A DNA stretch of 64,000 bases from Candidatus Poribacteria bacterium (GTDB lineage Bacteria > Poribacteria > WGA-4E > WGA-3G). The position numbers were made by a program, and so were the translations under genes. A model generated the notes under the pieces. That model saw only the letters and a list, made by a program, of their open reading frames with translations. It made no database searches and was not told where the DNA came from. Where the stretch lies: NCBI GenBank assembly GCA_022824835.1, contig JAJDZB010000001.1:23318-87317 (forward strand), in the 5' to 3' direction. Positions 1-64,000 of the stretch are shown piece after piece. The first letter of the stretch is position 1, and every line of letters starts with the position of its first letter.

Positions 1-1075
1 AATCACAGGCTGCAATAAAGAAGGGTAGTTGATGTTCAGAGTCAGTTCCAGCGATCTGAATTGCCCCGATAGAATTACCGGTTTCAGCCATGAGAAGTGA
101 TTCGGCGTAGAATTGTCCTTGTAGGAATACGGCTGCAGGTTTTTCCCGTATCATCATGCCATCAACCCCTGCGGCATACGCGAATTGATCGGTGGTCAGG
201 AAAAATATATCGTCCTCATTGTATGCATCCGGTCTTCCTACATCAAGATAGGATGTCTTTACCATTTCACGAACAACGTTCAACACAATTGGATCATTGC
301 AGGGTACACGTAATGAAGTTTCATAGTCTGCTGTTCGCCGTGCGACCTGTCCCAGTATTGTCATGCTTGCAATTGTGGCGACATTGTCTACACCCCCTAA
401 TCCTAAGACGTAAAGAATTGACCGCCCCATCTCAGTCGCTCTACCGATGGCTTCTTCAACAGCTTCTAAACCAGGAATCCGTCTAATAAAAACCTCTCTT
501 CCACTGCGTGCATGATAGATATTCCATACGATCGCAGAAGAAAAAAGGAGCATGGCAAGGAATAGCGGTGTTTTACCTGTATGAAACCACTGTCCAGTTG
601 CTTTTACTGCAGCAGTTTGTTCAGAAGGTATATGTATTTCACTTTTAGCACCAAACATTCTCAACAGCCATCGAAGAAATCCTAATAGCGTTAAAGTTTC
701 TTCAGAATCCATAGGTGTTTCGTCAATATAAACTGCCCGGACAATGTATGCATGTGATTTTCCCTTAACTATCTTGGTATCCTTATACATGGATAGGTTT
801 GGGTTTTTTTTATCTAATATTTCCTGTGGGTTTATTTTATCAGCTATTTCCTTAAATTCTCCTGAATCAGTATTCCGTAGAACAGTATAACTTACGATTC
901 CACTTTCTTCAGGAATAGTATCCCATGTAACGGTGATACTTGTTCCATCATCATTTGGCGTGTCCTTTGCCACAACATTTGATGGTGCGACAGGTTCTTG
1001 ACTAAAAGCGTAGGTGCCGCATAGAAATAGAACTAAACAAGCAACTATCCAAAAGTTTGTTTTACTATATATCAT
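1..1075 (-). CDS. Membrane protein with N-terminal fibronectin-III-like region and DUF6754-like C-terminal domain (runs off window start)
   Basis: Not in the ORF track. Manual translation from ATG 1075 (AAGAGGA upstream): MIYSKTNFWIVACLVLFLCGTYAFSQEPVAPSNVVAKDTPNDDG...RRIPGLEAVEEAIGRATEMGR...FYAESLLMAETGNSIGAIQIAGT...LPFFIAACD. Confidence 0.75.
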   Translation of the reverse strand, partial: MIYSKTNFWIVACLVLFLCGTYAFSQEPVAPSNVVAKDTPNDDGTSITVTWDTIPEESGIVSYTVLRNTDSGEFKEIADKINPQEILDKKNPNLSMYKDTKIVKGKSHAYIVRAVYIDETPMDSEETLTLLGFLRWLLRMFGAKSEIHIPSEQTAAVKATGQWFHTGKTPLFLAMLLFSSAIVWNIYHARSGREVFIRRIPGLEAVEEAIGRATEMGRSILYVLGLGGVDNVATIASMTILGQVARRTADYETSLRVPCNDPIVLNVVREMVKTSYLDVGRPDAYNEDDIFFLTTDQFAYAAGVDGMMIREKPAAVFLQGQFYAESLLMAETGNSIGAIQIAGTDSEHQLPFFIAACD

Positions 1076-1101
1076 ATATATCCTCTTAAAAGAGTTAAAA
1101 A

Positions 1102-2190
1102 CTAATAACATTCTGAAATGGCATGAATAATTTCTTTGTCTGTAACATCATCTCGGATAACAACTTCTCCAATACGTGTAGGAAGTATGAGGCGTAACTT
1201 CCCTCCGAATGTTTTCTTATCAAGATACATTGATTGACATACTGTTTCTGGAGATAGATCAGAAGGAAAATTCAGGGGTAAATCTGCTCTTTCCAAGAGA
1301 GTCCGTTGTCTCCGGTAGTCTTTTTCGGAAAGCATGTCTAAGTTGACTGCCAACTTTGCTGCACAGTTCATGCCGATAGAGACGGCTTCACCGTGTCTAT
1401 ATCTATTATATTCAGTGAGTGCTTCAAGTGCATGACCAAAGGTATGTCCATAGTTCAGGACCATCCGTAAGTGACTTTCTTTTTCATCTTTTGCTACTAT
1501 ATCCGCTTTGTTAGCACATGCGTTTGAAATCATCTCAATCAGAATCTCAGCGTCCAATTTCAGGATTACATCAAGGTTTTCCTCTACCAATTCAAACAGT
1601 GACACATCCCGTATCACCCCCATTTTTATGACTTCAATTAATCCTGCTTTGATATCTCGTTTGGGTAAGGTTTCCAACGTATTAATATCAATGACGACTA
1701 ATTTGGGTTGATGAAATGTGCCAATAAGATTCTTACCTTTAGGATGATTGATTGCAGTTTTACCGCCAACACTTGCATCAACTTGTGCTTGTAAAGTTGT
1801 TGGAATTTGTACATAAGCGATACCCCGCATAAAGATAGAAGCTGCGAATCCACTTAAATCTCCGATGACACCGCCCCCAATGGCAATAAGCACAGAACGT
1901 CTGTCAAGATGCGAATCAATTAGTGCATCTAATATCCGATTTAACTGTGTAACGGATTTGCTCTCCTCACCACCAGGGATCGCAAGCACAGAAACATCAT
2001 ATCCGTCCCTGCGTAAATTCTGTTTGACGGTGGGTGTAATATGTTGATTGACAACAGAATCACTGACGATAAAGACCTTTTCCGATTTTGTATACGTGTT
2101 AAGAAAAAAACCGATACGGTCAATAAGTCCTGTACCGACGAGAAGTGGATAGCTGTTTTCTTTTAGTGCAACTTCAAGTGTTTTTAACAT
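1102..2190 (-). CDS. aroB: 3-dehydroquinate synthase
   Basis: Motifs GGGVIGDLSGF, PTTL-AQVDASVGGKTAIN, KNLIGTFHQP, LNYGHTFGHALE, HGEAV. Start taken at ATG 2190. Confidence 0.97.
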   Translation of the reverse strand: MLKTLEVALKENSYPLLVGTGLIDRIGFFLNTYTKSEKVFIVSDSVVNQHITPTVKQNLRRDGYDVSVLAIPGGEESKSVTQLNRILDALIDSHLDRRSVLIAIGGGVIGDLSGFAASIFMRGIAYVQIPTTLQAQVDASVGGKTAINHPKGKNLIGTFHQPKLVVIDINTLETLPKRDIKAGLIEVIKMGVIRDVSLFELVEENLDVILKLDAEILIEMISNACANKADIVAKDEKESHLRMVLNYGHTFGHALEALTEYNRYRHGEAVSIGMNCAAKLAVNLDMLSEKDYRRQRTLLERADLPLNFPSDLSPETVCQSMYLDKKTFGGKLRLILPTRIGEVVIRDDVTDKEIIHAISECY

Positions 2191-2197
2191 ATTATCA

Positions 2198-2761
2198 TCA
2201 CGCGTGCTTTTTGTTGGGTGATTTCCGACGTAATGCATCTCTATAGAAAATGCCTTTGATACGAGAAATTATCTCGTCAAAGGACTTACCTGTCGTGTTT
2301 ATCATATAATCGGCTTTTGCGTAATATGGATTTCGTTCTGCTAACATCGTTCGTATTGTGTCCATTGCATCGGGTGTTTGCAGTAAGGGACGGTGTGTAT
2401 GGTGACTGACACGTTTGAAGATTTCTTCTGGTGTAGCTGTCAGACAGAAAACCACGCCATTCTCTTTTAGTCTGGATACATTAGTTTCCCTTAGGACAAC
2501 TCCCCCACCAGTGGAGATAACATAATTGGCGTAATTTGATACTTTGTTAACCGCTTCAGTTTCAAGTTGACGAAAAACTTCTTCACCGTCTTCATCAAAA
2601 ATATCGGTGATAGGTCGTTGGCTTTGCCGTTCAATAACTGTGTCAATATCAACATAACGCATCCGCAACTGGGCAGAAAGTCGCTTACCTACAGAGGACT
2701 TACCTGTACCCATAAAACCGATGAGAACTATATTTGGTTGCTTTTGAAACGAACGTTTCAC
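2198..2761 (-). CDS. aroK: Shikimate kinase
   Basis: P-loop GFMGTGKS, GEEVFRQLE, STGGGVV, RPLL; directly upstream of aroB. Confidence 0.97.
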   Translation of the reverse strand: MKRSFQKQPNIVLIGFMGTGKSSVGKRLSAQLRMRYVDIDTVIERQSQRPITDIFDEDGEEVFRQLETEAVNKVSNYANYVISTGGGVVLRETNVSRLKENGVVFCLTATPEEIFKRVSHHTHRPLLQTPDAMDTIRTMLAERNPYYAKADYMINTTGKSFDEIISRIKGIFYRDALRRKSPNKKHA

Positions 2762-2817
2762 CTTTCTTTTTACCTTTCACAGCTATCTGCTATCAATAAC
2801 GAAGTTAAAGTTTTAAA

Positions 2818-2896
2818 TTGGGTAATATTTTATTTGTCCCAGACCCGGTAGGTGCGGTTTCCTAACCGCACTGGGTATCTCCACGAATTACCCAAA
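2818..2896. repeat. GTAG-type REP-like palindrome nested in an outer inverted repeat
   Basis: GTAGGTGCGGTTTCCTAACCGCAC hairpin flanked by TTGGGTAAT (2818) and ATTACCCAA (2888). Confidence 0.7.
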
Positions 2897-3057
2897 TAAT
2901 TATTTAAACCTCATAAATTGAGAGCTCGTGATTTTATAGATGTTTTGTATTATACCATTTTCCAAGATTAAAGTAAAGGTTTTGCAGAAGATTTTTACTC
3001 ATGCTATAATGCAACATCAAGTCGTCTAAAAAAGACATAAACAAAGGAACAGAATAG

Positions 3058-3654
3058 ATGCCACGTCAACTTAGAATGGTGAGACCTGATCTGAAAGACC
3101 TACCAGACATAGAACTTCCTAAGGAATACAATTTGCGTACATACTGCAAAGGTGATGCGTTACATTGGGCAAACATTATCACGGATTCGTTTGGCGGTAA
3201 AGCACGCACAGTAGAAGACACACGGCGGGAGATTATTGACAGAGATGTTTTTGATCCAGATGGACTCTTCTTTGTGACATATAACAACATACCCGTAGGT
3301 ACCGCTTGTTCATGGCGGCAATCCATTCATGAGACACAAGTAGGATATGTTCACATGGTTGGTGTATTAGGTGAACATACAGGAAAAAAACTGGGGAGAT
3401 GGGTTTCGCTTGCTGTGCTCCATTTCTTTAAAGATAGCGGTTTTATCTGTGCCATGCTGGATACGGATGATTTTCGTTTCCCTGCTATTAAGACCTATCT
3501 GAATTTAGGTTTCTTACCGGTTTATGTTGACGATACACAATCTGAAAGGTGGAAGAACATCTGCATTAAAATGAACATTCCCTCAATGTCAAAGCAGATA
3601 GAACATCTCAAAGAATCCTTTCCACCAGAATTATGGGAGAAGGTCTGTCAGTAG
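3058..3654 (+). CDS. GNAT family N-acetyltransferase
   Basis: Acetyl-CoA motif VGVLGEHTGKKLGR and PAIKTYLNLGF; TGcTATAAT upstream at about 3002. Confidence 0.85.
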   Translation: MPRQLRMVRPDLKDLPDIELPKEYNLRTYCKGDALHWANIITDSFGGKARTVEDTRREIIDRDVFDPDGLFFVTYNNIPVGTACSWRQSIHETQVGYVHMVGVLGEHTGKKLGRWVSLAVLHFFKDSGFICAMLDTDDFRFPAIKTYLNLGFLPVYVDDTQSERWKNICIKMNIPSMSKQIEHLKESFPPELWEKVCQ

Positions 3655-3737
3655 TGTCAAATCTGAAGAGGATGGAAGAGGAAAGGGTGGAAGGATGGAA
3701 GAGGGGTTTGGCTAAAATCAACCCATATTGTGAAAGT

Positions 3738-3832
3738 CCGGTAGGTTCGGTTTCCTAACCGAACCATTGGCGTCAATTTAACGAAATACGAAAGTGATAA
3801 TACCCCAGGCCGGTAGGTTCGGTTTCCTAACC
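3738..3832. repeat. Two further REP-like copies, CCGGTAGGTTCGGTTTCCTAACC(GAACC)
   Basis: Near-identical to the copy near 2848; copies at about 3738 and 3810, preceded by a GGAAG-rich tract (3665-3706). Confidence 0.7.
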
Positions 3833-4373
3833 AATTCAGAATACCAAACGCGTATTCTGACAGATCCTTCGCTAAAACCTTTATGAACACACTTTATGAA
3901 CACAATTGGCACAAACCCGATGAAGTTTAAGTAAATAGTTTCAGGTTTTGCCAGAAGACTTTTAATCATGTAAATACTTCAACCCGCATCAGACTGTCTT
4001 GAGGTATAAAGACGCTAAACTTAGCCTATTCTAAACTGGATGCGGGTATATGTAGTCCTCTCTCCTTCTGCTCATTGAAACCCCATTGAATAAAAATATT
4101 ATGTGACATTTTCTCTATTTGTTGCATAAATAGCTTGACTTTTGCTGAAAATATGTAACTGTTTTAGTGATGTATAGAAATATATCAGATTAACTTGATT
4201 AACATTCTGAATTGACTTAAAATAATTTATTGCATTCACCAATTATCTAAGTTTGCGTTGAGTTGATTGGTATATGAAGAACTGTCTATTTTTAGCGAAA
4301 GTGCGGTGTGTATTTCTACACGTTCTTCTCAGGTGATTTCACAGCAACGTGTAAAATGTTGATAACGAAGTAA

Positions 4374-4510
4374 TTGTCTGAACCGGGATTTACATGATAA
4401 TAGGATTTTCAAGATAAAAATCCACATCATCAAGATAAACAAAAATGTCAACTATTTCTAATTTAGCTGATTGTACCAATCTCTTATCCTGTAAATCCTG
4501 TAAATCCTGG
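4374..4510. repeat. Degenerate MITE-like element (TTGTCTGAACC-GGATTT ... AAATCCTG family)
   Basis: Same left end and AAATCCTG repeats as the element at 6983-7140. Confidence 0.5.
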
Positions 4511-4572
4511 TCGCATTTTGGGATTGACGAAAATTGATGAAAACACGTAGATAAACAACCGAAGGAGGTTAT

Positions 4573-6333
4573 ATGATGAAGAAAACACAGTTTTATTTTA
4601 TGCTGGTACTGCCTTTACTATTGACAACTCTTTTACCAATGAGTTTTGCCCAAGATTATACAACATGGCATTTACCTGAAGGTGCAACAGCACGCCTTGG
4701 TAAAGGTCACATCAATGAAATCGCATATTCACCAGATAGCACACGGTTGGCAGTTGCAAGTTCTATCGGTATCTGGATTTACGATGCGGAGACTGGCGAA
4801 GAACTTGACCTTTTCATAGGGCATACGGATGATGTCAGAAGCGTATCTTTTAGTCCGGATGGACAGGTGCTCGCAAGTGGGAGTGGGGACAGCACCATTC
4901 GTCTGTGGGATGCAAACACGGGTAAACATCTACGCACACTCACAGGGCATGCGCGTCATGTCTTTAGCATGTCTTTTAGTCCTGATGGTCAGACGCTCGC
5001 AAGTGGGGGTGAGGACAGAACCATTCGTTTGTGGGATGTGAACACGGGTAGACATGTTCGCACACTCACAGGGCACACGGGTATGGTCTTTAGCGTAGCG
5101 TTTAGTCTTGATGGAAACACACTCGCAAGTGGGGATGGTTACGGCGGTGACAACACCATCATTCTATGGGATGCCAACACAGGTAGACACATCCGTACGC
5201 TCACAGGACATACCGATGAAGTCCTAAGCGTCTCTTTTAGTCCTGATGGAAACACAATCGCAAGTGCAAGTGATGACGACACCATCCGTCTGTGGGATGC
5301 AAACACGGGTAAAAATATCCGCACACTCACAGGGCATACCGATGGGGTCTCGAGAGTAGCGTTCTCTCCTGATGGGCAGACACTGGCAAGTAGAAGTTGG
5401 GACAAGACCATCCGTCTGTGGGATGCAAACACGGGTATACATATACGCACTCTAATAGGACATACCGATCCGGTCAATAGTGTCTCGTTTAGTCCGGATG
5501 GTCAGATGCTCGCAAGTGGAAGTACGGACGATACCATCCGTCTGTGGGATGTCAACACGGGTAGTTATATCGGCCCACTTGAGGGGCATACGGATCCGGT
5601 CAAAAGCGTATCGTTTAGTCATGATGGGCAGACACTGGCAAGTGGAAGTTGGGACAAGACCATTCGTTTTTGGGATGCCAACACCGGTAGACTCCTTCCC
5701 ACGCTCACCAGTCATACGGAATCGGTCGAAAGCGTCTCGTTTAGTCATGATGGGCAGGTGCTCGCAAGTGGGAGTGATGACGAAACCATCCGTCTGTGGA
5801 ATGCCAACACGGGTAGATATATACGCACACTCACAGGGCATACGAGTTCGGTCAGAAGCGTCTCGTTTAGTCCGGATGGTCAGACGCTCGCAAGTGGGAG
5901 TGATGACGAAACCATCCGTCTGTGGAATGCCAACACGGGTAGGCATATCCGCACACTCACAGAGAATAGGGGTTTGGTCATTAGTGTGTCTTTTAGTCCT
6001 GATGGGAAGACACTCGCAAGTGGAAGTAATGACCGGACCGTCCGGTTGTGGGATGTAAACACAGGCAGACACATACGCACGCTTTCAGGGCATATAGGTG
6101 AAGTCTTAAGTATCTCCTTTAGTCCTGATGGTAGCACACTGGCAAGTGGGAGTGGTGAACTTGACAGAACCATCCGGTTATGGGATGTCAACACAGGTAG
6201 ACATATCCGCACACTTTCAGGGCATACGGATTGGGTCCGAAGCGTTGCGTTTAGTCCGGATGGTCAGACGCTCGCAAGTGGGAGTGAGGATGGCACGGTG
6301 CTATTGTGGAACCTTGATCCCCGTACCCCGTAA
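4573..6333 (+). CDS. Secreted WD40-repeat beta-propeller protein (stops before its dockerin-like/FlgD-like tail)
   Basis: Signal peptide, LPEGATARLGKG motif, about 13 regular GH...SVSFSPDG..LASGS.D.TIRLWD repeats; GGAGGT RBS. Confidence 0.92.
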   Translation: MMKKTQFYFMLVLPLLLTTLLPMSFAQDYTTWHLPEGATARLGKGHINEIAYSPDSTRLAVASSIGIWIYDAETGEELDLFIGHTDDVRSVSFSPDGQVLASGSGDSTIRLWDANTGKHLRTLTGHARHVFSMSFSPDGQTLASGGEDRTIRLWDVNTGRHVRTLTGHTGMVFSVAFSLDGNTLASGDGYGGDNTIILWDANTGRHIRTLTGHTDEVLSVSFSPDGNTIASASDDDTIRLWDANTGKNIRTLTGHTDGVSRVAFSPDGQTLASRSWDKTIRLWDANTGIHIRTLIGHTDPVNSVSFSPDGQMLASGSTDDTIRLWDVNTGSYIGPLEGHTDPVKSVSFSHDGQTLASGSWDKTIRFWDANTGRLLPTLTSHTESVESVSFSHDGQVLASGSDDETIRLWNANTGRYIRTLTGHTSSVRSVSFSPDGQTLASGSDDETIRLWNANTGRHIRTLTENRGLVISVSFSPDGKTLASGSNDRTVRLWDVNTGRHIRTLSGHIGEVLSISFSPDGSTLASGSGELDRTIRLWDVNTGRHIRTLSGHTDWVRSVAFSPDGQTLASGSEDGTVLLWNLDPRTP

Positions 6334-6948
6334 CTCCCCGAAGATGTGAATGACGACGGTCTCGTCAACATTGTTGACTCTGACCCTTGTTGCTTCTAAT
6401 TTCGTGAAAACAGGACAGAACGATGCCGATGTCAACGGAGATGGAGTTGTTAATATCGTTGATCTGACGCTTGTTGCAGCAGCATTTTGCAATACTGCGG
6501 GTGCTCCTATTGCGTTAGATCGCGATTCGGAGATCGCTCCTACAAGAGTGGATGTCAAAGCATGTCTGCGTGAAGCACGGCAGCTAAATCTTGTCGATCC
6601 CACTTTCCAACGCGGGATTGTCGTATTGGAACAACTTTTGGCAGCAGTAACGCCAAAAGAGACGTTGCTTTTGCCGAACTATCCAAATCCATTCAACCCT
6701 GAGACCTGGATACCTTATCAGTTGGCACGCCTGCTGATGTGAGTATATCCATCTATGCTGCTGATGGGAAGTTGGTGAAGACATTAAATATAGGACTTCA
6801 ACAAGTTGGTAGTTATATGTCTCAATCCCAAGCTGCATATTGGGATGGGAAAAATGAAAATGGTGAGTCTGTGGCGAGTGGTGTGTATTTTTATACACTC
6901 ACCTCAGGTGATTTCACCGCATCACGGAAAATGTCAATATTGACATAA
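6334..6948 (+). pseudogene. Disrupted dockerin-like plus FlgD-Ig-like C-terminal tail of the upstream WD40 gene
   Basis: After TAA 6331-6333 the frame continues LPEDVNDDGLVNIVD. A frameshift near 6378 gives LTLVASNF...DVNGDGVVNIVDL...NYPNPFNPETWIPYQLA. A second frameshift near 6729 gives ...WDGKNENGESVASGVYFYTL. Confidence 0.8.
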
Positions 6949-6960
6949 TTCACCAACACC

Positions 6961-7323
6961 GGGTGTGTAAGGTTCTGGTTACTTGTCTGAACCTGGATTT
7001 ACTGAATTTTAGGATTTTCAGGATAAGAGGTATCTTCTCGAATTCTATTCATCTGAAAAGTCAAGATTTTACGTTTCATCTAATCGCGGGAGTCTTATCC
7101 TGGTCAAATCTGGAAATCCTGAGAATCCTGGTTCAGACAAGCATCAGAACGAGTGTGTAAAATTATTGGCACCTTTTTTGTCAGAATCCTTACGCGTCCG
7201 TTTATGTACATAGCACTCCGCTGGAGTGCAGCCTGTTGACAATACTTTTCTATAGACATATTGCTCCGCTGGAGCAAGGGATCAGCGATCCTTTTTCTTC
7301 AGTGACAAAATACTTACACACCC
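6961..7323. mobile_element. Nested MITE/REP-like non-coding element
   Basis: Outer perfect 11-bp inverted repeat GGGTGTGTAAG (6961) / CTTACACACCC (7313-7323). Inner 17-bp inverted repeat with 1 mismatch, TTGTCTGAACCTGGATT (6983) / AATCCTGGTTCAGACAA (ends 7140). Two CTCCGCTGGAG hairpins at about 7215 and 7264. Confidence 0.55.
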
Positions 7324-7338
7324 AACAATACAATTTTC

Positions 7339-7367
7339 TTGACACTTTTTCAGATTTCTGCTATTAT
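7339..7367 (+). promoter_or_regulatory. Sigma70-type promoter of the yqiJ-like/flotillin operon
   Basis: TTGACA, 17 bp, TATTAT with TGn extended -10. Confidence 0.6.
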
Positions 7368-7441
7368 ATGTTATAAGAATAAGACAAAAGCGTTATTGGG
7401 ACCTCTACCTAATTAACTTAGCATAACGCCAGAGGTAAAAA

Positions 7442-8209
7442 ATGGGTTTTTGGAATTATCTAACTGTAACATATAATGTATGGTTTACTGCACCACTTGC
7501 TGTTGTGTTTCTGTTTGCTATCTTTCGGCTTATCCTCGGTGGCCTGGACTTCGGGGATGCTGATGTAGATGCAGACGTTGATGCTGACGTAGACTTTGAT
7601 GTAGACGCTGACGTAGACTTTGACGTTGATGCTGATGTTGACATTGACGTTGATGCTGACGTAGACGTTGACGTTGATGCTGACATTGATGCGGATACAG
7701 AAGTCAGTACTGATACCGGATCAGGTGTAAGTGGCAATATATTTGCCGACGTATTGGGATTTCTGAACATTGGAAGAGTGCCTTTTATGATAGTGGTGAT
7801 GACACTCTTTACGTCGTGGAGTTTCACCGGTCTGATTGTCAATGAAATCCTTGATGTCAAGGCTGCTTCAGGTCTATTCTTTTGGATATCTTGTTCGGCT
7901 GCGCTTGTTTGTAGTATTTTAGGAACTTGATACCTATCCCTTACACTTTCAAAGATTTTTCCGGAAAGCGATCCTCCCACACAGGACCTTCACCTACTCG
8001 GATTACAAGGAAGAGTGGTTAGCGGTCAAATCACTTCAACATTCGGCACAGCACGGGTTCAAGTTCCTGATGGTCATACGTTAACAGTAAAATGTCGCGT
8101 CAAACAAGGTGAACCCAATCCAGTAAAGGGAGATATTGTAATTCTAATCGGCTATGATCCTGAGAAACGCATATTTGATGTGAAATCTATAGAAGCGGTA
8201 TTATCGTAA
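7442..8209 (+). pseudogene. YqiJ/NfeD-like flotillin partner (membrane region, Asp-rich linker, OB fold) interrupted by an in-frame TGA
   Basis: ORFs 7442-7930 and 8015-8209 are in the same frame, separated only by TGA 7928-7930 (LGT*YLSLTLSKIFPE...GLQGRVVSGQITSTFGTARV). Contains LNIGRVPFMIV and lies upstream of flotillin. Confidence 0.75.
7556..7697 (+). repeat. Coding low-complexity (D-A/V/F/I)n tandem repeat
   Basis: Repeated GAT/GAC-GCT/GTT/GTA units encoding DADVDADVDFDVDAD... Confidence 0.85.
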
Positions 8210-8264
8210 ATCAGCATAAACTAATATTAACCGAATACTAAATATAATAAAGGAGATATGGAAA

Positions 8265-10298
8265 ATGGATGGACAACAATTGTTTGTACTCATTGTTGGT
8301 GGTCTTATTGCACTGTTCGTTATTTTCGTGCTAATCTACAAATCTTTTTACAAGAAAGCACCTGCTGACGCTGCGTTAGTGATCTCAGGGGGAAGCAAAA
8401 AACGGGTTGTATTTGGCGGTACACTTGTTAATCCAATCACGAATGTGACACAGTTTATCTCTTTAAATACGTTGCAACTCCCTGTTGAACGCGAGGGACA
8501 AGCAGCTCTGATTACCAAGGATAGTTTGCGTGTTGACATACAGGCGGAGTTCTATGTCAAAATTGAACCCAACGAACAGGATGTGCTTAAGGCAGTAGCA
8601 AGTCTCGGTGAGAAGACCTTAACACCGGAGGCAGTAAATGCGTTGCTGGAAGGTAAACTTGTGGGTGTTCTACGAAGTGTTGCTGCAACGATGGATTTGC
8701 AGGAACTTCACGAAAAACGCCAAGAATTTTCTGACCAGGTTCAGGAAGCATGTCTTGAAGATTTGGAACAGAACGGATTTAAACTTGAAACCGTGGCAGT
8801 AACGAATCTTGACCAAACACCACTTGAAGCACTTGATGAAAACAACCGATTTGATGTCGTTGCAATCCAGACGATCAAGCAAGAAGTTGAAGAGAAGCAG
8901 ACAGACACGGCGAAAATTGAACATGAAAACAAGGTCAGACGGGAAGAAGACCGCCTGCTTGCAGAACTCGAAATTAAGCAGAAGGAAGAGGAGACAGAAA
9001 CAAAAGCGTTAGAAGTTGAACAACGTCTTGAATTTGCACAAGAAGAGCAACGTAAGGAAATTGCAACGAACAAGGCTGAACAGGAACGCGCAGTTGAAGC
9101 ACACAAGTTTGAGCAGCTACAAGCGGTTGAAGAAGCACGTATTAAACAGGAACTGGCTGTGCAATCTGCTGAAATTGCACAGACACAAAAAATAGAGATG
9201 GAACGTATTGAACAGGAAAAATTAGTTCAAGAAAGCGAAATCTCACAGAAGCAGGCTATTGAGATAGCAAAAGTTCAGCAACAGCAGTTGGTTGAAGAAG
9301 CAGAGATTCAGCGAAACCTTACTGTTGAGAAAGCTAAAATTGATCAAGAGGCTACTGTCAAAGAAACTGAAATTGAACGGAGAATCGTGCTGTTAGATAA
9401 AGAACGGGAAGAGAAAGAGGCTGAAGCGAAAAACGATATCCTCGTTTCAATTAAAGAGAAAGAACGGGAAGTCGCACTGATTGAACTCTTGGAAATTTCT
9501 GCTGAAAAAGCACGCGCTGAAGCCGCCGTTGAAACAGCTGAAGCAATCGAAAAAGCTGAACGTGAAAGCAAAATTGAACTGATTCGTGCCGAACAGGAAG
9601 CGGACGAAGAAAGAATCGGAAAAGAAAAGACCGCCGACGCAGAGGTATACACTATTGTTGAAACAGCAAAGGCAGAACTTGAAGCAGCACAAGTCAAGGC
9701 TGAGGCTACAATAATCCTTTCTGAGGCACTTCTCGTTGAAGCCAAAGCAGAGGCAGACGGTGAGGAAGCATTGATTACTGCTAAAAATCAGACTGAACCG
9801 CAAGTACTTGTCAGTGATGCCGTGCTTGCACTTGTAGAAGCATTGCCTGAAGTTACGAAGGAGTTAATGAAACCCGCTGAACGCATCGAAAGTATCCGCG
9901 TACTTGACTTAGGTAGTAATGGTGGCAATGGTGGTCCGGGTGGCATGAACAGGATTCTTGGTTCTATCATCAATGCTGGTGCAGCGATGCCACTTCTCAA
10001 GGAACTTGTGAACTTTAGCGATATTGATACAACAAAGATTGGACAGACAATTCAGGATTTTGCTAAAGGATTGAAGCCAAACGCCGAGTCTACTTCTGAA
10101 TCCATTCCTGTTTCTGAAGAAGAGTCTGTTGCTGATGAAGAACTTGTTGCTGAGGATGAACTTGTTGTTGAGGCAGAACCAGTTTCTGATGAACAGCCTG
10201 TGGCTGAGGATGAAACTGTAGTTGAAGCAGAACCTATTGCTGATGAAGAACCAGTTTCTGATGCAGTACCTATTTCTGAAGAAAATGATAGTGTCTGA
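8265..10298 (+). CDS. Flotillin family (SPFH/band 7, YqiK-like) protein with acidic C-terminal repeats
   Basis: N-terminal TM helix, ALITKDSLRVDIQAEFYVK, EGKLVGVLRSVAATM, AE/EA-rich coiled coil, KPAERIESIRV; AAGGAG RBS. Confidence 0.92.
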   Translation: MDGQQLFVLIVGGLIALFVIFVLIYKSFYKKAPADAALVISGGSKKRVVFGGTLVNPITNVTQFISLNTLQLPVEREGQAALITKDSLRVDIQAEFYVKIEPNEQDVLKAVASLGEKTLTPEAVNALLEGKLVGVLRSVAATMDLQELHEKRQEFSDQVQEACLEDLEQNGFKLETVAVTNLDQTPLEALDENNRFDVVAIQTIKQEVEEKQTDTAKIEHENKVRREEDRLLAELEIKQKEEETETKALEVEQRLEFAQEEQRKEIATNKAEQERAVEAHKFEQLQAVEEARIKQELAVQSAEIAQTQKIEMERIEQEKLVQESEISQKQAIEIAKVQQQQLVEEAEIQRNLTVEKAKIDQEATVKETEIERRIVLLDKEREEKEAEAKNDILVSIKEKEREVALIELLEISAEKARAEAAVETAEAIEKAERESKIELIRAEQEADEERIGKEKTADAEVYTIVETAKAELEAAQVKAEATIILSEALLVEAKAEADGEEALITAKNQTEPQVLVSDAVLALVEALPEVTKELMKPAERIESIRVLDLGSNGGNGGPGGMNRILGSIINAGAAMPLLKELVNFSDIDTTKIGQTIQDFAKGLKPNAESTSESIPVSEEESVADEELVAEDELVVEAEPVSDEQPVAEDETVVEAEPIADEEPVSDAVPISEENDSV

Positions 10299-10328
10299 TT
10301 CTACGGAGGGTATGACTCGTTCCCACCA

Positions 10329-11945
10329 ATGAAACTGCTGTCTACCCTCCTAAAACATTCTCTCGATCGTAATACGCTGCTCATTATAACCATCCTTACT
10401 CTAAGTATCATACTACGCCTCATCGGTATAGGTGTTGGCTTACCTGCTACACCTGATCCTCGTGAAACACTCATAGCCAATGATATAATTAATCTCATCA
10501 ATTTCAGCGCATTCCCAGAAATCTTCAATTGGCCAGGTACAGCGTGGTTTCATCTGATCGCTCTGATAGGTAAACTATTGGATTTCTTTGGGACGGATCT
10601 GACTGAATCACACATCATTCTGATCGGACGGTTCATAAATGTTTGCCTGTCCACATTGACTGTCTGGCTGACCTATTGCCTTGGAACAAAGTGCTACAAT
10701 AGACATGTTGGACTGATTGCTGCTGCGTTTTTAGCTGTAGCAATGTTACACGCGACGAACGAATCAAGGTTTGCTCTTGTGGATATCCCAGCAACGTTGT
10801 GCGTTACCCTATTTCTCTGGTTAATTGCACGTGACACGGAGCTAAGAAATAGAACCTGTATCTACTTAGGTATTGTGGTGGGTATTGGTCTGGCGGTGAA
10901 GTATCCTACAGCGTTTGTCTGTTTATCTCTACTGATTTTCATAAACACTGCGGATGTATACCGCAAATATGCAACAATAATACTCTCTGCAGTCATCACC
11001 TTCACCATCGTCTGTCCATATTGGTTGATCGATGCTTTCTCAAGTGATTGGAATAAGTTCTACAGTGATTTTAGTTATGAAACCACGCACTACCATAAAG
11101 GACACTTTGGACTGTTCGCTACGGGAAACACAGGATTGGTGAATCGTTATCTTCATTTGTGGCATATACTGAAATGGGGATTAGGTTTGCCTCTCGCTAT
11201 GTTAGTTAGTCTCGGATTACTATTCTCGATTGCAGGTTTATCGTTATCTGTGAAAAGAGCTGGATTAAGAAGTTTGTTTAACGACCAAAGGTCAAGGATG
11301 GTACTGACACTGATTTCTTTTGCTATTCCATTTCTGATATGTGTCGGTACTTTCAAAGTGACTTTTGCGCGTCATTTACTAATACTATATCCACCCCTAA
11401 TGATATTAGCAGCAGCTTTTCTATTTACCATCGGCAAACGGTATGGTACAGTAATCGGCAGTCTTGTATGGATGTATTCATTTATATATACAGTCGCATT
11501 TGCATCCGTTATGTTAGCGCAGCCGACAACCGAGCAGGTTTCTGAATGGGTTTCAGATAACTTAGAAGCAGATCGCGCAATAGCACATGCACCAGAGATA
11601 TTATTTGACTGGCTACTACCGGAATTAGATAGAGATATGACAGATTTTGATGAAAACACAGAGTGGTTAATCATCATTGAAGCGAATAGAGAGGTATTTC
11701 AGAAGTATAAACTTCATCCTGAAAAGTACCAATCCCAGGATTGGTATCCCCTTGAGAATGTTGAGATAGAGGATAATTTGGCGTTTTATGATGCGATTGA
11801 TGGGAATGACAGCAGTTATCACTTATATAAGACATTCAACCAGAGTCCGTATTTTCTCGGTTTCAGAATTTCTGATGATGGTGCACCTTTTCCGATGCGT
11901 GCGCTACTTCATCCAACAATACATCTATATCAACGCAGAAAGTAA
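10329..11945 (+). CDS. GT-C fold membrane glycosyltransferase (ArnT/PMT, GT39-like)
   Basis: Many TM segments, PDPRE in the first loop, SRFALVD, GLAVKYP. Confidence 0.75.
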   Translation: MKLLSTLLKHSLDRNTLLIITILTLSIILRLIGIGVGLPATPDPRETLIANDIINLINFSAFPEIFNWPGTAWFHLIALIGKLLDFFGTDLTESHIILIGRFINVCLSTLTVWLTYCLGTKCYNRHVGLIAAAFLAVAMLHATNESRFALVDIPATLCVTLFLWLIARDTELRNRTCIYLGIVVGIGLAVKYPTAFVCLSLLIFINTADVYRKYATIILSAVITFTIVCPYWLIDAFSSDWNKFYSDFSYETTHYHKGHFGLFATGNTGLVNRYLHLWHILKWGLGLPLAMLVSLGLLFSIAGLSLSVKRAGLRSLFNDQRSRMVLTLISFAIPFLICVGTFKVTFARHLLILYPPLMILAAAFLFTIGKRYGTVIGSLVWMYSFIYTVAFASVMLAQPTTEQVSEWVSDNLEADRAIAHAPEILFDWLLPELDRDMTDFDENTEWLIIIEANREVFQKYKLHPEKYQSQDWYPLENVEIEDNLAFYDAIDGNDSSYHLYKTFNQSPYFLGFRISDDGAPFPMRALLHPTIHLYQRRK

Positions 11946-11968
11946 AAAATGTCAGAGTGAAGATTTTC

Positions 11969-12637
11969 TTAAAAATGTGGTGGAGAAAAACACGTCTTCT
12001 GTATAGGGACAATTGCAGACAATATCTGAAGTAAGACATCCGCGGGAATGTTGTCTGCGTCTATAATCCTTATCAACTCTTGCGGATAATGATCAATCAA
12101 CGGCTCCGTCTTGTTCTTATACTCATCCCAACGGTAGCGAGCAACGTATTCATTTGCATCATCGCGGCGTTTTTCCTTGACTGCCCGCCCGCGGATACGT
12201 TTGAACATAACCTCCCTGTCATCACAAACCATAAAGAGAACCTTTAGCACATGAACATAAGGAGATAAGAGTTCGGCTTGAGAAATACTCCTCGGTATCC
12301 CATCAAGAACAAGCAGATCAGAGTCAGGTTTGTAATAGTTCATCTCAATCTTGTTTCTGATGTAGTATTGCCATGTTTTAAGTGTTATATCGTCTGGAAC
12401 AAAATCACCTTGTGTTGCGTATTGATGAAAAAGCTGACCTAATTCCGATTCCTCATCTAACTCCCGGAACATATCTCCACTTGAAATGTGAAATATACCA
12501 GGAATATGGGATAATAATTTACCTTGTGTCCCTTTACCAGCACCTGGTGGTCCCACGAGTACAATAGATCTAAAACGGTGTTCTTCGTCAGGTAATACGG
12601 TTTTTTCTTGGCAAAGCGACTTATTATCCAATGTCAT
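11969..12637 (-). CDS. adk: Adenylate kinase family nucleoside monophosphate kinase (short LID)
   Basis: GPPGAGKGTQ, HISSGDMFR, VPDD, LDGIPR, RRDD. Confidence 0.85.
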   Translation of the reverse strand: MTLDNKSLCQEKTVLPDEEHRFRSIVLVGPPGAGKGTQGKLLSHIPGIFHISSGDMFRELDEESELGQLFHQYATQGDFVPDDITLKTWQYYIRNKIEMNYYKPDSDLLVLDGIPRSISQAELLSPYVHVLKVLFMVCDDREVMFKRIRGRAVKEKRRDDANEYVARYRWDEYKNKTEPLIDHYPQELIRIIDADNIPADVLLQILSAIVPIQKTCFSPPHF

Positions 12638-12738
12638 ACGTTCTCAATCCTTAGTAGTGTTATACTTGCAGGTCTCTTAATTCAGAAGTGTTGAATCCAA
12701 TTTGGTAGGATATGGTATTGTAGAAATGTTTCGGTAAG

Positions 12739-13782
12739 TTATACCCCAATAAGATGTTGAAGTATATAAAAATCCAATCCCTCGTAATCTCTCGCTTCAA
12801 TGAATTCCTGCTCCGTTTTTTTGTCCAAGGTTCTTACTTTTTCGAGCAAATTCAGAAATGTTTTTCGGCTGTTCAACAGATGTTTCGTAGATATTTCACG
12901 CGGCTGTGTACGCATCACTTTAACATCTAACCCTACGAATTCTCCATTCAAACCGTATCCGTTTTCTTCTAATACTCGTACCTGATTAAAGGCGCGACGG
13001 ATGTTTACCGAACCAAACGCTTTGTCTTGATCGAATTTTAGTCCGTTCTGATCATTCAGATGTACACTCCAGAGTTTTTTGTGATACAATGCATACCCCA
13101 TTTCGTCCGACGGTTCCAATCCTGCCAAAATCGCGTGTGCACTTTCGATTAAACCCCCTACGCGTTTAGGATCATCACTTGTGTATGCTAATCCGATTGC
13201 ATGTCCGATCGTTGGGATATAAGCAATATCCATCGGTTCGTTGGGTTTAGGTTCAATAAGGATGCGTATCTCAGGATCATATTCAAGTAACGTGTTGATT
13301 GCATCTAAGATATGACCGACAGCATCTGAAGAACTTTTTGACTCCCGAATATACGTTCCTTCACGAGCAAGCCATAAAACAAGATTCTTGCACTCTATTA
13401 CATTCGCGATGTCAACACAACGTTTTGAACGATCAAGTGCGTACTGTCGCTCTTTCTCAGAATTTGATGTAAAAGCACCGTCAATTGTCTGATGTGATTC
13501 CCATAACCGTGGTGCTACCACTTCAGCAACTAAACCGTGGTTATCAATCTGTTCTTTAACAACCTTTGCACGTTCCATAATCTGTGCATGTGTTAATTCG
13601 TCAATATTAGGAACAACGTCATCATCATGAAACTGTATGCCTTCAAAACCGAGGTCTCTGTAAAATTCTACTTTTTCATCAAAATCATAGGGATCTCGAA
13701 CAGGGGGTCCAAATGGGTCCGCTCCTTCATGTATATTCCAAGGACCAAAGGAAAAACGATATTCTGTTAAAGAATCTGACAT
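12739..13782 (-). CDS. xylA: Xylose isomerase-like TIM-barrel sugar isomerase (class I XylA-like)
   Basis: GADPFG, FHDDD, DGAFTS, W.AREG, IEPKPNEP, ESAH, HLNDQNGLKFDQD. Start at ATG 13782 after AGGAG. Substrate not certain. Confidence 0.75.
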   Translation of the reverse strand: MSDSLTEYRFSFGPWNIHEGADPFGPPVRDPYDFDEKVEFYRDLGFEGIQFHDDDVVPNIDELTHAQIMERAKVVKEQIDNHGLVAEVVAPRLWESHQTIDGAFTSNSEKERQYALDRSKRCVDIANVIECKNLVLWLAREGTYIRESKSSSDAVGHILDAINTLLEYDPEIRILIEPKPNEPMDIAYIPTIGHAIGLAYTSDDPKRVGGLIESAHAILAGLEPSDEMGYALYHKKLWSVHLNDQNGLKFDQDKAFGSVNIRRAFNQVRVLEENGYGLNGEFVGLDVKVMRTQPREISTKHLLNSRKTFLNLLEKVRTLDKKTEQEFIEARDYEGLDFYILQHLIGV

Positions 13783-13895
13783 CAAACTACTCCTGTATAG
13801 GTTGATATATTGACAGATACCTAAACAAACGAACACTATACCATAAACTTAACGATGAAAACAGGTTTAGGTTACCTGGCTATTTATGAATCTGC

Positions 13896-13965
13896 TTGAC
13901 TTTAATGATAAGTATAAAGTAATATATGATAAGTATAAAGTATTATTTTAATAGAGTCAAGTCAA
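13896..13965. promoter_or_regulatory. Divergent promoter region with a 17-bp direct repeat
   Basis: ATGATAAGTATAAAGTA at 13905 and 13926 (21-bp period), bracketed by TTGACT (13896) and AGTCAA (13955). Confidence 0.55.
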
Positions 13966-13998
13966 ATTCTATTCACCCCGTAAAATTGTTAAGGAAAT

Positions 13999-16900
13999 GT
14001 GATGTTGTCTGCACTTCATAACTTTTTTTCATGTCCGTTCTTGTCCTATTACACAGATATAATCCATATTGCATCTATAACACTTTTACATCTGAAAAAG
14101 TCTGGAAGTAAGTTATTAATCAGCATCCTATTGTTTAATATTTTACTGTTCATACAATATACAGCTGCGGTTGAGGACAACGCATCAATACCACACAAGA
14201 ATGACACATCAGAAATCCAGGCTCACACAAACACACCATCTTTTGCATCAAGGACTTTCAGCTATGCTGACGTATATACATTGGTACTGAACTTAGATAT
14301 AGCAGGCAACATTAAGATTGTCGCGATTGATAATCAGGAAGAAAAGAAAGATACAATTAGTGTTGCCCTTGAGAAGTTTGTCATAGATCAAGATTCATCT
14401 GTGCCTGATTCCTACCTTCAGAATATTACCATATCGGGGGTCAAGGAAGATGGGGTGCTTGAAATAAAGGCACAATTACCAGCGGATGCTTCAACGTTAT
14501 CACTCGAAAACGTCTCTAAGTCTAAAATAGAGAGCAATATAGAGAGGCATCTCCAATTAAACTATGCTATAAAAACACCTCCCGATATTTCTATTCAATT
14601 AAATGCAAATAAAGGCAACGTGTTCGTTCATCATGTTCGGGGAAAAATAGAGATAAATACTGAGATGGGAGACATACATTTAGATGAGACATCTGGTAAC
14701 TACCAGATAGAAACACAGAAAGGTCGTATTCATGGAAAAATCCTATTTACACCTGGAGAAAACAGCATAAAGACTAATGACGGTTCAATAAATCTAACTG
14801 TACTGGATGAACTTGCAGCACAAGTTGACCTAACAGCAAAAGATGGTGTGATACAGCTTCATTTACCAGAAAACTATTCTGCGGATATAGAATTAGACAG
14901 TGAAAAACAGCACTATATCGTAAATGTTCCATCTGAAATTGAAGAAAACAAAGGAGCTATCAACGCAGGTGGACCGTTGTTAAGATTAACGGCTACAGAT
15001 ACAATATCAATACTGCGGAATCCATGGTCTAAAAATGGTAATGAAACTACAGAAAAGACGTTGCCGCAGGAAGTGACAAAGAACCGTTCTGAAATTATCA
15101 TTCCATCCACAGAATACCCACCATCAATAGATGGCAATCTTACAGAAAAGGCGTGGTTTAATGCTGAAAAACTCTCAACTTTCAAAAACCCGCAAGGGAG
15201 TGATGATGCTGAAAACCTAACGGATGTGCATTTAATGTGGGATTCCGATCATCTTTATATCGGCGGAAGGATTCACCTTAAAACTTATCAAATTCCAAGT
15301 GTTTCACAAACACAACGCGATTCACCTATTTGGGTAGATGATTGTATTGAAATCTTGATTGATATGAATCCAGAAACTGAAGCTTATGCACACTTGGTTC
15401 TGAACCCAATAGGAGGCTTATTCGACCAGAGAGTTAGAGAGGAAGGATACCCAAACTTTAGATTCGCCCCAAACGATATTAAACGCCTGCAGATTGATGA
15501 TTCTACAGACAAGTTTAAGGGTGATAGCACATGGGATTCTAAAACAAAAATCGCTACAAAGATTTACGCGACATATTGGAGTTTTGAAATCGCTTATCCG
15601 TTGAATGATGGTGAAAGTAACACAAAAAACCAATGTCTCTTAAATGTGCATCGCAAGGCGATCGGTTCGTCTGGTAGGTCAAAAGATTTCGATAAGACAT
15701 TAATCCGAGAATTCAGTTACTGGATTCCTATGTATGATGATGAATTTCCTTGGTGGCCACATTGGAAACAAGGGATGGGATTGTTGAAGTTAGTCAAGAC
15801 GCAGCCAACGGTTTCTGGGAGCTTGGATGCTACGGCACACTATGAAGTTAAAGATATAGAAATAATTGATAATTTAAAAATCCCAACCGGTGAAATGAAG
15901 AAGTTTTCACCCTTTTCGCCAGGGGATAGTATAACAAACGAGCAAATCTCTTGGATGCTTACCGAATTGGAATATTATGACGAATTTAAGGAGGCACAGA
16001 TTGAGATATTAGTATCAGATTCTGAAAGTGCAGAATCTACAAATAATCCAGAATCATCAATTAGTCCTGTGTCAGACATCACACAGGCAGAATCAAATCA
16101 AGAGATTACTGATGAAAAACCTGTTCCAGATCTCCCTGATACCGTCCCTTTGAAGGTAACTTTACAAATAAAGGTTGCTGAGAATCCATTAAACTATGCT
16201 GAACGAATACTCATCAGAGAAAACAAAAGTTTTCCATCACTATTTATTAGAGAATGGTTTGACTTGACAGTTGGATATATAGCTGAAGCAGAAATTAAAC
16301 TGAAACAGCAAATGATTGCGGACTTTTATGTCAATCGGGGATACCTGTTTGCAGAAGTTAACTATGAATTTGAGGATGATATCTTACAGATAAATGTCAA
16401 CGAAGGGTACTTAGACGAGATACGTTTTACAGGTAATCGTCGCATTCCTGAGACTGAACTTAACATGGCAATTGGCATAGACAAGGAGAGTGTATTTTAT
16501 GAAACACTTGCAGAAACAAGCATAAATAAGATGTCGGATAAACTCAGTAAAGACAGTGAGCATTTCAAGTCAATACTCGCCTGGAACGTACAAAGTGAAG
16601 GTGGAAGAAACATCTTGCTGATTGAAATAGAAGAGCAACCGAGTTTCAAACCGGGTTGGTATCCTATTGTTGGTTTCAATAGAATTCACGGATTTGTCCT
16701 TGGTGCTGGGGGTAATCTATCAACTGACTTTACTGGAGATGAACAGGTATTCGGGACGTTGAGTGGTGGCTTTGCAAGTAGAATACTCAACTATTCTTTT
16801 GGTATTGAGAAGAGTTTCTTTAATAGGAACCCGTTAGCCATAGGACTGGGTTTCTTTAAGTTGTCTGATATAAGTAATAACGCTTTTCGTGATTTTCCTG

Positions 16901-17787
16901 TAGAACCAAATCTTACTGCTGCAGCCTATGGTATCGATTCAGCAAATTACTATCAGCGCGATGGTCAGCAGTACTGGATGGCGCAGTCAATAGGAAATTT
17001 CTCCATGCTCAGAGCCGAAATAACAATGGAGAATCATAGCAATCTGTCCAAATCAACCGATTGGAGTTATTATGAACGCAAGCGGATAAAACGTGGGAAC
17101 GCCAGAATTGATAAAGGAAGAATGAACTCTATAGCAATCGGTTACACATTTGATACGCGGGATGAAAAATCAGTAGTGAGACGTCCACAATTCTTGGGTA
17201 GTAATCTTGTTCCCTGGCCTAATGACAGAACAAAACGTGGGTGGCGCGGTAATATCGGGGTGGATATTGCAGGAAGAATCATTGGGGGTGACTTTAAGTA
17301 TAACTTGTATAGATTTGACGTGGTGAGATACACGCCTATTTACAAGCAACATCATTTCAATATCCGAGTTTCAGGACATGTTGCTGATGCCCCTTTACCG
17401 AGTCAACGTTTATTATATCTTGGCGGTGCTGCAACGTTACGAGGTTACGATTTTAATGCTTTTGCTGGTGATAAACGTTTACTTGTCAATATCGAATACC
17501 GGATGCATTTCGAAGCAGAAATTAACACTAATCCAGATGTGATACTCGGTACTGCACTTTACACGTTCATGGACACTGGACAGATATGGTGGCATGATGA
17601 AAATCCTATATCCGAATTTGCATTTAACGAATTGAAGACTTCAGTAGGTGTTGGTATTTCATTTTTTCTCAGTCCACCTGATGATCTTCAACCCTTAACT
17701 ACTGCCTTTGAAGTCGCTGTTCCGATAAACATTGATAAACGTCTTAGAACATCTAAATTGATCTGGCGTTTAGAACGGATGTTTTGA
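13999..17787 (+). CDS. Omp85/BamA-TamA family protein with N-terminal DUF4097-like and CBM9-like domains and POTRA repeats
   Basis: PSIDGNLTEKAW...WDSDHLYI...DDCIEILID (CBM9-like); FYVNRGYLFAEV...INVNEG (POTRA); LGGAATLRGY, GDKRLLVNIEYR, SVGVGI and terminal F (Omp85 barrel). Confidence 0.75.
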   Translation: MMLSALHNFFSCPFLSYYTDIIHIASITLLHLKKSGSKLLISILLFNILLFIQYTAAVEDNASIPHKNDTSEIQAHTNTPSFASRTFSYADVYTLVLNLDIAGNIKIVAIDNQEEKKDTISVALEKFVIDQDSSVPDSYLQNITISGVKEDGVLEIKAQLPADASTLSLENVSKSKIESNIERHLQLNYAIKTPPDISIQLNANKGNVFVHHVRGKIEINTEMGDIHLDETSGNYQIETQKGRIHGKILFTPGENSIKTNDGSINLTVLDELAAQVDLTAKDGVIQLHLPENYSADIELDSEKQHYIVNVPSEIEENKGAINAGGPLLRLTATDTISILRNPWSKNGNETTEKTLPQEVTKNRSEIIIPSTEYPPSIDGNLTEKAWFNAEKLSTFKNPQGSDDAENLTDVHLMWDSDHLYIGGRIHLKTYQIPSVSQTQRDSPIWVDDCIEILIDMNPETEAYAHLVLNPIGGLFDQRVREEGYPNFRFAPNDIKRLQIDDSTDKFKGDSTWDSKTKIATKIYATYWSFEIAYPLNDGESNTKNQCLLNVHRKAIGSSGRSKDFDKTLIREFSYWIPMYDDEFPWWPHWKQGMGLLKLVKTQPTVSGSLDATAHYEVKDIEIIDNLKIPTGEMKKFSPFSPGDSITNEQISWMLTELEYYDEFKEAQIEILVSDSESAESTNNPESSISPVSDITQAESNQEITDEKPVPDLPDTVPLKVTLQIKVAENPLNYAERILIRENKSFPSLFIREWFDLTVGYIAEAEIKLKQQMIADFYVNRGYLFAEVNYEFEDDILQINVNEGYLDEIRFTGNRRIPETELNMAIGIDKESVFYETLAETSINKMSDKLSKDSEHFKSILAWNVQSEGGRNILLIEIEEQPSFKPGWYPIVGFNRIHGFVLGAGGNLSTDFTGDEQVFGTLSGGFASRILNYSFGIEKSFFNRNPLAIGLGFFKLSDISNNAFRDFPVEPNLTAAAYGIDSANYYQRDGQQYWMAQSIGNFSMLRAEITMENHSNLSKSTDWSYYERKRIKRGNARIDKGRMNSIAIGYTFDTRDEKSVVRRPQFLGSNLVPWPNDRTKRGWRGNIGVDIAGRIIGGDFKYNLYRFDVVRYTPIYKQHHFNIRVSGHVADAPLPSQRLLYLGGAATLRGYDFNAFAGDKRLLVNIEYRMHFEAEINTNPDVILGTALYTFMDTGQIWWHDENPISEFAFNELKTSVGVGISFFLSPPDDLQPLTTAFEVAVPINIDKRLRTSKLIWRLERMF

Positions 17788-17919
17788 GTATTACGCGTTT
17801 GGCATCGCTCTGCCCGACCTACACAATGGGAATTGACAGAGCAGTCGTCATTTAAACTTGACAAATGCGTGTAAATATTGTGTAATATATCACCTAATAA
17901 TAACGCATTCACATCCAAA

Positions 17920-19011
17920 ATGAAATATACATCTCTATACGAAATACATCGTGAACTTGGCGCGACCTTTGCTGAAAAGCATAACGGGTGGCAGCTGCCG
18001 ATTCAATTCAGTGATACTGTAGATGAACACAATGCAGTCAGAAGAGATGTCGGAATCGCAGATCTATCGTATCTCGGCATACTAAAACTGACGGGTGAAG
18101 ATAGAGCGAAATACTTACACCGACTCATATCTAATGATGTTGAAGGTCTTTCCGTTGGTGAAGGCAATTATGCCACACTATTGACAAACCGTGGTAAAAT
18201 TATCGCAGATTTAAGAGTCTATAATCTGAAGGATGAAATCCTTATCTCTACAGCACCTGAAAACTGTGAAGTAGCATTCGCTGAATTGGACAAATATATC
18301 ATTGCAGATGATGTTGAAATCTCAATAGAAACGGATAAGGTCGGTGTAATTGCAGTCTATGGACCTAAGTCCCCTGAACTTGTCTCAACACTGTTAGATG
18401 TTGATGCCCAAATTTCATTAGAACTTATTTCACTAACTGAACACCACTCAATAGTGAGTGAAGTCAATAGTGAAAAAATCGTTTGCATCAAGTCACACAT
18501 CGTGGGTGAATGTGGTTTTCATCTATATGCAAATACCGATGCTTTAGTAGGACTGTGGGAGAAATTGATAGCAAGCAGTTCTCAGGTTCTTCCAATTGGA
18601 TGGGATGCACTGGAAGCTCTCCGCATCGAAGCTGGTACACCAAGATTTGGCACAGAATTAACAGATTCCGTTATTCCACTGGAAGCAGAATTAGAAGAAG
18701 CAATAGACTTTGAGAAAGGGTGTTATATTGGACAAGAAATTGTGGCGAGGATGAAGTATCGGGGACATCCGAACCGACTGCTACGCGGAATCGCAGTTGA
18801 ATCGGAACATCCACTTCAACAGAATTCACGCATTTTCAATGGTGAGAAAGATGTAGGGTGGGTTACCAGTTCAACGTTCTCGCCAACAATAGGAAAACCG
18901 ATAGCACTATGTTATGTCCGAATGGCAGTCACTGATGAAGGTTCTCAGGTTCAAATCGAATCATCAGATGGACTCCTAAATGGAACAGTTGTAGAACTCC
19001 CCTTTATTTAA
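17920..19011 (+). CDS. GcvT/YgfZ family folate-binding aminomethyltransferase-like protein
   Basis: YgfZ signature KGCYIGQE, LRIEAG; TTGACA-17-TGTAAT upstream at 17858. Confidence 0.88.
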   Translation: MKYTSLYEIHRELGATFAEKHNGWQLPIQFSDTVDEHNAVRRDVGIADLSYLGILKLTGEDRAKYLHRLISNDVEGLSVGEGNYATLLTNRGKIIADLRVYNLKDEILISTAPENCEVAFAELDKYIIADDVEISIETDKVGVIAVYGPKSPELVSTLLDVDAQISLELISLTEHHSIVSEVNSEKIVCIKSHIVGECGFHLYANTDALVGLWEKLIASSSQVLPIGWDALEALRIEAGTPRFGTELTDSVIPLEAELEEAIDFEKGCYIGQEIVARMKYRGHPNRLLRGIAVESEHPLQQNSRIFNGEKDVGWVTSSTFSPTIGKPIALCYVRMAVTDEGSQVQIESSDGLLNGTVVELPFI

Positions 19012-19036
19012 CAGAACGGAGGAAAGATAAATAACG

Positions 19037-19945
19037 ATGAAGTACAAAATGTTATGTCTTCAGATAGCTCCTTTACTGATTATAATCTCACTCATGAGTG
19101 GGTGTGGTTTGAGTAAGCTTTCCAAAATTCAACAGGAAAGCGATTTAGCTGTCGTTGAAACGACACTTGAAAAAAACCTAAAGACACTTGGACGTCTTTC
19201 AAAGTTAGGCAATAAGTCACTGATTGTCAAGACTGCACGCGCCTATTCATCCTATAGCGGATTCCTTGAAGATAGAATGGAGGAAGCAGGCATTGAAGGT
19301 GATGTGGAAACGGAAGCGGAAATGCGGATGCAAGCAATTGAACACTACAAAATCTCTGAAAAGTATGCTCTAAAGGCGTTGTCAAAAACCGATAAGAACT
19401 TTAAAAGCGTACGAACTGTTGCTTCTGAGGTATTTGAACGTTCTCTTAAGAGATTGAAAAAGAAGGATGCCGAACCGCTATTTTGGGCTGCATACGCTAT
19501 TGCACGAGGTATCAGTCTTCAGAAAGATGACCCTATGCAAGTGATTGACTTAGCAAGAGTAGAACTGATGATGAAACGCGTATTGGAATTAGACGAATAT
19601 ATCTACTACGGCAGCGCGCATCTATTCTACGCGGTCTATTTTGGTGACAGATCGCCAGCAATCGGTGGTGATCCTGAGAAAGCAAAGGAACATATCGATC
19701 GCGTTGATGAAATCAATGAGGGTAAGTTCCTCATGACCAAGTTATACTTAGCAAGATACTATGCTTATCCGAAACAAGATATTGATTTATTCCAAAATTC
19801 ATTGCAGACGATCTTAGATGCACCGAAAGACATTTTTCCGGGTGAGCAAGCAGCAACTTCACTTGCAAAATCGCGCGCAAAACGTCTACTCGCACAAACT
19901 GACATGTTATTTGATTTAGAATTTGAAGCAGAGGAGAACGATTAA
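19037..19945 (+). CDS. TRAP transporter TatT component (TPAT system lipoprotein)
   Basis: Lipobox MSGC, LFWAA, M.RVLELDE..YYG.AHL, GGDPEKAKEH; adjacent to dctP. Confidence 0.8.
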   Translation: MKYKMLCLQIAPLLIIISLMSGCGLSKLSKIQQESDLAVVETTLEKNLKTLGRLSKLGNKSLIVKTARAYSSYSGFLEDRMEEAGIEGDVETEAEMRMQAIEHYKISEKYALKALSKTDKNFKSVRTVASEVFERSLKRLKKKDAEPLFWAAYAIARGISLQKDDPMQVIDLARVELMMKRVLELDEYIYYGSAHLFYAVYFGDRSPAIGGDPEKAKEHIDRVDEINEGKFLMTKLYLARYYAYPKQDIDLFQNSLQTILDAPKDIFPGEQAATSLAKSRAKRLLAQTDMLFDLEFEAEEND

Positions 19946-20988
19946 TGAGAAATAGAACCGAATGTTGTAAATTACACTATACCGCATTGGTATGTGTCGT
20001 ATTCGTTGTTGTTGGAATGTTATCTTTACCCGTTTCTGTAAATGCTATAGACCCAATTAAGTTTGCTACACTTGCACCGAAAGGTTCTACATGGATGAAC
20101 AATTTCGATGCTATGGCAAAAGATATTCGCGCGCAGACGGATGGAGATATAAAGTTCAGATTCTATGCAAACGGGATTCAGGGTGATGAAATAGATGTAA
20201 TCCGTAAAATGCGTGCCGGATTGTTGCATGCAGGTGCAATGACAGCAACAGGTCTTGGGGAAATCAACGAGGAAGTCCTGATTTTTCAACTCCCTCGCAT
20301 GTTTAAGACATATCAGGAACTCGACTATGTTCGGAACTATCTGAGGGAAGACTTAGATAAAGTGTTTTTGGATAAGGGGTATGTATTGCTCGGAATGGGG
20401 GATATCGGTTACTACTATATTTTTAGCAACCACCCGATCAGGAATATAGAAGACCTACAATCACCGAATGTAAAGATGTGGTCACGTACAAGTGATAGGA
20501 TAGCGATAGAGTTCTATAAGAGAGCCAAAATCGCTACTGTCCCAAGGGAAGTAACCCAGGTACTGAGTTCTCTCTATTCAGGGCAGCTCAATGCTTTAAC
20601 TGCATCACCTTATGTAACAGTTGCGCTGCAATGGCACGACAGATTTAGGTATATGACGACGCTGCCTATTAATGTTGGTGTCGGTGCTACATTAATAACG
20701 AAGGAAAAATTCGATGAATTAACACCTGAACAGCAGAAAGTTTTACGGGATGTAGGTGAGGCGTATCAGACGAAGATGATATCAGAAATTCGTCAAGACA
20801 ATGAGAAGGCTATTGCGGCATTGGTAAAGAAAGCTGGCATTCAACAGGTAGATTTTGAGGATGATGCATTAGAGGCATGGGATGCCATTGCTGTAGATAC
20901 GCAGAACGCCCTGGTCGGAGAGATATATTCACAGGAATTCCTTGACAAGATAAACGCACTTTTGCGTGAGTATCGTGAGAAACAGTAG
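19945..20988 (+). CDS. dctP: TRAP transporter substrate-binding protein DctP (TatP type)
   Basis: IKFATLAPKGSTW, GIQGDE.DVIRKMRAG.L, ALQW; TAATG overlap with the tatT-like gene. Confidence 0.88.
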   Translation: MRNRTECCKLHYTALVCVVFVVVGMLSLPVSVNAIDPIKFATLAPKGSTWMNNFDAMAKDIRAQTDGDIKFRFYANGIQGDEIDVIRKMRAGLLHAGAMTATGLGEINEEVLIFQLPRMFKTYQELDYVRNYLREDLDKVFLDKGYVLLGMGDIGYYYIFSNHPIRNIEDLQSPNVKMWSRTSDRIAIEFYKRAKIATVPREVTQVLSSLYSGQLNALTASPYVTVALQWHDRFRYMTTLPINVGVGATLITKEKFDELTPEQQKVLRDVGEAYQTKMISEIRQDNEKAIAALVKKAGIQQVDFEDDALEAWDAIAVDTQNALVGEIYSQEFLDKINALLREYREKQ

Positions 20989-21003
20989 ATAGTTCCCAAT
21001 TCA

Positions 21004-21030
21004 GTAGGCGGGTATTGAAAACCCGCCTAT
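21004..21030. terminator. GTAG-started hairpin between convergent genes (REP-like, probable terminator) at the defence island edge
   Basis: TAGGCGGGT-attgaaa-ACCCGCCTA, perfect 9-bp stem. Confidence 0.6.
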
Positions 21031-24000
21031 TATCGTGGCTTCTTCGGTTGAATTCCTACTTTCTCAAACATTAAATCTAAGTACGATTTCTCATCGTTGA
21101 GACACTTACTTGTAGAACCATTCTCTTTCTTTTGATGCCAGTCTAATCGAAGAATGTTATACGCTAACATATTTTCGGTAATCCAGTCAAAATTTTCTTG
21201 TCTTCCTAACTCGGAACTATCCCGTAATAGAAGAAATGAATCAAGTTGAAATTTCTTGTCCTGTTTTGTCTCTAATTGCTTCTCAAGCAAGAGAAGTGTC
21301 TGGTCTTCGGTTTTTTGTGCAATTTTAACCTTCGGATGATCTTTATAATTAGCCTTTGACCCACCTATAATCCCTCGCTCACCTTTGGGATCGATAAATA
21401 TAATGTGAGTAATATCACTTTCATTGTCAATAGTCCACAGAACAAAATCCGGGAAAAAACTACCCGCATCACTTTCCAAGAATATCCCAATTTTCTGAAC
21501 GTTTCGCATTAGGTAAAACTCATATCTTTCATTTCGTAGGTAGTTTAACTTAATGTATTCTGTTAAGTCTTCAACAAACTTCTTTTCACCTGCATTCAAT
21601 CTATCTGGTGAGACTTTCACATCATTATAATCAGATTCCACATCGTCTTGATGCCGTATCAACGGATTGTAAATGTGCCGATGTCCTGTTTGTAAGACAT
21701 GAGTCAATTCTCTCTGAATTGGTGCTTCAGGGTTTATTCTTAGTGCCTTTGTTTTATCGTGTTCATTTTCAGATTCCTTAATCTTTGCAAGAAATGCTTC
21801 ATATTCACTGCTATCCTTAAATTCTTTTGTTACTGTATACTCATAGATAAAATCATCTCTAATTAACGGTTCATAAAGATAATTTCTGCGATTGATGTGA
21901 GCGTTGATTCGGTTCCGAAGTTGACGAATGACATCTATTACGATTTGCCGATTAAGTCCGTCTGTCCACGCAATTGGATCTGAACCTGGTTCATGGTAAC
22001 GAATTTCATCCACAAGTGAAAGAAGATCTGAAATAGTTGGTTTACAGTCTGTTTTGTTATACAGTTGCAGCTGATTTGTTTCTTCCTCGCGATGTATCAC
22101 AGTAGCAAGTTTCGCCCTATTCAGATAACAAGAATACTTTTCAATATTCTGCTCCAAGTCCCAGTAGACATTTGGAGAATCTCGTTCCTTATCCGTTCGG
22201 TAATCACATTTCAGCGGACGCCACTTATTGATAGTGCCAGATTTTTCATTTTCACCGTCTTGATATTTATAGTGGATTTTATCCCCGTTGAGAAAAACCC
22301 GCTTGAATCCACTGCCTGCGGTGGTACGTTGTTTAAAGATTGACAATTTCTTGCTGTATTGTTCAAAACTAACAGAGGTGTTACCATCAACCTTAAAAAA
22401 CGTTGGGTTTACTTTAATTGGAAAAGTGTGCAGCAATGGGACACCACCAGCATGCACTTCCTTAAGGAAGTGTTCAAGGTAACTTCGCTTTAGGCTGAAA
22501 ACGGTTAACGTCTCTAAACGACGAATATCGTTATTCTTATCTTCTTTTCGTAGATTGTAGTAATTCCTGTTGTGTTCAATATGCCGTCGTTTACCACAAC
22601 CTCCGATTCCATGTAACCTAACACCACGTCCGAATATCTGTATAATGAGGTTTCCTTTAGAAGTTCCCAAGTTAATTAGATCGATCACAGATAAACGATA
22701 GGAATTCCACCCTTCTGCGAATTTTCGGCTTCCTATCAGAACATTTATCGGACTTGAATCATTATCAAGATTCTCAAACTGTAGGTCTGGATCGACAATC
22801 GACTCCGTGAATGTATCAATTTTATTGTTATTTATGCTATTGAAGAAACTGATTGCATCGCCAACATTGATCATACCCCATTTTTTGCCATCTCCATAGG
22901 ATAAGAGTAGTTCACTATTGTTTTCTGGATTGCGCGCAACTACAAGTCTACCAATGATATCACCACCAAAGATTGACCTATAATTCTCCCGTTCTTCAGG
23001 ACGAAGTGCAGCAAAATAATCAAGAATCCTTTGGATGTCAGAAACTTCATCACCATCGCCTTCTTTTGATGGATTTTCGACTGTATGTCCCATAAACGCC
23101 ATCAGAGGACGATGCACAGTAAAGTCATCCTCAAGTTCTTTATCCTTCCTGACTCTGTCGAATGTGTGTAACTTCTCTTCCATCACGCGCAGACACTCGT
23201 CAAGATTGTCTTTAATTTCCCCTTCGGATTCATCAGCACCCACCTTATCTGCTTCTATTGGTTTAAAAAAGTGGTCTTTACCGTATCCATCTCCATAAAA
23301 TCGCGTGTAATCATAGCGATAGATGATAGCATTGCTGTATTCTTCTTTTAGTTCTTTTGCAATATTGTGGAAAGTAGCTGAATACTCAAACAGAAAGGAA
23401 TTACCGACATTGAGACGATTCTTCCGAAGTTCCCTGAATTTTCCAGCCTGACCAGTAGTCAACCCGATGTGAGCTTCGTCAACCAATATCAGCCTGCGGA
23501 CATCTCTATCATCAGGCATCTGGAAGTAATCTTCCTCTTTTTGTAATAGTCCCTGTGTTGTGTCAATTATGAGTTCAATCCGATTATTATAGGTTTCATT
23601 CAGTTGCCGCACATAAGGTTCTAACTCGCGTTCATGCTGTTTAATCAGATTAGCTAAAGGGGTTGTCAGGAAGATTTGAAGAATCGCACCATCAGATTTA
23701 CAAAAATGATGCAAATATTGGAGGATATTAAGATGCATGACAAGCGTTTTCCCGCTGCCTGTTGCCATCCAATATGCCAACATCCGTTGTTTCTCTTGTC
23801 CACCATTTAGGTCAAATCCAGTAGAAACTGTCTGATTTTCTAAGAATTGATCAGTGAAAAGCAACGCCAAAACTTGATAATAGCGGAGTTTGAATGTATT
23901 TCTTGTTAGATAGTTATAATCATCAAGGTATTTCTGGATCCGTTCCAAAGACTCAGAAGGCAACTGTAACATCTGTTCTGGATCATACAATTCAATGTCA

Positions 24001-24077
24001 CGCTTTATGCCGTCCCTACTAATGTCAATACCGTTTTCAGTTAATATCTTTGCTTCGTATTCTTGATATAGTGCCAT
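21030..24077 (-). CDS. res: Type III restriction endonuclease subunit (SF2 helicase plus PD-(D/E)xK nuclease)
   Basis: MATGSGKT, LVDEAH, EYSATF, GSRKFAEGWN, QIFGRGVR; C-terminal FFPDF...IDPKG. Confidence 0.88.
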   Translation of the reverse strand: MALYQEYEAKILTENGIDISRDGIKRDIELYDPEQMLQLPSESLERIQKYLDDYNYLTRNTFKLRYYQVLALLFTDQFLENQTVSTGFDLNGGQEKQRMLAYWMATGSGKTLVMHLNILQYLHHFCKSDGAILQIFLTTPLANLIKQHERELEPYVRQLNETYNNRIELIIDTTQGLLQKEEDYFQMPDDRDVRRLILVDEAHIGLTTGQAGKFRELRKNRLNVGNSFLFEYSATFHNIAKELKEEYSNAIIYRYDYTRFYGDGYGKDHFFKPIEADKVGADESEGEIKDNLDECLRVMEEKLHTFDRVRKDKELEDDFTVHRPLMAFMGHTVENPSKEGDGDEVSDIQRILDYFAALRPEERENYRSIFGGDIIGRLVVARNPENNSELLLSYGDGKKWGMINVGDAISFFNSINNNKIDTFTESIVDPDLQFENLDNDSSPINVLIGSRKFAEGWNSYRLSVIDLINLGTSKGNLIIQIFGRGVRLHGIGGCGKRRHIEHNRNYYNLRKEDKNNDIRRLETLTVFSLKRSYLEHFLKEVHAGGVPLLHTFPIKVNPTFFKVDGNTSVSFEQYSKKLSIFKQRTTAGSGFKRVFLNGDKIHYKYQDGENEKSGTINKWRPLKCDYRTDKERDSPNVYWDLEQNIEKYSCYLNRAKLATVIHREEETNQLQLYNKTDCKPTISDLLSLVDEIRYHEPGSDPIAWTDGLNRQIVIDVIRQLRNRINAHINRRNYLYEPLIRDDFIYEYTVTKEFKDSSEYEAFLAKIKESENEHDKTKALRINPEAPIQRELTHVLQTGHRHIYNPLIRHQDDVESDYNDVKVSPDRLNAGEKKFVEDLTEYIKLNYLRNERYEFYLMRNVQKIGIFLESDAGSFFPDFVLWTIDNESDITHIIFIDPKGERGIIGGSKANYKDHPKVKIAQKTEDQTLLLLEKQLETKQDKKFQLDSFLLLRDSSELGRQENFDWITENMLAYNILRLDWHQKKENGSTSKCLNDEKSYLDLMFEKVGIQPKKPR

Positions 24078-24089
24078 AGGTAGTTCCCA

Positions 24090-27000
24090 TTAGGTTTCAA
24101 TAGTATCCCACACTGGTCCTGAATCAAAATCCTTTATCGTGATGATATGGATTTCTTTTAGCCCCGAACCTTCGCGTAGCCTGATCTGATTTACATCATA
24201 ATTTACATCTATTTGAGTAACACCCTTAATCCGTTCATCATTCAAAATCTTCAATAATTCATCAGTATCATCTACACCTTCAGTCACATTTCTGAACACA
24301 ACCGCTCGTTTGTTACTTCTGATGACTCGATAGACCTGATTACCAAAATCAAACCGCAGCCGTCGCTGAATTGACAGTCCTTTCATATAGCAGTAGGTTT
24401 CCAACACGTCAACATAACCATCTGTGCTGTCCTTACCGTAGGTGATTCTATTTGAAAACGGCTTACGTATATCCATCATCAACCGTATTTCCTGTTCCTC
24501 TGGACGATAGAGATATTTCACATGTAATCCTAATTCCCCATCATCATTCTGCAGTATAGTTGTGAGGTTATTGAGGATATCCTCATACTGTTCCAAACGT
24601 TGATATTTGATAATGCCGATAGTACCATCAATTTTCTTTTTATCTGGTTTGCCATCTTTCCAATTTTCAGAGTACATCACACGACGAATCCGCTCTTTCA
24701 AAGTGCTTTCAAAATAATCACCCATCTCAACAAGGATAAATTTACGTTTTCTGTTATCATCTTTGTTGAGTTTTCTCTTTTTATTTCTGTTGAGATTTAG
24801 TATAGCATGTCCTGTTGTTCCACTTCCTGCAAAAAAGTCAAGTGTGATCCCCTTCCCATCTGGTGTTACTGCCCACACCAGATTTTCATACAATCCTACA
24901 GGATGACAAAAAGGAAATGTTAATCCTAAATTTTCAATTTGTTGTTTACCTGTTTCCCCTGAAGCTATAAGTGACGATTGTTCAATTATAATATGGTCTT
25001 TCAAATAATATTTTCGTTGAGGTTGTGTTCTTTCATCAATGTCAAAATGAATCTCATTGTTATCAAGCAAACTCTGCATGAATTCGGGTCTATTACCCCA
25101 TCCGTTATGAGGAACTGGACAGGGTTTAAGTGTTTGTGGATGATCTAAAGGTATAAAATACTTGGGATCCTTACGAAGTTCTGGGGCTCCCATGTGAACT
25201 TTTCGATATACAGTTCCATTCTCATCCAGATTTGAATATGCCTTGTCACCTTTACTGAAATCAGTTGAAGAAGTTATCCAATTTATGAATTCTTCACAAC
25301 ATTCTTCTGTTGGACTCTTATGTTTTTTTATTAGCGTTGCTGCTTTCTTGAGAATTGCCTCTCTGTTAAAATTATAGTACTTAAGTTTAATATTTCCTTT
25401 TGATTGACAAAATATGTATTCATGTTGACTCGCAATGCGATTTGCACCACTAACTGGATTTCTTTTATCCCAAACGATAGTTCCTTGATTTTGCATCCGC
25501 ATGGTATCAAATACTTGAAACAGGTTTTCATACTCGTTTTCGTCAATGTGACAAAGGATGCAGCTATCCTGTGACATTAACTGCTCTGCAAGAGATAAGC
25601 GATTATCCATCATTGTTAGCCAACTTGAATGCTGGTAATCGTTTTTGTATAGAAACCCGCTTGTGTTGGTGTTGTAAGGGGGATCTATGTGGACACATCT
25701 AATGGATCCTCGGAATTTTTCCATTAATAAATCCAGTGCCTGAAAGTTCTCACTATTGAGTAGCAAACCATCAGTTTGTGATTCTAAATCATTAAAAAGT
25801 GAAAGGATTCTGTCAACGAAGGTATCATCAAAATACCTTGTATCTAACGGTAATGTCGGATATACTCCATCGAGTAACGGTAATTGTTCTCTAATATCAA
25901 TATCAAAGGTCTCTAGCCAGTCATCAAGCTGTGCTCTGTTCTGCAATATTTTAGAATAGGTTTCCTTACGAAGTTCAGGATCATTTTTTGTAACCTCAGC
26001 TATTTTGCCTACAGAGATAAGATAATCTGTAGAGATAACTTTTTTCTTCATCAGGAAAAGCTGCTTCTGGAACGTTTCCACAGCAACGAGCAGCGCAATT
26101 ACCTCGTCAGTGACGTTACGGAATGCTGTTGCAATGGCGAATGCAGGATTTTCAGGACTGGGGTTCAAAAGCGTATCTAAATCGCAGAGGATAGTGTTCT
26201 GGATATAACGGCGTTGCTCGGTTTTCAGGAATCTATCCAAGTCCTTGTGTATAAAATAGTCGGAATCCATTCCTACAAAGAAAGTATTCAGGTTCTTATC
26301 AAAAGTTTGAAACCTTTTTACAGTTGGACTTAGTTCAAGTTTCTGCTTCCGTTCATCTCTGTTTTTCCCAAGTCCTCTAAAATCTGAATGACTTGCCAAC
26401 TTCTCAGCATATTTATCCAAGCCAAGCCGTAACGACTTAATGCCTTGAAATTTTCCATCGCTTACTTTGTTATAGGTATCCGCTAAATCCTTAAAGATAG
26501 GTTTTCCAAGTTCTTCACCCCTCTTGGGTTCTTCATGCAAATAGATATCAACATCGTCAGTCATGTCAAAAATCTGTGCATTCATCTTACGGTATATCTC
26601 AACTTTTGGTGTTGAAGCATCTGCCAAATGAAATATAACACGCCATGTCGGTTCTGCATCATCAGATTTAGGATCTTCAATTCTATCGAATCGGTAGTGT
26701 TTAAAATCTTCTTGATTACTGTTCTGTGCAACAGCAGAGGTAGATTTGCCTTCTAACCGATATTCAATCCGTTTGCCCTCAACTTCAAAGGTAACGCTAT
26801 TAAAGCCTGTTGCTGTTTTGACGTAGTAACTATCGCGACATTTCCAATGGAAAAGTATATCTGTCCCGTTATAGTCTGTCTCGTCTGGATAGTCTACCTT
26901 ATACTGTGCAGTGCTTCTGTCGTTATACCCAAAGTCCCCATCACGGTAGTAACTTTCGAAGAAATTGTGGATGTGATTGTAGAGACGGTATGCCAGTTGT

Positions 27001-27377
27001 GCTTTGAGCTGTTCTGGGTCTGTTTCTAAGGGAACAATAAGGTGTTTCTGTTCCTTATAGGTTAGAAAATCTATAAGTGGAAGTTGGTGATCTGAAATAT
27101 TGTGTAAGTATCCTTTTTCTGTTGTGCCACCCTCTTTTTCAATATATTCCTTAACTTCTCTAAGTTGACTATCATAAAGTTGTTCTGTAACTTCTGACAA
27201 TGCCTTTTCAACAATAGATGTCAACTTTTCATCAATGAACAGATTTATCTCATCGCGTTTGATTCTTAGTATGCGAAATATTCCGAAATCAAGATCGGAA
27301 TTTGAGAATTGGAACATTTCTCGGAGTTTTTCGCGAAGATTGTTTAGTGCTTCAGTTGTTCGGTTGATTTCTGACAT
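24090..27377 (-). CDS. mod: Type III restriction-modification adenine methyltransferase (long Mod subunit)
   Basis: DLDFGIFRI N-terminus, IDPPYNT (motif IV) before LDFFAGSGTTG (motif I), i.e. beta class; 12 bp upstream of res. Confidence 0.9.
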   Translation of the reverse strand: MSEINRTTEALNNLREKLREMFQFSNSDLDFGIFRILRIKRDEINLFIDEKLTSIVEKALSEVTEQLYDSQLREVKEYIEKEGGTTEKGYLHNISDHQLPLIDFLTYKEQKHLIVPLETDPEQLKAQLAYRLYNHIHNFFESYYRDGDFGYNDRSTAQYKVDYPDETDYNGTDILFHWKCRDSYYVKTATGFNSVTFEVEGKRIEYRLEGKSTSAVAQNSNQEDFKHYRFDRIEDPKSDDAEPTWRVIFHLADASTPKVEIYRKMNAQIFDMTDDVDIYLHEEPKRGEELGKPIFKDLADTYNKVSDGKFQGIKSLRLGLDKYAEKLASHSDFRGLGKNRDERKQKLELSPTVKRFQTFDKNLNTFFVGMDSDYFIHKDLDRFLKTEQRRYIQNTILCDLDTLLNPSPENPAFAIATAFRNVTDEVIALLVAVETFQKQLFLMKKKVISTDYLISVGKIAEVTKNDPELRKETYSKILQNRAQLDDWLETFDIDIREQLPLLDGVYPTLPLDTRYFDDTFVDRILSLFNDLESQTDGLLLNSENFQALDLLMEKFRGSIRCVHIDPPYNTNTSGFLYKNDYQHSSWLTMMDNRLSLAEQLMSQDSCILCHIDENEYENLFQVFDTMRMQNQGTIVWDKRNPVSGANRIASQHEYIFCQSKGNIKLKYYNFNREAILKKAATLIKKHKSPTEECCEEFINWITSSTDFSKGDKAYSNLDENGTVYRKVHMGAPELRKDPKYFIPLDHPQTLKPCPVPHNGWGNRPEFMQSLLDNNEIHFDIDERTQPQRKYYLKDHIIIEQSSLIASGETGKQQIENLGLTFPFCHPVGLYENLVWAVTPDGKGITLDFFAGSGTTGHAILNLNRNKKRKLNKDDNRKRKFILVEMGDYFESTLKERIRRVMYSENWKDGKPDKKKIDGTIGIIKYQRLEQYEDILNNLTTILQNDDGELGLHVKYLYRPEEQEIRLMMDIRKPFSNRITYGKDSTDGYVDVLETYCYMKGLSIQRRLRFDFGNQVYRVIRSNKRAVVFRNVTEGVDDTDELLKILNDERIKGVTQIDVNYDVNQIRLREGSGLKEIHIITIKDFDSGPVWDTIET

Positions 27378-27612
27378 GGAATTATTTTGCCTTCCAATCT
27401 GATTACTCTATACTTCATCGGTCATATTAGATAGTCTTAATTTGGTACGTCCCACAGTTTTGTCCTTCTTCAATTCGGTCTTGAATTTTCCCTTCTGCTT
27501 CTTCTCTACTCACAAGCGGCTTTTGTAGCGTTCTCTTTCATAGTTCCTCCGCCATTTCACTATTTGTCAATTAAGTACCTAAGCATCACAGTTTGTATAA
27601 CGATCTTATGAA

Positions 27613-29097
27613 TTACATGTAATAACGGAAAGATGGATGAGGTATTTCATTTTCTCCTACTTCTGCCATAATACCACCCACCCGTCGAGAAAAGAATAGC
27701 GTTACAGGGTGGGAACTACTCATGCTTGCAGTATTCCAATTCATTCGGGCAAGTCCTAATATATCTGAGGCGACCTGATGCATGTCAACATCATCATTAC
27801 TTATTAGTCTTACTGGAGCAGGAATGTGAGGTCCAGGATATGTCTGCCATTCAGGCATATAACCTGTAGTGAATAGATATGTGGCTTCCTTATTGACTGT
27901 ACATAGGGTGCCCTTTCTCGGAGGATATGCTCCATAAGTTAATAATCGAAATTGTGTCGGCATAATGTTAATTAATTCAACTACCGGAATATCACGAAAA
28001 CCATGTTGAAATCCTTCTTGTTCTGAGTCGTCAAACCTTGATGTCTTATGAAGGACAATACGTTTCGGCTTACCACCTGTCTGTTCGCTGTACTCTTGAA
28101 GTACCTGGCTGGCAAGTTTAGCTGCTTGATCTTCCGTTAGGTGCACATTCCATCCCTGTTTTTCATCTCTGGGAATAGGTTCACCGCGAAGCGCAAAACC
28201 TTCACCACGGCTTGAAAAAGCTTGTGCTAAGCTTGAATAGACAAGATGTTGTGATGGCGTTCGTAAGTGATGAAAACTGATACCGACAAAGCAGGTTTCT
28301 GGTCCCTCAGATTTAAAACGCCAAGGTATTCCTCCCGCTTTGTAATAGAGTGCTACGCTCATGTTCCATGCACGTGTAGCCGCTTCTTGACCCGTCTCCA
28401 AATCTTCAAACAATCTCTCAGTTCCAATTTGAATTGGCATTTCATATTTCATCGTTTGGGCTTTTAAAGCACGTCTAAAATCACGATTCAGCAAGTCTTC
28501 TACGGTTTCTTCCATGCCTTCAAATAAAGAAAGTTGTTCAGACTCACGTTCAGCCTTACGTTTCTTGATGGATTTACGTTGCTGAGAAGTCAAACTACTT
28601 GAAATGCTCCAACATGTTTGGACGACCTCATTAGGCAAACAACATATTACTATATCAGGACGAGTTTCAGGGCAATTTGCCAATTCATCTATACCTTCAA
28701 TATAAAGATTCAATACATCCTCAAAACGGCTTTTTGGGTTTTTTATTACTAATGCTCTTTCAAGTTTTTTGTTGTCAATTGTTTTTACCCACTGGTTTCT
28801 TAACTCAAGTTTAGCGTGAAAAATATCTTGAAAACCAGGAAAAACTTGGTATTGTGGAGAGTCTTTAATCTCGGTTGGAATTACCTTGCGACATCTTTCA
28901 ATCCATTTATAACCTTTATTTATAATTTCTGTGTTGCCAACGAAACCAACGCGGACATCTCTTTTATGAGCGGCCCCAAAACGGCGGTCAAAGGGACCTG
29001 CTTCTGTTAGACCTACTTTTGGATCTATAAATGTCCCTGGGGCACCAAATTCAATCTCTGGTGTAGGTAATTGGTTGATTTCCATCTGAATTAACAT
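27613..29097 (-). CDS. Short prokaryotic Argonaute (MID-PIWI only, catalytically inactive)
   Basis: DFRRALKA..M...PIQI (MID), ALYYKAGGIPWR, CFVGISF and IVLHKT (slicer Asp residues absent), YPPRKGT, LARMNWN, PVTL.FSRRVG, C-terminal FRYYM. 494 aa, too short for N/PAZ lobes. Confidence 0.93.
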   Translation of the reverse strand: MLIQMEINQLPTPEIEFGAPGTFIDPKVGLTEAGPFDRRFGAAHKRDVRVGFVGNTEIINKGYKWIERCRKVIPTEIKDSPQYQVFPGFQDIFHAKLELRNQWVKTIDNKKLERALVIKNPKSRFEDVLNLYIEGIDELANCPETRPDIVICCLPNEVVQTCWSISSSLTSQQRKSIKKRKAERESEQLSLFEGMEETVEDLLNRDFRRALKAQTMKYEMPIQIGTERLFEDLETGQEAATRAWNMSVALYYKAGGIPWRFKSEGPETCFVGISFHHLRTPSQHLVYSSLAQAFSSRGEGFALRGEPIPRDEKQGWNVHLTEDQAAKLASQVLQEYSEQTGGKPKRIVLHKTSRFDDSEQEGFQHGFRDIPVVELINIMPTQFRLLTYGAYPPRKGTLCTVNKEATYLFTTGYMPEWQTYPGPHIPAPVRLISNDDVDMHQVASDILGLARMNWNTASMSSSHPVTLFFSRRVGGIMAEVGENEIPHPSFRYYM

Positions 29098-31834
29098 TTT
29101 CTTCCTCTGCTAATTGTGAGATCGCCTCTGAGATTTCTGACTCTAACTGTGCCAATTCGATTGTATCCAATTTCTCAAGTTCTCCAATTCCCCTTGCTTC
29201 ATCTAATTCAATCACAGGAGCAACAACCGCTGACAAGCTATTTCTGATAAGGATTTGATGACCGTTGCTCTTATGTATTTTGTTTACTGAAACTGTATCC
29301 GATTTTATGTCCGGGGCCCCGGTGTCAAGTGCAAAAGTGCCCTGTTTTCCGCCTGAAATCACCCATGCCCAGAATACAAGATCGTTGTGTACCACATTGT
29401 TGTAATCGTGACTCTGGAGACGGGTGGAATATTTATTGGTCAAATCACCAGGCAAATATGATGCTTTTCCATCAGTAGTAAAAACATAACTTGGAAGTAA
29501 GAATAGGGTCCAGACATTTCCAAAACGTTCAAACCGGAACCAAAATGATTTGTGCTCCCAATAGTTGTTTTTCTTTTTTACCACTTTTCGGGTAGCACGA
29601 CGGACACGCGCCTTGTAGGTGACTTTTCGAAAGTTCTCATCTGTTTTAGGAAAATATGCACGTTTTCGATCTTTGTCTATCCATAGACCTTGTGCTTCAA
29701 GGTGTCTGAAAAAACATGTATTGAGTAGCCAGACAAAAGGCTTTTCATCATAAGTGTTGATAAATTCTTCAATAGTCATCTTTCCTATATCGTTAGTGTC
29801 AATCGCAGTGTAAAGTGGATTAGCAGAAGTTGACAGATTCTCAAAAGTAAAAAGTCTTTCTGCATAAGTCATGAATGGCGGCAGCCAATCTGATTCTGTC
29901 CTTTCCCACACATCCTTTGCTATTCGGGCAGTGGTCCCAGCGTGCCAAACAACATCTGGAAGATTAACTACTTCAAGAAGATTGCTTGCGTAGCGGGTGA
30001 AGTGATTACTGCTGGAGGCAGTTCCAGTAATTGTATCTACTGCTTCAGGGCGGCGGGAAATTGTTATTTCAAAAGCAGTATTGCCATCAATCGGTCCAAA
30101 ATTTACTTCATTTTTGTTTTCATCACATTTCTCCCAAACGTCCGGTAATCCGGAACCTGCTCTTTCCATATCACCTGTTCCATAGAATATGTCTGACACA
30201 ACAGGATTCCGATATCCTTGAATACCACGTGCTCCACCTTTGATTCTTGTTTCAAACGTGTCTCTTATCTCATTATGAGGTGTGGCCGTCATCTGCTCTA
30301 TAACGTCTTGAACTAATCCGCCTGGATTGCGGACACGGATACAATTCTGCTCAATTTCAACAATGATTGGCTCATCCTTTTCATAGTCACGGTGAACGAG
30401 TGCGTTAACTACTATCTCTCTCAAGGCATCTGGAGGGTAGGGATATACAGATTTTGAGTGTTGTCCTCCTTTTAAGAGGAATGATCGATTAATGCGAGAA
30501 AGCAGCGCATAAATCCCGTCAAGTTGATACCAAAGGTTACCCTCAATTACTTCTTCTATTTGATTGACGGAAGTATCAAAAATGCTTTTGAACCAATCAG
30601 GATCTCCAATTATGCGTACGATGACTTTAGCGGTTTGGATATGGTACTGCGGAGTCTCAGCAAAAAGCAAGTAACCTCCCACCGTTGGAAAAATACTCTC
30701 TTCTTCTGTAGGCGAAGCAAGATCTAACTCACATAGCATGCGAATAATCCAATCGTCGTTGACAGTTGGCGGTACTCGTATATCCACCCTGCTGCAGTAC
30801 TGAGATAGACGGACTCTCATTGTTGGCCAATCAAAATCATCCAAGGCAGCTTCGGTAAGTTTCTGGAAATCAAAAGGAAGTAATGATAATTCTTCAGACA
30901 CAGTAGGAATTTGCGGTTGATAATCCGTGTCCTGTTGCCCCACATGTTGCCATAGGGTATTCATCACTTCATCAAATCCATTGATAGAAACGATCTGAAA
31001 GTTTGTTTGGATCTCACTAGCGAGTGCCTGGACTAACTGAGGAAGATTGTCAGAATCACCCTCTATATAATTTCGCGAGCACCAATAAATCCCATGACGG
31101 TAACCATCTGCAGCCGCGGCGTTATCAATAAGAAGATGTCGCATTATAGAAGGCTCTGCTCCTCGATATCCTATGACAATCAATGGATGATCTCTCAAAA
31201 GCGGGATCAATCTTTCAACAAGATTTGAATTAAGTTCTGCATTTACTTCGGCAAGAGTGTTTTTGTCAGTGTAATGTTGGACAGAACCATGTAAGTAAAT
31301 TAATTGCGGACGTTGAGAACTTGTTGATATAATGGAAAAGTCAGACGGTGTTTGGACAACATCAATATAATGAAGGCGACGGTTCGCTCTACACAAGTTT
31401 AATAAAACTGCATCAAAGTTTGTTGTAAGAACAGTATGAATGCGTTTCTGTTCCATCAACTTCACCATATATTCATATCCTTCACCCACTGGTACTTGTG
31501 TATCTAAAATGTCCTCAAAGAACAACCTTCGCGATTCACTTGGTTGTAGTATATTCTCTACAGCAAAAGGAAAATTATCAGCTGCACCCAAATCCTTACG
31601 ATACCAATTCTGTTTTTCTAACCACGGATACCAGTCACTTCGCCGAATACGTGGGTCTTCAGTAGAAAGATTATTCTCTTTACAGTATCCCCATCTTGCT
31701 ATTTTTTCAATCAATTCGCCTGCAAGAGGAATACCCGAGCTGTAGGAAGCACCAGCACCGAGTAAGAAGATTGGATCTGGTCCATCTTTAATGAGTGAAC
31801 ATAAGTGTCCAATAGTTTTTGTTTGAAATTGCAA
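29051..31834 (-). CDS. Short-pAgo effector: SIR2 NADase, HATPase_c_4 (RecG-C-terminal/GHKL-like) and APAZ fusion
   Basis: SIR2: FLLGAGAS..SGIP, TTNFD, YLHGS, VIGYRG. HATPase_c_4: YP..ALREIVVNALVHRDY, NPGGL, YRNP, MERAGSG. APAZ: SNLL.V..LP, WLLN, RAYF, YWEH.SF.FRF, PSYVFTTDG, YNN..HNDL.FW. Overlaps the pAgo start. Confidence 0.85.
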   Translation of the reverse strand: MQFQTKTIGHLCSLIKDGPDPIFLLGAGASYSSGIPLAGELIEKIARWGYCKENNLSTEDPRIRRSDWYPWLEKQNWYRKDLGAADNFPFAVENILQPSESRRLFFEDILDTQVPVGEGYEYMVKLMEQKRIHTVLTTNFDAVLLNLCRANRRLHYIDVVQTPSDFSIISTSSQRPQLIYLHGSVQHYTDKNTLAEVNAELNSNLVERLIPLLRDHPLIVIGYRGAEPSIMRHLLIDNAAAADGYRHGIYWCSRNYIEGDSDNLPQLVQALASEIQTNFQIVSINGFDEVMNTLWQHVGQQDTDYQPQIPTVSEELSLLPFDFQKLTEAALDDFDWPTMRVRLSQYCSRVDIRVPPTVNDDWIIRMLCELDLASPTEEESIFPTVGGYLLFAETPQYHIQTAKVIVRIIGDPDWFKSIFDTSVNQIEEVIEGNLWYQLDGIYALLSRINRSFLLKGGQHSKSVYPYPPDALREIVVNALVHRDYEKDEPIIVEIEQNCIRVRNPGGLVQDVIEQMTATPHNEIRDTFETRIKGGARGIQGYRNPVVSDIFYGTGDMERAGSGLPDVWEKCDENKNEVNFGPIDGNTAFEITISRRPEAVDTITGTASSSNHFTRYASNLLEVVNLPDVVWHAGTTARIAKDVWERTESDWLPPFMTYAERLFTFENLSTSANPLYTAIDTNDIGKMTIEEFINTYDEKPFVWLLNTCFFRHLEAQGLWIDKDRKRAYFPKTDENFRKVTYKARVRRATRKVVKKKNNYWEHKSFWFRFERFGNVWTLFLLPSYVFTTDGKASYLPGDLTNKYSTRLQSHDYNNVVHNDLVFWAWVISGGKQGTFALDTGAPDIKSDTVSVNKIHKSNGHQILIRNSLSAVVAPVIELDEARGIGELEKLDTIELAQLESEISEAISQLAEEENVNSDGNQPITYTRD

Positions 31835-31982
31835 ATTACAACCCTATTATTCACCAAGACAAAATGAAGGAAGGTCTTTAAAGATCAAATCTTGTCCTGT
31901 AATTCTATTTCGTTATACAAGTACTAAGTACAATTATGACATTAACTTGAGGAAAAATCAACTTGAAAATTAAGAGATTAAT

Positions 31983-33911
31983 TCAAATGAAAATTTTATA
32001 TGTCCGCAACCCTGAAACGGGTCCAATAATTGCCCAGATACTACCAATAACATAATCACCTAATATTAATCCTAAGAACAAAGGGGCAACTCGACGATGT
32101 AAGCGCAAACCTCCATGTCGTAAGATCAAGTATTTCAGCAACCAAGCGACGAAGAAGGCAAACCAGAAGTAATCCATCGCAAAACTTATCGCAAGCGCAT
32201 AACCGGCAGGATGGAAGGGCCACCACAGAAAATGCATCCGCATATACATCATGACAAATGTTAATAACGCACCGATACCCATAAATCCTATGCCGATAAG
32301 GTTCGGTTCTGAAGGATTGTGCAACCATCTCTGCAGTCGTCCAAACGATTCTCTACCCACCCATCCCTTAAATCCACCCGCTTTGGCAACCGCACCGTTT
32401 CGAAATGTGATGTCAAGATTTGCCCAAAATGTGGCTACTATGCCTACGATAATCGCTATCAACATCGCTAACCAAAGCCGTCTGTTCCCCATACCTGTAG
32501 ATTCTGCCAGTTTGAAGGCTTCAATCTGATTAGGCATCGGATGATTTCTATATCCACGATTAAACCAATAGAAAAGCGAGAGAATCGTGAGACTACTGGT
32601 GTCAAAATGACGTGTTCCGCCAACCATTGCCATTATGTCATGCGGATTTACATAGTATATTTCATGCGGTGTGCCAAGTTCCGCACGAACCCGTGTAATG
32701 GCGAAAGAGAGTAGAAAATAGATACCGAAAAATATACTGGCAATCCACAACGTCATTCCCGCTATGTTCGCAAAAATACCCAAGGCAATGAGAGAACCGA
32801 TAATACCTAACAGTGCGGATCGATATGACATGGGTTCATCCTTATCATCAAGTTGCGAATTGAAACCAATTGCTTTTTTAAAGACCTCTTTCAGATGTCG
32901 GCGCGTAACCCATATCGCCAATAGAAATAACGCAACCCATGCTCCATAAGCTTGTTCATTTAATGCTGGAAAATAACGTGTGCCAAGTGCTGCTGCTATG
33001 ACAAACTCAGCTAATCGGACAACAAAGAAAAACCAACAGGAGAATGATAGATCCAAGGGTAAGAAAAATGCTAAACCGACTGCAAACGGATAGACAGAGA
33101 TGCGTGTACCTCGAATAGCACTCCAAGGTCGTTCAGTGAAGATATTTTGAAAAACAGCAGTCCTTTTGATATACGGTATCTCTGGAAACTGCGGAAACAG
33201 ATAGTGAATACCGTTTATCAATCCAATGGTAACAGCGATGCTAAATCCGATCCACATCATCCGATTTTTCATCAGACGAGTTCCACTCTCCTCTGATAGT
33301 CGGAGTGGAAGTTGAATGATAGGATATGCTAACTTCTCCTGTTCTGTCCATCGCTTACGCACCAACGTATTGATGCATAACATCATAAACATCATAATCA
33401 GGAAGAATAACCCCCAAAAGAACAACGGTTTTAACCAGACACTAAAGTTATGTTCTGTATAGAAACTGGACTCCCCTTCATAGAATCCTTGCAAACTTTG
33501 CGGATCAGAGATGGTTAACCAAGATGGAAGATAGCGAAAAAAGAGTGTTTGCCATTCATTTTCTTCAGTTGCAAAACGGAAAGGATGTGCAATACTGCCG
33601 AACATATTCTGCATCGTATCATGACCGGCAAACGTACAAGAAATCGCTACCATGATGTATACCGTGAGTAACTCACCCTGTCGCAACATGTGCTTAGGTG
33701 ATATACCTCTGATAACGAAGTTCGCTACGACACACAGAAACATGATGAAGACAGGTTGGATGAAAAGGGGTAAACATGAACCGTCAAGTGAATAATACTT
33801 CACTTCAACTATTGTCATCCAATAGACATTGACAGGAATGAGCAACACGCCGATGATTAACGAACGGATCGTAATACCGGTTGATTTAATGCTACTTTGA
33901 TCCGTCTTCAT
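31983..33911 (-). CDS. Polytopic membrane protein, DUF6785/DUF6784-like (putative peptide transporter)
   Basis: Many TM helices, RKRW..QEKL.YPI.QLP, WWPFHPAGYA, LFLGLILGD. Confidence 0.7.
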   Translation of the reverse strand: MKTDQSSIKSTGITIRSLIIGVLLIPVNVYWMTIVEVKYYSLDGSCLPLFIQPVFIMFLCVVANFVIRGISPKHMLRQGELLTVYIMVAISCTFAGHDTMQNMFGSIAHPFRFATEENEWQTLFFRYLPSWLTISDPQSLQGFYEGESSFYTEHNFSVWLKPLFFWGLFFLIMMFMMLCINTLVRKRWTEQEKLAYPIIQLPLRLSEESGTRLMKNRMMWIGFSIAVTIGLINGIHYLFPQFPEIPYIKRTAVFQNIFTERPWSAIRGTRISVYPFAVGLAFFLPLDLSFSCWFFFVVRLAEFVIAAALGTRYFPALNEQAYGAWVALFLLAIWVTRRHLKEVFKKAIGFNSQLDDKDEPMSYRSALLGIIGSLIALGIFANIAGMTLWIASIFFGIYFLLSFAITRVRAELGTPHEIYYVNPHDIMAMVGGTRHFDTSSLTILSLFYWFNRGYRNHPMPNQIEAFKLAESTGMGNRRLWLAMLIAIIVGIVATFWANLDITFRNGAVAKAGGFKGWVGRESFGRLQRWLHNPSEPNLIGIGFMGIGALLTFVMMYMRMHFLWWPFHPAGYALAISFAMDYFWFAFFVAWLLKYLILRHGGLRLHRRVAPLFLGLILGDYVIGSIWAIIGPVSGLRTYKIFI

Positions 33912-33937
33912 AGTGATTGTGGATTGTCTGTTAACCG

Positions 33938-35818
33938 CTAACGGTAGGTTTGAACGATTTCTGTGATGACAGAACGTCTATTCTTCCAGTTAAGACGGGC
34001 TGGTGGAATAAGATATATACCATCAATCGGAATTGTATCCTGATTTCGTATCTCTTTCACAAGGTCTAAGGTCAGTTGCATGCCGAGTTCACTTCCAGCC
34101 GTATCCCCTAAGTCTTGAAATTTGTCAACGATGAACTGCGGTATATATAGACCTAAATTGTCACGTAGGTAGGAGGCACTACGAAAACTTGTAAGCGGAA
34201 GAATCCCGTAAAGGACTTTTATATTTAGGTGTTGTATTGCCTTTTGTGAACGTTCAATATCTTCATAGGTCCAGACAGGTTGTGTATATGCGAATTTTGC
34301 ACCTGCTGTAACCTTATTGCTTAAGTGTTTTATGTGAGGATCAAGATTCTCAGCGATGGTGAAGCCGCCGCCGTAGTAGAATCCACATGGATCTCCGATG
34401 GATGACCCATCAGCGAGTACACCTTGATTTAGACGATCTATCAGTTTCATCAGTTGCACTGCTCCGCGCACATCGGGCACGAGACTTGCGGCTTCGTACG
34501 GTCCGGCTTTGGGATGGTCACCTGACAGTGCGACAATCCCACGTATCCCTAATGCCTCTGCCTCTAACAGGTGCGATTGCATGCTGATAAGATTACGTGA
34601 ACGTGTTGTCCAATGGATAAGCGTTGGAATGTGTGTTGCTTGCTGTAAACGAAATGCGGTACCAACTGCACCTATGTTAACTGCCGCCCCTGAATTATCT
34701 GTCACATCAAATAGGTCAACACCGATAGATGCCAGCACGCGCGCCTCTTTCAACAAGGCACGCAATTGTGGGAATGTATTGGCGCGTGTTTCAACACTTA
34801 CAATCCTTTCGCGAGTTTCAAATACCTGTTGTATAGGGTTTTCTCTTTGTGTTTTGCTGGTAGGTGAGCTCTTCGGCAGTACAAATATACGGGGGAGACG
34901 TCTGATCGGTTTGCTTCTGCCGACAGCTTGACGGATTCTGGCTATAAATTCTGGGGTGGTGCCGCAGCATCCCCCAATCATATTAGCACCAAGATTGATC
35001 AACTTTTGAACGTAATCTGTAAAGACGTCGGCGTTTACTGTGTATGAAACAGCAATTTCTCCCTGTTCAACTCTCGGATTTCCAGCATTCGGTTGCACGA
35101 CAAGTGGGACGTTTATGACAGGTGCAAGCAATTCCATAGCTTGAACAAGGTCGTGAGGACCTCTGCAGTTAACACCGACAGCAGTTGCTCCCAGTTGTTC
35201 CAATTCTTGAGCGAACACGCGAACATCTATACCGGCACCAACTGTACCGCCTGAAATACCGCTAATCTCAATAACAACAGGAATGCCGTAGGTCAATGCT
35301 TGTTTCGTTGCAATCTGTGCTTGTTTTGTTGAAACGAAAGTCTCTAATATAAGCAGATCAACCCCCGCATCAACAAGGGGATCCATCTGTTCCTGAAATA
35401 GTTTACGGATTGTCTTCGTTGATGGTTCAACGGCTATGTCGTTTGTATCTTGAGAACCGAATGGGATCTGACCAACTGATCCTGCGATATAACATGTGTC
35501 TGATGTTACGGATTGTACTAATAATACCCCAGCACGGTTTATCTCATCAACTTTATCAGCAAGACCGTGGATTGAGAGTGCTTTCCGATTTGCTTGATAT
35601 GTATTCGTCTGGATGACATCTGCACCAGCATTCACATAAGCCTGATGGATGTCCTTGACTGTATCTGCATGTTCATTTGAAATATTACATGCATCTATAC
35701 AGTGTAGATGTGCCTTTATGCGTTGACGCAGTTCTGTACCGAGCGCACCATCACACACCAAGATTCGTTGTGCTAATGCTTCAATAAATGGAATTTTCGA
35801 TGGTGGTTTTGTATCCAT
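33938..35818 (-). CDS. Bifunctional homocysteine S-methyltransferase / methylenetetrahydrofolate reductase (YitJ-like)
   Basis: CDGALGT, AGADVIQTNTY, GVNC, PNAG, IGGCCGTTP followed by an MTHFR-like domain (DVTD, RSRNL, SGD, TQP). Confidence 0.9.
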   Translation of the reverse strand: MDTKPPSKIPFIEALAQRILVCDGALGTELRQRIKAHLHCIDACNISNEHADTVKDIHQAYVNAGADVIQTNTYQANRKALSIHGLADKVDEINRAGVLLVQSVTSDTCYIAGSVGQIPFGSQDTNDIAVEPSTKTIRKLFQEQMDPLVDAGVDLLILETFVSTKQAQIATKQALTYGIPVVIEISGISGGTVGAGIDVRVFAQELEQLGATAVGVNCRGPHDLVQAMELLAPVINVPLVVQPNAGNPRVEQGEIAVSYTVNADVFTDYVQKLINLGANMIGGCCGTTPEFIARIRQAVGRSKPIRRLPRIFVLPKSSPTSKTQRENPIQQVFETRERIVSVETRANTFPQLRALLKEARVLASIGVDLFDVTDNSGAAVNIGAVGTAFRLQQATHIPTLIHWTTRSRNLISMQSHLLEAEALGIRGIVALSGDHPKAGPYEAASLVPDVRGAVQLMKLIDRLNQGVLADGSSIGDPCGFYYGGGFTIAENLDPHIKHLSNKVTAGAKFAYTQPVWTYEDIERSQKAIQHLNIKVLYGILPLTSFRSASYLRDNLGLYIPQFIVDKFQDLGDTAGSELGMQLTLDLVKEIRNQDTIPIDGIYLIPPARLNWKNRRSVITEIVQTYR

Positions 35819-35856
35819 GTAGTCTGATTCTGTGAATTTAACTTCTATAGGTTTAC

Positions 35857-35884
35857 CCCCGTGTCAACATAAGTAAACACGGGG
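35857..35884. terminator. GC-rich hairpin between the monooxygenase-like gene and the yitJ-like gene
   Basis: CCCCGTGT...ACACGGGG 8-bp stem; no clear poly-T tail. Confidence 0.35.
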
Positions 35885-35931
35885 ATAATCTGTTGAGTCA
35901 AGAATGGAAATGTGATGTCTAAATGAGACAT

Positions 35932-37563
35932 TTATTGTATTATATCTCCCGCCTTCTCAACAGGAATATAATAATAACCGAAGATAATACACATCTCATC
36001 TTCAGAAGTTAAACCGAATTGAAGCGGTTTATTCGTATCATAGTTATTATGTGTACATTCAAAAGTCAATCCATCATCTGAACTCAATATAATAGGTGAT
36101 GGGAAAAGTGTGATAGGTGCATCGTCATAAGCGATGCTACGGTGTAACAATTCTCCTGTTGATCTCTGAAATATTTCAAATAGTTCACCGTGTCTATGCA
36201 TGTGAGATGTAAGTAGGAAGACGTGCAATTCCGTATCCGGATCGTGTCCACGGTGCTGAAGTTCATACTCAACATACCAGGTCATTTTAGACACACGGGT
36301 TAAACCTGGTGGAACGTTTATTGCTCTATTTGAAACGAATATCTCTAAGGCTTCATACTTTACTTCTTCTTTTGGAATCGTGTAGATATTGACATAAGTT
36401 TCACCGATCAGTACCTCATCCCCGAGAAGATTGATATAGTGTGAGTTTAGGTCGTAGACTGTGTTTCCTGGGAGTCGTAATCCAACACCCTCTGGAAATT
36501 CAAAGAGTGTATCATCCGTTTGGGTTCCAACGACGAACAGGCGATCACTGCCGAAATTACCGAGAGCCTGTGGATCGAGTGGATCAAGTTCTCTGAATTG
36601 CTCCTCTGGGTTCACACCGATACTTGTGTCAACACCTATATTCTGAATACCTTTCTCTATACCCTCTTCAGTGAGACGGTATATGATGAAGTGATGACTT
36701 CCTGATGGATAGAAAATCTCAACTCTGTTAATATAGATATCATCCTCTATTAGTTCACCATTTTCATCTCTGATCTGTGTTGCATAGAATACTTCCCGTT
36801 CTGTTCCTGGTTCTACTTTAAATTGTGGCAAAACGAGTTGGTAACCTTCGCCGGTAGGGGGTGGGGGTGGTGGATTAAATACCTCTTCTGGGTCCCTGAG
36901 AACACCGAGATCCCCAATTCCAGCTACTTTTCCAGTTTGCGGTGCTCCTGCTTCGATCCATGTGCGGATAGCATTAATCTTCGCTTGATGCAGAGGACCT
37001 GTTCCGAATGGCATCCGAGAACCGAAGTTTCGATTCTCAGGTCCCATCAATTTCGTCAAGAGAAAACTATTTTCAGGGTTACCGGGATCGATAAGTTTCA
37101 TACCAGCTGCAGCTGCGGCAGCATTTCGTGGAACACGATCAACCAAATCAGCATGGGATTGTCCATAAATAAGATTCAGGTCTGCTGAGTTCTGAGGGGG
37201 TGCATGGCAAGCACTATTTGCACAACTTTTGTCAAATATGTTATCTTGTATATCGTGATAAGTTGAGTTATCTCCCTGTTCTGTTTCACCAAATCTGTTT
37301 ACGACTCTCCTGAGATCCAATACGTCAACTGTACCATCACGGTTGACATCCGGATTCTGGTCTGATGTACGATCACCTGGTTGTCCTAATACAGTGGCAA
37401 CTAACACGAGATCTCTTATGTCAACTGTTCCATCATTGTTGACATCTTCTAATAGTGTAGACCCTGCATTGTGACCAAATGCTGTACCAATTGCTGTAAA
37501 TGACAGACACACGATTAAGGTGAGTAGAAGTGTTAAAAAAACTATGTTTTTGTAAATTTCCAT
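35932..37563 (-). CDS. Secreted protein: dockerin-like, cytochrome c-like (CX4CH) and copper type II ascorbate-dependent monooxygenase (PHM/DBH-like) domains
   Basis: DVNNDGTVDIRDL / DVNRDGTVDVLDL; CANSACH...PGNPENSFL...RMP...WIEAGA; copper ligands SHH, NSHY, SHMH and EDEMC. Confidence 0.78.
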   Translation of the reverse strand: MEIYKNIVFLTLLLTLIVCLSFTAIGTAFGHNAGSTLLEDVNNDGTVDIRDLVLVATVLGQPGDRTSDQNPDVNRDGTVDVLDLRRVVNRFGETEQGDNSTYHDIQDNIFDKSCANSACHAPPQNSADLNLIYGQSHADLVDRVPRNAAAAAAGMKLIDPGNPENSFLLTKLMGPENRNFGSRMPFGTGPLHQAKINAIRTWIEAGAPQTGKVAGIGDLGVLRDPEEVFNPPPPPPTGEGYQLVLPQFKVEPGTEREVFYATQIRDENGELIEDDIYINRVEIFYPSGSHHFIIYRLTEEGIEKGIQNIGVDTSIGVNPEEQFRELDPLDPQALGNFGSDRLFVVGTQTDDTLFEFPEGVGLRLPGNTVYDLNSHYINLLGDEVLIGETYVNIYTIPKEEVKYEALEIFVSNRAINVPPGLTRVSKMTWYVEYELQHRGHDPDTELHVFLLTSHMHRHGELFEIFQRSTGELLHRSIAYDDAPITLFPSPIILSSDDGLTFECTHNNYDTNKPLQFGLTSEDEMCIIFGYYYIPVEKAGDIIQ

Positions 37564-37594
37564 TATGTCATAACCTCCATTTTATTTAATACGA

Positions 37595-38311
37595 TCATTC
37601 TTCGTTAATTTCTTTGAATAACTTAGATTTTGTTGTGAACCTATATTTTAGCAATGTCCAAGCAGCAAAAATACCATCAGACCAAAAACGCAACTTTTTA
37701 CCCTCCTTTTTCGTGCGAGGAAAATAGGAAACTGGTATTTCGTGTATATCAAAACCTGCTCTTAGTAACTTCGCTGTTACTTCGGGACAGAACTCAAAAC
37801 CTTCACAGGTCAAATTGAGTTTACGGATAACATCAGAAGAAAATGCTTTGTACCCTGTGGATTCATCAGTGATTTTTGAGCCGTATAGGATGTTGGTATA
37901 AACTGCCAGGATGCGATTCGCGATATAATTCTGAAGACTTGCGTTCTGTCTCCCCTTCAGAAACCTTGATCCGTATACGACTTCTGCGGTCTCTGTCTTT
38001 AAGGGACGCACCAATTCAACAATGTCACTCGGGCTGAGTTCCATATCCGCATCTTGGATGACAACTATTTTTCCTCTCACATAAGGTATTCCGCTTCGTA
38101 TTGCAGAACCTTTACCTTTATTCTTTTCACAATTGACTATTGTAATATCAGGTTCGTCGGCATACTGTTCCAGTATTGTAGGTGTCCTGTCGGTAGAGCC
38201 GTCATTGACAACGATAATCTGTTTCTCAAAAGGTAGAGATTGCACTGATTCAAGTACCTGTCCTATCGTTTGTTCTTCGTTGTACGCTGGTATAATCACA
38301 GATACTAACAT
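37595..38311 (-). CDS. Glycosyltransferase family 2 (DPM1-like polyprenol-phosphate glycosyltransferase)
   Basis: SVIIPAYNEE, VNDGSTD, NKGKG, IQDAD, VVYGSRF. Confidence 0.92.
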   Translation of the reverse strand: MLVSVIIPAYNEEQTIGQVLESVQSLPFEKQIIVVNDGSTDRTPTILEQYADEPDITIVNCEKNKGKGSAIRSGIPYVRGKIVVIQDADMELSPSDIVELVRPLKTETAEVVYGSRFLKGRQNASLQNYIANRILAVYTNILYGSKITDESTGYKAFSSDVIRKLNLTCEGFEFCPEVTAKLLRAGFDIHEIPVSYFPRTKKEGKKLRFWSDGIFAAWTLLKYRFTTKSKLFKEINEE

Positions 38312-38356
38312 TATCCATCACACTCTATTTATATTGTATTGGCAAACCGCGTAAAA

Positions 38357-39148
38357 TCAGAGTAACGATCTTACCATACCTCCATCTACCTGTATCGTTG
38401 CTCCAGTGATATAACTGGATTTTTCTGACGCGAGAAAAACGACTAAGTTTGCAAATTCTTCAGGATCTCCAATTCTCCCGAGTGGAATATTGGCAGTCAT
38501 ATTCTCAAGTGCTTGATCATAGGTTATACCTGACTCTTCTGCTCTTACAGATGCCAACTGTTTAATTCTATCAGTGAAAATAATCCCTGGACAGACGTTA
38601 TTAACCAATATTTTGTCGGGTGCAAGTTCGGTTGCAAGCGTTTTTGCGAATCCAATGACCCCGGTTCGTGCCATATTGGAAAGCATCAATCCATCTACAG
38701 GCTGTTTGACAGAAACAGATGTAAGGTTGATAATCCGCCCACCGCCTCGTTTCCGCATCCATGGAACAACTGCTCTACTCATGTTGATTGTACTCATCAA
38801 ATTCAGATTCACAGCATCGCGATAGTCTTCTGCTGACAGGTCATCGAATCTTCCTGCTCTCGGTCCACCTGCGTTATTTACTAAAATGTCAATACCACCG
38901 AAATGCGAAATTGTTCTGGCTATCAGTACTTCAACCTGATCTGGTTGGCTAACATCAGTTGGAATAACCAACACTTCAGTTTCTGTTTTCTCTCGAATTT
39001 CGTCAGCGGTCTGTTCTAACACTTGGTTGTCTCTTGCGCAGATAGTGACTCTTGCGCCTTCGTAAGCTAAACCGAGTGCTATTGCTTTCCCTAATCCTTT
39101 ACTTGATGCCCCGACTACTGCTATTTTGTTTGTAAGACCAAGTTCCAT
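38357..39148 (-). CDS. SDR family oxidoreductase (FabG-like)
   Basis: GASSKGLG, DILVNNAGG, SNMAR variant of YxxxK, ITG..I.VDGG. Confidence 0.9.
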   Translation of the reverse strand: MELGLTNKIAVVGASSKGLGKAIALGLAYEGARVTICARDNQVLEQTADEIREKTETEVLVIPTDVSQPDQVEVLIARTISHFGGIDILVNNAGGPRAGRFDDLSAEDYRDAVNLNLMSTINMSRAVVPWMRKRGGGRIINLTSVSVKQPVDGLMLSNMARTGVIGFAKTLATELAPDKILVNNVCPGIIFTDRIKQLASVRAEESGITYDQALENMTANIPLGRIGDPEEFANLVVFLASEKSSYITGATIQVDGGMVRSLL

Positions 39149-39337
39149 ACTTATGTTATGGAGGAATATTTTATCCTCTATCCTTTCAAAATGTGCAATC
39201 TATTGTGTCTGAAATTAAGTATACTATTTATGGTATATGTTGTCAAGCGAATTGCAGTTTTGGGTTTTCAGTCTTCAGGTTTCAACTTTTTTACACGCTT
39301 TTTTGAAGATTTACACACCCACAGCGCACTACTAATC

Positions 39338-39367
39338 TTGACATACCTCCCTTTAGAATGTTATAAT
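39338..39367 (+). promoter_or_regulatory. Sigma70-type promoter of the TonB-dependent receptor gene
   Basis: TTGACA, 18 bp, TATAAT with TGn. Confidence 0.6.
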
Positions 39368-39401
39368 CTGTATCATTCAATCTGCTCATGAAGGATGTTA
39401 A

Positions 39402-41417
39402 ATGTTCAATCTCAGGTTAACGCATATTACTATATTCCTCATTTTTACACTTGTTACGCTTACAGCTTTCCTACTGCCGGTTGGGGCAGAGGAAGTCCAA
39501 AAACCGATACAGCTTGATAAGATAGTCGTTACACCAGGAAAATTCACAATCTATGAAGGACCTACACCGCAAATTTCAATCTCTAAGACAGAAATTGAAC
39601 AACTCCCTTTGATAGATAATGACATAATGCGGTCGGGACACATATTTCCTGGAGTCATAGCAAGTGACTTTAGTGCGCGTTTTAGTGTCAGAGGGGGGGA
39701 AAAGGACGGTGTCGCAGTCAGATTAGATGGAATTGAACTCTATAATCCTTACCATTTACAAGATTTCGGGGGGGCAATCTCAATTGTTGGACTTGGATTG
39801 ATTTCGCAGGCTGACCTTCTGATGGGAGGATTTCCAGCTGAGTACGGACAGAAAATGTCGGGTGTATTTGACCTTACCTCAAAAGAACCAAACAGGGAAA
39901 AAGTCTCAGCGAATTTCGGATTAGACCTCATCAATGCAACTGCTCAGATTGAAGGACCCTTAACCGATAGAGGTGCATGGATACTATCTGCCCGCCGCGG
40001 TTACGTTGATCTTATCCTTGCGCTCACTGATATTGATGACAGATATAAACTGCAATTTTCCGATGTATACGGAAAGTTTAAGTTGCAAATTACAGATGCT
40101 GACACGCTGACACTTAACGGGTTATACGCTTGGGACTATAACCTTATACGTGCTGATGATGTAAGCAATAATTTAGAGTCTAACTATGGCAACTTGACAA
40201 CGTGGTTAAATTGGCGACACATGTTTGGTACAAACCATTGGACAGATATATATTTCTATGGCGGTTCAGCTGGGCAAGAGAGAGAATCAGGAGATGCTGA
40301 TTTTGATAATCGTGACGTTTTATATTATGGAACAAAGGTAGAACTTACTTCCAACGTTCACGATCAACATACAATCCGAAGCGGCGTTGAGTGGAAATGG
40401 TCGGATGCAAAATATGACTATTTTGCGAAAGAACGTATTGCTGGTATAAACAATTATGATGAAATAGACGTTAACATAAATCAGAGCGGTAATGATATTA
40501 AGTTTTTTCTTCAAGATGAATGGCAAATACATGCTAAACTTGCACTGAATGTCGGTGGACGTTTTATTTATCAGGACTCTCGATTGGATGGTGTATCTAA
40601 CTATGAAATCGGACCTCGGGTAGCGTTGGCTTTCCAAGCAAATGACAATCTTATATTGCGAGGTGCATGGGGTATTTATCATCAGCCTATTGACCTGGTT
40701 TCATTACCAGTGGAAGACGGTATCACTACTGCCGGTTCTGCAGAACAGTCCATACACTATATCCTTGGTTTTGAGTACAGTGCCACTAACAACCTTCTAA
40801 TTAAGCTCGAAGGTTATTACAAACATTATGACAATTTGGTTGGGAGACTCAGAGAATTTGGGAGACAGACCCAAGTGTTCACTCCGCTTGATACTGCAGA
40901 TGTCAAGGGATTTGATCTGTTCACGACGCATGCAGTCTCAAATCGTTTGTCTTGGAGTCTCGGTTACGCATTTGGTATCGCTGAGGAGGAGACTGGAGGG
41001 AGAACGATTTATCGTGAGTCTGACCGAAGACATTCAATTTACTTGAACAGTAACTATCAGTTTGCACCGTCATGGCTGCTATATGTAAGTTGGCGATTCA
41101 ACACGGGAACACCCAGAACACCTCTAATACACGAAAAAGTAGAATCCAACTGTAACCGGCAGTTTGGTGAACCGCATGCAGAAAGATTACCACCCTATCA
41201 CAGTCTCGATTTTCGGATTACAAAACGGAGTATATATAAACGATGGTCGCTTTCATGGTATTTCCAAATACTCAATTTATATAATCGTTCCAACATTGAC
41301 CAATATGCATTCAGTGAAATAAGAGACGAAGACACCAATCAGTTAATTGATTGTTCGGTAGAATCTGAACCACTATTGCCAATTGTTCCGACATTAGGTA
41401 TAACACTAACGTTTTAG
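39402..41417 (+). CDS. TonB-dependent receptor
   Basis: Signal peptide, DKIVVT TonB box, plug motifs FSVRGG and GGFPAEYG..MSGV, FLQDEW, NLYNR, terminal F. Confidence 0.9.
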   Translation: MFNLRLTHITIFLIFTLVTLTAFLLPVGAEEVQKPIQLDKIVVTPGKFTIYEGPTPQISISKTEIEQLPLIDNDIMRSGHIFPGVIASDFSARFSVRGGEKDGVAVRLDGIELYNPYHLQDFGGAISIVGLGLISQADLLMGGFPAEYGQKMSGVFDLTSKEPNREKVSANFGLDLINATAQIEGPLTDRGAWILSARRGYVDLILALTDIDDRYKLQFSDVYGKFKLQITDADTLTLNGLYAWDYNLIRADDVSNNLESNYGNLTTWLNWRHMFGTNHWTDIYFYGGSAGQERESGDADFDNRDVLYYGTKVELTSNVHDQHTIRSGVEWKWSDAKYDYFAKERIAGINNYDEIDVNINQSGNDIKFFLQDEWQIHAKLALNVGGRFIYQDSRLDGVSNYEIGPRVALAFQANDNLILRGAWGIYHQPIDLVSLPVEDGITTAGSAEQSIHYILGFEYSATNNLLIKLEGYYKHYDNLVGRLREFGRQTQVFTPLDTADVKGFDLFTTHAVSNRLSWSLGYAFGIAEEETGGRTIYRESDRRHSIYLNSNYQFAPSWLLYVSWRFNTGTPRTPLIHEKVESNCNRQFGEPHAERLPPYHSLDFRITKRSIYKRWSLSWYFQILNLYNRSNIDQYAFSEIRDEDTNQLIDCSVESEPLLPIVPTLGITLTF

Positions 41418-41450
41418 TTAGGATTACATTGTAGGTTTGAAGCGTAAGAT

Positions 41451-41894
41451 ATGTTGAAGTCTGTTAAGCAAGCATTTGAGAATATTTGGAATAGATTCCG
41501 AAAGAATTCCGATGACACCTATATTCCTAAAGCAGCCCCAAGTGCAGAAGAAGCCATCTTACCGATAGATCCGGAAGAATACACGATCTATCCTTATGAA
41601 CTAAAGCATAAGATGGATATGGGTAGGGATTTTATCCTTCTGGATGTGAGAGATGACTGGGAATTTCAGGTAGTGCATCTTGATGGGGCAGTCTCTATAC
41701 CGCTTGGGGAACTACCGAAACGGTTCGGAGAACTTTCACCTGCAGACGAGATCGTCGTCTATTGTCACAAAGGGATGCGGAGTCTTGATGCAGCATACTT
41801 GCTACAACAACTCGGTTTTAAGTCTACACTAAGTCTTGTGGGTGGTATAGATAAATGGGCATGCGAAATTGATCAAGACATGCAGCGTTATTAA
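41451..41894 (+). CDS. Rhodanese-like sulfurtransferase
   Basis: LLDVR, YCHKGMRS active-site loop, L.GGIDKW. Confidence 0.9.
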   Translation: MLKSVKQAFENIWNRFRKNSDDTYIPKAAPSAEEAILPIDPEEYTIYPYELKHKMDMGRDFILLDVRDDWEFQVVHLDGAVSIPLGELPKRFGELSPADEIVVYCHKGMRSLDAAYLLQQLGFKSTLSLVGGIDKWACEIDQDMQRY

Positions 41895-41983
41895 GACTGC
41901 TCATATCGCATTTCATAACGATATCTATCAAATTATTCAGGCAGGGGACACCGCAGCTTTAGCTCGGTGGGGAATGCCCGCTC

Positions 41984-42991
41984 TTATCTGTATTGAAAGT
42001 TTAGTTTTGTGAGGATGCGAAAACTCTCATATTTCGATCCTCTAACAACCCGCTTAACACTTGAAATTTCACTTAGGTTCAGTCCGCCTCTTGTGTCAAA
42101 CCCTGTCACGCGTAGCAATCCGTGTTTGACATGTTTCACAAGTGTATTCTTGACAATACCTAAACACATTGTGCCACCATATCTGGGTCTTTTGCCACCA
42201 CGCTGCGGGTTCTGTCGGTGCAACTCACGCCTTCTAATCGGTATCGGTGAAATGCTGAATATATCCTTGTTGTCAGGACTCGCATCACCACCAACAATAT
42301 GATAGGCTAAACACCAACTATCAACACAATGTGCCTCAAAGATTGCTGATAGTTTCTGCTTCGATTTCTTGAGACCGAGACTGTCTCTGATCGCTTTTGT
42401 TTCCCAACCTTGCAGTGTTAGCAGAGACCATCGCTTTTTGACCTCCGTATAGAACCACTGCTTACCCACCTCTAACGGACTAAAGGATTGATTCCACTTT
42501 TTGGCACGTTCAATAGTCCGTGCTTTGATATCTTCCACACAAACATGAGTAATAGGATACAACTTGGATAGCCAATCAAGTATCCGAAGTTTCCAATCCC
42601 ATCTTGCGCGCGTGCCAGCAGGGATGCGTTCCTTGTTAGCAAGTCGGTTCGTCCTATTCTTCCGATTTGGACACTTGCGTGAACGTCTACCTCTGCGGAG
42701 TTCGCGTCTTTTCTCAACCTTCTTGCCAACATCTTTGTGTGCATCTGCTTGCACATTCAGATAGGTATAAGCCTCGGATTTCACCGTGAAACCTTCTTTT
42801 TTAGAACCCGGATCAACCCCGACTGCGATCGCTTGTGTTTTACGATCACTCGGTTCTTTGTTGAGTCTAATACAATATATGCCGTTATGCCAATAGGGTG
42901 TTGCCTCGCCACGTTTCACAAGTTTTCTTGCGCGTGCAGCATGCATCGGCATCAATTGTTCTCCGTCTTTCGTCTTAACTGGAACAAACAT
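41984..42991 (-). CDS. isrB: IsrB RNA-guided nickase (PLMP/RRXRR domain, split RuvC, no HNH)
   Basis: QLMP...ARARKLVK, RuvC-I GVDPGSK, bridge helix RRELRRGRRSRK, RuvC-II VEDI, RuvC-III AHCVDS. 335 aa with no CxxC/HNH insert; AAGGAG RBS. Confidence 0.88.
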   Translation of the reverse strand: MFVPVKTKDGEQLMPMHAARARKLVKRGEATPYWHNGIYCIRLNKEPSDRKTQAIAVGVDPGSKKEGFTVKSEAYTYLNVQADAHKDVGKKVEKRRELRRGRRSRKCPNRKNRTNRLANKERIPAGTRARWDWKLRILDWLSKLYPITHVCVEDIKARTIERAKKWNQSFSPLEVGKQWFYTEVKKRWSLLTLQGWETKAIRDSLGLKKSKQKLSAIFEAHCVDSWCLAYHIVGGDASPDNKDIFSISPIPIRRRELHRQNPQRGGKRPRYGGTMCLGIVKNTLVKHVKHGLLRVTGFDTRGGLNLSEISSVKRVVRGSKYESFRILTKLNFQYR

Positions 42992-42999
42992 AAGTTTGT

Positions 43000-43201
43000 T
43001 TTCTCCTTTTCAGGGTATATGTTGCCCCATCCAGATCAGGTATTCGTAGAGGAGTCGGACTTGGGGAGCATCCGAAACATACTATGAGCTGCCACGCCCA
43101 GAACACCCGATATATTACTGTAGTGAAGATCTCAATCCTTGCCTGGGAACGTTTGGCTACGCTATGTCAAAGCACCCACGCTTTAGCAGGGTGATCTTTA
43201 C
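43000..43201 (-). ncRNA. Putative omegaRNA scaffold of IsrB
   Basis: About 200 nt of non-coding leader upstream of isrB, starting GTAAAGATCACCCTGCTAAAGCGTGGGTGCTTTG and containing TCGGATGCTCCCCAAGTCCGA, which resembles OMEGA scaffolds. Boundaries approximate. Confidence 0.65.
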
Positions 43202-43571
43202 TTCAGTGATTTAGTGCTTGAATGATTCATAAACTCGTTCTGCTTGGATTGTTCGTTCTCTTCCTTCAGAATCTGCTTTGTTAGTATAGCACATCTATAT
43301 GCTGGTGTCAAGGTACCTGTAGCCATCATCTCACCGAACTTATTTCGGCCATCCCGATGAATAGCACGACTACGAAAGGTTCTACTGCCGACTGTGAACA
43401 TAGAGGGTTTTAAGAATGAAATACATAAACCTGATTTAGTTGTAACACGTCTGATTTTGTGTTATAATAAAAGGTAAAGTTATAAATCATGTTATAATAT
43501 TATATATAATCGTATTGTATCTTATTATAACTTAAGTTTAACTTGGACTAACCCTATGTAGCACAAACTCT

Positions 43572-43679
43572 ATGAAGTTTAAAGATGAATTTGGTGAGGC
43601 TGTGGCAAGTGGTGTCTATTTTTATAGACTCACCGCAGGCGATTTTTCTGCTACATGCAAGATGTTGATACGGAAGTAA
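43572..43679 (+). pseudogene. Orphan fragment of a FlgD-Ig-like C-terminal tail
   Basis: Translates KDEFGEAVASGVYFYRLTAGDFSATCKMLIRK*, homologous to 6850-6948. Confidence 0.7.
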
Positions 43680-43774
43680 CGCTTTATCTAATAGTCGTTA
43701 CTTCTGTGCCTTCTCCGGATGGACATAGAGGTAACGACCATTTACAAAACAGGAAAACGGATCATCAAAACAAC

Positions 43775-43987
43775 ACTATAATTCAAGGAGCAGGCACAAC
43801 AGGTGAACGCAATGAGTATACATGGACTGATACCACAGCGAAACCCAATACCGTCTACTATTATCAGATAGAAGATGTGTCGCATGCAGGTGTGCGGGAG
43901 CAGTTAGCAACCGTTCGCTTAAGAGGACTTGTCTCCGCAATTGGCAAACTGACTACCATTTGGGCAGATTTGAAAGCTCAAGAGTAA
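43775..43987 (+). pseudogene. Orphan C-terminal fragment of a secreted protein (Fn3-like strands plus KLTTxW tail)
   Basis: IIQGAGTTGERNEYTWTDTTAKPNTVYYYQIEDVS...GKLTTIWADLK, with no signal peptide or credible N-terminus. Confidence 0.6.
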
Positions 43988-44036
43988 AAATAGGTATCAA
44001 TCTCGTAAATTCGTAACAACATAATTTGGAGGAACT

Positions 44037-44861
44037 ATGACAAAGCAAAAAATGACACGACTTTTATTGGTATGCATGCTTTTGTGCTGTTCTTTGCACG
44101 CAAATGATGTACCTGAGGGCATGGTGCTAATACCTGCTGGCGAGTTTGAAATGGGACGTCACGACGGACCTAAAGAAGAACGACCGAAGCATACCGTTTA
44201 CGTAGATGCGTTTTACATGGACATCTACGAAGTAACGAACGCACAATACAAAACATTCATTGATGCCAATCCGCAATGGCAGAAAGAAAACATTGCAGAT
44301 CATTACCACGATGGCACATATCTAAGGTTATGGAATAAGAATAACTACGCACCGGGTAGAGGGAATTATCCCGTTAATTATATCAGTTGGTACGCTGCGA
44401 TGGCTTATGCACAGTGGGCAGAAAAACGGTTACCGACAGAAGCGGAATGGGAGAAAGCTGCTCGCGGCGGTCTGGTCGGTAAAGCATATCCTTGGGGAGA
44501 TGCAACAGATCCTGAACTAGCCAATCATGCCAGGTACATTAATGACACCGAACCTGTTGGGCAGTATGAGCCTAACGGATACGGGTTATACGATATGGCT
44601 GGTAATGTATGGGAATGGTGTTTGGATGAATATGATGCAGAGTTTTATATGAAATCTAAGAAGCGGAATCCCTTCAACAACGGTTCTTTAACAGATGTAA
44701 TAGACAATTTCAAAAATATCAAGACATCTCGTGTCTTCCGAGGTGCTTCTTGGGCAGACAACATCGTTTTTCTACGGGTGGATAACCGTGATGATGGAAT
44801 ACCAAACTATTCAAGTGTCTTTGGCGGATTTCGTTGTGTGTATGTTCCCGGAAAGCGTTAG
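44037..44861 (+). CDS. Formylglycine-generating enzyme (FGE-sulfatase/SUMF1) domain protein
   Basis: IPAGEFEMG, YEVTN, RLPTEAEWEKAARGG, NGYGLYDMAGNVWEW, GFRC; lacks the CxxxxC of true FGE. Confidence 0.9.
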   Translation: MTKQKMTRLLLVCMLLCCSLHANDVPEGMVLIPAGEFEMGRHDGPKEERPKHTVYVDAFYMDIYEVTNAQYKTFIDANPQWQKENIADHYHDGTYLRLWNKNNYAPGRGNYPVNYISWYAAMAYAQWAEKRLPTEAEWEKAARGGLVGKAYPWGDATDPELANHARYINDTEPVGQYEPNGYGLYDMAGNVWEWCLDEYDAEFYMKSKKRNPFNNGSLTDVIDNFKNIKTSRVFRGASWADNIVFLRVDNRDDGIPNYSSVFGGFRCVYVPGKR

Positions 44862-44983
44862 CGATCACATCGCTAACATCACCACAAACTCTTAGTCCCG
44901 TATGAATTTTAAACTTTACTATATTAAAGAATCTTGATAGAATCCTGACAAAATCCGAGTATAGTATAAGGAATAATTTTCCA

Positions 44984-45727
44984 ATGACCGAAGAACAGAA
45001 GTTTATATTTGATCTAAAGGGATATTTGCTAATCCCAGAAGTGTTAACGAGTTCAGAAATAGATGCTATTAAATCGCAAATTGATTCGATACGTACAAAT
45101 CCCGATTCGCTCCCACCGCATGAACGCCAATTCCCAGGCGGTGCGTCTTCGGTGCTGATTGACCATCCCGTTATAATGGACATTCTCACGGAGATTCTGG
45201 GTGAAATTCGGATGGAATCCAGCTGGTTCACCTATCGTTCTATGGGTAATGGTGGACCGCCACCCCACGGTGGTGTCCGAAATGTTAATCCTAACTTTAG
45301 CTATCAGTGCACCAACGGGAAAATATATTCTGCTTTGACACGAGTCGTTTTTGAACTGAACGAAGTCCAAGCAGGTGAAGGTGGAACACTATTTCTGCCA
45401 GGGAGTCATAAAGCCAACTTCCATATTCCAGAATCCCATCGCACGACAGATTCACCACTTTTTGAGAGTTATAGTTGTCCTCCCGGCTCCGCGATTATCT
45501 TCACAGAGAATCTTTGTCACTCTGGAGATACATGGAAGAATCCCGACCGTCCACGAATCGCTATCTTCAACTGTTATAATTTTGTTGGGTGTCAATTTCA
45601 TAGACCGACAGTCCCAAAACATATTATTGATGGGTTGCCCCCAGAGAAGCAAGCATTTTTCAGGAACGTCTGGGTTTGGAATCAAGGTGGACCTGACAAC
45701 GGTAAGAATCTGCGTTATGATGGTTGA
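44984..45727 (+). CDS. Phytanoyl-CoA dioxygenase (PhyH) family Fe(II)/2-oxoglutarate enzyme
   Basis: FDLKGYL, PHGG, GGTLFLPGSHK, G..IIFTENLCHSG, distal R. Confidence 0.85.
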   Translation: MTEEQKFIFDLKGYLLIPEVLTSSEIDAIKSQIDSIRTNPDSLPPHERQFPGGASSVLIDHPVIMDILTEILGEIRMESSWFTYRSMGNGGPPPHGGVRNVNPNFSYQCTNGKIYSALTRVVFELNEVQAGEGGTLFLPGSHKANFHIPESHRTTDSPLFESYSCPPGSAIIFTENLCHSGDTWKNPDRPRIAIFNCYNFVGCQFHRPTVPKHIIDGLPPEKQAFFRNVWVWNQGGPDNGKNLRYDG

Positions 45728-45799
45728 AGTGTAAGAGGTCGCAATAATGAGAATATTTACTCGTGAAATCAAATAGTAAATTAGCAGAAGGAATAATAC

Positions 45800-46822
45800 A
45801 TGGAAATTAGAGAAGTCGTCGTAACGGGTCAAAACCAGGTAGAACTACAAACCGCGATAATGGATACATCAATTCTCTCTCCAAATGAAGTTATAATTGA
45901 TACGGAATATACGTTCATTAGCAGCGGGACAGAATTGGCAAACTATACCGGTAGAGAACCGAAAGTTTTTCAGCAAGGGACGTGGTGTGCTTATCCGTGG
46001 CGTTCCGGTTATGCAAACGTTGGAATTGTGCGTGATGTAGGGGCGAACGTTACGCGTGTGTCTCCTGGAACCCGCGTCTTTACTTATGGACGACACGCAT
46101 CCACGATTCGTTACACGCCTGATAGATTGATTGTACCTGTTAGAGATACCATAGACCACGGTGTTGTCGCTGCCTCACGGATGGCAGGTGTAGCGATGAC
46201 CTCTATCATTGTATCGGAGATTGGCACACAACCAAACGTCATTGTGTTCGGATTAGGACTTGTTGGTAATCTGGCAGCCCAGATGTTTCAGATCCATGGA
46301 TGTCGTGTTATTGGCGTTGATCCGGTAGAAGCAAGACGAAAATTGGCAGAAAGGTGCGGTATAAAAGAGACCATCGGTGGTAATGCAGATGAAGTACAAG
46401 AACAGATTAGAGAGATTACCAAGGGTAAGATGGGTAATATCACTGTTGATGCGGTTGGACATAGCAGTGTCGTGATGCAGGCACTACGGGCAACTGCAAA
46501 TTACGGACAACTGGTTATCCTCGGATCTCCGCGTGTTTCTGTTACGGGCAACCTAACAGAACTTCTCTCTGATATACATCTTCGCTGGATTACTATGCGT
46601 GGTGCGTTGGAATGGTGTGTCCCGATGTATTCTGATACAGGCATTGACACATCGCAATTCAGCAAGCAACAGACTATATTTGACTGGATTGAACGGGAAC
46701 AGTTGCATGTTGAACCGTTAATTTCGCACCGTTTAAAACCTGAACTGATAAAACGTGCCTATGATGGATTGCTAAATGAACCGGATGTGTATACGGGTGT
46801 TGTTTTGGATTGGAATGCGTAG
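45800..46822 (+). CDS. MDR superfamily (zinc-binding dehydrogenase-like) oxidoreductase
   Basis: ISSGTE, GYANVG.V, Rossmann GLGLVG, VDAVG. Confidence 0.85.
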   Translation: MEIREVVVTGQNQVELQTAIMDTSILSPNEVIIDTEYTFISSGTELANYTGREPKVFQQGTWCAYPWRSGYANVGIVRDVGANVTRVSPGTRVFTYGRHASTIRYTPDRLIVPVRDTIDHGVVAASRMAGVAMTSIIVSEIGTQPNVIVFGLGLVGNLAAQMFQIHGCRVIGVDPVEARRKLAERCGIKETIGGNADEVQEQIREITKGKMGNITVDAVGHSSVVMQALRATANYGQLVILGSPRVSVTGNLTELLSDIHLRWITMRGALEWCVPMYSDTGIDTSQFSKQQTIFDWIEREQLHVEPLISHRLKPELIKRAYDGLLNEPDVYTGVVLDWNA

Positions 46823-46849
46823 GTTGGATGATAGGTCAAATAAATATTC

Positions 46850-46878
46850 TTGAAATTCTTGACAATATATGATATAAT
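46850..46878 (+). promoter_or_regulatory. Sigma70-type promoter of rpsO-pnp
   Basis: TTGAAA, 17 bp, TATAAT with TGn. Confidence 0.6.
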
Positions 46879-47017
46879 TATCGTATATATGCAAATGAAT
46901 ATCTAACAATTACGGAGATTTAGGCACGGCATAATTACATCCGTCGTGCTTTGTTCTATCATGATATATGCATAATGTTTACGACAGAGTACATTATGAA
47001 ATAAGGAGGTGAATAGA

Positions 47018-47308
47018 TTGGCAATTGATGCATCAAAAAAACGCGAATTGATTGAAAAACACCAGTTACATGATCGAGACACCGGTTCACCCGAGGCACA
47101 AGTGGCAGTATTGAATGCTCGTATTCAAGAATTGACGCAACATTTTCAGACGCATAAAAAAGACCATCATTCAAGATACGGACTTTTTAGGTTAGTGGGA
47201 AAACAGCGCCGTTTATTAAGATATCTCTATAAAAAGGATGTCCCTCGGTACTATCGTCTCATTAATGAACTCGGAATTCGCGACACAATCGGTTCACAGA
47301 CAAGTTGA
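47018..47308 (+). CDS. rpsO: 30S ribosomal protein S15
   Basis: [33 protein letters not shown] start 7 nt after AAGGAGGT. Confidence 0.97.
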
Positions 47309-47349
47309 GTATGCCACCGTAAGCATTTTGTGTATGAGGAGGAAATTGA

Positions 47350-49695
47350 GTGAAAGTTGAAATGCAACTCGGAAGTGAAAATCTTTCGATTGAAATGGGG
47401 AAAGTTGCTAAACAGGCAGATGGAGCCGTTTGGGTACAATACGGTGGAACAGTTGTCTTAGTGACAGTAGTCGCAGATGATCGCGAACATGATTTAGATT
47501 TTTTCCCGCTGACAGTAGATTATAGAGAGAGAGGTTACGCTGGCGGACGTATCCCAACCGTATACGGTAGACGTGAACCCCGTCCTGGAACATCGGAACA
47601 ACTTGTGGCAAGGCTTATTGACCACTGTATTCGTCCACTTTTTCCGAAAGAATTTAAAGCTGAAGTACAAGTTCTATGCACTGTCTTGTCATCAGATGGT
47701 ATGCATCCCGCAGATGTTCCCGCTTTAATTGGCACTTCTGCTGCACTGTCTGTTTCTGATATTCCGTTCAACGGTCCAGTTGCAGCAGTGACTGTCGGAA
47801 AAAAAGATGGTAAATTAATAATAAATCCAACTTATGAGGAATTACACACTTCTGAGATAGAAGTTTTTGTGAGCGGCACGTCAAATGCTGTCATGTCAGT
47901 CGAAGGTGGTGGACATGAGATACCAGACGATGAAGTAATTGACACTATTATCACAGCACATGAAGAAATTAAGGAGATTATTAAACTTCAAGAAGGCATC
48001 GTCGCTGTCTGTAGTCAGGAAAAACGTGCCTACGAAGCGAAATCAATAGAGGATACATTTAGCACACGCATCAGAGACCTTGCTACGGCTCGCATCAAAG
48101 AATCAATTGGAATGGCAGACAAACAGCTACGTGAAGATTACCTTGAACAGATTCAAGTGGACATTCTATCTGAAATCCACGAGGATGGACCTGAAGAAAA
48201 TGACCCGATTGCTGAACAGGATGCACGTTCAATCCTGAGTGATATAGAAAAAGAAGAGATGCGTAGTGCTATCCTTGGTGAAGGGAAACGGGTTGACGGT
48301 CGCGGTGTTACAGATATACGCGCAATTTCAGGTGAAGTCGCTCTCCTGCCAAGAACACACGGTTCTGCACTTTTCTCACGCGGACAGACGCAAGCACTCT
48401 GTGTTACGACACTCGGCACGACAGGGGATGAGGATGTACAACGCGGTCTTGATGGCGAAGTGCGTAGAGGTTTCTTCTTACACTATAACTTCCCTCCGTT
48501 TAGCACCGGTGAAGTCAGACGCATGATGGGACCCGGACGTAGAGAAATCGGACACGGTGCACTGGCACAGAAAGCCCTTGAACCGGTTATTCCGAGTAAA
48601 GAAGATTTCAACTATACAATTCGCGTTGTCGCAGAAATACTGGAATCAAACGCTTCCTCTTCCATGGCAACCGTGTGTGGCGCCAGTTTAGCACTCATGG
48701 ATGCAGGTGTTCCGCTAAAGAAACCTGTTGCTGGGATCGGTGTCGGATTGATTAAAGAAGGAGACCGAGAAGTTATCTTGACTGATATGCTGGGGACTGA
48801 GGATTTTCTCGGCGATATGGACTTTAAAGTCGCTGGTACGACTGAAGGTGTGACAGCGATTCAGATGGATATCAAAATAGACGGTGTTACCCCTGAACTG
48901 ATGCGGCGGGCAATTCATCAGGCAAAAGAAGCACGTTTGGCAGTTATTGAGCAGATGAACGCAGTCATGAGCGAACCACGCGCAGAGTTATCACCTTATG
49001 CACCACGTATCTACACACTCCAAATTGCACCAGAAAAAATCAAAGACCTTATTGGACCGAGAGGCAAGACTGTTCAAGGTATTCAAGAGGAAACGAATAC
49101 GACCATCAATATTCAAGATGATGGTATGGTTGAAATTGCGTCAACAAGTGCTGAAGATGTGAAACGGGCTGAAGAGAAAATACGTGAAGTTACAGCCATG
49201 CCTGAAATTGGTAAAGAATATAATGGAAAAGTCGTTCGGACAGCGTCCTTCGGTGCTTTCGTTGAAATTCTCCCCGGTAAAGATGGACTTGTACACATAT
49301 CCCAGATGGGTGACGGTTATGTCCGCAGAGCCGAAGATGTCATGCAAGTAGGGGACGAGGTAACCGTAAAAATACTCACGATAGACGAACAAGGCAGGAT
49401 AGACCTTTCGCTTATTGCTGCTAACGGTGTCCCACTTGCCGAACTTGACACCTCACCAAGTTCAGAGGGAGACGAAGCTCCCCGTGAACCACGGGAACAG
49501 AACCGAGGTAATTATAGAGATAACCGTCCGTATCGTGATAATCGAGATAATCGTGATAATCGAGATTCACGTGATAGTCGTGATAGTCGTGATAATCGTG
49601 ATAGAGATAGACGCAACAATAGATATGATCAGCGCGATAATTCTCGCGACAACCGAAATCGCAGATCGCCACGTCTGCCGAAAGGTAGGTTTTAG
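47350..49695 (+). CDS. pnp: Polyribonucleotide nucleotidyltransferase
   Basis: DFFPLTVDY, RTHGSALFSRGQTQ, RREIGHG, GDMDFKVAGT, KH and S1 domains; follows rpsO. Confidence 0.98.
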   Translation: MKVEMQLGSENLSIEMGKVAKQADGAVWVQYGGTVVLVTVVADDREHDLDFFPLTVDYRERGYAGGRIPTVYGRREPRPGTSEQLVARLIDHCIRPLFPKEFKAEVQVLCTVLSSDGMHPADVPALIGTSAALSVSDIPFNGPVAAVTVGKKDGKLIINPTYEELHTSEIEVFVSGTSNAVMSVEGGGHEIPDDEVIDTIITAHEEIKEIIKLQEGIVAVCSQEKRAYEAKSIEDTFSTRIRDLATARIKESIGMADKQLREDYLEQIQVDILSEIHEDGPEENDPIAEQDARSILSDIEKEEMRSAILGEGKRVDGRGVTDIRAISGEVALLPRTHGSALFSRGQTQALCVTTLGTTGDEDVQRGLDGEVRRGFFLHYNFPPFSTGEVRRMMGPGRREIGHGALAQKALEPVIPSKEDFNYTIRVVAEILESNASSSMATVCGASLALMDAGVPLKKPVAGIGVGLIKEGDREVILTDMLGTEDFLGDMDFKVAGTTEGVTAIQMDIKIDGVTPELMRRAIHQAKEARLAVIEQMNAVMSEPRAELSPYAPRIYTLQIAPEKIKDLIGPRGKTVQGIQEETNTTINIQDDGMVEIASTSAEDVKRAEEKIREVTAMPEIGKEYNGKVVRTASFGAFVEILPGKDGLVHISQMGDGYVRRAEDVMQVGDEVTVKILTIDEQGRIDLSLIAANGVPLAELDTSPSSEGDEAPREPREQNRGNYRDNRPYRDNRDNRDNRDSRDSRDSRDNRDRDRRNNRYDQRDNSRDNRNRRSPRLPKGRF
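49515..49660 (+). repeat. Coding 9-bp tandem repeats (CGTGATAAT/CGTGATAGT) giving an RDN/RDS tail on PNPase
   Basis: RDNRDNRDNRDSRDSRDSRDNRDRDRR. Confidence 0.85.
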
Positions 49696-49720
49696 GTGAG
49701 GTCTTGTGTAGCCTCTGTAG

Positions 49721-50035
49721 GTGATCCTCATGAGAACTCGTAATTCCCGTGTCAGAAGACAGATTCAAGCAGAGAAGGGGGATCTGCTTTCCCAGAAATG
49801 GATGACGAATCTACTTGCGTTAATCCTCATCTTTCTTGTCGTCGCTTTTGTTGTCTTGTCTATTCCATCAGTCAAAAAGCAGATAGTTGAATTTATACGT
49901 GTGTTACGTTATGGAAAAGAACAGCAACCTGAACGCCCGAGGATTAACCCGAGTAGACTTCAAAATCCGTTTTCTGCCCCGTTGCTTCTACTAAAAGGAG
50001 ATGATATACATGCATACCAAACGGGTGCGTTATAG
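49721..50035 (+). CDS. Small hypothetical single-pass membrane protein
   Basis: One hydrophobic helix, LLALILIFLVVAFVVLSI; co-oriented in the operon; start uncertain. Confidence 0.55.
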   Translation: MILMRTRNSRVRRQIQAEKGDLLSQKWMTNLLALILIFLVVAFVVLSIPSVKKQIVEFIRVLRYGKEQQPERPRINPSRLQNPFSAPLLLLKGDDIHAYQTGAL

Positions 50036-50633
50036 CACAACATTTTCTTTTACCGATCTTGCAATTCTTCTCAAGTTAATGGAATCAAATAAAAGACATC
50101 ATAGTTCCCTGAACGCTGCCCCTTTACTGTTGATATGCTTTAGTCTCTTAGTTCCATTTTGTTTGTTGACAGGATGTGGTTATGTATCCACTTCGTCTTA
50201 TCTTGAGCATATTGAAACTATTAACATACCCCCAATTGAGATAATAGATCCCGATTTTGCCTATGATAATATCTCACAACGTCCATTTGATGAAATTATT
50301 CACGAGAAATTAACTGAACGTTTTAACCGCAAATGGAACGATGGGAGCGATTGTCGGTTAACGATGCGGATACAGGACTACGACATAAAAGAACACGGTT
50401 TTGGACCGAGTGGTAACGTCGAGTTGTTGCGGATGATTTTGCAGGTTGAATATGAATTTTTTGACAATGTCAGACGCAATCTCATAGAACGGAGAGATAA
50501 TCACCTACAGATACACGACTTTTATGTTGTTGATAATCGGGGTGAACCCCCAGAGACATTAGACCAAGCAAAGAATCTGATTGTAGAGGAACTCATTGAG
50601 GACCTTTACAATCAACTTGCCGAACAGTGGTAA
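50001..50633 (+). CDS. LptE-like lipoprotein
   Basis: Lipobox LLTGCGY, then YLEHIETINIP and a C-terminal helix ending in W. True start may be 50010 or 50079. Confidence 0.55.
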   Translation: MIYMHTKRVRYSTTFSFTDLAILLKLMESNKRHHSSLNAAPLLLICFSLLVPFCLLTGCGYVSTSSYLEHIETINIPPIEIIDPDFAYDNISQRPFDEIIHEKLTERFNRKWNDGSDCRLTMRIQDYDIKEHGFGPSGNVELLRMILQVEYEFFDNVRRNLIERRDNHLQIHDFYVVDNRGEPPETLDQAKNLIVEELIEDLYNQLAEQW

Positions 50634-50640
50634 TTGTATA

Positions 50641-51738
50641 ATGCGCATCCAATCTGTGCTGCTTTGTTGTATTGCTATTGTGATGTTTTCTTCATGCCAG
50701 CAAGAACAAGGTAATTATACATCAGTTTACCAAGCGCATGCGTATATTTTCGGTGTTTGGAAAGCACCTTCTGTGAAGATTGCAAAAGGTGCAATAGCCA
50801 ACATTTCTGTGAACATCCGGTCAAAATACCCACCTGATATTTTCCAAGACAAAAAGACACAAGAACAGATAAATACAGAAGAGAAAAAAGACGAAATTCA
50901 GCCTAACCATGATTTAGGTTCACCTTTTGAAACCCTCCCTATCAAAACCACTGCCATCCCCGAAACACTATTACCAGAAGATGGTGAAACGAAAGACTGG
51001 ATACGTTCTCGCCAACCTTCAATGTACAATCCCCAGAACATCTATCGTGATCGGTATGTTCCTTTAGATATCTACCCTGAAATGTATCACAAATATGGAT
51101 TTCAAAGACAAGCGGAAACAGAATATCAGAGTCGGAAATTTGGATCAATCCCATTAATATTGCTTGAGATATTTGATATGGGAACACCTGAAAACGCTTA
51201 TGGAATATATAGTCTAAACAGTTATCCATTGCCACAATATGAATGGGTGGGATGTAAAGCCATTATTTCTGGAAAGAATCTTTGGTTCTGGAAAGGCAAG
51301 TATTTTATTCAGATGGAAGGTTATGAGATTGCGCCAGGGATACGTGAAGGGATGGTTGAATTAGCGCAAGTCGTAGCCAAGAAAATCCAAGACCCACCGC
51401 AAAAAATACCGATGCTTGAAATCCTACCGCAGTACATTGATGGTAGTGACAGAATGTTCACGTCGAATTGGGTATTAGAGCACGTGGATAAGTCTCTGCC
51501 TAACGTTCTGCCGATGATGGGAGATGGTTCAGTCGGTGTATTAGCACGAACTAAATACGGTCTAAAAAATACGCGAAATTCGTATATTGTATTTGTTTTA
51601 CGGTATGAGACAAATGCTGATGCGGAGTCCGCATACCTCGCGTATCAGGACGCATTAACATCACAAAATGTCACCTTTGAAAAAGTATCGCAAAACGGTG
51701 CAATTCTTATTGATGAAACAATTGCAGAACAGCAGTAG
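50641..51738 (+). CDS. Lipoprotein, DUF6599-like
   Basis: Lipobox MFSSC; LEIFDMGTPENAYGIYS and FWKGKYFI. Confidence 0.6.
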   Translation: MRIQSVLLCCIAIVMFSSCQQEQGNYTSVYQAHAYIFGVWKAPSVKIAKGAIANISVNIRSKYPPDIFQDKKTQEQINTEEKKDEIQPNHDLGSPFETLPIKTTAIPETLLPEDGETKDWIRSRQPSMYNPQNIYRDRYVPLDIYPEMYHKYGFQRQAETEYQSRKFGSIPLILLEIFDMGTPENAYGIYSLNSYPLPQYEWVGCKAIISGKNLWFWKGKYFIQMEGYEIAPGIREGMVELAQVVAKKIQDPPQKIPMLEILPQYIDGSDRMFTSNWVLEHVDKSLPNVLPMMGDGSVGVLARTKYGLKNTRNSYIVFVLRYETNADAESAYLAYQDALTSQNVTFEKVSQNGAILIDETIAEQQ

Positions 51739-51953
51739 AGGTATTCACTTATGCGTGGCGATTTTGAAGCATATCTGAATGATTCATTACACTTCTCCGT
51801 GCAACAAAAATCGTGATATACCCGTAGCACATTCATCTTGATTGTGCTTCTTTGAACAACAACTATCCTTCATTGCGTCTCTCTGTACAACATTGATAAG
51901 ACCCAATTCTGAGCAGAAACATTATGGAATCTTGCAGATGAACGAGGTAAGTG

Positions 51954-54191
51954 ATGAAAAAACTAATACTAATTTTAATTATTTTTTCTTTTTCCTTGGT
52001 ATTAAGCCACGCCCAAGATCAGATTTTAGACTACACACGCTGGGGTTTGCCGGAAGGAGTCATTGCGCGCATCGGCAGAGGAACCAGAACCGCACCTGTA
52101 GCAATTTCTCCAGAGACGACTCGCCTCGCTATTGCAACTACTATCGGAATTTGGCTTTACGATTCGGAAACGTATCAAGAAATCACATTATTGGCACCAC
52201 ATAAACCCACTTGTACAGCGTTAACGTTCTCACCAGATGGAAGAACGCTTGCAACAGGAACTGCGGATGGTAAAATTCGGTTATGGAAATCGGAAACAGG
52301 GGCAAGTAAAGAAACGCTTGTCGGACATACGGGTCCAATAAGTAAACTAACATTTACACAAAATGGTGAAACACTTATCAGTACAGGAGGGAATTGGGAA
52401 GGGGACAGAACAATTAAGTTGTGGAATACTGAAACATGGACAAATAGAACGACACTTCCGCTAAAGGTTGTGAATAATGCCGTAGCACTTTCTCCTGATG
52501 GTAACGTACTCGCAGTCAATCATTCAGAAGAGATCGGGTTGTGGGACGTTAAAACAGGTAAACAGATTGCACGCGTTAGAGATAAGAAAATCTCTTTTAC
52601 TTTAGTATATCAATTAGAATTTTCTCCAGATGGCGAATTACTTGCTATTGGAAACAGTAATGAAATTTATTTGTGGGATACCAAAATTCAGCAGTTTCGA
52701 ACAATTCTCATAGGACATGAATCAATGGTGAGTGTCCTGAAATTCTCACCTGATTCCAACATCCTTGCGTCTACAAGCAGACATTATGAGGGTCAAGGAA
52801 CAGGAACATCAGTCTGGTTGTGGGATACTACAACAGATCAACATATAGCAACACTCCTGGGACATAAAGAGGGGGTTCGGTTATTTGAATTTTCCCCTGA
52901 TAGTAACACATTGGTCAGCACAAGTGGTGATCTGACGATCCGATTGTGGGACATCAATACTGGACAGCTCAATGCATCCCTCATAGAACACAAAACGAAT
53001 ATTTTCTCTCTTGAATTTACACCAGACAGAACAACCTTAATCGCAAGAGATTGGGACGCAAATATTCATTCCTGGGATTTAAAAACAGGCGAACACAAAA
53101 ACGTTCTCACTGGACAGACGCATCAAAGAACCACAAAATTTGCACAGCAAAAATATGACCGATTTTCATGGTACTCACCAGCAATATTCTCCGCTGATGG
53201 ACAAACCTTGTACTGCGCAAATGTTGATAATACAATTTGCATGTACGACACGAACGCAGGAAAACTGAAGAAAAAACTTACTGGATACACGTTTCAACCC
53301 TATCGAGTTGTGTTTTCACCAAATAAACAAACAATAGCGAATGCAGGATTGGACAACACAATCCACTTATGGGATATAAACACTGGTAAAATCAAAGTAA
53401 CGCTCAAGACAGATGTGAAAGATATTATACCAATGGCATTCTCACCTGATGGAAAAATACTTGCAAGTCGGGGGCAAAACGATATTCAATTATGGGACGT
53501 CAAGGTAGATACCGCTAATGCAGCATCTAAAAGGTCTACCTTAAGACAGTTAATGCACTTAATTAGTTTTGTTCAAGATCGGGCTCCACTCCGATATCAA
53601 AGGCAGCTGGCGAACTTTGCGCGTACTGTCCGGAACAAGGATATCCGTTCCGAACAGTATCGTGCAACTCTTAAAGGGCACACCGGTCATGTTGGAGCTG
53701 TATCGTTTTCACCCGATGGGAAAACGCTCGCAAGTGGCGGTAGTTGGAACGATACAACAAGAAAGTCCGATACTACAATCCGGTTATGGGATTCACAGAC
53801 AGCGCAATCTGAAGCAATTCTCACTGGACACACCTCTGAAATCAGATGTCTCAGTTTCTCTCCCGATGGAAAAATACTCGCAAGTGGAAGTCAGGACAAT
53901 ACTATCAGGTTGTGGAATACATCGACATACGAGAAAATATCAATCCTCACAGGACATTCCAAAGTCGTTTTAACTGTTGTGTTTTCTCCCGATGGAAAAA
54001 CACTCGCAAGTGGAGGGTATGATAACACCATCAGATTGTGGGATGTCCCATCTGGTAAACTCAGGAGAATTCTGAATGGACACGTAGGAACAATATTCTA
54101 TCTCACGTTTTCTCCAGATGGTGATATACTTGCCAGCGTAAGTCGTGACGGAACAATTCTGTTATGGGACATGCAGGAAACAGGCGAATGA
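51954..54191 (+). CDS. Secreted WD40-repeat protein
   Basis: Signal peptide, GLPEGVIARIGRG, many FSPDG..LASG..D.TIRLWD repeats. Confidence 0.92.
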   Translation: MKKLILILIIFSFSLVLSHAQDQILDYTRWGLPEGVIARIGRGTRTAPVAISPETTRLAIATTIGIWLYDSETYQEITLLAPHKPTCTALTFSPDGRTLATGTADGKIRLWKSETGASKETLVGHTGPISKLTFTQNGETLISTGGNWEGDRTIKLWNTETWTNRTTLPLKVVNNAVALSPDGNVLAVNHSEEIGLWDVKTGKQIARVRDKKISFTLVYQLEFSPDGELLAIGNSNEIYLWDTKIQQFRTILIGHESMVSVLKFSPDSNILASTSRHYEGQGTGTSVWLWDTTTDQHIATLLGHKEGVRLFEFSPDSNTLVSTSGDLTIRLWDINTGQLNASLIEHKTNIFSLEFTPDRTTLIARDWDANIHSWDLKTGEHKNVLTGQTHQRTTKFAQQKYDRFSWYSPAIFSADGQTLYCANVDNTICMYDTNAGKLKKKLTGYTFQPYRVVFSPNKQTIANAGLDNTIHLWDINTGKIKVTLKTDVKDIIPMAFSPDGKILASRGQNDIQLWDVKVDTANAASKRSTLRQLMHLISFVQDRAPLRYQRQLANFARTVRNKDIRSEQYRATLKGHTGHVGAVSFSPDGKTLASGGSWNDTTRKSDTTIRLWDSQTAQSEAILTGHTSEIRCLSFSPDGKILASGSQDNTIRLWNTSTYEKISILTGHSKVVLTVVFSPDGKTLASGGYDNTIRLWDVPSGKLRRILNGHVGTIFYLTFSPDGDILASVSRDGTILLWDMQETGE

Positions 54192-56119
54192 GAGTTTTCA
54201 TCACAATCCTATTTTTATTTTTGCCATTTAGCCAAAACGGGTGGACCGATGATTATCGGCAATGGTATCTACCGGAAGGGGCAACGATGCGTCTTGGTAA
54301 AGGTAAGGTATTTGATATTGCATTTTCACCGAACGGTAAACATTTTGCTGTGGCAAGTTCCATCGGGATATGGATATACGATACACACACCTACAAAGAA
54401 ATTGCGCTGATGACAGAAGATTGGGAAAATATATCGCCAATAAAAATGACCAAGATTACTTTCTCACAAGATGGGAATACACTTGCTACCATAAGTCCAA
54501 CACATAGTAGTAGTGCCGATGCCAGAATTCGGATTTGGAATGCTTACACGGGAAGAATAAAAACATACATCAAAGCAGGACATTCTACTGCCATTGTCAC
54601 ATTTGTCCTATCACCAAATGGGAAAACACTCGTAACTTGGAACTATGACAAAAAAATACGATTATGGGATACACAAACGGGTGAACATAAAGCAACTCTT
54701 ACGGGACAGGTGAACCCTGCGTTGGCTATTTCACCAGATGGAAATATGCTCGCAAGTGTCGGTGAAAATGAGACTACAATTCAACTTCGGGATATGGAAA
54801 CAACACAACTGATAAAAACCATCTCAACAGGCGGTACACATAAAGTCAATTGGTTAGCGTTTTTTTCTGATGCAGTACTTGCCTCTGGAAACTTGTATAA
54901 AACAGTTCGATTTTGGAACTTGAATACACTTGATCACACCGAAATAAGCCTCTCTGGAAATAGAAAGTATCTACCAGCATCTGCTTTTTCTCCTACTACA
55001 AGAATGTTGGCGAGTGCTACGCAGGATGATGTTGTTCAGCTATGGGATTTGCAAAAACAACAATCAACAATACTATCTACGGGTAATATCCGATCTTCAT
55101 CATTAGTCTTTTCTCCAAATGGTCTTCGTCTCGCATGTGCTGGGCTCGATGGGACTATTCGGTTCTATGATGTTAATACGCACCGAAACATTGCAAACAT
55201 CACCGGTCATTCAGGATATAGAAAATTATCGCTGGCATTCTCACAAGATGGAAATACGTTGGTTGGTAACGGGCAATTGTGGGAGCTGAAAACCGGACTT
55301 CCACACCATTCATTGACGCCACCTAACACCGGTTTTTATAATTACGCGTTTGACACACTCTCACCTGATGGTAAGATGTTGGCGAGTGCAAATCTTGAAG
55401 ACATTTTTCTTTCATACACGGAAACTGGTGCACTTCGTACAATACTCAAAGGGCATTTAAATAAAGTCCAATGTATTACTTTTTCACCTGATGGAAAAAT
55501 ACTTGCAAGTGGAGGATCAAAACAATCTTCTGGAGGCAACAAGCATCCTACTACGATTCGGTTATGGAACAGGATGACAGGAGAACTCAAAAACACTCTC
55601 ACTGGACATACAGATGGCGTGAGTTGTATTGCGTTTTCTCCCGATGGAAAAACACTCGCAAGTGGAGGAGGGGATAGTACAATCCGCTTCTGGGATCCTC
55701 ATACTGGAAAACAGAGAACAACACTCATCGGACATGAAGGTCCTGTCGTCCGTATTGCGTTTTCTCCCGATGGAAAAACACTCGCAAGTACCACTGGTTA
55801 TATTACCTATCGTCGTGGCAGAAAACCTAATTATGCCATTTGGTTATGGGATATAAATACCGGAAAACGTAAAAATACATATTCGGGACATACAGAAGAG
55901 GTAAATTCCATTGCGTTCTCTCCTGATGGTAAAACGTTGGCAAGTGCAAGTAAGGACATGACAATTCGGTTATGGGATATCCAAACAGGTAAACTTAGGA
56001 CGACCTTCACAGGGGATGGCAAGGAAGATTCTTCTGTAGCTTTCTCACCTGATGGCAAAATGTTGGCAAGTAGTCATCAAAACGGCACACTTCTGTTGTG
56101 GGATATTTCAAATAAGTGA
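54188..56119 (+). CDS. Secreted WD40-repeat protein
   Basis: ATGA overlap with the previous gene; LPEGATMRLGKG; WD repeats. Confidence 0.92.
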   Translation: MRVFITILFLFLPFSQNGWTDDYRQWYLPEGATMRLGKGKVFDIAFSPNGKHFAVASSIGIWIYDTHTYKEIALMTEDWENISPIKMTKITFSQDGNTLATISPTHSSSADARIRIWNAYTGRIKTYIKAGHSTAIVTFVLSPNGKTLVTWNYDKKIRLWDTQTGEHKATLTGQVNPALAISPDGNMLASVGENETTIQLRDMETTQLIKTISTGGTHKVNWLAFFSDAVLASGNLYKTVRFWNLNTLDHTEISLSGNRKYLPASAFSPTTRMLASATQDDVVQLWDLQKQQSTILSTGNIRSSSLVFSPNGLRLACAGLDGTIRFYDVNTHRNIANITGHSGYRKLSLAFSQDGNTLVGNGQLWELKTGLPHHSLTPPNTGFYNYAFDTLSPDGKMLASANLEDIFLSYTETGALRTILKGHLNKVQCITFSPDGKILASGGSKQSSGGNKHPTTIRLWNRMTGELKNTLTGHTDGVSCIAFSPDGKTLASGGGDSTIRFWDPHTGKQRTTLIGHEGPVVRIAFSPDGKTLASTTGYITYRRGRKPNYAIWLWDINTGKRKNTYSGHTEEVNSIAFSPDGKTLASASKDMTIRLWDIQTGKLRTTFTGDGKEDSSVAFSPDGKMLASSHQNGTLLLWDISNK

Positions 56120-57419
56120 GGAAACTGATGAGATTCTTGATTCCAATTCTAATCCTTCTTTGTGTTTCAAGCGGATTTACACAAGCTCAAAAAGTTGATT
56201 CTAACTACACATACTTGGGTTTACCTGAAGGCGCAAAAGCACGTCTTGGCAAAGGTAATATAGCACGGAGTAATGGTATAGCACTTTCACCTGATGGAAC
56301 CAGACTCGCTGCAGCAACGACTATTGGCGTATGGCTGTATGATACTGACACATCTAAAGAACTCGCTCTTCTCAAAGGACATACAGACACGGTCACTTGC
56401 GTAACCTTTTCCCCTGATGGAAAATATCTTGCAAGTGGCAGTACTGATATGACTATTCGACTATGGCATCCAGTAACAGGTGAATACATATTTACGTTGA
56501 CTGGACATGTAAGCGGAATCACGCTACTGAAGTTTTTGCCTGATGGTGAGACTCTTGCAAGCGGTAGTCGGGACGATACAATAAGGTTGTGGGATTTAAA
56601 GACACGACAACTCAAAGCAACGCTTGGTGGACATACTGGTGGTGTTTATTCTATAACATTCGCGCAGGATGGGAGCATGTTGGCGAGTAGTGGTTGGCAA
56701 AAAAACCTACTGTGGGACGCGAAAACAGGTGAACGACTCGCTACATTCATAGAGGAACTACCCGATAATCTTGAAAGACACAATCGATTTGGTAGAGTTA
56801 TATCTTGTGCGTTATCACCTGATGCAAGCACCCTTGTCAGTTGGGATATAAAACAAGGAATTCGGTTAAGGGATACAAAAACAGGAAAACGTATCACGGA
56901 TCTCACTCTCGAGGGGAGAACTTGGTTTAGTACCGTCGCATTGCCCCCCGATGGAAAAACACTCGCAAGTGGAGGGAAGGAAAACGAAATACAACTGTGG
57001 GACCTGAACACAAGAAAACCGCAGAAGACGCTAACAGGCCAGATGGGGTATGTAAGCAGTATTCTGTTCTCACCTAAGGGAGACACACTTGTTAGTCTCA
57101 ATCAAAGCAGGGCGGATTACAGGTTCCGGCAAATCAGGTTTTGGGACGTAAAAAAAGCGCAGTCAAAAGCATATTTCAGTTGGCAAACACAGTATATTTT
57201 TTCAACCATTTTCTCGGACGATGGGAACACATTCGCTGTCCACAATCGCAATGAAATCAGAGTCTGGGATGTCCAAACAGGACGACTCAAAACGACCATC
57301 ACAGGACATGATGAGATGGAATAGAGTCATTTTCTATTTCACGAGATGGCATGACATTGGTGAGTGGACATGAGGACGGCACAATCTTATTTTGGGATCT
57401 CATTAAGTATAGTAAGTAG
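56116..57419 (+). pseudogene. Secreted WD40-repeat protein with a frameshift in its last blade (open frame 56116-57324)
   Basis: Frame ends ITGHDEME*, while another frame continues GIESFSISRDGMTLVSGHEDGTILFWDLIKYSK* to 57419. Confidence 0.75.
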
Positions 57420-57462
57420 GTAGGGTAGAGCTTACGAAACCTACAAGAGAGGAGAGAGTTGG

Positions 57463-59679
57463 ATGAAACATCTTTGCTTTTTAGTGATTTCATGGCTATT
57501 GGTATCGCTTCTGTTATTAAACAGTTTCGGTCAGAACGAGACACAAATTGGATTGCCTGAAAACGCAATCAAACGCATCGGAAACGGAATAGTCAACCAT
57601 ATCGCATATTCTCCTGATGGAAAGCAAATTGCCCTGGCTGCGTCTATCGGTATCTGGCTTTACGATGCAGATACCTACAAACCACTATCACTTCTCACCG
57701 GACATACAGATTGGGTGCAGTCAGTAGAATACTCCGCTGATGGTAAGATTTTAGCAAGTGGTAGTCGTGACGGGACGATTAGGCTTTGGGACCCTCAGAC
57801 CACAAAAAACATCGCTGTGCTGACAGGACATCAGAATGGGGTGACACACATCGCCATATCAGGAGATAGCCGAAAGTTAGCAAGTGTTGGGGCTGACGAA
57901 AAATTTGTCCGTCTGTGGAATATCAACACACACAGACATATAACAAACCTCAAAGGGAAGTTTAACACTATCCATTCATTAGCGTATTCACCGGATAGTG
58001 ATGTAATTGCAGCCGGGGATTTTGACGGAACCGTCAAGCTTCTTTCTACAGAAAAGAGAAAACAGATCGCTTCTCTTGTTGGACACAGATTGGCTCCCAG
58101 CGACATAACGGAACCTGGATCTGTACTTACATTAGCATTTTCACCCGATGGTGAAACCCTCGCAAGTGGTAGTAGAGACACGACTATTCGGTTGTGGAAC
58201 ACGAAAACCACATACCATAAAGTGACACTTACGGGGCATAGTGGCTGGGTTACAACCGTTGTTTTTTCTTTAGATGGTAAAACAATCGCAAGTGGGGCAA
58301 CATACACCCATTGGAGTTCTGATTCTTCAATTCGGTTGTGGGATGCTAAAACAGGGAAACACTTACGGACAATAGAAACACCCGACCTTGTTCGTAGGTT
58401 AGCTTTTTCACCGGATAATGAAACATTAGCAAGTATTAACACAAATAACGCCATTCATATTTGGAACACCAACACAGGTGAATTGAAAATAGACTTTACA
58501 AAGCAACGCGTTAAATCTAAACCTATAAGCGTTTTCCCTGATGGTAAAAAGGAGATCTATGAGAATGATGATGAAACATACACATTGCTGGATGTGGAAA
58601 CTGGACATCAAAAACCTTTTTTGAGAGGTTTAAATCCTTCTCTATCACTTCTTTACTCTACTTTTTCACGATCTGTCCAAAAACAAAAGTTAGTGTTAAA
58701 GTACTCTCCAGACGGGAAAACGTTGGCAATTAAAGATAACAAAGCTGTGATGTTGTGGGATATTGAAACAGACTCCCACATAGCCACCCTCTCTGGGCAT
58801 TTAAAAACTATTTCATCTATTAAGTTTTCTCCCAATGGACAATTTCTTTCCACTGCTGCAGACAAAACAATTTACCTATGGGATACAAAAACTGGTAAAC
58901 AGAAAGCTGCTTACACCAGAGATGCCAGATATCAAAACTTCACACACGTTTTTTCACCTGATAGTGAATTACTTGCTACTCCTGCGAAAGATCCAAAAAT
59001 GGTTCAGTTATGGAATACGGATACGGGACATCCACAATTTTTACTGATGGGACATCCATGGGAAGTCTATTCGGTGCTATTCTCACCTGATGGAAATAAT
59101 ATCGTCAGTATTTCGTATAACAATGCTATTTTATGGGATGCAAAAACAGGAAGACGCAAAGCATCTTATATTAGTCCAGAAAGATTAAGTTTTTCACTTC
59201 GATTTACGCCAGATGGGAGTGCCTTGGTCGGTTATGCAAAAGCAATGTATGAGGATAAAGGTGATAATAGAATTTGGATTTGGAATACACAAACTGGACA
59301 ACAAAAGTTTATTCTCAAAAAACATAGAGGGAACATCACACGCACACTGTTTACATCGAATGGGAAAACACTTGTCAGTGGCAGTGCTGACGGGACAATG
59401 CGTTTCTGGGATTTGAAAACTGGAGAACTTATTACAACACTTAAGGAATATGACCCAGCTTCGCCAATAGCCTTCTCGCCAGACGGACAAACGTTTGCAA
59501 GCGGCGGAGAAAATGCCAAGATTCTTTTATGGGATCTAAGCACTGGAAAACTCAAGACAACTTTCACAGCATACAATCCTGTCCGGCGGATCAGTTTTGA
59601 GGAGGATGGAAGAACACTAATCACTTCAGGAACAGACGGTACAACGCTCTTATGGGATTTAAAGGAGATAGATAATTGA
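57463..59679 (+). CDS. Secreted WD40-repeat protein
   Basis: Signal peptide, GLPENAIKRIGNG, WD repeats, terminal DGTTLLWD. Confidence 0.92.
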   Translation: MKHLCFLVISWLLVSLLLLNSFGQNETQIGLPENAIKRIGNGIVNHIAYSPDGKQIALAASIGIWLYDADTYKPLSLLTGHTDWVQSVEYSADGKILASGSRDGTIRLWDPQTTKNIAVLTGHQNGVTHIAISGDSRKLASVGADEKFVRLWNINTHRHITNLKGKFNTIHSLAYSPDSDVIAAGDFDGTVKLLSTEKRKQIASLVGHRLAPSDITEPGSVLTLAFSPDGETLASGSRDTTIRLWNTKTTYHKVTLTGHSGWVTTVVFSLDGKTIASGATYTHWSSDSSIRLWDAKTGKHLRTIETPDLVRRLAFSPDNETLASINTNNAIHIWNTNTGELKIDFTKQRVKSKPISVFPDGKKEIYENDDETYTLLDVETGHQKPFLRGLNPSLSLLYSTFSRSVQKQKLVLKYSPDGKTLAIKDNKAVMLWDIETDSHIATLSGHLKTISSIKFSPNGQFLSTAADKTIYLWDTKTGKQKAAYTRDARYQNFTHVFSPDSELLATPAKDPKMVQLWNTDTGHPQFLLMGHPWEVYSVLFSPDGNNIVSISYNNAILWDAKTGRRKASYISPERLSFSLRFTPDGSALVGYAKAMYEDKGDNRIWIWNTQTGQQKFILKKHRGNITRTLFTSNGKTLVSGSADGTMRFWDLKTGELITTLKEYDPASPIAFSPDGQTFASGGENAKILLWDLSTGKLKTTFTAYNPVRRISFEEDGRTLITSGTDGTTLLWDLKEIDN

Positions 59680-59842
59680 TACGTATACTTTTATATTTTT
59701 CTGTTTTTCTTTCGTTCATGCAGGTGGAAAAAGGTTGAAAACTTGCTAAAAATTCATTATACTTATTGATAGGAATAGTTCCCATGAATATAGATATTAA
59801 ACTTCAGCAATGCACAGACTACACAGTCAAAGGCAGATCACA

Positions 59843-60469
59843 ATGAAACAACTTTACACTGTTGGATTTTCTCTAATAATATTTGGAATTTCAAGCTTAG
59901 CATATTCACAACAATTCCCAGAGAATATTCTAAAAAACGGTGATTTTGACCTTAATCTTAGTGAATGGCGGTTCTGGACCCACGAAAGCGCAAGTGCAGT
60001 CTTCCTGACTGAAGGCAGGAAAGCAGAACCTGTTGTGGGTGAAAATGCTGCTTATATCAGTATCACTAAAGAGGGCAACGCCGTAGGAAACATACAGTTT
60101 TATCAACAACCTTTTACTTTGGAAAAAGATACAACCTATACCTATAGTGTGTGGGCAAAGGCAGAAAACCCGAGAAAGACTACAATGCGAATTATGCATC
60201 AAGGGGCACCATGGACTGTCTACTCTTCACTGGTTATGAACGTAACTGAAATCTGGAGTGAATTTATTCTTACATTCACGATGCCTGTAGATGACGGAAA
60301 TTCTCGGGCAGGCATTATCATGGGAACCGACAAGACCGATGTTTGGCTTGACCATATCCGTCTATACGAAGGTGAACATGTTCAGGACGTTGAAGGCGTC
60401 GAACCGCATGCAGTTCAACCGGATGCTAAATTAGCAACGACGTGGTCAGCACTAAAGAGAAGATACTAA
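59843..60469 (+). CDS. Secreted CBM4/9-like carbohydrate-binding protein with KLATTW C-terminal motif
   Basis: Signal peptide, NILKNGDF, YTYSVWAKA, VWLDHIRLYEG, AVQPDAKLATTWSALK. Confidence 0.75.
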   Translation: MKQLYTVGFSLIIFGISSLAYSQQFPENILKNGDFDLNLSEWRFWTHESASAVFLTEGRKAEPVVGENAAYISITKEGNAVGNIQFYQQPFTLEKDTTYTYSVWAKAENPRKTTMRIMHQGAPWTVYSSLVMNVTEIWSEFILTFTMPVDDGNSRAGIIMGTDKTDVWLDHIRLYEGEHVQDVEGVEPHAVQPDAKLATTWSALKRRY

Positions 60470-60574
60470 ATCTATTAAACTTCTTGTGAGGAGCCAACTT
60501 CGCAGCTCCTGCAATTTCACGCTGCTTACCCTTGAGTTCGGAGATGCCACCCTTCCCTCCTTCCATCATTTTGA

Positions 60575-60604
60575 TTGACATTTCCCTTTATGATAGTGTA
60601 TCAT
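60575..60604 (+). promoter_or_regulatory. Sigma70-type promoter of gcvT
   Basis: TTGACA, 18 bp, TATCAT. Confidence 0.5.
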
Positions 60605-60652
60605 AGATATGAAATTCATACCAAAACCTAAACGAAAAACTGAAGACAACAG

Positions 60653-61723
60653 ATGAAAAGAACACCGCTTTATGATATTCACAAATCCCTAAACGCCAAG
60701 TTCACGGAATTCGGTGGGTGGGATATGCCGTTACAATATTCAAGTATAGTGAAGGAACATCTTGCAGTCCGTGAATCTGCAGGACTCTTTGACTTGTCGC
60801 ACATGGGAGAGATTGACGTTAAGGGGAATGGGGCAAAGGAATTAGTCCAGAAACTCACGACAAACGATGTCAACCGCCTATCTGATGGACAGGTGCAATA
60901 CACGCTTCTTTGTAATGAAAATGGCGGCATAGTGGATGACATCGTCATTTATAGACACGATGACAATGAGTTTACGCTGGTTGTGAATGCTGCTAACATT
61001 GAGAAAGACTTTACATGGATAAAAAAACACAATAGTCTTGGGGCAGATGTAATTGATGACAGTGAGAGTACAACCCTTATTGCGCTGCAAGGTCCAAAAT
61101 CTATAGATATACTAAATCCTTTCGTTTCCGATTTGGATGTAGCTGATATTTCGTTTTTTCGGTTTGTCGTTGATGAAGTTGCTGGAATACCCGCTGTAAT
61201 TTCACGAACCGGATATACAGGTGAGATCGGTTTTGAGTTATATGTTAAGGCAGATTGCGCGGAGGATTTGTGGAGATTACTCTATCCTGCTGTTATTGAT
61301 GCTGGGGGCTTACCGGCAGGGCTCGGTGCGCGCGACACTTTACGGCTTGAGGCAGGACTTAGACTTTACGCAATGGATATGGATGATGATACAACACCCT
61401 TTGAAGCAAGTTTAAGTAGATTTGTAAAGTTAGATCAAGGAGACTTCATCGGTAGGGACGCGCTACTTGTACAAAAAGAAAAGGGTGATTTAAGGAAAAA
61501 ATTGGTAGGATTTCAAATGTTGGATCGTGCTGTTGCACGGTGTGGAAATGATGTTTTTCAAAAAGGTGATCATATCGGCAAAGTGACCAGCGGGGCACCG
61601 TCACCGAGTCTGAAATGTAATATCGGTTTTGCTTCAATCTCCCCGATTGTAGGCAAGAGTATTGCAATTGAGATACGTGGTAAAAAACATCCTGCAACAA
61701 TCGTCAAAGTGCCTTTTATTTAG
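60653..61723 (+). CDS. gcvT: Glycine cleavage system aminomethyltransferase T
   Basis: KRTPLY, FGGWDMP, GLFDLSHMG, SRTGYTGE.GFE, GLGARDTLRLEAG. Confidence 0.96.
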   Translation: MKRTPLYDIHKSLNAKFTEFGGWDMPLQYSSIVKEHLAVRESAGLFDLSHMGEIDVKGNGAKELVQKLTTNDVNRLSDGQVQYTLLCNENGGIVDDIVIYRHDDNEFTLVVNAANIEKDFTWIKKHNSLGADVIDDSESTTLIALQGPKSIDILNPFVSDLDVADISFFRFVVDEVAGIPAVISRTGYTGEIGFELYVKADCAEDLWRLLYPAVIDAGGLPAGLGARDTLRLEAGLRLYAMDMDDDTTPFEASLSRFVKLDQGDFIGRDALLVQKEKGDLRKKLVGFQMLDRAVARCGNDVFQKGDHIGKVTSGAPSPSLKCNIGFASISPIVGKSIAIEIRGKKHPATIVKVPFI

Positions 61724-61742
61724 ACATGAACGCTTAAAAGTA

Positions 61743-61767
61743 GTAGGCACACTCCGTGTGCCGTAAC
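61743..61767. repeat. GTAG-type REP-like hairpin
   Basis: GTA-GGCACAC-TCC-GTGTGCC, 7-bp stem downstream of gcvT. Confidence 0.55.
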
Positions 61768-61783
61768 CCGTTGAGGTAATAAA

Positions 61784-64000
61784 ATGAGACACTATACAAG
61801 ATTCTTATTTTGTTTATTGATTTTAGGGTTATGTTTCTCGCTTTCTTATGCGCAGGAAACTGCCGAAAATACCGAAAAGTCAACAGAAACTGACTTAATA
61901 TCCGAAAAAGGAAAAACTTCTATAGTCCGTATCGGTGGAGGAGCTAGCGGGTTCTTCATAACGAAGGACAAGATTGCAACGAATTTTCACGTTGCTCTTC
62001 ACTTTAAGCGCGGACCCGTTTTCGCCAAAAGTTGGGACAAGAAAACAATTTGGCTTATAAAAGGTGTCACTGCCTTTGATATCAAACGCGATATCGCCAT
62101 CCTAACAGCTGCGAGTGAAGGCACGCCGCTGCCTTTAGGTAACAGTGACATGTTGCAGATCGGTGAGTCTGCTTTTATCGTGGGGTACCCTTATGGAGAG
62201 TACAAGGGCGCGGCGGGAGTTGTAAATGGTATCCGGCAGAACGATGGAGGGATTCAGACAACAATCGAAGCATACCCAGGAAACAGCGGAAGTCCCTTAC
62301 TAAACAGTAAAGGAGAAGTCATCGGAATCCATTATGGTCATGACCCCGGCAATAGTTCCGTAAACGCGATCAAGGCATTGCTCGCTGGTGCCACTTCAAC
62401 GGAGCCTTTCACGCAGTGGCGGAAACAAAAACGTGTCCAAGCACATCTGTACACCGAACAAGGCAAAGCGAAGTATCATGATGGAGATGCTAAAGGTGCA
62501 ATAGATGATTTCAACCAATCTATAGAACTGAACCCCGACAACGCAGATATTTATAAGTTTAGGGCAAAAGCGAAAGCAAGCCTTGGCAATCAGAATAGCG
62601 CAATAGAAGACTATAACCAAGCCATCAAACTAAATCCCGACGATGCAGAAATCTATAAGGATAGGGCAAAAGCGAAATCCGACTCTGGTGATCATACGGG
62701 TGCGGTTGAGGATTATAATCAGGCTATAAAAATTAATCCTGATGATGCTAACACCTACAAAAAACGCGGAGATGCTAAAGGCAAACTCGGAGATAACGCC
62801 GGTAAAATAGATGACTATTCACATGCTGTCCAACTCAAATCTGATGTTATCCAACTCGAACCTGACGATGCCAATTTGTATAAAGAGCTCGCGCGCATGA
62901 AAGTATCCATTGGGGATCATGCAGGTGCGATAGAAGATTTTACACAAGCGATAAAACTAAAACCTGATGATGTTAATACATACAACGAGCGCGGTTGGGC
63001 AAAGCGCGCTCTTGGTGATCATGCGGGTGCGATAGAAGATTTTACACACGCAATCAAACTAAAACCTAATGATGCCTACGGATACAATAATCGCGGTTGG
63101 GCAAAGCGCGCTCTTGGTGATCATGCGGGTGCGATAGAAGATTTTACACATGCAATCAAACTAAAACCTAATGATGCCTACGGATACAACAATCGTGCTG
63201 CTGCGAAGGAGGCACTTGACGACCATATCGGAGCAATAGAGGACTATACACAAGCGATAAAACAAAAATCTGACGATGCTAATGCATACAACAATCGCGG
63301 CTGGGCAAAGCATAGGCTTGATGATCACGCGGGTGCGATAGAAGATTTTACACAGGTCATAAAACTAAAACCTGACGATGCTCAGGCTTTCCAAAATAGA
63401 GCGGATGTAAAGGAAATTCTTGGTGACAATGCTGGCGCAATAGAAGACTATAATCAGGCAATAAAACTAAAACCTGATGATGCTTATGCTTACAAGAGAC
63501 GCGGGGATACAAAACAAAAACTTGGTGACTATACTGGGGCGATAGAAGACTATAATCAGGCAATAAAACTAAAACCTGAATTCACTTATTACATAATAAA
63601 CGCCCGCGGCCTGGTAAAGATTAAACTTGGAAACCACAATGAGGCGATAGGCGATTTTACACTCGCAATCAAAATGAAACCCGACGATTCCTATGCTTAT
63701 AGGAATCGTGGGAGTACAAAAGTTGACATGAGCGACTATACCGGCGCAATAGAGGATTATAATCAAGCTATAAAACTTAGTTCGGACGACCCTTTTGAAG
63801 CTCACTTCGCTTATAAAGGTCGTGGTAATGCAAAGCATAAACTCGGTGACTATGCAGGCGCGATTGAAGACTATAATCAGGCAATAAAACTAAAACCTGA
63901 ACAAGCTCCCATCTACATTGACCGTGGACTTACAAAGGTTGCTCTCAAGGACTATGATGGTGCAATTGCTGACTATGATAAAGCTATCGAACTTAACCCG
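61784..64000 (+). CDS. Secreted trypsin-like serine protease with a long TPR array (runs off window end)
   Basis: Not in the ORF track. Manual translation MRHYTRFLFCLLILGLCFSLSYAQ...; catalytic triad TNFHV, RDIAIL, PGNSGSP; then more than a dozen 34-aa GAIEDY/F.QAIKLKPDDA.AY..RG repeats. Confidence 0.9.
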   Translation, partial: MRHYTRFLFCLLILGLCFSLSYAQETAENTEKSTETDLISEKGKTSIVRIGGGASGFFITKDKIATNFHVALHFKRGPVFAKSWDKKTIWLIKGVTAFDIKRDIAILTAASEGTPLPLGNSDMLQIGESAFIVGYPYGEYKGAAGVVNGIRQNDGGIQTTIEAYPGNSGSPLLNSKGEVIGIHYGHDPGNSSVNAIKALLAGATSTEPFTQWRKQKRVQAHLYTEQGKAKYHDGDAKGAIDDFNQSIELNPDNADIYKFRAKAKASLGNQNSAIEDYNQAIKLNPDDAEIYKDRAKAKSDSGDHTGAVEDYNQAIKINPDDANTYKKRGDAKGKLGDNAGKIDDYSHAVQLKSDVIQLEPDDANLYKELARMKVSIGDHAGAIEDFTQAIKLKPDDVNTYNERGWAKRALGDHAGAIEDFTHAIKLKPNDAYGYNNRGWAKRALGDHAGAIEDFTHAIKLKPNDAYGYNNRAAAKEALDDHIGAIEDYTQAIKQKSDDANAYNNRGWAKHRLDDHAGAIEDFTQVIKLKPDDAQAFQNRADVKEILGDNAGAIEDYNQAIKLKPDDAYAYKRRGDTKQKLGDYTGAIEDYNQAIKLKPEFTYYIINARGLVKIKLGNHNEAIGDFTLAIKMKPDDSYAYRNRGSTKVDMSDYTGAIEDYNQAIKLSSDDPFEAHFAYKGRGNAKHKLGDYAGAIEDYNQAIKLKPEQAPIYIDRGLTKVALKDYDGAIADYDKAIELNP

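Follow-up and report, generated by a model that had tools for sequence, protein, structure and literature searches.

A short Argonaute with a SIR2-GHKL-APAZ partner in a Poribacteria-like genome

In a 64,000-nucleotide stretch of DNA (the window) from a Poribacteria-like genome, we identified a short Argonaute (pAgo) gene and a partner gene that, judged by their sequences, form an intact two-gene bacterial immune system (Table 1). The partner joins SIR2, GHKL (HATPase_c_4) and APAZ domains, an architecture that is already catalogued and not new, and the pair is a member of an uncharacterised S2B short-pAgo subtype. We are highly confident that the pair is a real defence system and hold NAD+ depletion to be its probable output. 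On balance we favor reading it as an S2B-type short-Argonaute defence with a SIR2 output that further requires ATP-dependent assembly through GHKL, with about even chances that the GHKL module itself drives ATP-dependent oligomerisation.

Table 1. Features of the Argonaute-partner locus, in window positions
Feature	Position	Strand	Remarks
Partner gene, 927 aa, SIR2 - GHKL (HATPase_c_4) - APAZ + acidic tail	29051..31834	minus	TTG start; stop codon 29051-29053
SIR2 domain, aa ~9-300	30935..31810	minus	Pfam SIR2_2 and SPARSA Sir2-APAZ alignment
GHKL module, aa ~315-598	30041..30892	minus	hhalign, Pfam, 3lmm_A alignment, motif conservation
APAZ domain, aa ~608-835	29330..30013	minus	PADLOC and SPARHA/SPARDA chain matches
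Acidic C-terminal tail, aa 880-927	29054..29197	minus	12 D/E vs 3 K/R
Short Argonaute gene, MID-PIWI, 494 aa	27613..29097	minus	ATG start
MID pocket residues D206, R208, K212, Q223, I224	28426..28482	minus	Alignment to 9om4_B
Promoter-like site TTGATT-17-CATAAT with TG	31933..31961	minus	Upstream of partner gene; consensus match only
Type III restriction-modification genes adjoining the pair	21030..27377	minus	Mod 24090-27377, Res 21030-24077

The gene pair and its surroundings

As an earlier note on this DNA had read it, a 927-aa ORF overlaps a 494-aa MID-PIWI Argonaute; both were translated, and the Argonaute gene starts within the end of the partner gene (a 47-nt overlap, 29051-29097). Because of this overlap, the arrangement shows co-translation of the 494-aa Argonaute with its 927-aa partner, as far as can be read from the DNA. 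Promoter-like sites were in no excess over shuffles in the same region (11 against a shuffle mean of 13.2). The adjoining restriction-modification genes matched MTase_III (Mod; PADLOC PDLC03646, E 2e-150; Pfam N6_N4_Mtase) and REase_III (Res; PADLOC PDLC03654, E 1.2e-49; Pfam ResIII). Neither adjoins the Argonaute pair in the 11 other loci compared, and they are defence-island context outside the Argonaute system. The same genome also carries six classic AlbA_2-HATPase_c_4 genes.

Among 8000 scored candidates, 1224 proteins were homologous to the partner at E<=1e-10, and 119 of the 120 homologues listed covered at least 91% of it. PADLOC model PDLC02402 matched aa 9-909 over positions 3-872 of its 876 (1045 bits); its sister model is PDLC02418, 'Aga_SIR2-Kinase-PNTD1-PNTD2'. 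A pAgo lies directly downstream of the partner homologue in 11/11 loci from four named groups (Poribacteria, Blastocatellia, Bacteroidota and Alphaproteobacteria), where all motifs and the acidic tail are kept (11-21 D/E within the last 45 aa in each of the 11), and the pair has no conserved neighbours. Occurrence is patchy: 7 of 24 genomes from the same genus have the system, as does 1 of the 16 others from the order, and broken copies exist. Patchiness, variable neighbours and the adjoining type III genes amount to defence-like behaviour.

Domain architecture of the partner

All motifs quoted in the earlier note are present in the partner translation, and Pfam, PADLOC and hhalign agree with its domain order of SIR2, a HATPase_c_4/GHKL region usually found behind AlbA_2, and APAZ. 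The SIR2 motifs are GAGAS (26-30), TTNFD (137-141), LHGS (181-184) and GYRG (222-225). Pfam SIR2_2 matched aa 134-260 (E 8.5e-10; 39.3 bits, cut-off 24.5), and aa 21-302 align to the SPARSA Sir2-APAZ chains 8jkz_A and 8in8_B with TTNFD and the His matched, making the SPARSA NADase the closest solved SIR2. N139, D141 and H182 are invariant in 58/58 closer relatives, and the domain is likely NAD-destroying.

Of the family representatives, 44 of the 45 without an N-terminal extension retain both N139 and H182, whereas 5 of the 6 with an extra N-terminal domain have lost one or the other. Three of these five SIR2-degenerate relatives carry PNP_UDP_1, Metallophos or Trypsin_2 as the extra domain, and the extra domains of P0124 and P0156 are without family assignment; the remaining N-extended relative, P0200, has an intact SIR2 site. 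SIR2 chemistry therefore seems to be under relaxed selection where another candidate effector occurs, whereas the GHKL site is never lost.

The middle module carries the motifs LREIVVNALVHRDY (471-484), NPGGL (503-507), YRNP (541-544) and ERAGSG (557-562), giving an N-box (E473/N477), a G1 box (NPGGL), the RN pair (542-543) and a G2 box (GSG, 560-562). Comparing the partner-family profile with a classic AlbA_2-HATPase_c_4 profile by hhalign gave a probability of 99.92 (E 1.3e-34), with partner aa 315-598 matched to template 133-383, beginning directly past AlbA_2. This shows the module to correspond, by homology, to all of the classic AlbA_2-HATPase_c_4 ('Schlatpase') protein past AlbA_2; as the post-AlbA_2 part of that supradomain, it therefore places SIR2 in the Schlafen/AlbA_2 slot. 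Together with a Pfam HATPase_c_4 match at aa 488-575 (E 1.4e-6; 28.7 bits, barely over the cut-off of 26), the alignment bears out the family that had been proposed for this region. The general Pfam HATPase_c model stayed under its cut-off (E 0.061), and 3lmm_A aligns to aa 424-511. In the lid (~514-540) lies a family-specific insertion of ~20 aa, extra relative to the classic proteins.

The putative ATP site is strictly conserved: E473, N477, H481, G505, R542, N543 and G562 are kept in 53/53 sequences (the query and representatives of clusters at 50% identity, with identity down to ~30%) and are also invariant in the 58/58 closer relatives. Canonical GHKL proteins have Asp at the G1 box. Here the residue is Asn, Ser or Thr (27, 23 and 3 of 53), and S/N also occupies this position in classic HATPase_c_4 proteins (3lmm_A alignment; consensus). 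The partner's Bergerat fold, dimer interface and SIR2-GHKL geometry are predicted from homology.

Argonaute, APAZ and acidic tail

PADLOC's REase-APAZ model PDLC02415 ('Aga_REase-PNTD1-PNTD2') matched partner aa 610-835 (E 5.5e-34). The SPARHA HNH-APAZ chain 9om4_A matched positions 624-844 of the partner-family profile (E 8e-24) and aa 616-830 of the single partner sequence, and SPARDA DREN-APAZ chains match this APAZ too. The Argonaute matched PADLOC pAgo_I PDLC02376 end to end (502.6 bits). Its best solved relatives are SPARHA 9om4_B (3.6e-71), SPARDA 9jsb_A (2e-52) and SPARTA (about 1e-48), with SPARSA 8in8_C far behind (1.4e-21). By best solved relatives, the pAgo is placed in clade S2B and not with SPARSA, and Argonaute and APAZ together resemble SPARHA and SPARDA, both S2B systems, most closely.

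Argonaute residues D206, R208, K212, Q223 and I224 pair with D178, R180, K184, Q195 and I196 of 9om4_B. The SPARHA paper has D178, R180, K184 and I196 contacting the 5' phosphate or A1; Q195 is a conserved neighbour, not among the named contacts, and the U2-contacting Asp of SPARHA pAgo falls at a gap position in the alignment. The predicted MID pocket keeps the SPARHA contacts to the guide 5' phosphate and A1. The earlier note takes the slicer aspartates to be absent. The Argonaute stretch 'CFVGISFHH' aligns with the equivalent stretch of SPARHA, SPARDA and SPARTA pAgos; the DEDX tetrad is missing from all short pAgos according to Koopal 2022.

Proposed mechanism and alternatives

We propose that APAZ and pAgo would form a heterodimer loading 5'-phosphorylated small RNA guides, with the acidic tail filling the nucleic-acid channel until complementary invader DNA binds. 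Target binding would then lead to complex assembly and active SIR2 domains, whose hydrolysis of NAD+ would cause abortive infection. The GHKL module would bind, and probably hydrolyse, ATP, and its lid and N-terminal subdomain would dimerise or tetramerise partner proteins. If assembly is driven in this way, the SIR2 domains would be switched on only once guide and target have paired and the assembly is ATP-bound. In a preprint on the long Argonaute RzAgo (bioRxiv 10.64898/2026.05.29.728809), the PF13749 domain binds ATP via the ExxxN pair E314/N318 and hydrolyses it, and ATP binding leads to tetramerisation. An ATP-dependent clamp or checkpoint is plausible because of this ATP-driven tetramerisation (2026 preprint) and the strict conservation of the ATP site.

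The conserved ATP-site residues are equally compatible with ATP acting as a brake, the ATP-bound GHKL module keeping SIR2 domains apart or inactively assembled. Invariance of the catalytic-base-like E473 points to a role for hydrolysis beyond binding, and the RzAgo preprint describes an E314A form that binds ATP without hydrolysing it and guide-bound filaments that are inactive, so that oligomeric states can inhibit. However, the active RzAgo form described there is the ATP-bound tetramer, and the SPARSA SIR2 is activated by tetramerisation according to Cui 2024. We regard as unlikely such a brake, which target recognition, ATP hydrolysis or an infection-time drop in cellular ATP would release. 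The GHKL region might instead be a structural spacer or scaffold past needing nucleotide that positions SIR2 relative to APAZ and pAgo, as its near-threshold HATPase_c_4 score, a G1 box without Asp and its persistence in relatives with catalytically degenerate SIR2 would allow. This is more doubtful still: the presence of E473, N477, G505, R542, N543 and G562 in every sequence of the 53 would be difficult to account for if no ligand were bound, classic HATPase_c_4 proteins share the S/N at G1, and the RzAgo domain binds ATP in the preprint cited above.

Retention of the SIR2 domain despite a degenerate site in relatives shows an additional non-catalytic role, and SIR2 could be a regulator that binds NAD+ or a related nucleotide, or an ADP-ribosyl transferase, with an output other than NAD+ depletion. 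Against this, proteins without other effector-like domains keep their catalytic Asn, Asp and His, and the closest solved SIR2 is the SPARSA NADase, and we consider it very improbable that SIR2 is not the killing effector. We give least credence to the GHKL module being a protein kinase that phosphorylates the pAgo, its own chain or some target in host or phage. The PADLOC label includes 'Kinase', and the RzAgo GHKL domain is likened to human PDK4, a protein kinase, in the preprint; but the label is a name and not a test, Pfam found no phospho-acceptor (DHp-type) domain in the partner, and the same preprint has RzAgo converting ATP to ADP and phosphate with oligomerisation as the role.

Comparison with known systems

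SPARSA (S1A/S1B; PDB 8in8, 8jkz) has a homologous SIR2 with aligned catalytic motifs, and guide-dependent NAD+ depletion is the expected output of both. In the present partner, however, ~300 aa (linker and GHKL module) separate SIR2 from APAZ, alignment with the S1B model PDLC02419 is confined to SIR2 (positions 9-309 of 558), and the Argonautes are only distantly related. The partner also has an acidic tail, a feature that according to Finocchio 2024 is usual in S2A/S2B and lacking in S1. The S2B systems SPARHA (HNH-APAZ, 9om4) and SPARDA (DREN-APAZ, 9jsb, 9qbp) have the closest pAgo and APAZ and share the pocket residues for the 5' phosphate and A1. In both, a nuclease effector is fused straight to APAZ and becomes active when filaments form, and neither has the SIR2 and ATP-binding modules of the present partner.

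RzAgo (SLFN-pAgo, 'Schlatpase'; Kuzmenko et al.) has the same PF13749 domain, its E314/N318 corresponding to E473/N477 here, and both systems place the effector N-terminal and the Argonaute sensor C-terminal to GHKL. RzAgo is a single-chain long-B pAgo whose Schlafen RNase effector cleaves tRNA, whereas the present system has a SIR2 effector, a sensor split between short pAgo and APAZ, and the extra ~20-aa insertion in the lid. The ATP-driven tetramers of RzAgo are described as competing with guide-bound filaments, a logic that may not carry over; the word SIR2 has 0 occurrences in that paper. The classic AlbA_2-HATPase_c_4(-wHTH) proteins (PDB 3lmm) are homologous to the partner's module over their whole post-AlbA_2 region. 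These proteins, which we take to be COG2865-type, have AlbA_2 at the N terminus and often wHTH at the C terminus, where the present partner has SIR2 and APAZ.

The architecture itself matches 'SIR2_1 fused with Schlafen' plus APAZ (og_40) in Ryazansky 2018, 'DHS-like-APAZ' in Koopal 2022 and 'RecG/DHS-like' in Finocchio 2024, which confirms the survey entry that the earlier note mentioned; PADLOC models PDLC02402 and PDLC02418 represent the same subtype. A literature search found no experimental work on SIR2-GHKL-APAZ, in line with the same note. Domain order, length, operon with a short pAgo and acidic tail are those of the catalogued subtype, and nothing essential differs. What is new is that the 'Schlafen/RecG' label fits the HATPase_c_4 half only, AlbA_2 being absent, and that SIR2 stands in its place.

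Architecture of the gene pair

The system described in the earlier note, a SIR2-GHKL-APAZ partner protein encoded with a MID-PIWI short Argonaute (pAgo), is real and was correctly described, as judged from the open reading frames, motifs, and Pfam and PADLOC matches. The two ORFs overlap by 47 nt in the ORF listing of the window, and all motifs quoted from the first reading are present in the translations, where we could map their positions (see table). Pfam places SIR2_2 at partner residues 134-260 (E 8.5e-10) and HATPase_c_4 (PF13749) at residues 488-575 (E 1.4e-6). With a family cut-off of 26 bits, HATPase_c_4 scores 28.7 bits for the whole protein and 31.2 bits for the excised middle region, whose match to the general HATPase_c family is below threshold (E 0.061). 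APAZ follows at about residues 608-835, with the PADLOC REase-APAZ model PDLC02415 matching at 610-835 and a profile of 58 partner-family members matching the HNH-APAZ chain of SPARHA (9om4_A, E 8e-24). The C terminus is acidic, with 12 D/E and 3 K/R in the last 48 residues. The partner protein as a whole is an end-to-end match to PADLOC model PDLC02402, 'Aga_SIR2-PNTD1-PNTD2' (residues 9-909 against 3-872 of 876, 1045 bits), and also matches PDLC02418, 'Aga_SIR2-Kinase-PNTD1-PNTD2' (747 bits). By their E-values, these matches exclude chance by far as a source of the predicted architecture.

Positions of the features discussed (window coordinates unless a residue range, genome or locus is named)
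Feature	Position	Strand	Description
Partner gene	29051..31834	minus	ORF, 927 aa, TTG start
pAgo gene	27613..29097	minus	ORF, 494 aa, ATG start
SIR2 motifs in partner protein	residues GAGAS 26-30, TTNFD 137-141, LHGS 181-184, GYRG 222-225		from translation
GHKL motifs in partner protein	residues LREIVVNALVHRDY 471-484, NPGGL 503-507, YRNP 541-544, ERAGSG 557-562		from translation
Type III restriction-modification pair	21030-27377	minus	Mod 1095 aa and Res 1015 aa, directly downstream of pAgo
DUF6785/DUF6784 protein	31983-33911	minus	642 aa, upstream neighbour
Homocysteine S-methyltransferase-MTHFR fusion	33938-35818	minus	626 aa, upstream neighbour
Dockerin/EF-hand/Cu2_monoox_C protein	35932-37563		further upstream
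Broken partner gene, related genome G006	G006:C1:3178089-3180832		two pieces, internal stop
Broken partner gene (second copy), related genome G007	G007:C1:5893846-5896630		two pieces, internal stop
HATPase_c_4 genes of the window's own genome other than the partner	L001:1195-2682 and L002-L007	minus (L001)	

The middle module and the AlbA_2 position

The expected match of the middle region to HATPase_c_4/GHKL is borne out both by Pfam, above cut-off, and by hhalign, in which the 58-member family profile aligned to a profile of 20 classic AlbA_2-HATPase_c_4 ('Schlatpase') proteins with a probability of 99.92 and an E-value of 1.3e-34. Partner residues 315-598 align to positions 133-383 of a classic protein that is 459 aa long and has AlbA_2 at 14-122; because homology to the classic members starts at about 133, after AlbA_2, the middle module is, by this alignment, the entire post-AlbA_2 portion of the 'Schlatpase' supradomain. 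The family match and the N-box, G1 and G2 motifs together place it as a predicted member of the GHKL superfamily. An AlbA_2 domain concealed in residues 300-480 is ruled out by the start of the hhalign match after AlbA_2 and by the absence of PF04326 (Schlafen AlbA_2), for which Pfam gave no match at E<=1 in residues 299-620 and none at E<=0.1 over the full length. Judged from sequence, the partner protein has no AlbA_2 domain and no space for one, and SIR2 occupies the exact AlbA_2 position on the HATPase_c_4 chassis, a point that goes beyond the earlier note. The family label 'Schlafen/RecG' is misleading for annotation, since only the ATPase half is present.

When the 322-aa middle region was used in an HMMER scan of 1.84 billion cluster representatives, 1767 matches had E<=1e-3, and of these 117 reached E<=1e-10 and 47 reached E<=1e-30. 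Every listed match of 800-1300 aa, 52 in total, was put into an alignment together with the query; two of these 53 sequences, P0233 and P0263, carry tandem DUF4062-HATPase_c_4 repeats and lie outside the family, leaving a family set of 51. E473, N477, H481, G505, R542, N543 and G562 are retained in all 53, and conservation across the set is complete or almost complete for the N-box E473/N477, PGG 504-506 and GSG 560-562. The first residue of the G1 box is N, S or T (27, 23 and 3 of the 53, respectively), a position at which canonical GHKL proteins have Asp. Relative to the classic members, the partner also has about 20 extra residues (approximately 514-540) in the segment that joins the G1 box to the G2 box, known in GHKL proteins as the lid, and several of these extra residues are invariant in the 58-sequence alignment.

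The Argonaute and its clade

The pAgo consists of MID and PIWI only, with no N or PAZ domain, and its length fits the short-pAgo range of about 450-510 aa. It matches end to end both the PADLOC pAgo_I model PDLC02376 (455 positions, 502.6 bits) and short pAgo chains of 471-507 aa from solved structures. The closest of these is SPARHA 9om4_B (3.6e-71, 243 bits), followed by SPARDA 9jsb_A (2e-52, 181 bits) and SPARTA (about 1e-48 to 1e-45, 158-173 bits), and this score ranking suggests an S2B-like sensor. Aligned to 9om4_B, pAgo residues D206, R208, K212, Q223 and I224 pair with SPARHA D178, R180, K184, Q195 and I196; the SPARHA paper assigns D178 and R180 to contacts with the 5' adenine, and R180, K184 and the I196 backbone to anchoring of the guide 5' phosphate. 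The U2-contacting Asp of SPARHA falls on a gap in the pAgo alignment. At the C terminus, '...FRYYM' corresponds to '...FKYYM' in SPARHA, and a 'GISFHH' stretch matches the same stretch of the inactive SPARHA and SPARDA pAgos. Loss of the DEDX tetrad is predicted from this likeness to inactive short pAgos and from the general rule, stated in Koopal 2022, that the tetrad is missing from all short pAgos. Acidic C-terminal tails are described in Finocchio 2024 as present in S2A and S2B and absent from S1; the partner protein has such a tail, which recurs in 11 of 11 surveyed loci.

Conservation, neighbourhood and distribution

A word-index search with the partner protein yielded at least 1224 proteins at E<=1e-10 among 8000 candidates scored. 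Among 120 listed homologues, 119 reach a coverage of 91% or more of the partner, at 53-100% identity; the sole exception, P0095 (671 aa), covers 72%. Residues invariant across the 58-sequence alignment include, in SIR2, G26, A27, S30, T137, T138, N139, F140, D141, H182, G183, S184, G222, Y223, R224 and G225 and, in the GHKL module, E473, N477, H481, R482, Y484, N503, G505, G506, R542, N543, G560, S561 and G562. The subtype is widespread: the 47 representative clusters matched at E<=1e-30 by the module alone include Poribacteria, Acidobacteriota, Bacteroidota and Alphaproteobacteria, cultured strains among them. Three shorter homologues, P0131 (662 aa), P0132 (623 aa) and P0136 (581 aa), have GHKL-APAZ with little or no SIR2, and could be contig-end fragments or genuine split or SIR2-less forms.

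A survey of a one-genome-per-species collection identified 11 loci with a full-length partner relative (five Poribacteria, two Blastocatellia, and the cultured strains Pontibacter litorisediminis, Sphingobium mellinum, Shimia biformata and Sphingopyxis indica). The APAZ partner gene lies directly upstream of pAgo in the same operon, and this pair is kept in all 11, with pAgo directly downstream in each and overlapping or abutting the partner gene in 10. All 11 also retain the acidic tail and the motifs of both SIR2 and GHKL, except that one locus (L019) is missing the first SIR2 motif through a frame break or truncation. Across 40 related genomes, the partner gene occurs in 7 of 24 from the same genus and in 1 of 16 from other families of the order; two of the same-genus genomes hold broken copies, one of them (G007) in addition to an intact copy.

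The pAgo system and the adjoining type III restriction-modification pair form a small defence island, and the upstream neighbours look like housekeeping or unrelated genes. When Mod, Res, the DUF6785 protein and the MetH-like protein were searched against the 11 other loci by tblastn, none gave a match at 1e-5, and a conserved third gene in the system is ruled out because no window neighbour recurs there. We found no Rfam match in window positions 20000-40000 and no tRNA in the window; GC content is unremarkable, and promoter-like and terminator-like sites are no commoner than in shuffled sequence. With its conserved pairing, non-recurring neighbours, patchy distribution with broken copies, and adjoining restriction-modification genes, the pair behaves as a mobile two-gene defence module.

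Relatives with a degenerate SIR2

In six of the 51 family sequences, SIR2 is preceded by an extension of 85-378 aa at the N terminus. In four the extension has a recognizable match (PNP_UDP_1 in P0126, Metallophos in P0129, Trypsin_2 in P0159 and a PDC-M54A-like region in P0200), and in P0124 and P0156 it has no family match. A SIR2 catalytic residue is lost in five of the six (P0124, P0126, P0129, P0156 and P0159), by change of LHGS to LYG or LFG, or of TTNFD to TTSFD or LALFD; P0200 retains both catalytic residues. Among the 45 family sequences with no extension, N139 and H182 are both kept in 44, the exception being P0133, which begins within SIR2 so that its true N terminus is not covered. 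All 51, N-extended relatives included, have an intact GHKL site. The loss of SIR2 catalytic residues in proteins with additional N-terminal domains also goes beyond what was first noticed. From this loss, together with the intact GHKL site, we infer that SIR2 chemistry is selected when SIR2 is the sole effector and relaxed once another candidate effector is added, and that the SIR2-GHKL pair also has an always-kept, non-catalytic role in scaffolding or assembly. These dead-SIR2 relatives represent a natural experiment on effector exchange on one chassis.

Proposed mechanism and rival explanations

The sequences show the anatomy of both proteins, the conservation of both catalytic sites, an S2B-like sensor and a conserved operon. 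In the mechanism that we propose, the APAZ-pAgo heterodimer would load 5'-P RNA guides, with the acidic tail guarding the nucleic-acid channel as in SPARTA, and binding of target DNA would set off assembly, upon which SIR2 would deplete NAD+ and bring about abortive infection. The GHKL module would bind ATP and thereby form a dimer or tetramer of the partner, so that two conditions would be required: NAD+ would be destroyed only if the RNA guide finds invader DNA and ATP-bound GHKL assembles SIR2.

The closest mechanistic precedent for the GHKL module is RzAgo, a long-B SLFN-pAgo. The May 2026 preprint of Kuzmenko et al. reports specific ATP binding and ATP hydrolysis by its PF13749 domain, with Mg and the gamma-phosphate coordinated by E314 and N318, and further that E314A loses hydrolysis and keeps ATP binding, and that ATP binding drives tetramerisation, mostly via the GHKL domain and lid. 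For the partner protein, we would give an ATP clamp of this kind roughly an even chance. The main rival also has ATP bound, with the sign reversed, so that ATP would act as a brake. Of three weaker rivals, one holds that the GHKL region is a nucleotide-free spacer; in the aligned set the predicted ATP site is never lost, a point added by this analysis. Another makes the module a kinase. A third holds that SIR2 is not an NADase; the catalytic Asn/Asp/His expected of a SPARSA-type SIR2 are present and conserved in the partner, for which NADase activity is predicted.

The window's own genome has eight PF13749 genes: besides the partner gene, six are classic AlbA_2-HATPase_c_4 and one is DUF4062-HATPase_c_4-Fic-like_C. 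A September 2026 preprint describes DUF4062 as an NADase domain ('NIR'), by which the last of these would be a second NADase-type domain in the AlbA_2 slot. Schlafen nuclease, SIR2, DUF4062/NIR and Metallophos are all seen as N-terminal 'warheads' on HATPase_c_4, and in the partner family PNP-like, trypsin-like and Metallophos domains are stacked before a catalytically dead SIR2. It is conceivable, although we lean against it, that HATPase_c_4 serves immune effectors in general as an oligomerisation chassis gated by ATP, onto which such 'warheads' are grafted, working as a two-key switch in the S2B family. On that reading, this would be the first short pAgo system with an output dependent on a nucleotide cofactor. 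Other fusions seen in P0266 and P0271 are Metallophos-HATPase_c_4, and AlbA_2-HATPase_c_4 joined to a ParA/MinD-like AAA_31 ATPase.

Comparison with known systems

The system is a member of a catalogued S2B short-Argonaute subtype and not a new kind. The earlier note mentioned 'RecG/DHS-like-APAZ' as an architecture listed in surveys of short pAgos, and this is correct: Koopal 2022 has 'DHS-like-APAZ' in clade S2B, the domain being a predicted NAD/FAD binder, and Finocchio 2024 has 'RecG/DHS-like' among its catalogued types. The 2025 SPARHA paper states that S2B still holds 'additional uncharacterized effectors'. In agreement with the note, which knew of no experimental characterisation, our search of the published literature found no experimental study of a SIR2-GHKL-APAZ short-pAgo subtype, with supplementary tables and most subscription papers outside its reach. 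Kuzmenko et al. mention SLFN-APAZ partners of short pAgos, and the word SIR2 occurs nowhere in their text.

In SPARSA, SIR2 is joined directly to APAZ, whereas about 300 residues separate the two here, and the SPARSA S1B model PDLC02419 matches the partner over SIR2 only. The SPARSA pAgo belongs to clade S1, and SPARSA 8in8_C is the weakest short-pAgo match of the pAgo here (1.4e-21, 80 bits). In the 'Schlatpase' supradomain AlbA_2 lies N-terminal to GHKL, and the partner has SIR2 instead. If ATP binding gates SIR2, a cofactor checkpoint would be added to Argonaute immunity, and the 2026 'Schlatpase' finding would extend from Schlafen nucleases to NADases. To our knowledge, all characterised short-Argonaute systems (SPARSA, SPARTA, SPARDA and SPARHA) have the effector joined directly to APAZ and are activated by guide-target-driven assembly alone; in contrast, the effector and sensor of the subtype here are separated by a conserved GHKL module that is predicted to bind ATP.
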